The notes: generated by a model from the letters alone, not told the origin. A stretch of DNA of 23,979 nucleotides from Polyangiaceae bacterium (GCA_033763455.1 JANRKO010000067.1:1-23979); one strand, 5' to 3'. Positions 1 through 23,979 are shown, counted from the first letter of the stretch. Numbers and translations: made by a program.

Positions 1-1
1 C

Positions 2-176
2 GGCCAGATCCCCTCGACCCTCGACAAGGTCTGCCTCGAGGCGGGAATCCCGACTCCGACCGCGCCATCCCAGGCGGAGAGAAGGGCGGCCAAGGCAAAC
101 CGAACAACCATCACCCGCCTGAGAAAAAAAGCTCCAAAACCGGAGTCACAACAACATTTCCCTTGACCACACTCAT
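2..176 (+). mobile_element. Probable right end of an insertion sequence: 3' end of an ORF running in from the window edge (2-166, ...KKAPKPESQQHFP*) plus presumed terminal repeat
   Basis: The frame is open from the edge to TGA at 164-166. The adjacent IS91-like transposase loses homology abruptly at about 176 (RYL* instead of RYHGV). Family not recognisable. Confidence 0.4.
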
Positions 177-627
177 AGATACCGCATCAGGTGAAAACGC
201 GGTGGAGGGATGGCGGCGATGAGGCGAGCGATGAGGTCTTGGCCCTCGAAGAGCACGGCGCGAGTGCCGTCTTTCCAGACGGACTTGAGCGTGAGCTCGA
301 AGCGGCCATCGGAGCGCTCTTCGAGACGGTCTTGGGCCACGGGGGGCCGGGTGATGTAACGGCAGAGGCGCTCGAGTTGGCGGCGGTCGCGGCCGTCGAC
401 GCGCTGTTTGGCAAAGAGGCTGATGCCGGAATGCCGCAGGTGAGATAGGCGTCCATCTCCTCCACCACGAACTTTGGCAATCCGCCGAGCTCTTCGAGCC
501 GCTCGCGGAACGGGGGCCAATGCTCGGCCACTGCCTGGTAGAGCACCGTTTGCTCCGGTTTGCGACGAGCGTAGCCGTCGCTGCGAGCGGCAGCAGCATG
601 GCCGTGAGCGAGCGCGGGGTGCCCCAT
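173..627 (-). pseudogene. IS91/ISCR-like rolling-circle (HUH) transposase remnant; internally deleted, frameshifted and 3'-truncated
   Basis: N-terminal part in one frame (GYARRKPEQTVLYQAV...LPKFVVEEMDAYLTCGI), C-terminal Y2_Tnp part in another (GISLFAKQRVDGRDRRQLERLCRYITRPPVAQDRL...LIARLIAAIPPPRFHLMRY). Junction near 423-436; Zn-finger and HUH core missing. Confidence 0.88.
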
Positions 628-666
628 CGGGGGCGCTCATCGAAAGGAGCGTGCCAACTCTGTCGG

Positions 667-792
667 AGCGCGATTAGGCGCTGTAGAGGTGTGCTCCGGT
701 GTTTCCTAGGGTGTCCGGGTTAGCCAGTGGCCGCCACCTGATTGGGCGTCGTGCCTCCTCTGTGCTTTGCGGTAAGGTGCGGCCTAACACCA
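667..792. repeat. Non-coding region upstream of the IS91-like tnp, copy 1 of a diverged ~126-bp repeat
   Basis: Aligns by eye with 14603-14729: first 33 nt 30/33 identical, last 74 nt 55/74 ungapped. Confidence 0.85.
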
Positions 793-806
793 CCACCACC
801 GGGGCG

Positions 807-837
807 GACCCTTAGGCTCCCCGAATGGCTAAGGGTC
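807..837. terminator. Hairpin: possible terminator for the S8 peptidase gene or IS91-type terminal hairpin
   Basis: GACCCTTAG (807-815) and CTAAGGGTC (829-837) form a perfect 9-bp inverted repeat; no U-tract. Confidence 0.35.
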
Positions 838-990
838 GCCGAATGGGCTACGCAGATCTGTGGAGTCGTTACCTGGATGTTCTCAAAGCGTCCGGGTGTT
901 TCCAGGGGGGCAGCGCGATAGGCTCCGGCGCCTGCTTGAGCAGCCGTTCGATCCAGATGTGGGCCCTTTTGAGCCCCACGGCTGTACTGT

Positions 991-3567
991 CTATTTGGCC
1001 AAGGTTGCCGAATAGCGGCGCCGGATTGTCAAAAGCCCAACCAGCGCCCAAGCCGTTAATCGGATGGCTGAATCAAAGAACGCAGGTTGCTGGGCGTTCG
1101 CGCCATCCGAAGCTCTGCTAAAAGCCACTGCACAGCCGCCCCGCGCCGAGAACGGATGTTTTGCCGCGCTATCATCCACGGCGATAGGTAGAGTTGTTTC
1201 GGCGATTTTCTGCCCTCGCACACTCACGTGCACACGCAGTGCCTCCGCTGCGCTACCCTCGGGGGCCGTGAAGGCCGCCTGCCACGCACCAGGTGCTAAC
1301 TCCGAAACCGGCTCCAGCAGCGTGGCTGGGGTTGCCGTTAGCGAAATATCGCTTAGGGGCAAACGGACGCGGTTCCCATTTTTGTCGCGAAGCTGTGCTG
1401 TTGCCACCAAGCGTGAGCGGCCTGCGGGGCGAATAAAGCTGCTCGAAAGGCTTAGCCAGCTACGTGCGGCGTCTACCTGTGGTGGCTCTTTTGTGATGGG
1501 GGGAGGTGTGAGAAGTTGCGCTATGTCGAGCACTCCCGGGCCGGCTTTTAGTCCATCAGCTACTTTTGGCAGGCGAGAACTAGCAATTAATGAGTTTCTC
1601 AGTTCAGGTTGGGTGAGGTTTGGGTTCCGCTCAAGCAGCAACGCTACGGCACCGGCGACCAAAGGCGCCGAGATAGATGTGCCGGCAGACACAGCGTAGT
1701 TGTCGCTCAACACGAAACACTCTTCTTGTGGCTTCTCACACAAGCCAGCTCCCCCAAATTCGCTCCGTCGATTGCCCCCACGTGGGTCCGCCTGGGCGGA
1801 CAAAGCGGCCGCAACACCGAGCCCAGGTGCGAGGATCTCGGGTTTCAGGTCGCCCCAGGCATTGGGCCCTTCGGCGCTGAACACGGCCTTGGAATCCAGC
1901 GGCTCGGCGTCCATGCCAAAGATCGAAACGGGCACGCTCGTGCCTGCGTAGTCGGTCCATGCTGTGCGATGTGTCGACGACCCCACCGCGATCAATTCCG
2001 ACTGGGCCGCAGGGATTGAAATGGTCCCTGCGCGCTGAGCGTTCGGGAAAAGCGCGCCCGGAGTGGCCCCTCCCGGCAACAGATCCCCGCTGCTTTCCAG
2101 CCAGAGCTGAGCCGTACCGTGACCCACCAGCCGCAACCCAAAAACGCTCCCGCTTGGCCAAGAGCCATCCAAGATAACGATGGCCGAGCCCTCTTCGGGC
2201 GCAGAGGCTGCCGAGCTGCCCTCTTGGGGAGCAGCGGTTGCCGAGCTGCCCTTTGCAGTGCCGTTCAAGATTGTGATCTCAAGGGAGCCCTTCGTGAATG
2301 TACCGGCAGCTCCGGGGGCAACCGGTGGTGCCACGGTGCCGCTGCCATCTTCAACACCGATGGAAACGCTGTCCCCGGGCAAGAAGCTCAGCCAGGTGAA
2401 GACGGTGGCTCGGGTGGTCGGAGAAAGCGTATGTGGGCTGAGCACGGGGATCAGGCTCCCGCCATTTCGAGCAACGAAGGATTCTGTGTGAATACCGAAA
2501 GGGCCCGGGTAGCGCTGCGTGATGCCGGAATACACGGCGCCGCTATTGCCAGCTGCCACTACAATGCTCCGCCCTTTGAACTCCGGGCCCACAAATCCAG
2601 CCAATGCTCGCTCCAGCTCGCTTGAGCCATCGTGGGGGCCAAAATCGCTGCCCAGGCTCAGGTTCACCACGGCCGGCAAACCCAACGCTGCGGCCTCTTG
2701 GAACACGAAGCTCACGGCCCGAAGCACGTCGGCATCTAAGACACCGCCGCTTTGATCGCGCGTAACTCTAGCAACGATAAGATCTGCCTCCGGTGCCACA
2801 CCGACGAAGCGGGGATCGGCAGCTCCGTTACCCGCCGCCAGGGACGCAACGTGTGTGCCGTGACCCAATACGTCCAAAGGGAGGCGCTCCGTGTCCCCAG
2901 CCTTGAGGAAGGCATTGATCTCGGTGTCCGTGAGAACAGAACACTGGCCCGAAGAAGTGCAGCCGTACTCATTCTCAAGATCGCGAGCGAGGCCGCGAGG
3001 AGGTGTCGAAAAATCCAGCAACCGCCGCACGCGGGTGGTGCCGTCGGCGTGGCGCAGGTCAGGATGTGTTACGTCCGCTCCGGAATCGATGATTCCTATG
3101 AGGGTGCCAACGCCGGTTAATCCGGAATCTTGACGCGCTGCGCGCGCGTGAACAAATGGCTCAACTTGGTCCAGCAACAAGCGTCGCCGCGGTGCCCATT
3201 GCCATTGCCAATCAGGGTGCCCCTCAACCCAACGAGAAAGTTGGCTCGTGGGAACTTCTACACTGCTCAGCCCGGGTGTGATCTGAAAAAGCCCAGCGCT
3301 CGAAAATTCTGGAGCTTTTGCATGGGTAACCAAGAGCGAAATCGACCTATTGTGTGTATTTTCAAACGCCTTCGGCAGAGCATGGCGGTCTAGTGGGGCG
3401 TGGCGCGTGACTACGAGCTGACGAAAAGGGAGCTCCGCTCGCACTCGGTGTGGCCAGGCCAGGGTGGAAGTTACCAATCCACCGATGAGCAGTGTGCGAA
3501 GTTTCCCGAGCTTTAACGTTACCAGCGGTTGAGGCTTCATGCGCTGCATTGAAATGCCTCTCGTCAT
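991..3567 (-). CDS. Secreted S8 (subtilisin-like) serine peptidase with large catalytic-domain insert, Ig-like C-terminal region and MYXO-CTERM-like anchor (start may be 3549 or 3540)
   Basis: Triad motifs IGIIDSG, GHGTHVAS and AGTSISAPLVAG; oxyanion AAGN; VVNLSLG; signal peptide ending VRA; tail GGC...hydrophobic...RRR. Confidence 0.92.
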   Translation of the reverse strand: MTRGISMQRMKPQPLVTLKLGKLRTLLIGGLVTSTLAWPHRVRAELPFRQLVVTRHAPLDRHALPKAFENTHNRSISLLVTHAKAPEFSSAGLFQITPGLSSVEVPTSQLSRWVEGHPDWQWQWAPRRRLLLDQVEPFVHARAARQDSGLTGVGTLIGIIDSGADVTHPDLRHADGTTRVRRLLDFSTPPRGLARDLENEYGCTSSGQCSVLTDTEINAFLKAGDTERLPLDVLGHGTHVASLAAGNGAADPRFVGVAPEADLIVARVTRDQSGGVLDADVLRAVSFVFQEAAALGLPAVVNLSLGSDFGPHDGSSELERALAGFVGPEFKGRSIVVAAGNSGAVYSGITQRYPGPFGIHTESFVARNGGSLIPVLSPHTLSPTTRATVFTWLSFLPGDSVSIGVEDGSGTVAPPVAPGAAGTFTKGSLEITILNGTAKGSSATAAPQEGSSAASAPEEGSAIVILDGSWPSGSVFGLRLVGHGTAQLWLESSGDLLPGGATPGALFPNAQRAGTISIPAAQSELIAVGSSTHRTAWTDYAGTSVPVSIFGMDAEPLDSKAVFSAEGPNAWGDLKPEILAPGLGVAAALSAQADPRGGNRRSEFGGAGLCEKPQEECFVLSDNYAVSAGTSISAPLVAGAVALLLERNPNLTQPELRNSLIASSRLPKVADGLKAGPGVLDIAQLLTPPPITKEPPQVDAARSWLSLSSSFIRPAGRSRLVATAQLRDKNGNRVRLPLSDISLTATPATLLEPVSELAPGAWQAAFTAPEGSAAEALRVHVSVRGQKIAETTLPIAVDDSAAKHPFSARGGCAVAFSRASDGANAQQPAFFDSAIRLTAWALVGLLTIRRRYSATLAK

Positions 3568-3585
3568 TACAGCTAGCCCCTTGGT

Positions 3586-5118
3586 TCAGACCGGCGGAAC
3601 CATGTGTTTCTTGCTGAGGCGAGCTCGCCGCGGCTGCTCCGCGTAATAGGTAAAACGTTGAGTGAGTTCGTTCCGCAAGCCTTCGAACGGTACGATTTTT
3701 TCGACCACCAACTCACTGGCCAGCTTCAAAAGGTCCACATCTTCTCGGTATTCTTCGCGCAGCGCTTCCACGTAACGCGTGCGTTCTTCTCCCTCAGGCA
3801 CAGCTTGGATCTTGTTGTAATACACCGCGTTCACGGCGGCTTGCGGCCCCATAACGGCGATAGACGCGGTGGGGAGCGCCAAACAGCAGTCGGGCTCAAA
3901 GGCTGGCCCACACATTGCGTAAAGCCCCGCACCATATGCCTTTCGCACCACCACACTGATCTTGGGCACTGTGGCTTCGCTCACCGCAGCTATCATCTTT
4001 GCCCCGGAGCGGATAATTCCCTGGCGCTCTACCTTGGTACCGATCATGAAGCCCGGAACGTCCGCGAGAAAGAGCAGAGGGATATTGAAGGCGTCGCACA
4101 ACCAAATGAAGCGCGCTGCTTTGTCGGCACTATCCACGAATAATATTCCGCCCAAATGTTTGGGCTGATTGGCCACGACCCCCACCACGCGCCCTGAAAT
4201 GCGCGCCAAGCCGGTGATCATCTCTTTGGCAAAACGCGCCTTGATTTCGAGGAAGCTGTCGGCATCAATAACATTGTCGATCACCTGCTTCATGTCGAAC
4301 GGCTTGTTTTCGTCGGCGAGCACAATCTCCGAAAGCGGCTTCACATCAGCCTTAGGGGAAGTAGCAACAGCAAGGGGCGCCGCCTGGGAAGAAGAGCTCG
4401 GAAGATACCCAAGGTAGCGTTGGCAGAAGGCAATGGCCTCAGGTTCACTCTTCACGAGTACATCCCCGCAGCCCGACACAGACGTATGCATTTTGGCGCC
4501 GCCCATTTCCTCAAGGTCTACCTTTTCGCCCACCACCATCTCCGCCATGCGCGGAGAGCCGAGGTACATACTGGCGTTGCCGTCCACCATCACCACGACA
4601 TCGCAGAAGGCGGGAATGTAAGCGCCCCCAGCGGCAGAAGGCCCAAAAAGTAGGCAAATCTGCGGTAGGTGCCCGCTCATCTGTACCTGATTGAAGAAGA
4701 TGCGTCCGGCGCCCCGGCGGCCAGGAAACATCTGTACCTGATCGGTGATGCGGGCTCCGGCAGAATCCACCAAATACACTAGAGGGCACGCTTGGCGCAT
4801 GGCCGTTTCTTGGATGCGCAAGATCTTTTCAACGGTGCGCTGTCCCCAGGAACCGGCCTTCACTGTGGAATCGTTGGCCATGATGGCAACGGTACGGCCA
4901 CCCACTTTGCCAAGGCCGGTTACCACGCCATCGGAAGGCAAATCCAGAGAGAGAGCGTTGGCGAGCTCGGCGTCTTCAACGAAGGAGCCCGCATCTAAGA
5001 GCAGGCGAACGCGTTCCCTCGCAAAGAGCTTACCTTGGGCTTGGTTCTGTTCGTGGTATTTCGCGGCGCCTCCCGCGTGAACGGCGTCAACGATCTCTCG
5101 CAGCTTGTCATCGCGCAT
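3586..5118 (-). CDS. Acyl-CoA carboxylase carboxyltransferase beta subunit (methylcrotonyl-CoA/YngE-like)
   Basis: GKLFARERV, DGVVTG, ANDSTVKAGSWG, YLVDSAGARITDQ, GPSAAGGAYIP, DVPGFMIG, RKAYGAG, C-terminal KKHMVPPV. Start set at MRDDKL (5118). Confidence 0.93.
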   Translation of the reverse strand: MRDDKLREIVDAVHAGGAAKYHEQNQAQGKLFARERVRLLLDAGSFVEDAELANALSLDLPSDGVVTGLGKVGGRTVAIMANDSTVKAGSWGQRTVEKILRIQETAMRQACPLVYLVDSAGARITDQVQMFPGRRGAGRIFFNQVQMSGHLPQICLLFGPSAAGGAYIPAFCDVVVMVDGNASMYLGSPRMAEMVVGEKVDLEEMGGAKMHTSVSGCGDVLVKSEPEAIAFCQRYLGYLPSSSSQAAPLAVATSPKADVKPLSEIVLADENKPFDMKQVIDNVIDADSFLEIKARFAKEMITGLARISGRVVGVVANQPKHLGGILFVDSADKAARFIWLCDAFNIPLLFLADVPGFMIGTKVERQGIIRSGAKMIAAVSEATVPKISVVVRKAYGAGLYAMCGPAFEPDCCLALPTASIAVMGPQAAVNAVYYNKIQAVPEGEERTRYVEALREEYREDVDLLKLASELVVEKIVPFEGLRNELTQRFTYYAEQPRRARLSKKHMVPPV

Positions 5119-5180
5119 ACACGCCCTAAGGTAGCTCTCCTTGGGGCCTCGTGAAAGCTCGGGAGCTTTCCGGCTTTGCC

Positions 5181-6158
5181 TCAGCGCTCTCGCAGCAGCT
5201 TTTCGATGAGCGCGCGCATCTCGGTGAGGCGCTCGGGTGAATACCCGACCAACACGTCTTTCACGGTGCCCCGTTGGTCGATAACCACGACCATCGGAAT
5301 GGACATCGCCTTGTACACCTTGGTAATCTCCCCGGATTCGTCCGCAGCCAGCGGGTACTTCATGCCAAGCTGGAACGCCGTCCGGGTCGATTCCTCCACC
5401 GACGAAGCTGTGATGCCGATGATTTCCAAGCCTTGGGCTCGGAGGTCGCGGTGCCAGGTATTCATGGTGGGCACCATGAAACGGCACACTCCGCACCACG
5501 GCGCCCAGAACTCAAGCACCACAACCTTGCCGCGCAGCGATTGAAGCGTGTGTTTCGGCGCCCCCTGGATGTCTTCGAATACCCCGAGTTCTGGAGCTAA
5601 CCTACCGATCAATTCACCGCGGACGATGTCACCGTTGCTGGGGCGAGCCGTAAGGTTCACTCGAACCAGGCGCTTCTCGCCGCCGCGTTCGAAGCCAATC
5701 GCCAAGCTTTCCCCGACTCGATGCTCGCGCACAGCGCTGATCACCTGATCGGGCGAGGTGAGCGACACTCCTTCGAGGCTGAGCAGGATATCTTCTGGCT
5801 GAAGTCCAGCACGCTCAGCAGGCGAACCGCTGATGACCGAACGAACGTCGACGCCTGGCAAGCTAGGGATCCTCGCTGCTAGTTGGAGGCCCAGCCAGGG
5901 AGGTCCGGAAGCGGTAACTGGTGGCTCACTGGGCGGCGCAGGCGCCGCGGGGCCAGGAGCTGGTGCCGTCGGAAACGGAGGGGTGGGGGCAGATGCAGCA
6001 GCAGACGACCGTGCGCCTGGAGCTGGGACGCTAGCGCTTGGGATCTTCCCGCTGCGATGAGCGAGGCACCCCACTAGGAGTGTGGAACCGAGTACCCACC
6101 CAAGCCGCTCTGGCAATCGCAGCCTCCCCCTTCGCCATGTTCTCGCCAGCGTGGTCAC
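5181..6158 (-). CDS. PDZ domain plus TlpA/ResA-like thiol-disulfide oxidoreductase, probable lipoprotein (start uncertain)
   Basis: Lipobox-like LLVGC, Pro/Ala-rich linker, PDZ (PWLGL...GSPAERAGLQPEDIL), redoxin (LRGKVVVLEFWAPWCGVC...IP). Confidence 0.85.
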   Translation of the reverse strand: MTTLARTWRRGRLRLPERLGWVLGSTLLVGCLAHRSGKIPSASVPAPGARSSAAASAPTPPFPTAPAPGPAAPAPPSEPPVTASGPPWLGLQLAARIPSLPGVDVRSVISGSPAERAGLQPEDILLSLEGVSLTSPDQVISAVREHRVGESLAIGFERGGEKRLVRVNLTARPSNGDIVRGELIGRLAPELGVFEDIQGAPKHTLQSLRGKVVVLEFWAPWCGVCRFMVPTMNTWHRDLRAQGLEIIGITASSVEESTRTAFQLGMKYPLAADESGEITKVYKAMSIPMVVVIDQRGTVKDVLVGYSPERLTEMRALIEKLLRER

Positions 6159-6277
6159 AGCTCCTGAGCCTAGCCTGAACGCCGGAATGGCGGCAGACCT
6201 GGAAGCGTTACCAGCAAGTGCCCCCCAAAACGGCAGAACCCGGCGAAAGCCGGGCTCTGGATTCACTACGCGAAGCT

Positions 6278-6400
6278 AAAAGAAGGGGTAAGCCAAGAAA
6301 AAAAGATAAGAGAAGAACTAAGCCAAGCTTCTTTGAGTAAGCCGGCGGCCCGAAGACCCCGTAAGAACCCATCTCGCAAGGAGAAAGGCTAAGTAACCCC
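6278..6400 (-). ncRNA. Candidate sigma54-dependent small RNA or long structured 5' leader
   Basis: Non-coding and pyrimidine-rich on the minus strand, directly downstream of a -24/-12 motif. Contains a C(UUCG)G tetraloop hairpin (6347-6358), repeated CUUA and a U-rich 3' end. Confidence 0.4.
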
Positions 6401-6406
6401 TACCTA

Positions 6407-6422
6407 AGCAGGGCGCGTGCCA
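6407..6422 (-). promoter_or_regulatory. Sigma54 (-24/-12) promoter
   Basis: Minus strand TGGCACGCGCCCTGCT matches TGGCACG-N4-TTGCW with one mismatch and correct GG-N10-GC spacing. Confidence 0.7.
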
Positions 6423-6607
6423 AGTTGGCATTTTGGACGTAACTGTTGGAAATTATGTGTAGTTTTGGCAAGCCGTTCAGCCTGTTCCTGCATTGGAGGG
6501 CTGCATGCCGGGCTCTCGTGTCGTGGGCGGCGGGCGGCTATGCAAAGATTTTAGAGTCCGCGTGCTAAACGGTGACCGAGCTCCCCCTCTTCGAGCTGAC
6601 GCCGGAG

Positions 6608-6636
6608 TTGACAGTCAGGGCGGCGTGACTAAAAGT
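6608..6636 (+). promoter_or_regulatory. Putative sigma70 promoter of tRNA-Arg
   Basis: TTGACA at 6608-6613, TAAAAGT at 6630-6636, then a GC-rich discriminator-like stretch before the tRNA. Confidence 0.55.
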
Positions 6637-6649
6637 CCGCGCCCCAAAC

Positions 6650-6726
6650 GCGCCCGTAGCTCAGTTGGATAGAGCGTCGGTCTACGGAACCGAAAGTCGG
6701 AAGTTCGAATCTTTCCGGGCGCGCCA
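6650..6726 (+). tRNA. tRNA-Arg (anticodon ACG)
   Basis: Acceptor stem GCGCCCG/CGGGCGC, D-arm TAGCTCAGTTGGATAGAGC, anticodon arm TCGGT-CTACGGA-ACCGA (ACG at 6684-6686), GTTCGAATC T-loop, encoded CCA. Confidence 0.98.
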
Positions 6727-6817
6727 GCAAACCCACCCTCCTAGCCGGGCCGGGTGAATCGGTCGCTGCCGAGCAGCTCGGTTGACCTGAGCGATCCTGC
6801 CGTTCCACTCTCTCGGC

Positions 6818-7741
6818 ATGCAGACCCAACTTCGCTCCTCGCTGACAGTTCTTGTGGCCATGTTCCTGGGCGCGTGCGCATCCAAACAGCTTGAGCCGCT
6901 CACCGTGTCCTCCGCAGCCCAATCCGGCTACGCGAGCGAGTACCCCGCAAATCTCGCCCGTTTGCGTGGACAATTCACCCAATATGAGTTGCAAGTTCAA
7001 CAGGCCTTGGGTGAGTTCCCCACGTACCCCGCACAGTTGGATAAGCCGCACTGGGCTGACGTAGAAGTAGCCGTCACGTTGGCGGACGAGGAGGGCAAGA
7101 GTCAGTCCTTCGTGGACGCCTACGCAGATCGTCAGGAAGTTGAGGGGTTTTTCGAACAGGAGGGGAAGACCATCAAGCAGAAGGTGGGCGGAGCTGCACA
7201 GTTTGCTGCCAAAGAGAAGAACTGCGACGTGGAGCTGTACGGCCCCACAGCCCACGCGCTTGATAAGAGCGTTGAGAAGCAGCTTCAGGATCGCGCCGAA
7301 GCCAAGAGCGAAGCGGTTCAATACATTGAAGACAACAGTGACCGACTGCTGGAGAAGAACGTTGAGAAGTTGAAGGTGCAAGTCGGCAAGATCGCCGAGG
7401 TGAGTTACCTCACTCACGTAGCCGTGCGCCAAACATCCAGAGATCTCCAGGTGCTCTTGGCCGAAGCCTCCACGGTGAAGAGTACTCTTCAAGATACCGT
7501 GGAGCGGGCGAAAGCGGTGCAGAGCGATGCCAACCGTTCCAAGGCTGATGTGGCGCGCGCGGCAGAACGCCAAAAGGCGGCTGAAGCGGCACTTGGCAAT
7601 CTAGATTCCGAGGTCAAGCAAGCTGAACACGTCCAGACAACGGTGGAGGAGCGCGCCAAGAAGCTTGACGCCGCCTATGAGCAAGCTTTGGATGCGTTGA
7701 AGGACGCGATCGAGGCGCAGGCCAAAGCAGAAGTTAAATAA
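6818..7741 (+). CDS. Hypothetical helical/coiled-coil lipoprotein
   Basis: Lipobox FLGAC after a hydrophobic stretch; A/E/K/Q-rich 307-aa ORF with GC3-biased codons. Confidence 0.8.
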   Translation: MQTQLRSSLTVLVAMFLGACASKQLEPLTVSSAAQSGYASEYPANLARLRGQFTQYELQVQQALGEFPTYPAQLDKPHWADVEVAVTLADEEGKSQSFVDAYADRQEVEGFFEQEGKTIKQKVGGAAQFAAKEKNCDVELYGPTAHALDKSVEKQLQDRAEAKSEAVQYIEDNSDRLLEKNVEKLKVQVGKIAEVSYLTHVAVRQTSRDLQVLLAEASTVKSTLQDTVERAKAVQSDANRSKADVARAAERQKAAEAALGNLDSEVKQAEHVQTTVEERAKKLDAAYEQALDALKDAIEAQAKAEVK

Positions 7742-7750
7742 AGCGAAGGG

Positions 7751-10468
7751 CTAGGCGGGGCCCCGTGAACGCGGGGCTCGGTTCGGCCTCACTTCTTGCC
7801 CGATAAGATCGTCGAAATCGTCGAACAAATTCGCCAGGAGCGAGGTCCAGCCCGTTTGGTGTCCCGCACCGAGGCCCTCGCCGGTATCGGCGTGGAAGTA
7901 CTCGTGGAAGAGGGTGAATTCTCGAAAGTGCGGGTCATCGGTGAAGCGGGCATCTCTGCCGTGGCACGGGCGTTTACCCGTTGCATCAGTCAAGAAGAGC
8001 TTCACAAGCCTGCGAGCTACTTCTTCTGCGGCTTGCGCGAGCGTTAGCCATTTTCCAGAACGAGTGGGGCATTCGACACGAAAATCATCGCCCAAGAATT
8101 CGTGAAATGTGAGAAGCGCTCGGATCAACAAATAGTTGAGCGGAAACCAAACAGGGCCTCGCCAGTTGGAATTTCCGCCGAACAGGTAAGTCTGTGATTC
8201 GCCGGGTTCATAATCAACCCGATGCTCCTTGCCCTGAATGTCGAACACGTAGGGCTTTTTCTCATGCACCTTCGAAAGCGAGCGGATCCCAAAGGGAGAT
8301 AGGAATTCGTCTTCGTCGAACAATACTTCCGCGATTCGCCGTAGGCGCTCAGGAGTAACCATGGCTAACAAGCGACGTTGCCCCATGCCCGGCAGCATCA
8401 TTGAGCCCAAAAATGCAGTGAGATCTGGCCGATTCTCTAGGAACCAATCCCGTCGCTGCACAAAGCCAGTCAGCGCGTTCAGTTGTTCAGGCTGGGGTGC
8501 CGTGACTGCGAGTAGGGGGATGAGGCCCACCAGCGAACGGATCTTCAACGGCACCACTTCGTTTTCAAGCCGAAGCACATCGTAGAAGAAGCCGTCCTCT
8601 TCGTCCCACATGGTGACGCCTTCACCGCCTCGATCATTGATGGCGTGAGCAATGTGGATAAAGTGCTCCCAGAATTTGCTCGCGATGTCTTCATAGGCAG
8701 AATCGACCACGGCAAGCTCAAGCGCTATGGAGAACATGTCGAGCGCGTACATCGCCATCCAGCCGGTGCTGTCGGATTGCTCCAAACGGCCCCCCATGGG
8801 CAAGGGCTTGCTGCGGTCGAAAACACCGATGTTATCGAGCCCCAAAAAACCACCCTCAAAGAGGTTGTTGCCGTCCGCATCTTTGCGGTTCACCCACCAG
8901 GTGAAATTTAGCAACAGCTTGTGAAAAATTCGCTTCAAGAAGCCGCGATCGGCTTTGCCCCAGCGCCTTTTTTCAATGCGGTAAACCTGAAGTGCTGCCC
9001 AGGCGTGCACGGGAGGGTTGGTGTCTCCGAGGGCCCACTCATACGCCGGGATCTGCCCGTTCGGGTGCATGTACCACTCGCGTAGTAGGAGAATCAGCTG
9101 GTCTTTGGCCTGCGCTGGGTCGATGAGCGCGAGGGTGACGCAGTGGAAAGCGGTATCCCAAGCGGCGTACCAGGGGTACTCCCACTTATCTGGCATGAAC
9201 ACGACGTCATCGTTGTGCAAATGGCGCCAGGTGGCATTGCGGCCCTGCGTGCGTTCAAAAGGAGGTAGCGGCTCGCTCGGGTCCCCGGTTAACCACTGTT
9301 GGACCACGTAGTGGTAGAATTGCTTGTTCCAAAGGAGCCCCGAATATGCCTGACGCAATAGATGCTTGGCATCGTGCGACAGGCGCTTGGGGATCGCTTC
9401 CTGATAGAATTCTGCGGCTTCTGCGCGGCGCAGCTCCACCACTTCAGCCAAGCCTTCGTTCCAGCGGTCGCCCAGGTCTTGGTCGGTAAGGCGTAGGTAG
9501 ATAACGCGTGATTGTGCTGGGCCAAGCTCAAAATCATACCAAAAAGCAGCCTTGGTGCCGGCTTCGATCGGGTTTACCGCATCCAAGCGACCGTTCACGA
9601 CCCGTTCATGAAATGCGTCTTTGACGTACGGGCTTTCATTGGGCGTCTTGAAAATGCGCGCAGTATTTGTCTCATTTTCAGTTACGAGCAACTTTGGGGT
9701 ACCCTCTGCGAAGAGGTAACGTTCACCGTAATACGGCTCTTCAAGGAGAAGCATGGCTTCACCTGGGCGCGCACGGTGGAGCGAAGGCTTCTCCGCCTTC
9801 AGAAACCATGACCAAGTGTTCCGAAACCATACCGTGGGAAGAATATGAAGCCGAGCAGATTCAGGCCCCCGGTTGTGTGCGGTGATGCGGATCACAATGT
9901 CCTCAGGGCCGGCCTTTGCGTACTCAACTGAGATGTCGAAGTAGCGCTGTTCGTCGAACACGGAGGTGTCCCCAATTTCGAACTCGGTTTCTTGCTTCGA
10001 TCGTCCGCGGTTTCTCGCGACGAGCTCGGCATAAGGAAACGCCGCGTGCGGATACTTGTACGCGTAGCGCATATAGGAATGCGTGGGCGTATTTTCTGCG
10101 TAAAAATAGTACTCCTTTGGGTCTTCGCCGTGGTTGCCCTCGGTGCCATCAACCCCAAAGATGCGTTCCTTTAGGATCGGATCTTTTTCATTCCAAAATG
10201 CCAACGCAAAACAGATCCGTTGCCGCCGATCAGATATCCCGGCTATGCCATCTTCATTCCAGCGGTAAGCGCGCGAGCGTGCGTGATCGTGGGGAAAGTA
10301 AGTCCACGCCTCCCCGTCGTTGCTGTAATCTTCGCGCACGGTGCCCCAGGCGCGTTCGGCGAGATAGGGCCCCCAGCGGCGCCAGTAGACCCGCCGTTCT
10401 TCGGCCTCAATAACTCGCAGGTGTTCTTTGGTTTGGCTCGGAGCGATGGAGCGCTTGCGTAAAACCAT
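7751..10468 (-). CDS. MGH1-like / GH63-family glycoside hydrolase (glucosidase)
   Basis: WGPYLAERAWGTVREDYS, RAYRWNEDG, MPDKWEYPWYAAWD, GGFLGLDNIG, FGGNSNWRGPVWFP, FHEYF...GLGAGHQTGWT. Start set at MVLRKR. Confidence 0.92.
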   Translation of the reverse strand: MVLRKRSIAPSQTKEHLRVIEAEERRVYWRRWGPYLAERAWGTVREDYSNDGEAWTYFPHDHARSRAYRWNEDGIAGISDRRQRICFALAFWNEKDPILKERIFGVDGTEGNHGEDPKEYYFYAENTPTHSYMRYAYKYPHAAFPYAELVARNRGRSKQETEFEIGDTSVFDEQRYFDISVEYAKAGPEDIVIRITAHNRGPESARLHILPTVWFRNTWSWFLKAEKPSLHRARPGEAMLLLEEPYYGERYLFAEGTPKLLVTENETNTARIFKTPNESPYVKDAFHERVVNGRLDAVNPIEAGTKAAFWYDFELGPAQSRVIYLRLTDQDLGDRWNEGLAEVVELRRAEAAEFYQEAIPKRLSHDAKHLLRQAYSGLLWNKQFYHYVVQQWLTGDPSEPLPPFERTQGRNATWRHLHNDDVVFMPDKWEYPWYAAWDTAFHCVTLALIDPAQAKDQLILLLREWYMHPNGQIPAYEWALGDTNPPVHAWAALQVYRIEKRRWGKADRGFLKRIFHKLLLNFTWWVNRKDADGNNLFEGGFLGLDNIGVFDRSKPLPMGGRLEQSDSTGWMAMYALDMFSIALELAVVDSAYEDIASKFWEHFIHIAHAINDRGGEGVTMWDEEDGFFYDVLRLENEVVPLKIRSLVGLIPLLAVTAPQPEQLNALTGFVQRRDWFLENRPDLTAFLGSMMLPGMGQRRLLAMVTPERLRRIAEVLFDEDEFLSPFGIRSLSKVHEKKPYVFDIQGKEHRVDYEPGESQTYLFGGNSNWRGPVWFPLNYLLIRALLTFHEFLGDDFRVECPTRSGKWLTLAQAAEEVARRLVKLFLTDATGKRPCHGRDARFTDDPHFREFTLFHEYFHADTGEGLGAGHQTGWTSLLANLFDDFDDLIGQEVRPNRAPRSRGPA

Positions 10469-10608
10469 GGGCCGGACTCGAGCGGTAGATCCGAAAGGTA
10501 GAGCAAGCGAGGCCCCTTGTGGACCCATTTGTAAGATCACCACGGTTTGGTACGTTTGGCGCTGAGTTCGAGCTGGTTTGAGCCGGCAGCTGTCCGTTGA
10601 GCGTGCGC

Positions 10609-11553
10609 ATGTGGCAGGCTCGGCGCGTGATTCGGCACTGGTGGTGGCTACTTGTGTTGGCGGTGGGGCCGCTTGAGCTCGGGGCGCATCTGTTCTTCTC
10701 CCGTCGAGCACCAGGCTTGGACGATTATCGTGCGCTACAAGCTCGCGTGACGGCGCTGAGAAAGCCTGGGGATGTTGTGATCATCGCGCCGCGTTGGGCC
10801 GAACCGATAGCGCGCACGGCTTGGGGAGACGCGCTCCTGCCGATCGCTGAGCTCGGGCGTCTGGATCTCGCTCGTTTTGAACGAGTAGTGTTGGTAACCA
10901 GCATGGGTCAGGTGGCCCCCGAGCTATCAGGGTTTGCTCGCCTAGTGCGAGAAGCGCACGGGCCTTTCGTCGTGGAAGTCCTGAAGAATCCTGGCTTTGC
11001 ACCAGTAAAAGCGGACCTCAACGAACGCGTTGTTCCGGAGCTCCTCGCGGTGGCGGTGGTGCAGGGATCGGGGGAGCGCTCGCCGTGCATTTGGAGTGAT
11101 TCTGCAGTGGTGCGCACAGGTGGGCTTGGTGGCCCGGCGGCTCTTCCGCGCGAGCGTTTTCAATGTGTGGGTGGTGAAGATAGGTTTGTGGGGATCAGCA
11201 TCTTGGATGATCAAGAGTTTCGTCCGCGCCGTTGCATATGGGCGCACCCTCCGGATGGGGGCTATTTGGAGTTGAGCTTCAGCAAGGTCCCCCGCGGGCG
11301 TGCCGTGATTGGAGCTGCGGGCCTTTCTTACTTGTTGACACGGGATGGTGTTGGTTCAGATGTTAGCTTGGAAGTGTTAGCTGATGGCGTTTCGCTGGGT
11401 ACCCACCGTGAGCGGGACACGGAGGGTTGGCAGGGTTTTCGCTTTGAGCTGCCCGGCTCTTCCCAAGAATCCTCGGAAGTTGAGCTCACCTTTCGAGTTT
11501 CGAGCGTTAAGGCTGAGAATCGGGACTTCTGCTTCCAAGCGGAGGTCCGATGA
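10609..11553 (+). CDS. Membrane-anchored hypothetical protein with C-terminal beta-sandwich (carbohydrate-binding-like), coupled to the GT39 gene
   Basis: N-terminal transmembrane segment, CIWAHPP motif, ATGA overlap with the next gene. Confidence 0.72.
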   Translation: MWQARRVIRHWWWLLVLAVGPLELGAHLFFSRRAPGLDDYRALQARVTALRKPGDVVIIAPRWAEPIARTAWGDALLPIAELGRLDLARFERVVLVTSMGQVAPELSGFARLVREAHGPFVVEVLKNPGFAPVKADLNERVVPELLAVAVVQGSGERSPCIWSDSAVVRTGGLGGPAALPRERFQCVGGEDRFVGISILDDQEFRPRRCIWAHPPDGGYLELSFSKVPRGRAVIGAAGLSYLLTRDGVGSDVSLEVLADGVSLGTHRERDTEGWQGFRFELPGSSQESSEVELTFRVSSVKAENRDFCFQAEVR

Positions 11554-13271
11554 GGCGCGCTCCTTGGGTGCACATGGGCATTGCGGCGGGCCTCAGCTTG
11601 GCCTTTACGGCAGTACTCCTTCTGACGAGCGCACCTCTCGGCTATGCGCGCGACGAAGGCTTCTATTTTCAAGCGGCCAGCAGCTACGAACAATGGTTTT
11701 CGATTCTGCTACAAGAGCCGGGGGCGGCCTTGCAGCGGCACGTTGTGGATCGTTATTGGTCAGTGAATAGCGAACACCCCGCGTTCATGAAATCCTTGTT
11801 CGCGCTTTCTCACCACTTCCTATTCGAGAAGTGGGGTGTCTTTAGCACTCCCGGGATCAGCTTCCGCTTCCCGGCGATGCTGCTTTCCGGGCTCGGAGTG
11901 GGCTTTTTGTACCTTTGGGGGAGCGAAACAGTTGGAGGCGCGGCGGCGTTGGTGGCAGCGCTCTTGTTTGCCGTCATGCCCCACGTGTTTCACCACGCAC
12001 ACTTGGCGTGTTTCGATATGCCAGTGGCCGCTCTTTCGCTTTTTACGGCCTATGCGTATTGGAAGTCTCTCCGACGCGGGAGCTTTGCGGGCATGTTGTG
12101 TGTGGGGTTGCTGTATGGCCTTTTCCTCAACACCAAACACAACTCTTGGCTATTTCCGTTTGCCGCACTGGCTCATAGCTTGTGCCTCAACCATCGTGCA
12201 TTGTTTGCGATCTTCGTTGGAGCTTTTGCCTCCTGGGGAGCGTATCCGAAGGCGAAGCTGGAGCGCATTTCTGGGCAAATTTGGCCTTGGCGTTTCCCTC
12301 CGGCGCTCCTTGGGATCCTACTTATTGGCCCCCTGGTGTTCTTCCTTACGTGGCCGTGGATTTGGTTCGAAACGGTGCCACGCCTGCGAGCTTACGCAGC
12401 TTTTCACCTGGGCCATGTGTACTACAACATGGAATTCTTGGGCCAAACCTATTGGAAGCCCCCCATGCCGCATGGTTACGCGTGGGTGATGACGCTCGGT
12501 ACGGTGCCGCTTGTCACGCTCACACTTTTCACGGTGGGTTTGGTCGTATTTTTCGTGCGGCAATGGCCTGCGCGCGGGAGCAAGCTCTTCGGAGCCAGTG
12601 CCCGATTGGCTAGGATACCTATGGGGTCGCCGCGATCGGCGGTGGTGCTTTGGATCTTAAGTGTGCTCGTCAACTACGCACCCTGGTGGTCGAGCGATAC
12701 GCCGATCTTTGGAGGCACGAAGCATTGGCTAACGGCCTATCCTTTCATGTGCCTTGTGGCTGGCGTTGGAGTTAGAAAGGTGTTGGCGTTGGCCACTCGT
12801 GCCGAAGTACGCCCAATCCACTATTGGGCGCGAGCCGCGAGTCTATCTCTCTTCATCCTGGTCGGGCCATTTGTGATGACTTGGCACAGCTTTCCGTTCG
12901 GCTTGAGCGCTTACACCCCACTTGTGGGGGGCGCGTCAGGCGCGGCAAATCTCGGCCTAAACCGCACGTTTTGGGGCTACACGTCGGCGAGCCTGTTTGA
13001 GCCCATGAATCGCTTGGCTCCCCCCTCCGCCCGCGTTTACGTGCACGATACGGCCCTTCAAAGTTGGGACATGCATTGGAAGGATGGCCAGCTTAGGCGC
13101 GATCTTTTCGGAACCTTGAACATCGCAAGATCAGATCTTGCGCTTTTCCACCACGAGCCGCACATGCAGCGCGTTGAATATCAGATCTGGAGCGCTTACG
13201 GCACGGCGCAGCCAACGGACATAATTCTGTTTGATGGCGTGCCCGTGGTGTGGCTTTATAAGCGCCCGTAG
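11550..13271 (+). CDS. ArnT/PMT-like (GT39/GT83, GT-C fold) membrane glycosyltransferase
   Basis: ARDEGFY acidic motif after TM1, EHPAFMK, FRFP, HAHLACFD, NTKHN, many transmembrane segments. Confidence 0.88.
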   Translation: MRRAPWVHMGIAAGLSLAFTAVLLLTSAPLGYARDEGFYFQAASSYEQWFSILLQEPGAALQRHVVDRYWSVNSEHPAFMKSLFALSHHFLFEKWGVFSTPGISFRFPAMLLSGLGVGFLYLWGSETVGGAAALVAALLFAVMPHVFHHAHLACFDMPVAALSLFTAYAYWKSLRRGSFAGMLCVGLLYGLFLNTKHNSWLFPFAALAHSLCLNHRALFAIFVGAFASWGAYPKAKLERISGQIWPWRFPPALLGILLIGPLVFFLTWPWIWFETVPRLRAYAAFHLGHVYYNMEFLGQTYWKPPMPHGYAWVMTLGTVPLVTLTLFTVGLVVFFVRQWPARGSKLFGASARLARIPMGSPRSAVVLWILSVLVNYAPWWSSDTPIFGGTKHWLTAYPFMCLVAGVGVRKVLALATRAEVRPIHYWARAASLSLFILVGPFVMTWHSFPFGLSAYTPLVGGASGAANLGLNRTFWGYTSASLFEPMNRLAPPSARVYVHDTALQSWDMHWKDGQLRRDLFGTLNIARSDLALFHHEPHMQRVEYQIWSAYGTAQPTDIILFDGVPVVWLYKRP

Positions 13272-13287
13272 CTAGCTGGGCTCGACA

Positions 13288-13569
13288 ATGCCTACGCCTT
13301 ATGCTGGAGTTGCTTTGGTGACAAACAAGGAGCGTGAAGCGTCGGACAAGCTCCCAGCCGGCGCTGTACCCAATGCGCCGCTGAGGACGGTCGGGCGTCG
13401 CCGACCAGGGGCAACGTTGGATCCCCAGCATGACACCAAAGAGAACGCGCGAGCGTGGCGGCGCGCGTTTCCGACCCCCTTTGTACCAAAGGGCGTGTAC
13501 CGTTTCACCAGCCACGAGGAGGCTGATGCTTGGCTATGGACGATGATCGCCCGCAAGCGGAGCCGTTAG
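13288..13569 (+). CDS. Small hypothetical protein, partner of the downstream nucleotidyltransferase (start uncertain)
   Basis: RTVGRR and PKGVYRFTSHEEADAW motifs; overlaps the NTase gene by 34 bp. Confidence 0.65.
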   Translation: MPTPYAGVALVTNKEREASDKLPAGAVPNAPLRTVGRRRPGATLDPQHDTKENARAWRRAFPTPFVPKGVYRFTSHEEADAWLWTMIARKRSR

Positions 13570-14033
13570 AGTCTCGCGAGCCTTCGCTCGAAGATTTGGT
13601 GGCCCTGTGCTCCAACCTGAATGCACGAGGAGCTCACTACATGGTGATTGGCGGGTTCGCCATGCGCGCCGCAGGGTACGATCGCCGCACGATGGACGTG
13701 GATTTGCTGATCGAAGCCACGCCCGAGAACGAGGCCAGCGTTATTGCCGCCGTCTCGGAATTGCCCGACCACGCCGCACGCGAGCTGCGCCCCGGAGAGA
13801 TCGCGGAATTTGTGGTCGTGCGCGTCGCCGACGAGATTGTTGTGGACCTCATGCAATCCGCATCGGGCTTTAACTACGAGGCAGCTTCTGGGGAGATCCT
13901 CTGGCGACAAGTATCGGGCGTCCAGATACCCTTTGCATCCCCCGCGCTACTACTCCGCATGAAGCGAGGCAGTGTCCGAGCCAAAGACCTGGCAGACGTT
14001 CAATTTCTAGAGCAGTTGGAGGCGAGTGGCTGA
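13536..14033 (+). CDS. Pol-beta-superfamily nucleotidyltransferase (DUF6036/AbiEii-like)
   Basis: YMVIGGFAM...RRTMDVDLLI catalytic motif, VVDL, C-terminal LLRMK...RAKDLADVQFL. Confidence 0.85.
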   Translation: MDDDRPQAEPLESREPSLEDLVALCSNLNARGAHYMVIGGFAMRAAGYDRRTMDVDLLIEATPENEASVIAAVSELPDHAARELRPGEIAEFVVVRVADEIVVDLMQSASGFNYEAASGEILWRQVSGVQIPFASPALLLRMKRGSVRAKDLADVQFLEQLEASG

Positions 14034-14245
14034 ATAGCGAGAGCTTGTCGCTCCGCCAATGGGGAATCGGTTGCGTCCTTTGGGGCACATCTTCCGGCTT
14101 TGCTGGGGGATGATTGCAATTGCAGCCTTCGGGTTTTGCGGCGATTGATTTCGCTCGGGTAGGGGTGCCGGCATACAACGTGCCAGGTTTCGTACGAGCA
14201 ACCGCTAGCGATCGCCACAGCCGTGCTTACGCTCTCCCGGTCATC

Positions 14246-14509
14246 ATGGGAGACAAACGGAAGTATTGGTTCCGTGCGAAAAAACACGGATGGGGATGGA
14301 CGGGTCCCGCCACGTGGCAGGGTTGGTTGGTGTTCGTTGGGTACCTTCTGCTGCTAACAGCAGCGATCCTTGCCACGCATCGTTGGGGAGCCGAGCTTCG
14401 TGGGGGAGTAGTGTGGTTCGTGCTAGGTATCTGGCTCGTGAGCTGGCTGGTTCTGGGGATTTGCTTCTGGAAGGGCGAGCCTCCGGATTCACGCTGGGGA
14501 GGAAAGTAG
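14246..14509 (+). CDS. Small two-TM hypothetical membrane protein
   Basis: YWFRAKKHGWGW..PATWQGW N-terminus, two hydrophobic segments, KGEPP..RWG end. Confidence 0.8.
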   Translation: MGDKRKYWFRAKKHGWGWTGPATWQGWLVFVGYLLLLTAAILATHRWGAELRGGVVWFVLGIWLVSWLVLGICFWKGEPPDSRWGGK

Positions 14510-14747
14510 CGGGGCGCGTGGGGCACGCTGAGGACACCAGACGCCGGCTAGCGCTTGATGCTGGGGAAACGATGCTTTGCACTCAGTCCAACGCTCCGTG
14601 TTAGCGAGATTAGGCCCTGTAGAGTTGTGCTCCGGGTTACCCGAGTGTTTGCGGTGTTAGCCAGTGACGGGCAGATGGATGGGCGCCGTGCCGCCGCTGC
14701 ACCTTGTGAGAAAGTGCGGCCAATCACCAAAAAAAGCACGGTTGCCC
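14504..14747 (-). mobile_element. Short remnant of a second IS91/ISCR-like element (upstream region plus possibly the first tnp codons)
   Basis: 14603-14729 is homologous to 667-792. A Tyr codon (PHAPRY) lies 97 bp from the repeat start, versus 96 bp for the conserved Tyr of GYARRKPE in copy 1. Confidence 0.6.
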
Positions 14748-14802
14748 CTACCCGCCGATGTAAGACATCTCAATGCGGCGCCGTGGGCCCGTGTGTGAGG
14801 CG
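14748..14802 (-). repeat. Displaced duplicate of the moaA 3' end (att-like direct repeat)
   Basis: 52/55 identical to 19316-19370; encodes the same ASHTGPRRRIEMSYIGG*. Confidence 0.95.
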
Positions 14803-14947
14803 ACCCGGGCGGAATTCGATCCTGCTGTGCTTTTGCAAAAAAATCGGGTCTGCAACACCCGCCTGTGCATACTTTATCGATGCAAGAATAAGTAATATCA
14901 ATGATCAGTTTGACAATATGAAGCTGAAGACTAGATCAGCTTCAGAA

Positions 14948-15313
14948 ATGTCGAAGCTCCCGACCGAATGTCCCGGCTGCGGGGAAGGGCTATTGGTCAC
15001 TCGCCTCACCTGTCCGGCGTGCGCGCTGCAAGTAGAAGGGCGCTTCGACCTGCCGGAACTTCTACGCCTCACTCGTGAAGATATGGAGTTCGTTCTCGAT
15101 TTTGTGCGCTGCTCCGGGAGCCTTAAAGATCTCTGCAAGGTTCGCGGCCTCAGCTACCCGACGATCAGGAATCGATTGAACGATGTCATCGACAAGCTCT
15201 CGGCGGAGAGCGACGGCTTGGAAACGCAGCGTCGAAAAATTCTCGACGCCGTCGCACAAGGCGAGCTCACGGTGAAAGAAGCGACTCGAAGATTGAAGGA
15301 GTTAGGTGCATGA
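14948..15313 (+). CDS. DUF2089 family protein (Zn-ribbon + HTH + SHOCT-like), putative regulator
   Basis: CPGCG...LTCPAC...VEGRF, F..CSGSLKDL...GLSYPTIRNRLND, C-terminal ILDAVAQGELTVKEA. Alternative start at 14918. Confidence 0.9.
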   Translation: MSKLPTECPGCGEGLLVTRLTCPACALQVEGRFDLPELLRLTREDMEFVLDFVRCSGSLKDLCKVRGLSYPTIRNRLNDVIDKLSAESDGLETQRRKILDAVAQGELTVKEATRRLKELGA

Positions 15314-15975
15314 ATACGAAGGAACAAGTGTTAGAAATGCTTTCGGCTGGAAGGATCACTTCTGCTGAGAGCGAAGAGTTGCTACTCGCCCTGAACGAAC
15401 CTCCACGTTCTTGGTGGCGCCGAATTCTCAATCCCTTCGAGGGCTTGAATGCAGTGCAAGCGCTGGCATGGGGTGTTCTTGGGGCGCTCGGTGGAATTGC
15501 CCTATCCCGTTGGAACGTGCGTTTCGATGGCGCGCTCGATCTACATCCGATCGCGAACGCGGTTTCCATTTCCGACGCTCTCGCCGATCAAGTCGTCGCG
15601 TGGCCGTTGACGGCTGCTGTGTTTTGGGGCGCGGCAAACATCTTGGCGCGGCAGCTGCGTTTCGTGGATTTTTTGGGCTACGTGGGAGTGGCGCGGCTGC
15701 CTTATTTGATCCCGGCGGCGGTGGCCGCGAGCATGAAAGATCAGCTGAGTGTTGCGCCTGAAAAGCTCATCGCGTCGCCGCCCCCGGGCCTCTTGCTTCT
15801 CTCCTTGGTGACGGTTCCTGTGGTTGTGTGGATGGTGACGTGGCTCTGGCAGGGCTTCCGTACAGCGTCAGGCTTGCGCGGTGCGAAGAGTGGGTTCTTG
15901 TTTGTTGGCGCGCTCGTGTTCGCAGAGGTGCTCTCCAAGTTGGCGCTTGGAGTGTTCAGCTTCGTGAGGTTCTAA
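15310..15975 (+). CDS. Yip1-like membrane protein with N-terminal SHOCT-like motif
   Basis: QVLEMLSAGRITSAESEELLLAL, LNPFE, RFDGALDLH, RFVDFLG...ARLPY, about five transmembrane segments; ATGA overlap. Confidence 0.78.
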   Translation: MNTKEQVLEMLSAGRITSAESEELLLALNEPPRSWWRRILNPFEGLNAVQALAWGVLGALGGIALSRWNVRFDGALDLHPIANAVSISDALADQVVAWPLTAAVFWGAANILARQLRFVDFLGYVGVARLPYLIPAAVAASMKDQLSVAPEKLIASPPPGLLLLSLVTVPVVVWMVTWLWQGFRTASGLRGAKSGFLFVGALVFAEVLSKLALGVFSFVRF

Positions 15976-15976
15976 G

Positions 15977-16435
15977 ATGGATGCGAGCGAAAATGCATTT
16001 CGACCGTGGCGTCGACTTCCGGCTCGCACCGTGGTCGAAGTTGTTGGCGAGGTTGCAGGGTGGGTCGGCTTCCTGGTGCTGCTGGGATCCATGATTTGGG
16101 GGTGGGCAGATGAGAGCGGACCGTACAGCGGGGCGGGACTTATGGGTTGTGCGCTCTATCTACTTGGTGCCTTTGCGGAACGATCGCCTCAACTCTGGCA
16201 CTTCCGACAAAGGCCGGCCGACATAGTTTCCCAATATCAGAACGGGCGGTCGGTGTTTGCGTGGATGAAAATCGGAGTGATTTGGATATCTCTCGCGCAG
16301 TCCTGCGGACCCGGGGGCAGCCTCTCAGGGGCCCCGCGCGAAATTCGGCTCGCTGTTACAGCACTCGCCGTCGTCCTCGTAGCCGTATGCTTTGCTAAGG
16401 TCTGCATTCACACCGTGCGGGTGCACAGGTCATGA
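15977..16435 (+). CDS. Membrane protein, diverged DUF1648-related paralogue 1
   Basis: Shares R.VVE.VGE, P..W.F and QYQN.RS...W.K with the next ORF. Confidence 0.7.
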   Translation: MDASENAFRPWRRLPARTVVEVVGEVAGWVGFLVLLGSMIWGWADESGPYSGAGLMGCALYLLGAFAERSPQLWHFRQRPADIVSQYQNGRSVFAWMKIGVIWISLAQSCGPGGSLSGAPREIRLAVTALAVVLVAVCFAKVCIHTVRVHRS

Positions 16436-16875
16436 CCTACACAGAAGATAGATCCAAACTCAAGTTTGAGGCTCCACGCAGCGTCGTCGAGATCGTTGGC
16501 GAAAGTTTGGGTGTGATCGGCTTGGTGGCGTTGGTGGGCGTTACAATTTGGGCTTGGCAAGGAGGGGGGAGCAGGATCACGCTGCTGATGTTTCTGGCGC
16601 CAGGCATCACTCTTTATGCCTTTATTTCTGTCATCGCGCTCTTTCCGCGGGTATGGAACTTTCCGGTCGAGTTAACTCCGGAGAATGTTACGTACCAATA
16701 CCAGAATACCCGTTCGCTCGTCACTTGGTTGAAGCCTGTGATTGTCTGGGGGTTCACCCACATGCAATGGTCAGCTACAGGCGGGGCCGGCCTCGGTGCG
16801 GCCTTTTTGCCACTTTTCGTCGGCAGCGTTGTTATCATTTTGGGTATCCATATTTGGAGAGGATGTCGAGTTTGA
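16432..16875 (+). CDS. Membrane protein, DUF1648-related paralogue 2 (lacks the PTHF loop)
   Basis: PRVWNFPVELTPENVTYQY matches PHAFNYPVQVTAANAPRLY of the next ORF; ATGA overlap. Confidence 0.75.
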   Translation: MTYTEDRSKLKFEAPRSVVEIVGESLGVIGLVALVGVTIWAWQGGGSRITLLMFLAPGITLYAFISVIALFPRVWNFPVELTPENVTYQYQNTRSLVTWLKPVIVWGFTHMQWSATGGAGLGAAFLPLFVGSVVIILGIHIWRGCRV

Positions 16876-16904
16876 TTGAAGTTAGAGACCACAACACCCG
16901 TTAA

Positions 16905-17426
16905 ATGATGAACTCTCGCCCGAAACTTGAAATACCCAGGACCAAGCTAGAAAATGTGGTCCGGGCTCTGAGCACGGTCTGCACTGTTGGTTTGGATCTT
17001 TATGCGGTGATCGTTCGGCGTCGCCTGCCCGAAGTTGTGCCCACACATTTCGGGGTTAGCGGTATTCCGAACGCGTGGGGCCCCAAATGGATCCTGTTTC
17101 TGGTGCCCGCATTGGCCACTCTCGCGTACCTTGCCATGATGCTGGTGGAGCGAGTCCCGCACGCGTTTAACTACCCAGTCCAAGTTACCGCGGCAAATGC
17201 TCCGCGCCTCTACCTGATTGCTCGACGCTGGTTAGGCATTATTGACCTTATCTGCGTCGCTGCGTTCGGTGTTGCCTTCCTGGCGTTGGTCGGGAGCCCT
17301 CTTAACGCGGCTAAAGGCTTACCGGGTTGGTACGTTCTTGTTGTATCCGGTTCGCTCACGCTAGCTGCCGTCGCTATGGTAGTGTCCTTGCTCCGAGCAG
17401 GTGCGCGTTCTTCACGTGAGAGTTAG
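16905..17426 (+). CDS. DUF1648 domain membrane protein (SdpI-related)
   Basis: LPEVVPTHFGVSGIPNAWGPK signature, RPKLEIPRT N-terminus, FNYPV. Confidence 0.88.
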   Translation: MMNSRPKLEIPRTKLENVVRALSTVCTVGLDLYAVIVRRRLPEVVPTHFGVSGIPNAWGPKWILFLVPALATLAYLAMMLVERVPHAFNYPVQVTAANAPRLYLIARRWLGIIDLICVAAFGVAFLALVGSPLNAAKGLPGWYVLVVSGSLTLAAVAMVVSLLRAGARSSRES

Positions 17427-17539
17427 CGAGGGTCAGATTATGCGACGGATGGCTAACGGCTTGTGAGTGTCGTTAATCGTTGTCGGTGAGCCCCTGCGGA
17501 AGCCCAAGGGCTGCCCAAGCACGCCTGCCACTCGCGGCT

Positions 17540-18613
17540 TCAGAACTCCGGCGACCAGGGTTGCTCGGAGCCTCCGGGAGGGGTGACGAACAACTGTAAC
17601 GCTATGTAGGGGCCTTTGGCTTGGAAGTAGAGCACTCGAATTTTATGCTGTCCCTGGTCTAACGTCACGGTGTTTGATTTGCTGGTAAGAGCGTGCACGC
17701 CGTCGTTGTTGACAATCAATTTTCCATCAACCCAGAGTAGGGAACCATCGTCCGAAGCCAAACGGAACGCGTATTCGCCTTGGACCTTTACCGAGAAGCG
17801 GCCCACGTAGTCGAGGGCGAACCACTGAAATCTCTCGGAAACTCCAGGAAAACCGGAGGTAAACCGGCGTTTCGAGATATTCAAAGCGTTTGTGTACATG
17901 ATCCCTTCTGCGACGCACCTTTGAATAGAGACAAGGCTCTTGGTGCCTTCGGGCAAGGAACAGAGGCTACCTTTAAGAGCAGCTTTCGTGTTGCCACCAA
18001 AAACCCCGACGCCGCTCACGATAGGCAGGGCCCGCCTGTGCCCTCCTAAAGTACCGAGCCCGCCACCGTCGACTCTTGGCTTCCCTCGGTAAGGGCCGGG
18101 GTATTCTTGAGCCTCGGCTTCAGTTCGCCAGGCTTTGTCTAATAGAACGATTTGCTCATCGTTTGATCGTTCTGGTTGCGGTACGGGCGACCTCGGGAAT
18201 GGAGCTTCATCAGGCGAAGTTGTTCGGTCCTTCTCCGGAGCAGTCGGTGTTGTCATTGAAACTGGAGGTTGCTTCACAGGAGATTGCTTCACAGGAGGCT
18301 CACTGATCCAGCCTGTGAAGTGCCCGACCAACAGCGCGACGGCTGCTGCCGCAGCAAGGCTTGAAGCCAGGCGAAACATCCGAAGTGAGCGGGGCTGGCC
18401 CCGCCGAGCTGAAGCGGAGGGGCGCGGCGGTGCCTCCTGGGTTGCCTTCTGCCTTTCCCCCCAATCAAAAAGGCCTATTTCAACCCGGCTGAGTCGCAGC
18501 AAGGCTATAGCAGCCTGTGGCTCCGCTTCGATCAGGCGCTCAAGCTTCTTAGCAAGCTCGGGCCTCAAATTTTCGTCAAAGTAGCCTTGTAACGTTTCTG
18601 CAATTGCTTTCAT
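17540..18613 (-). CDS. Putative transmembrane anti-sigma factor with C-terminal PA14 domain
   Basis: Short helical N-terminus, single TM (LAAAAAVALLVG), Pro-rich linker, PA14 motifs GEYAFRLASDDGSLLWVDGKLIVNNDGVH and GQHKIRVLYFQ; ATGA overlap with the sigma gene. Confidence 0.82.
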   Translation of the reverse strand: MKAIAETLQGYFDENLRPELAKKLERLIEAEPQAAIALLRLSRVEIGLFDWGERQKATQEAPPRPSASARRGQPRSLRMFRLASSLAAAAAVALLVGHFTGWISEPPVKQSPVKQPPVSMTTPTAPEKDRTTSPDEAPFPRSPVPQPERSNDEQIVLLDKAWRTEAEAQEYPGPYRGKPRVDGGGLGTLGGHRRALPIVSGVGVFGGNTKAALKGSLCSLPEGTKSLVSIQRCVAEGIMYTNALNISKRRFTSGFPGVSERFQWFALDYVGRFSVKVQGEYAFRLASDDGSLLWVDGKLIVNNDGVHALTSKSNTVTLDQGQHKIRVLYFQAKGPYIALQLFVTPPGGSEQPWSPEF

Positions 18614-19131
18614 CGGTTGAGCCCTTCCAGCTGAGTTGAGACACATTCTGCCAAGCGCGCGCGAATTCGGTTGAGCGTCACGGAGATGGTGGACGGGGTG
18701 GCTTTCAGCTCGCGAGCAATCTCATTTACTGGCACCAATCTCCGGTAGCGCAGGTCCACAATCTGTGACCACTTGACCGGCAGCTTATCAATGCATTGAG
18801 CTAGGGCGGTTTCCTGGGAATCCCGGTTGGATACTTCAGAATCGAACGCCGCATCTACGACATCCAGCGCACGTTCGCTCAATGCCCAGCGTTTGCGCTC
18901 GCGTGCAATTTCTAAACACTTGCGGCGCGCCGTTTCTCGCGCGTACGCCCAGAAGGCATCGAGCTCCAGGCCTGCACCGATTCGATCCGTCAAAATTAGT
19001 GCCACTTCTTGAACGATGTCCTCCGCGAGAGCGCGGTCACGCAGAATGGTGAGCGCATACGCAAGCAACGCCTTTCGGTACGCTTGAATCAAATCGAGCT
19101 GGCACAGCTTCGGTTGGATGAATTCGTTCAC
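18610..19131 (-). CDS. ECF sigma factor (sigma70 family)
   Basis: LLAYALTILRDRALAEDIVQEV, FWAYARETARRK, region 4 ALAQCIDKLP...LRY...EIARELK...LNRIRARLAECV. Confidence 0.92.
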   Translation of the reverse strand: MNEFIQPKLCQLDLIQAYRKALLAYALTILRDRALAEDIVQEVALILTDRIGAGLELDAFWAYARETARRKCLEIARERKRWALSERALDVVDAAFDSEVSNRDSQETALAQCIDKLPVKWSQIVDLRYRRLVPVNEIARELKATPSTISVTLNRIRARLAECVSTQLEGLNR

Positions 19132-19315
19132 GCTAGAGAGTGCGCCCCAAGGTCGGATCTTAACCGAAAAACATGAAAGGGCTGAATCTCAGCCAAAATG
19201 GGGTGGGCTCGATCTGAGGTTTCCGGAGCAAAGCGACCGTAGGTCTGGGGGCCGGCTGTTGAAAGGAGACCTACTGGCAAAATTAGAGTCGTGCGGATCC
19301 GTAATCCACGGTTCG

Positions 19316-19370
19316 CTACCCGCCGATGTAAGACATCTCAATACGCCGACGTGGGCCCGTGTGTGAGGCG
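19316..19370 (-). repeat. moaA 3' end, second copy of the att-like direct repeat
   Basis: 52/55 identical to 14748-14802. Confidence 0.95.
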
Positions 19371-20314
19371 CGGATCTCCGAATATCGATCTCCCCGACGT
19401 AGCCACGTTTCTTCAATCAGCGCTCGAAGCTCCGCGTCCGTTTTGCCTGACCGGAGCCAGCTTTTGAGATCCAGCCCGCTGGTTGCGAATAAACACGTGT
19501 AGAATTTCCCCTCCGCACTCAAGCGCCCACGAGAGCACTGCCCGCAGAAAGGTTGGCTCACACTTGCAATCACCCCAACTTCACCTGTGCCGTCGCCATA
19601 GCTGAAGCGCTGAGCCACGCCGTCGGTAGCCGGGCGAATTTCCGTGAGGGTGCCTGTTGTTCTTAGTTTCTCCAGAATTTCTGCCTGAGTTACGACTTCA
19701 TCGAGGCGCCAACCGTTGGTGGTGCCCACATCCATGTACTCAATGAAACGCACCACGTGCCCGGTGCCTTTGAAGCGCTGCGCAATCGGCAGGATCTCTT
19801 GGTCGTTCACGCCGCGCTTCACTACCGTGTTGATCTTGATCGACCCGAACCCCGCCTTCTCAGCGGCTTTAATTCCAGCCAATACATCATTCGGCGTGTA
19901 GTTGGCGTCACACATCGCTTGGAACGTGATCGGATCCAGGGCATCCAGGCTCACGGTTACTCGATCCAAACCGGCTGCTTTCAGATCTGCTGCGTGTTTG
20001 GGTAAAAGCACGCCGTTGGTGGTGAGCGCCAAATCCAAGTCGCCGAGCTGGCGTAGCATTTGGATAAGGCGAGGCAATTCAGCACGAAGGAGCGGTTCAC
20101 CACCGGTTATCCGCACCTTGTGAACGCCGAGAGCCACACACTGAGCCGCTACGCGCGTGAGCTCCTCAAAACTGAGTACTTCACTCCGCGGGAGGAAACC
20201 AAAATCTTCCCCAAAGCGTTCGCGGGGCATGCAGTAGCGACAGCGAAAATTACAGCGATCCGTGACGCTGATGCGGAGGTCACGAAACGGGCGCTGCAGT
20301 TGGTCGGTGAGCAT
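19316..20314 (-). CDS. moaA: GTP 3',8-cyclase MoaA
   Basis: LRISVTDRCNFRCRYC radical-SAM motif, RITGGEPLLR, RFIEYMDVG, FCGQCSR..LSAEGKFYTCLF, C-terminal MSYIGG. Start set at MLTDQL. Confidence 0.97.
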   Translation of the reverse strand: MLTDQLQRPFRDLRISVTDRCNFRCRYCMPRERFGEDFGFLPRSEVLSFEELTRVAAQCVALGVHKVRITGGEPLLRAELPRLIQMLRQLGDLDLALTTNGVLLPKHAADLKAAGLDRVTVSLDALDPITFQAMCDANYTPNDVLAGIKAAEKAGFGSIKINTVVKRGVNDQEILPIAQRFKGTGHVVRFIEYMDVGTTNGWRLDEVVTQAEILEKLRTTGTLTEIRPATDGVAQRFSYGDGTGEVGVIASVSQPFCGQCSRGRLSAEGKFYTCLFATSGLDLKSWLRSGKTDAELRALIEETWLRRGDRYSEIRASHTGPRRRIEMSYIGG

Positions 20315-20336
20315 GGATCCGAAACGCGCTGGGTGT

Positions 20337-20924
20337 TCAGAAGGGTGTCGCCCCGGGACATTCACCGAGAGTGCCGTAGCCGACACCGTTGGCCGCAGCG
20401 GTGCAATCGCTCGCGTATGTTTTGCCGTCACAGCCACAAACCGGCGCGTAAATCTCGGTGCAAATCTGTGGGCGTTTCTTGCACGTGCTGGTGGCGTCTG
20501 CGGCACCGCAAGCTCCCACACCGGCGTAAGCGCAATATTCGTCTGCTGCGCACGTGTTTCCAGCCCTCGCTCCACACGGCGTGCCTGTGCCCGGTTCGAC
20601 GCACGCACGTTTGGTGCACCCGAGCACGCCGTTAGTGCAAACACAGGTATTACACCCGTCGGGAGACGGAATAGCGCTTGCACCATGCGCGTAGTCGACG
20701 CCATTCACCGAGCAGCTTTTGCCATTGCTCCCGCCGCTAGCGACCGCTCCCCCGGAGTTGCTGGTGCCTCCGGTGCCATTCTTAGCGCCTCCTATGCCCA
20801 TGGCTGCACCACCTGGGTCTTTGCTGGGAGCAGAGTCGAAGGAACCACCACACGCGATGAGCGTTGAAAGTGCACAAACAGCCGAGGCTGAGCAGACGAC
20901 ACAGGAACGCCGAAGACGAAACAT
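20337..20924 (-). CDS. Cys-rich lipoprotein with pacifastin/VWC-like and Kazal-type protease-inhibitor modules
   Basis: Lipobox LIAC, Gly/Ser linker, DGCNTCVCTNGVLGCTKRAC, and ICTEIYAPVCGCDGKTYASDC...GEC. Confidence 0.85.
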   Translation of the reverse strand: MFRLRRSCVVCSASAVCALSTLIACGGSFDSAPSKDPGGAAMGIGGAKNGTGGTSNSGGAVASGGSNGKSCSVNGVDYAHGASAIPSPDGCNTCVCTNGVLGCTKRACVEPGTGTPCGARAGNTCAADEYCAYAGVGACGAADATSTCKKRPQICTEIYAPVCGCDGKTYASDCTAAANGVGYGTLGECPGATPF

Positions 20925-21082
20925 GCGCGTAACTATAGCAAGCCTGTGCCCCTTGCGGGGTGGCAATCCATCCAGGCACATTTGAACGCGAAGGGGGCTC
21001 TTTTAGTGGGTTTTCCCGCCTTGGCCGCACTCGCCATGGAAACAGCTGTATTGTGCGCAAGCGGTGCTATGGTCCGCCCGAA

Positions 21083-21970
21083 GTGAAGCTCTACGATTTT
21101 GACGGTATCGACGATCGACTTTCCCTCATTCCGCTCGCTGCACGGCGAGCGCTCGATCACGCGGGCTTGAAGCTCTCGTTAGCTGCGTGGTCCAACCTCT
21201 CGTTGGAGAGCAGGCGGCAGATCACACGCGCGGGGAGTGCCGAGGAAGTGGAGTTAAGCGGCGTTGTTCCCCTAATCCGAGCGGCCACGCCTCCACCCGA
21301 AGTGATCGAGCCCGCGTTCGATCCTTCACCCGCAGAGGTTCCGCAAGCTGTAGTGGATGGATTTGGGGTTGAACGTCCTGTACCGCTCAGCGTCTGGTCA
21401 ACGCTACCTGCGCTCGAGAGGTATGCCCTGGCCAAGGTTGCGGCAAGCGGAAAACATGCGCGTATTCTCGCCGCTTACAAGGAATTGGTTGGACACAGTG
21501 CTGTCTCTACTCACCTTGCGCCCAAAGGTGGCGTTTGGATGGTGGATGTTTCCAAAAAGGACGCCACGCAGCGGCGTGCCGTTGCCGAGACACTCGTGTC
21601 AATGAATCGCGAGGCTTTTCAACGCTTGGTCCAGGCAGATACGCCCAAGGGCGATGTGCTTGGCACCGCTCGCCTGGCTGGCATTATGGGAGCCAAGCAG
21701 ACGAGCGTCTTGGTGCCCTTGTGCCATCCGGTGGCGCTCACGCGATTGGAAGTCCTGCTAGACGTGGAGGATTCGTCGCAGTCGGTGCGCATCCAGGCAA
21801 CCGTCGAAGCATTTGACCGCACGGGCGTCGAGATGGAGGCAATGACGGCGGCGTCCGTTGCCGCACTCACGGTGTACGATATGTTAAAGGCCTTCGATCA
21901 TTCGATGATCATCGGGCCCACGAGGCTCTTGGCCAAGTCGGGAGGAAGGTCTGGCGAGTTCGTAAGATGA
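21083..21970 (+). CDS. moaC: MoaC (cyclic pyranopterin monophosphate synthase) fused to an N-terminal nitrate-reductase-associated (NarM-like) domain
   Basis: C-terminal STHL...MVDVSKK, KGDVLGTARLAGIMGAK.TS.LVPLCHP, TGVEMEAM, TVYDMLKA, KSGGRSG. N-terminal IPLAARRALDHAGLKLSLAAW...W..L..LERYALAK. GTG start at 21083. Confidence 0.92.
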   Translation: MKLYDFDGIDDRLSLIPLAARRALDHAGLKLSLAAWSNLSLESRRQITRAGSAEEVELSGVVPLIRAATPPPEVIEPAFDPSPAEVPQAVVDGFGVERPVPLSVWSTLPALERYALAKVAASGKHARILAAYKELVGHSAVSTHLAPKGGVWMVDVSKKDATQRRAVAETLVSMNREAFQRLVQADTPKGDVLGTARLAGIMGAKQTSVLVPLCHPVALTRLEVLLDVEDSSQSVRIQATVEAFDRTGVEMEAMTAASVAALTVYDMLKAFDHSMIIGPTRLLAKSGGRSGEFVR

Positions 21971-22452
21971 CGCACTTCTGCGACATTCAAGATCAGCCGC
22001 TAGAGCTCGGAGAAGCGCTCTCGAAAGTAGAGGGTCCGGAGGTGGGCGGGGTATCGGTGTTTTTGGGCACCGTGCGTAACCACAGCGACGGTCGCGTGGT
22101 GACCCAGCTGGATTACGAGGCGTACCGCTCGATGGCCCTCAGCCAAATGCAGGCTATCTGCGACGAAATTGAGACTGAAATTCCAGGCGCACGGCTAGCC
22201 TGCGTGCACCGTGTGGGCAGCCTCAAAGTTGGGGACACCGCGATCATTTGCGCAGCTGGCACGCCACATCGCGGCGAAGCCTTCAAGGCGTGTCGTGCCC
22301 TCATCGATCGCATCAAGGAACGCGTACCGATCTGGAAGCGTGAACATGGACCCGATGGCCCTTATTGGGTTGGTTGGGAAGATGCACGATGCGTGGGGGG
22401 AGATGAGCACGGAGCGCACCAGCATTCGCACCGCCACCACCATGAAAGCTGA
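21967..22452 (+). CDS. moaE: Molybdopterin synthase catalytic subunit MoaE with His-rich tail
   Basis: GGVSVFLGTVRN, LDYEAY, HRVGSLKVGD, HRGEAF, IKERVPIWKRE; ATGA overlap with moaC. Confidence 0.95.
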   Translation: MTHFCDIQDQPLELGEALSKVEGPEVGGVSVFLGTVRNHSDGRVVTQLDYEAYRSMALSQMQAICDEIETEIPGARLACVHRVGSLKVGDTAIICAAGTPHRGEAFKACRALIDRIKERVPIWKREHGPDGPYWVGWEDARCVGGDEHGAHQHSHRHHHES

Positions 22453-22585
22453 GTCGTCGAAGGTGCTTGCTTCGGACTGGGTAACAAGTAGAGGCAGGCG
22501 TGGACTTGTAATGGGTCTGCGCGCCTCTAGTGAGCTCATCTCTCTTGCTCCGGCCAGAGCTGTGGGAAACACGGACCTGCGAAGG

Positions 22586-22975
22586 TCACCACACGCTTGA
22601 GGGGCCGAGAAAATCGTGAATTTTAGTATCCTTGGTCAATAAGGGAACACCAAGCAGCGTTGCGGTTGAAACGATGACGCGGTCAGCCGGGTCGGTGTGG
22701 TCCCAGGCCAAGCTCAAGCTATGCAACCAGATATCGGTTCCTACAGGAAGCAGCTTAACGACTCCACCCCTCTCGATTCGTGCGGCGAACTCCTCAATGG
22801 GAAGTGGCAATTCAAGCTTGCCGCGCCTGACCTTCACGCCCAGCTCCCAAACAGAAATCGCGCTCGCAAAACCGCCCTTGCGCTCCATCTCAGCCAACAC
22901 GTTCGACGCGGTAAGCGAGAGTTGCTGAGGATCGAGCGCCCACCACAAAAGCGCATGGGTATCCAGAACAATCAA
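22586..22975 (-). CDS. vapC: PIN-domain VapC toxin
   Basis: IVLDTHALLWW, SAISVWEL...K...GKL, HTDPADRVIVSTA, LLTKD. TTG start overlaps the antitoxin stop. Confidence 0.92.
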   Translation of the reverse strand: MIVLDTHALLWWALDPQQLSLTASNVLAEMERKGGFASAISVWELGVKVRRGKLELPLPIEEFAARIERGGVVKLLPVGTDIWLHSLSLAWDHTDPADRVIVSTATLLGVPLLTKDTKIHDFLGPSSVW

Positions 22976-23202
22976 GACTCGCTCCACTCGTCGCTGGTGG
23001 GCTCAAGAATATCGCCGCGATAGATCACCCGACCTCGAACGTCTGCAAAGAGGCTCGCCGTACTCACTCGACTTCGGATCGGCGTGATTTCAAGAACTGG
23101 ACGGTGGTTATCCGTCACGACCAGGGTCTCGCCCGTTTCCTCGACTCGGCGGAAATACTCCAACATTTTCGCCTTCAGCACGCTCTTCGACACGGTCCTC
23201 AT
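22972..23202 (-). CDS. Phd/YefM-family antitoxin
   Basis: MRTVSKSVLKAKMLEYFRRVEETGETLVVTDNHRPV, C-terminal GDILEP...W; immediately upstream of vapC. Confidence 0.9.
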   Translation of the reverse strand: MRTVSKSVLKAKMLEYFRRVEETGETLVVTDNHRPVLEITPIRSRVSTASLFADVRGRVIYRGDILEPTSDEWSES

Positions 23203-23208
23203 CGCTGA

Positions 23209-23237
23209 AGAATGACTCTGGTCATGACTAGCGTCAA
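23209..23237 (-). promoter_or_regulatory. Toxin-antitoxin promoter with tandem palindromic operator
   Basis: Minus strand TTGACG-17bp-CATTCT; ATGAC-N4-GTCAT (23212-23225) and TGAC-N4-GTCA (23225-23236) overlap it. Confidence 0.7.
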
Positions 23238-23410
23238 GGTTGTCTCTGCCCAATAAGGATCACGCCCTCGGGTGCGGCAGTCAGGGCTGGCACAGCTTGG
23301 GCCCATAGTGTGCCACGAGCGTAGCAACGCTTTGGCGAGCTTAGCGGCAATTGTGGGGAGTTTGCCCTAGGCATGCCGGTTGCAGCGTCACGGGCCAAGG
23401 AGCTCGCCCC

Positions 23411-23839
23411 ATGATTCTAGACAGCTGGCTATCGGCATTCAAATTCATCGTCCTTGGCAGCGTAATGTTCACCGCTTCGTGTGGAGGAACGTCGCAGAGC
23501 AGCGATACGGCGAGGTCCCAAGGGCCAGCAGGGCCCGATCACTCAGGGGTAGCCTCAGCTCCCAGCGGAGTACTGCCAGAAGGGTCACCCAGCCCGAGCA
23601 GCACGGCCTTCGGTGCGGCTCCACCGATGTTGTCAGCCGGAAGTGGTGGAGCGGCCGCCTTTTCACCCAACTCAGGCGTGTCAGTACCCGACGCCAACGC
23701 CGCAGCTGGACCCAATGCCGGTGACCAGTACCTGCCCGTTGGGACCAATCCGTTTGTTATCACTTCACATGATCCGCTTTCGACGTTCGGAGTCGATGTG
23801 GATACGGCCAGCTACGATCTATTCCGCCGCGATATTAAC
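23411..23839 (+). pseudogene. 5' fragment of a YfbK-like VWA-domain lipoprotein, interrupted near 23840
   Basis: Lipobox-like TASC, low-complexity linker, NPF...DPLSTFGVDVDTASY..RR motif; homology then ends abruptly and no VWA domain follows. Confidence 0.8.
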
Positions 23840-23979
23840 TTAGTTCTCATCCAGAAATGCTGCAAATCGCGATCTGGGGAGCGGTTGCTGGGTGTGATGG
23901 GACTGCGAGGTTAGCTTGAGTGGTCTCGAGACAGTGCTTATGTCGTCAAAGGGAGAATTTTCGAGACACGTGTGCCTGA
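23840..23979 (-). mobile_element. Probable IS end inserted into the YfbK-like gene
   Basis: A minus-strand frame is open from the window edge to ...RFAAFLDEN* with TAA at 23842-23840, exactly at the breakpoint. Family not identifiable. Confidence 0.5.

Follow-up and report, generated by a model that had tools for sequence, protein, structure and literature searches.

An island without a recombinase, bounded by copies of the moaA 3' end, in a Polyangiaceae genome

Several integrated elements, among them e14 and phage 21 in icd and the elements in guaA, dusA and prfC, supply a replacement 3' end to the gene into which they insert. Such a replacement and the native end that it displaces differ mainly at synonymous sites, and the icd, guaA, dusA and prfC elements encode their own integrase beside the att site. 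For CR1/ISCR1, insertion by homologous recombination has been proposed, a mechanism reportedly treated by Toleman et al. in 2006.

For elements without an integrase of their own, the part of PMC5704250 used here gives the definition of CIMEs and the accretion model. In the sections of PMC9376610 drawn on here, CR2-sul2 is described as an IS91-like unit that lies between att copies derived from the end of guaA and is moved in trans by the integrase of GIsul2, and the GIsul2/CR2-sul2 arrangement at the 3' end of guaA comprises three att sites in tandem. The same sections place CR1 between partial duplications of the class 1 integron 3'-CS and raise the question of whether CR/ISCR-type units move by rolling circle and homology or by borrowed site-specific recombinases (PMC9376610).

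The moaA locus and its inserted DNA

The window analysed here is a whole contig of 23,979 nucleotides from a Polyangiaceae bacterium (GCA_033763455.1, JANRKO010000067.1). The features on which the analysis turns are as follows, with positions counted from the first nucleotide of the window.

164..792, minus strand: IS91-like copy at the start of the contig, degraded and with an internal deletion (Y2_Tnp, 3.8e-14, with frameshifts)
11550..13271, plus strand: glycosyltransferase (PMT_2 family) gene, the native downstream neighbour of moaA (Pfam PMT_2, 2.7e-10)
13272..14593, plus strand: segment A, inserted DNA outside the repeat pair, missing between the glycosyltransferase gene and moaA in three of three congeners
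13288-13569, plus strand: 93-aa ORF of segment A
13530-14033, plus strand: DUF2204/AbiEii-like nucleotidyltransferase of segment A (Pfam DUF2204, 2.2e-4)
14114-14509, plus strand: 131-aa membrane protein of segment A
14594..14736, plus strand: solo, left-truncated IS91-like (Y2 transposase) end, transposase-upstream side (nhmmer E 4.8e-15)
14737..14802, minus strand: distal repeat copy, comprising the displaced moaA 3' fragment (14748-14802), an 11-nt spacer and CACGGTT
14803..19306, no strand: island proper, 4.5 kb, without a recombinase, bounded by the repeat copies
14921..15313, plus strand: DUF2089 regulator with zinc ribbon, HTH and SHOCT-like tail (Pfam, 1.4e-16 and 9.6e-11)
15310..15975, plus strand: Yip1-like membrane protein (weak Pfam Yip1 match)
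15977..16875, plus strand: two small paralogous membrane proteins (15977-16435 and 16432-16875; ORF calls)
16905..17426, plus strand: DUF1648 membrane protein (Pfam, 5.7e-13)
17540..18646, minus strand: anti-sigma-like membrane protein with a C-terminal PA14 domain (Pfam PA14, 2.2e-17)
18610..19131, minus strand: ECF sigma factor (Pfam Sigma70_r2, Sigma70_r4_2 and Sigma70_ECF)
19307..19370, minus strand: proximal repeat copy, comprising the intact moaA end (19316-19370), a 2-nt spacer and CACGGTT
19316..20323, minus strand: moaA (GTP 3',8-cyclase), intact, with C-terminal GG (Pfam Radical_SAM, 2.5e-36; Mob_synth_C, 7.6e-37)

With Rfam at gathering thresholds, the only match in the window is a tRNA-Arg (6650-6726).

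In all three same-genus genomes (G001, G002 and G003) the glycosyltransferase gene is convergent with moaA at a distance of 27-35 nt, and in three other genera it lies within 1.5 kb of moaA; given this adjacency in the three congeners, the interval found here is an insertion. The inserted DNA at the moaA 3' end proposed in the initial annotation is thus confirmed against relatives, since all three congeners have the site without the insert, and the proposed restoration of the gene also stands, moaA being intact to its C-terminal GG and sharing 73% identity with its same-genus orthologues across residues 4-335. The extent of the insertion required revision: a repeat-bounded insert of 4.5 kb is present as described, whereas the full insertion relative to the congeners is 6.0 kb (13272-19315), with an extra 1.5-kb segment beyond the distal repeat that ends in the solo IS91-like end. 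The neighbour of the displaced moaA fragment is not native downstream DNA but a truncated IS91-like end, followed by another 1.3 kb of foreign genes, and likeness to the relatives' spacer is limited to about 9 nt beside the glycosyltransferase stop codon.

The direct repeat measures 55 nt (14748-14802 and 19316-19370) and is identical at 52 positions. Translated from the minus strand, each copy gives ASHTGPRRRIEMSYIGG-stop, which corresponds to the last 17 moaA codons and the stop codon. The three mismatches, 14775/19343 (G/A), 14778/19346 (G/C) and 14781/19349 (C/A), all occupy synonymous third positions of Arg codons (P = 0.033 for three of three by chance), giving CGG CGC CGC in the displaced copy and CGT CGG CGT on the intact gene. 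A dead fragment is expected to gain changes at the approximately 40 non-synonymous sites as well, and therefore both copies diverged inside working genes, in agreement with the earlier suggestion that each had been shaped as MoaA coding sequence. CGC makes up 45% of the Arg codons in core genes, and the use of the commoner Arg codons by the displaced copy fits, weakly, a tail supplied by the element. The identical blocks are 21 nt long on the gene-internal side (14782-14802), as reported at the outset, and 27 nt on the stop side, the latter being the longest. When a 2-nt indel is allowed, the BLAST alignment of the copies lengthens to 66 nt (91% identity) and takes in the CACGGTT motif that had likewise been noticed past both stops (14737-14743 and 19307-19313; the letters at 19306-19314 are CCACGGTTC). 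Past these 66 nt, the flanks are no more alike than shuffled sequences, with a score of 15 on the right side (reached by 114 of 500 shuffles) and 14 on the left side (311 of 500). The boundary at 14802/14803 is sharp, and the repeat spans from this gene-internal boundary to just past the stop, as in target-gene-restoring elements. The whole assembly (92 contigs, 6.56 Mb, 93.7% complete) contains two copies; a search of the window revealed no third copy above shuffles, beside the glycosyltransferase gene or elsewhere, and no outer att copy adjoining that gene.

Logan contigs from two runs span the junctions independently of the window contig, at 14661-14948 (run X2) and 19282-19607 (run X1). 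A single low-depth X1 contig, with a depth of 3.4 and 36 letters on its short side, joins 14666 to 19307; this skip exceeds the repeat spacing by 72 nt, which is how far 14666 lies from CACGGTT. An allele without the island would be expected to show this value, and the contig may represent such an allele. No circle junction was found among the run contigs, which were searched as contigs only. An X2 joint of 13466 to 20012, with 20 letters on its short side, was left out of the evidence, as were the parts of the stretch that lack cover in runs X2-X4.

Island cargo and the IS91-like stump

Seven ORFs fill 14803-19315, and Pfam searches of all seven found no recombinase or transposase family, which upholds the absence of a recombinase noted initially. 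The DUF2089 regulator has a 71% identical orthologue on G003:C295 and G002:C402, and the Yip1-like protein, matched in 11 of 121 family genomes, has orthologues with 66-67% identity at another locus in G002 and G003. The two small paralogous membrane proteins have no Pfam family; a single relative, 36% identical, adjoins the Yip gene in G003. The anti-sigma-like gene overlaps the ECF sigma gene, and the C-terminal 129 aa of its product are 81% identical to a protein on G003:C7. The 5' part of the ECF sigma gene, together with 41 nt upstream, shows 90% DNA identity to G003:C7 and G002:C106, where the gene copies carry an internal deletion of about 289 nt. The two modules of the island thus have orthologues at other loci in sister species (66-71% amino-acid identity), and the cargo has a GC content of 56.5%, compared with 58.6% for core genes; with this ordinary divergence and near-core GC, the cargo looks like relocated native DNA and not like a foreign element. 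Such islands can therefore consist of relocated native regulatory modules instead of foreign cargo; the modules here are an ECF sigma/anti-sigma pair and the membrane cluster with the DUF2089 regulator.

Segment A is single-copy in the assembly, and no recombinase was found in the two of its ORFs searched with Pfam. The solo IS91-like end beside it is 143 nt long, contains a hairpin motif of about 45 nt and lies 0-11 nt from the displaced moaA fragment, the transposase gene being missing there. It is 74-80% identical to ends at window positions 658-792, C66:53902-54035 and C90:26804-26933, which lie upstream of Y2_Tnp remnants, and belongs to an end family with 19 copies in the genome. The copy at the contig start, which served as the reference for the solo end, is 88-91% identical to the C66 and C90 copies, and the IS91 family assignment is based on the Y2_Tnp copies at window positions 164-640 and on C66, C13 and C48. 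All IS91-like copies examined are frameshifted, deleted or otherwise degraded. A profile built from 12 origin-type ends (oriIS) matched 15 copies across the genome and none in the window, where the best nhmmer E was 2.5. Among the transposase-upstream IS ends, only that at moaA has a gene-tail copy alongside; a 30-nt pair on C39 was rejected as such a copy because it covers a gene start. In G001-G003 the end family has only two weak matches, both in G003, and IS91-like sequence was found neither at the relatives' moaA loci nor in a 4.24-kb indel of G002 that contains, at an unrelated locus, a decayed 48-aa moaA tail.

Similar islands in the genus and at distant moaA loci

A second integrase-less island in the same genome stands at the 3' end of aceE, bounded by a 120-nt repeat with two differences, both synonymous, and it is absent in three of three relatives. 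An IS91-like transposase fragment (C63:41400-41531, 81% identical to C66:53430-53562) lies within 2 nt of the aceE repeat, the order being gene-repeat-IS-cargo-repeat, and in both islands the IS has its transposase-upstream (terminator) side turned toward the 3' end of the gene fragment. In G002 and G003 a 45-nt repeat is found at the 3' end of a histidine-kinase gene; this locus was rejected as a clean empty site, as the difference between the two genomes is a gene-body deletion in G003. None of four recombinase-less islands in the genus contains a recombinase. All three repeat pairs contain CCACGGT, and two of them also CCACGGTTC, the genome frequencies being 172 and 9 per Mb, respectively; for the two pairs that had no part in framing the motif, a repeat as long as theirs would contain CCACGGT by chance with a probability of about 0.02 and 0.008. 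A genome scan for CACGGT site pairs with similar flanks returned mostly paralogous repeats and no more islands. We consider it decidedly unlikely that the genus carries small recombinase-less cassettes that enter housekeeping-gene 3' ends (moaA, aceE, histidine kinase) via a shared core CCACGGT(TC), each restoring its gene with a synonymous tail and all moved by one enzyme encoded elsewhere, possibly an IS91-like Y2 HUH transposase; if true, native regulatory modules would be shuffled by an integron-like system directed at gene tails.

Integrase-bearing islands of the working type occur in the same genome beside tRNA-Gly and tRNA-Leu repeats, and Phage_integrase (PF00589) has 12 matches on ten other contigs and none on the moaA contig. 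No integrase linked to moaA repeats is present in the 93.7%-complete assembly, and no moaA-linked element was found in the three congeners. The search for displaced moaA 3' fragments in other genomes that had been suggested as a check returned none at 80 distant metagenome moaA loci (52-61% identity), where the best local score was 16 versus about 47 calculated for a repeat of the present type. The idea of the initial annotation that the repeats are the attL/attR pair of an integrase thus found no backing in the assembly or at these loci. Neither the exact 27-mer of the repeat in metagenome contigs nor a degenerate pattern of the moaA tail plus AACCGTG in genome contigs gave a match, near relatives possibly being absent from either collection. 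In agreement with the first impression that moaA was not a familiar target, a literature search turned up no publication in which moaA is given as an attachment site.

Accounts of the insertion and known systems

We tentatively favour an account in which the 4.5-kb recombinase-less island entered the moaA 3' end by Campbell-type, conservative site-specific recombination, with the enzyme encoded elsewhere. We infer a circular intermediate, such an enzyme and the following order of events. An incoming circular DNA with its own copy of the moaA 3' end would have recombined reciprocally with the resident moaA 3' end, leaving moaA intact with a hybrid tail and, at the opposite end of the island, the displaced tail of 55 nt. 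Another functional moaA allele would be the source of the incoming copy, which would account for differences between the two copies at synonymous sites only. The enzyme would act in trans, in the way that an integrase moves decayed CIMEs or the IS91-like CR2-sul2 unit, and the locus would be an accretion of moaA, att, island, att and the remnant of an IS91-like unit (the solo end and segment A), the outer att copy of which would since have been lost. In favour of this account are the insertion itself, the extent of the repeat, the synonymous divergence and, weakly, the Arg codon usage, the bridged junctions with the possible island-free allele, the recurrence at aceE and the histidine kinase, the shared CCACGGT motif, the CR2-sul2 and CIME precedents and the integrase-bearing islands beside tRNA repeats. 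Against it are the absence of a linked integrase, of displaced tails at the 80 distant loci and of an outer att copy, the native look of the cargo, and the single contig of low depth behind the possible island-free allele. As the islands of the genus stand at different genes, several integrases, or one with loose specificity, would be needed, and the IS91-like remnants that adjoin a repeat copy in both islands of this genome are not predicted by an integrase model.

The aceE island and these adjoining remnants make homology-driven, ISCR-like insertion a serious rival, possible although somewhat unlikely in our judgement. An IS91-like rolling-circle element downstream of moaA would have overrun its terminator end and taken the last 55 nt, and the DNA with the captured tail would later have joined the resident moaA by RecA, with no dedicated integrase. 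The truncated IS91-like end beside the moaA fragment and the IS fragment beside the aceE repeat suit such a capture, as does the terminator side turned toward the gene fragment in both, the side expected for read-through; given that the 6.56 Mb contain about 60 IS fragments, two IS abutments at eight repeat boundaries are estimated to be far above chance. The differences between the copies resemble allelic polymorphism, and the genus is home to the cargo. An IS91-like hairpin end (C66:48474-48536) also lies beside an ATPase gene, the orthologue of which in G003 is a neighbour of the DUF2089-Yip cluster. The terminator-side arrangement is also that of CR1 with 3'-CS and of CR2 with attLR in the sections used of PMC9376610, and the order at aceE is exactly that predicted by a single crossover of a [tail-IS-cargo] circle. 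At moaA, however, the IS remnant lies outside the repeat-bounded interval, whereas a single crossover would place it inside, beside the intact gene, so that a second event would be needed. Capture is also countered by the lack of an origin-type IS end in the window, the degradation of each IS91-like copy examined and a longest perfectly identical block of just 27 nt; it leaves the common CCACGGT(TC) motif unexplained, and rolling-circle movement of CR elements is itself unproven according to the same sections (PMC9376610).

A single arrival of the 6.0-kb block (13272-19306) in the glycosyltransferase-moaA spacer, whether through illegitimate insertion or because a related strain supplied the allele in a replacement, would make the moaA fragment a relic of the earlier location of the block. 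This is unlikely, although the entire 6.0 kb is extra relative to the three same-genus genomes, hardly any of their spacer is recognisable, no third repeat copy was found and the decayed moaA tail in the G002 indel shows such a tail elsewhere. It does not explain why a block with a moaA tail should have landed at moaA once more, precisely at CACGGTT and with its orientation unchanged. Judging by the X1 joint, the polymorphic unit may be just the 4.5-kb part, and the aceE island is a clean repeat-to-repeat insertion relative to relatives. That the fragment is the relic of a moaA paralogue, or that the repeat is an assembly artefact, is highly improbable and largely refuted by the sharp repeat edge and by run contigs bridging both junctions. 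The contig comes from a fragmented metagenome-type assembly with co-occurring strains, run contigs being from 99% to less than 90% identical to the stretch, and this would suit an artefact; both junctions are nevertheless spanned by contigs assembled independently from two runs, and the 27-nt and 21-nt identical blocks are shorter than usual assembly words. As to a paralogue, 95% identity over 55 nt gives way to an abrupt and total loss of similarity, and hence there is no gradual decay.

In conclusion, the moaA locus shows gene-tail restoration in a clean form that can be checked, at a target for which the literature search found no description, and the recurrence at aceE, with IS91-like stumps at both islands, offers a natural test bed for the question of CR/ISCR movement. 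With integrase-borne islands the locus shares the gene-end repeats and the absence from the site in relatives, without an internal tyrosine or serine recombinase; as in icd-type elements, the tail copies differ at synonymous sites, and unlike them no integrase lies beside the repeat. Of the features of an ISCR/IS91 capture unit, the adjoining terminator-side IS end is present and the oriIS end is not. Like CIMEs, as presented in the part used of PMC5704250, the island retains both repeat copies without integration or transfer genes and stands in tandem with another decayed element. Unlike CIMEs, for which a related ICE or IME with an integrase would occupy the same site, it has no cognate ICE/IME integrase in the genome, the three congeners or the 80 distant loci, no outer att copy, and cargo that resembles genus-native DNA and not ICE remains. 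With CR2-sul2, as described in the sections used of PMC9376610, it shares the absence of its own integrase and an IS91-like transposase-upstream side adjoining an att-like copy of a housekeeping-gene end; the IS91-like part here is, in contrast, a 143-nt stump, and the island proper is without IS. At GIsul2 the core measures 8 bp and the neighbouring island carries the integrase gene, whereas here there is no integrase and the repeat is 55-66 nt (PMC9376610, same sections). As in CR1/ISCR1, so far as those sections describe it, a duplicated segment brackets the inserted genes and the IS91-like terminator side adjoins one copy; the aceE island fits the CR1 order and the moaA island does not, because the moaA IS lies outside the bracket, and unlike in CR1/ISCR1 the duplicated segment is the end of a chromosomal housekeeping gene.

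The moaA repeat pair and the inserted DNA

The window forms an entire contig of 23,979 nt in an assembly of 6.56 Mb (92 contigs, 93.7% complete), and contains a direct repeat of 55 nt (14748-14802 and 19316-19370) whose copies agree at 52 of 55 positions. A minus-strand gene of 335 codons (19316-20323) ends in the right-hand copy, and its product is assigned as MoaA because it matches Radical_SAM (2.5e-36) and Mob_synth_C (7.6e-37); both copies encode ASHTGPRRRIEMSYIGG followed by the stop codon. As the initial annotation had proposed, all three differences (14775/19343, 14778/19346 and 14781/19349) are synonymous, one at the third position of each of three Arg codons in a row (displaced copy, CGG CGC CGC; gene copy, CGT CGG CGT); three differences in 54 coding positions would all land on third positions with a probability of 0.033. 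When a 2-nt indel is allowed in BLAST, the repeat reaches a CACGGTT motif just beyond each stop codon (14737-14802 against 19307-19370, 66 nt, 91% identity), and the flanks beyond it are at shuffle level, the observed local scores being reached by 114 and 311 out of 500 shuffles. Two copies of the repeat exist in the whole assembly and no third, partial one in the window, and the junctions are bridged independently by Logan contigs of two public sequencing runs (X2, 14661-14948; X1, 19282-19607). The two-copy count, the flank shuffles and the bridging contigs thus bear out the repeat as real and correctly placed: the bridged junctions speak against an assembly artefact and the flanks, no more alike than shuffles, against a decaying moaA paralogue, and even taken jointly the two explanations are highly improbable.

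Seven ORFs fill the island between the repeat copies (14803-19306):

14921-15313, DUF2089 zinc-ribbon/HTH regulator
15310-15975, Yip1-like membrane protein
15977-16435 and 16432-16875, two small paralogous membrane proteins
16905-17426, DUF1648 membrane protein
17540-18646, anti-sigma-like membrane protein with a PA14 domain at its end, on the strand of the ECF sigma gene and overlapping it
18610-19131, ECF sigma factor, on the strand opposite to the DUF2089, Yip1 and DUF1648 genes

None of the seven matches a recombinase or transposase family, in agreement with the earlier description of an interval lacking a recombinase. The G+C content of the island genes, 56.5%, is near that of the flanking core genes, 58.6%.

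MoaA is present in 40 of 41 related genomes, and in all three same-genus genomes (the congeners G001, G002 and G003, with MoaA 73% identical to that of the window) the order is GH, a 318-aa protein, a PMT_2 glycosyltransferase and convergent moaA, followed by moaC and moaE. The stop codons of the glycosyltransferase gene and moaA are 27-35 nt apart in these three genomes; three other genera also have the glycosyltransferase within 1.5 kb on the downstream side of moaA, which brings the total to 6 of 29 loci, each examined with 1.5-kb flanks only. This adjacency is thus ancestral and the window DNA between the two genes is an insertion, which relative to the congeners spans 13272-19315 (6.0 kb). 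The proposed insertion at the moaA 3' end therefore stands, the congeners being without it and the interval not being core sequence in these relatives, but its proposed size of 4.5 kb does not, as the insertion includes segment A, the extra DNA from the glycosyltransferase stop codon to the displaced moaA fragment. Segment A holds a 93-aa ORF, a DUF2204/AbiEii-like nucleotidyltransferase and a 131-aa membrane protein, followed by a repeat at 14594-14736.

One X1 contig, of depth 3.4 and with 36 letters on its short side, connects 14666 with 19307 (the letters between are not known). It skips 4640 nt, compared with a repeat spacing of 4568 nt, and the 72-nt excess equals the stretch between 14666 and CACGGTT. 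Its simplest reading is a related strain whose diverged IS end stands directly before the moaA tail, with the 4.5-kb island absent; being a single contig of low depth, it is only a hint of such an island-free allele. A circle junction was not reported among the run contigs, which as contigs are insufficient to exclude one.

Further features were observed in the window:

6650-6726 (+), tRNA-Arg(ACG) gene, between a PDZ/thioredoxin gene and a coiled-coil protein gene
20337-20981 (-), 214-aa secreted protein with Kazal and cysteine-rich modules, occupying the divergent moaA-moaC intergenic region
20960-21970 (+), MoaC fused to an N-terminal Nitr_red_assoc (PF09655) domain, with relatives aligning only from residue 42
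22586-22987 (-), PIN-domain (VapC-like) gene, downstream of moaE

Since the congener moaA loci examined have a moaA-moaC gap of about 137 nt and no match to the Kazal protein, 20337-20981 is probably another lineage-specific insertion. In a further related genome (G017:C75, L020) a second copy of the final 30 nt of moaA follows in tandem right after the stop codon, with four differences and a 2-nt spacer, which may be a recombination scar or replication slippage.

Cargo, IS91-like remnants and similar islands

Matches to the Yip-like protein occur in 11 of the 121 family genomes; those in G002 and G003 are 66-67% identical, and G001 (95% complete) has none. The DUF2089 and Yip genes and a PA14-fused small membrane protein lie together on short contigs in G003 and G002 and adjoin an AAA ATPase, the orthologue of which in the window's genome (91% aa; C66:48675-49874) is preceded by a solo IS91-like hairpin end. 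The ECF/PA14 counterpart lies on G003:C7 and G002:C106, where the sister ECF genes have an internal loss of about 289 nt and the flanking genes have orthologues on contigs C39 and C31 of the window's genome. Because these counterparts sit at other loci in G002 and G003, the island is put together from two genus-native modules that are found elsewhere in the sister species. The 5' part of the window ECF gene with 41 nt upstream (18971-19172, 18621-18681) shows 90% DNA identity to G003/G002, compared with 69-77% for neighbouring core genes, which suggests that the ECF/PA14 module was recently exchanged.

The 14594-14736 repeat is 74-80% identical to C66:53902-54035, C90:26804-26933 and window 658-792, each of which immediately precedes the 5' end of a degraded transposase gene of the IS91 family (Y2_Tnp). 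Comparison of copies delimits an element of about 2 kb (C66:52058-54077), the transposase-downstream end of which has 15 copies in the genome and the transposase-upstream end, with a hairpin of about 45 nt, 19 copies; many upstream ends are solo. GGTCAAG is found at the terminus of two full copies and CAAG or AAAG before two downstream ends, which fits the tetranucleotide rule known for IS91. Next to the moaA fragment stands only a stump of the element, which is truncated at 14594 on the left, lacks the last ~45 nt on the right and is fused directly to CACGGTT. Degraded copies include window 164-792 and 14594-14736, C66:52058-54077 and C90:26804-28159, among others; the assembly showed no intact Y2_Tnp transposase gene, and the window no origin-type end (best E 2.5).

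A scan of the window's genome for direct repeats of 35-400 nt spaced 0.5-60 kb gave the first three of the following islands, and the last two entries are from the congeners:

C47:20108-37984, classical island of 17.7 kb, tRNA-Gly(CCC) 3'-end repeats, Phage_integrase gene beside the tRNA-proximal repeat
C59:46826-79047, classical island of 31.9 kb, tRNA-Leu(GAG) 3'-end repeats, Phage_integrase gene beside the tRNA-proximal repeat
C63:41278-45278 (L069:2279-6279), second integrase-less island, 3.9 kb, at the aceE 3' end
L061 (G003:C7) 7051-7095 and 8834-8878, histidine-kinase repeat, with the same region in L062 (G002:C106)
L044 (G002:C4) 5940-10176, 4.24-kb indel of G002 relative to G003

At aceE (PDH E1) the last 39 codons are duplicated as a 120-nt repeat (41278-41397 and 45159-45278), with sharp boundaries ending one base past the stop codon and two differences, GCC/GCT and CCT/CCG, both at synonymous third positions (P=0.109). 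The copies enclose IS debris including an rve fragment, a 220-aa ORF, an NmrA-like gene and a LysR regulator. In all three congeners conserved downstream DNA begins about 1.1 kb from the aceE stop codon; because this equals its distance from the second copy in the window's genome, the aceE island is likewise a repeat-to-repeat insertion, absent in G001-G003. A 133-nt fragment of the same IS91-like transposase gene (C63:41400-41531; 81% identical to C66:53430-53562) starts 2 nt after the first aceE copy with its 5' side toward aceE. At moaA and aceE alike, one repeat copy thus has an IS91-like remnant directly at its stop-codon side, oriented in tandem with the gene tail.

At the histidine-kinase locus of G003 and G002, two 45-nt copies of the gene tail (84%) flank a 1.7-kb segment, which contains a 548-aa ORF of no known family and no recombinase; the ECF/PA14 remnant homologous to the window island lies about 1 kb beyond it, and G003 has lost most of the kinase gene relative to G002. 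The G002 indel is bounded by an imperfect repeat of 11-12 nt, through which the end of an Exo_endo_phos gene is restored with synonymous changes. Besides secreted-protein genes, the indel contains a decayed 48-aa piece of the moaA 3' end (9921-10064, minus strand), and Pfam gave no recombinase in it.

The 9-mer CCACGGTTC occurs at window 19306-19314 and inside both histidine-kinase repeat copies, and CCACGGT occurs inside both aceE repeat copies. Their genome frequencies on both strands are 9 and 172 per Mb, respectively, and the chance of CCACGGT in a repeat of the given length is about 0.008 and 0.02 for the two pairs from which the motif had not been framed. These three cases are suggestive of a common recombination core; no further CACGGT-centred repeat pairs were found in the scan.

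Possible routes of insertion

The order of gene, repeat, cargo and repeat is the structure of a Campbell-type insertion. In the moaA and aceE islands together, five of five repeat differences are synonymous, which argues against a target duplication made on site and then left to decay, because a dead 55-nt fragment of equal age should also have changed at its roughly 40 non-synonymous sites; since the differences are of coding type, the incoming DNA would have brought a gene tail from another working allele. As the catalyst, a site-specific recombinase encoded elsewhere and acting on the moaA repeat copies is our preferred reading, held tentatively and at somewhat less than an even chance, because the motif common to the repeats, their sharp limits and the tandem arrangement at the window locus (moaA, repeat, island, repeat, IS91-like unit) fit it. 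The assembly has 12 integrase matches, all on contigs other than that of the window. The trans-acting recombinase is made less probable by the lack of a linked integrase at any of the four islands (moaA, aceE, histidine kinase and G002 indel), by their differing targets and by the lack of a remaining outer att copy in the window. The initial annotation had proposed to look for displaced moaA 3' fragments and adjacent integrases in other genomes; 0 of 80 distant metagenome moaA loci (52-61% identity) show a displaced tail, which weakens the recombinase reading further.

Homologous recombination of DNA that had gained a gene tail by IS91/ISCR-type read-through is possible, if rather unlikely: the IS stumps abut the repeats in fitting orientation, the cargo is native to the genus and the order of the aceE island is exactly as predicted, but the moaA stump lies outside the repeat bracket, so that two events are needed, and the shared motif is left unexplained. 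A single transfer of the 6-kb block is considerably more doubtful. A common machinery that shuffles native cassettes into gene tails in the genus is a possibility.

Relation to known systems

Elements that restore a gene tail, att-flanked islands without an integrase and IS91-like units with gene-tail copies at their ends have all been described already. CIMEs are defined by retained attL and attR with lost integration genes, and show tandem accretion at gene ends (PMC5704250); the IS91-like CR2-sul2 unit has an att copy on the upstream side of its transposase gene and attR at its other boundary, and the GIsul2 integrase both excises and integrates it in recA-deficient cells, and CR1 between 3'-CS duplications offers a precedent for insertion by homologous recombination (PMC9376610). 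Within the portion of the literature on moaA with integration, integrase or prophage that was covered, moaA was not found as an attachment site, so that the suggestion of a target not previously described holds to that extent, for an otherwise known island design. In contrast to GIsul2, the moaA island has no linked integrase; like the CIMEs and CR2-sul2, it lies in tandem with another unit.
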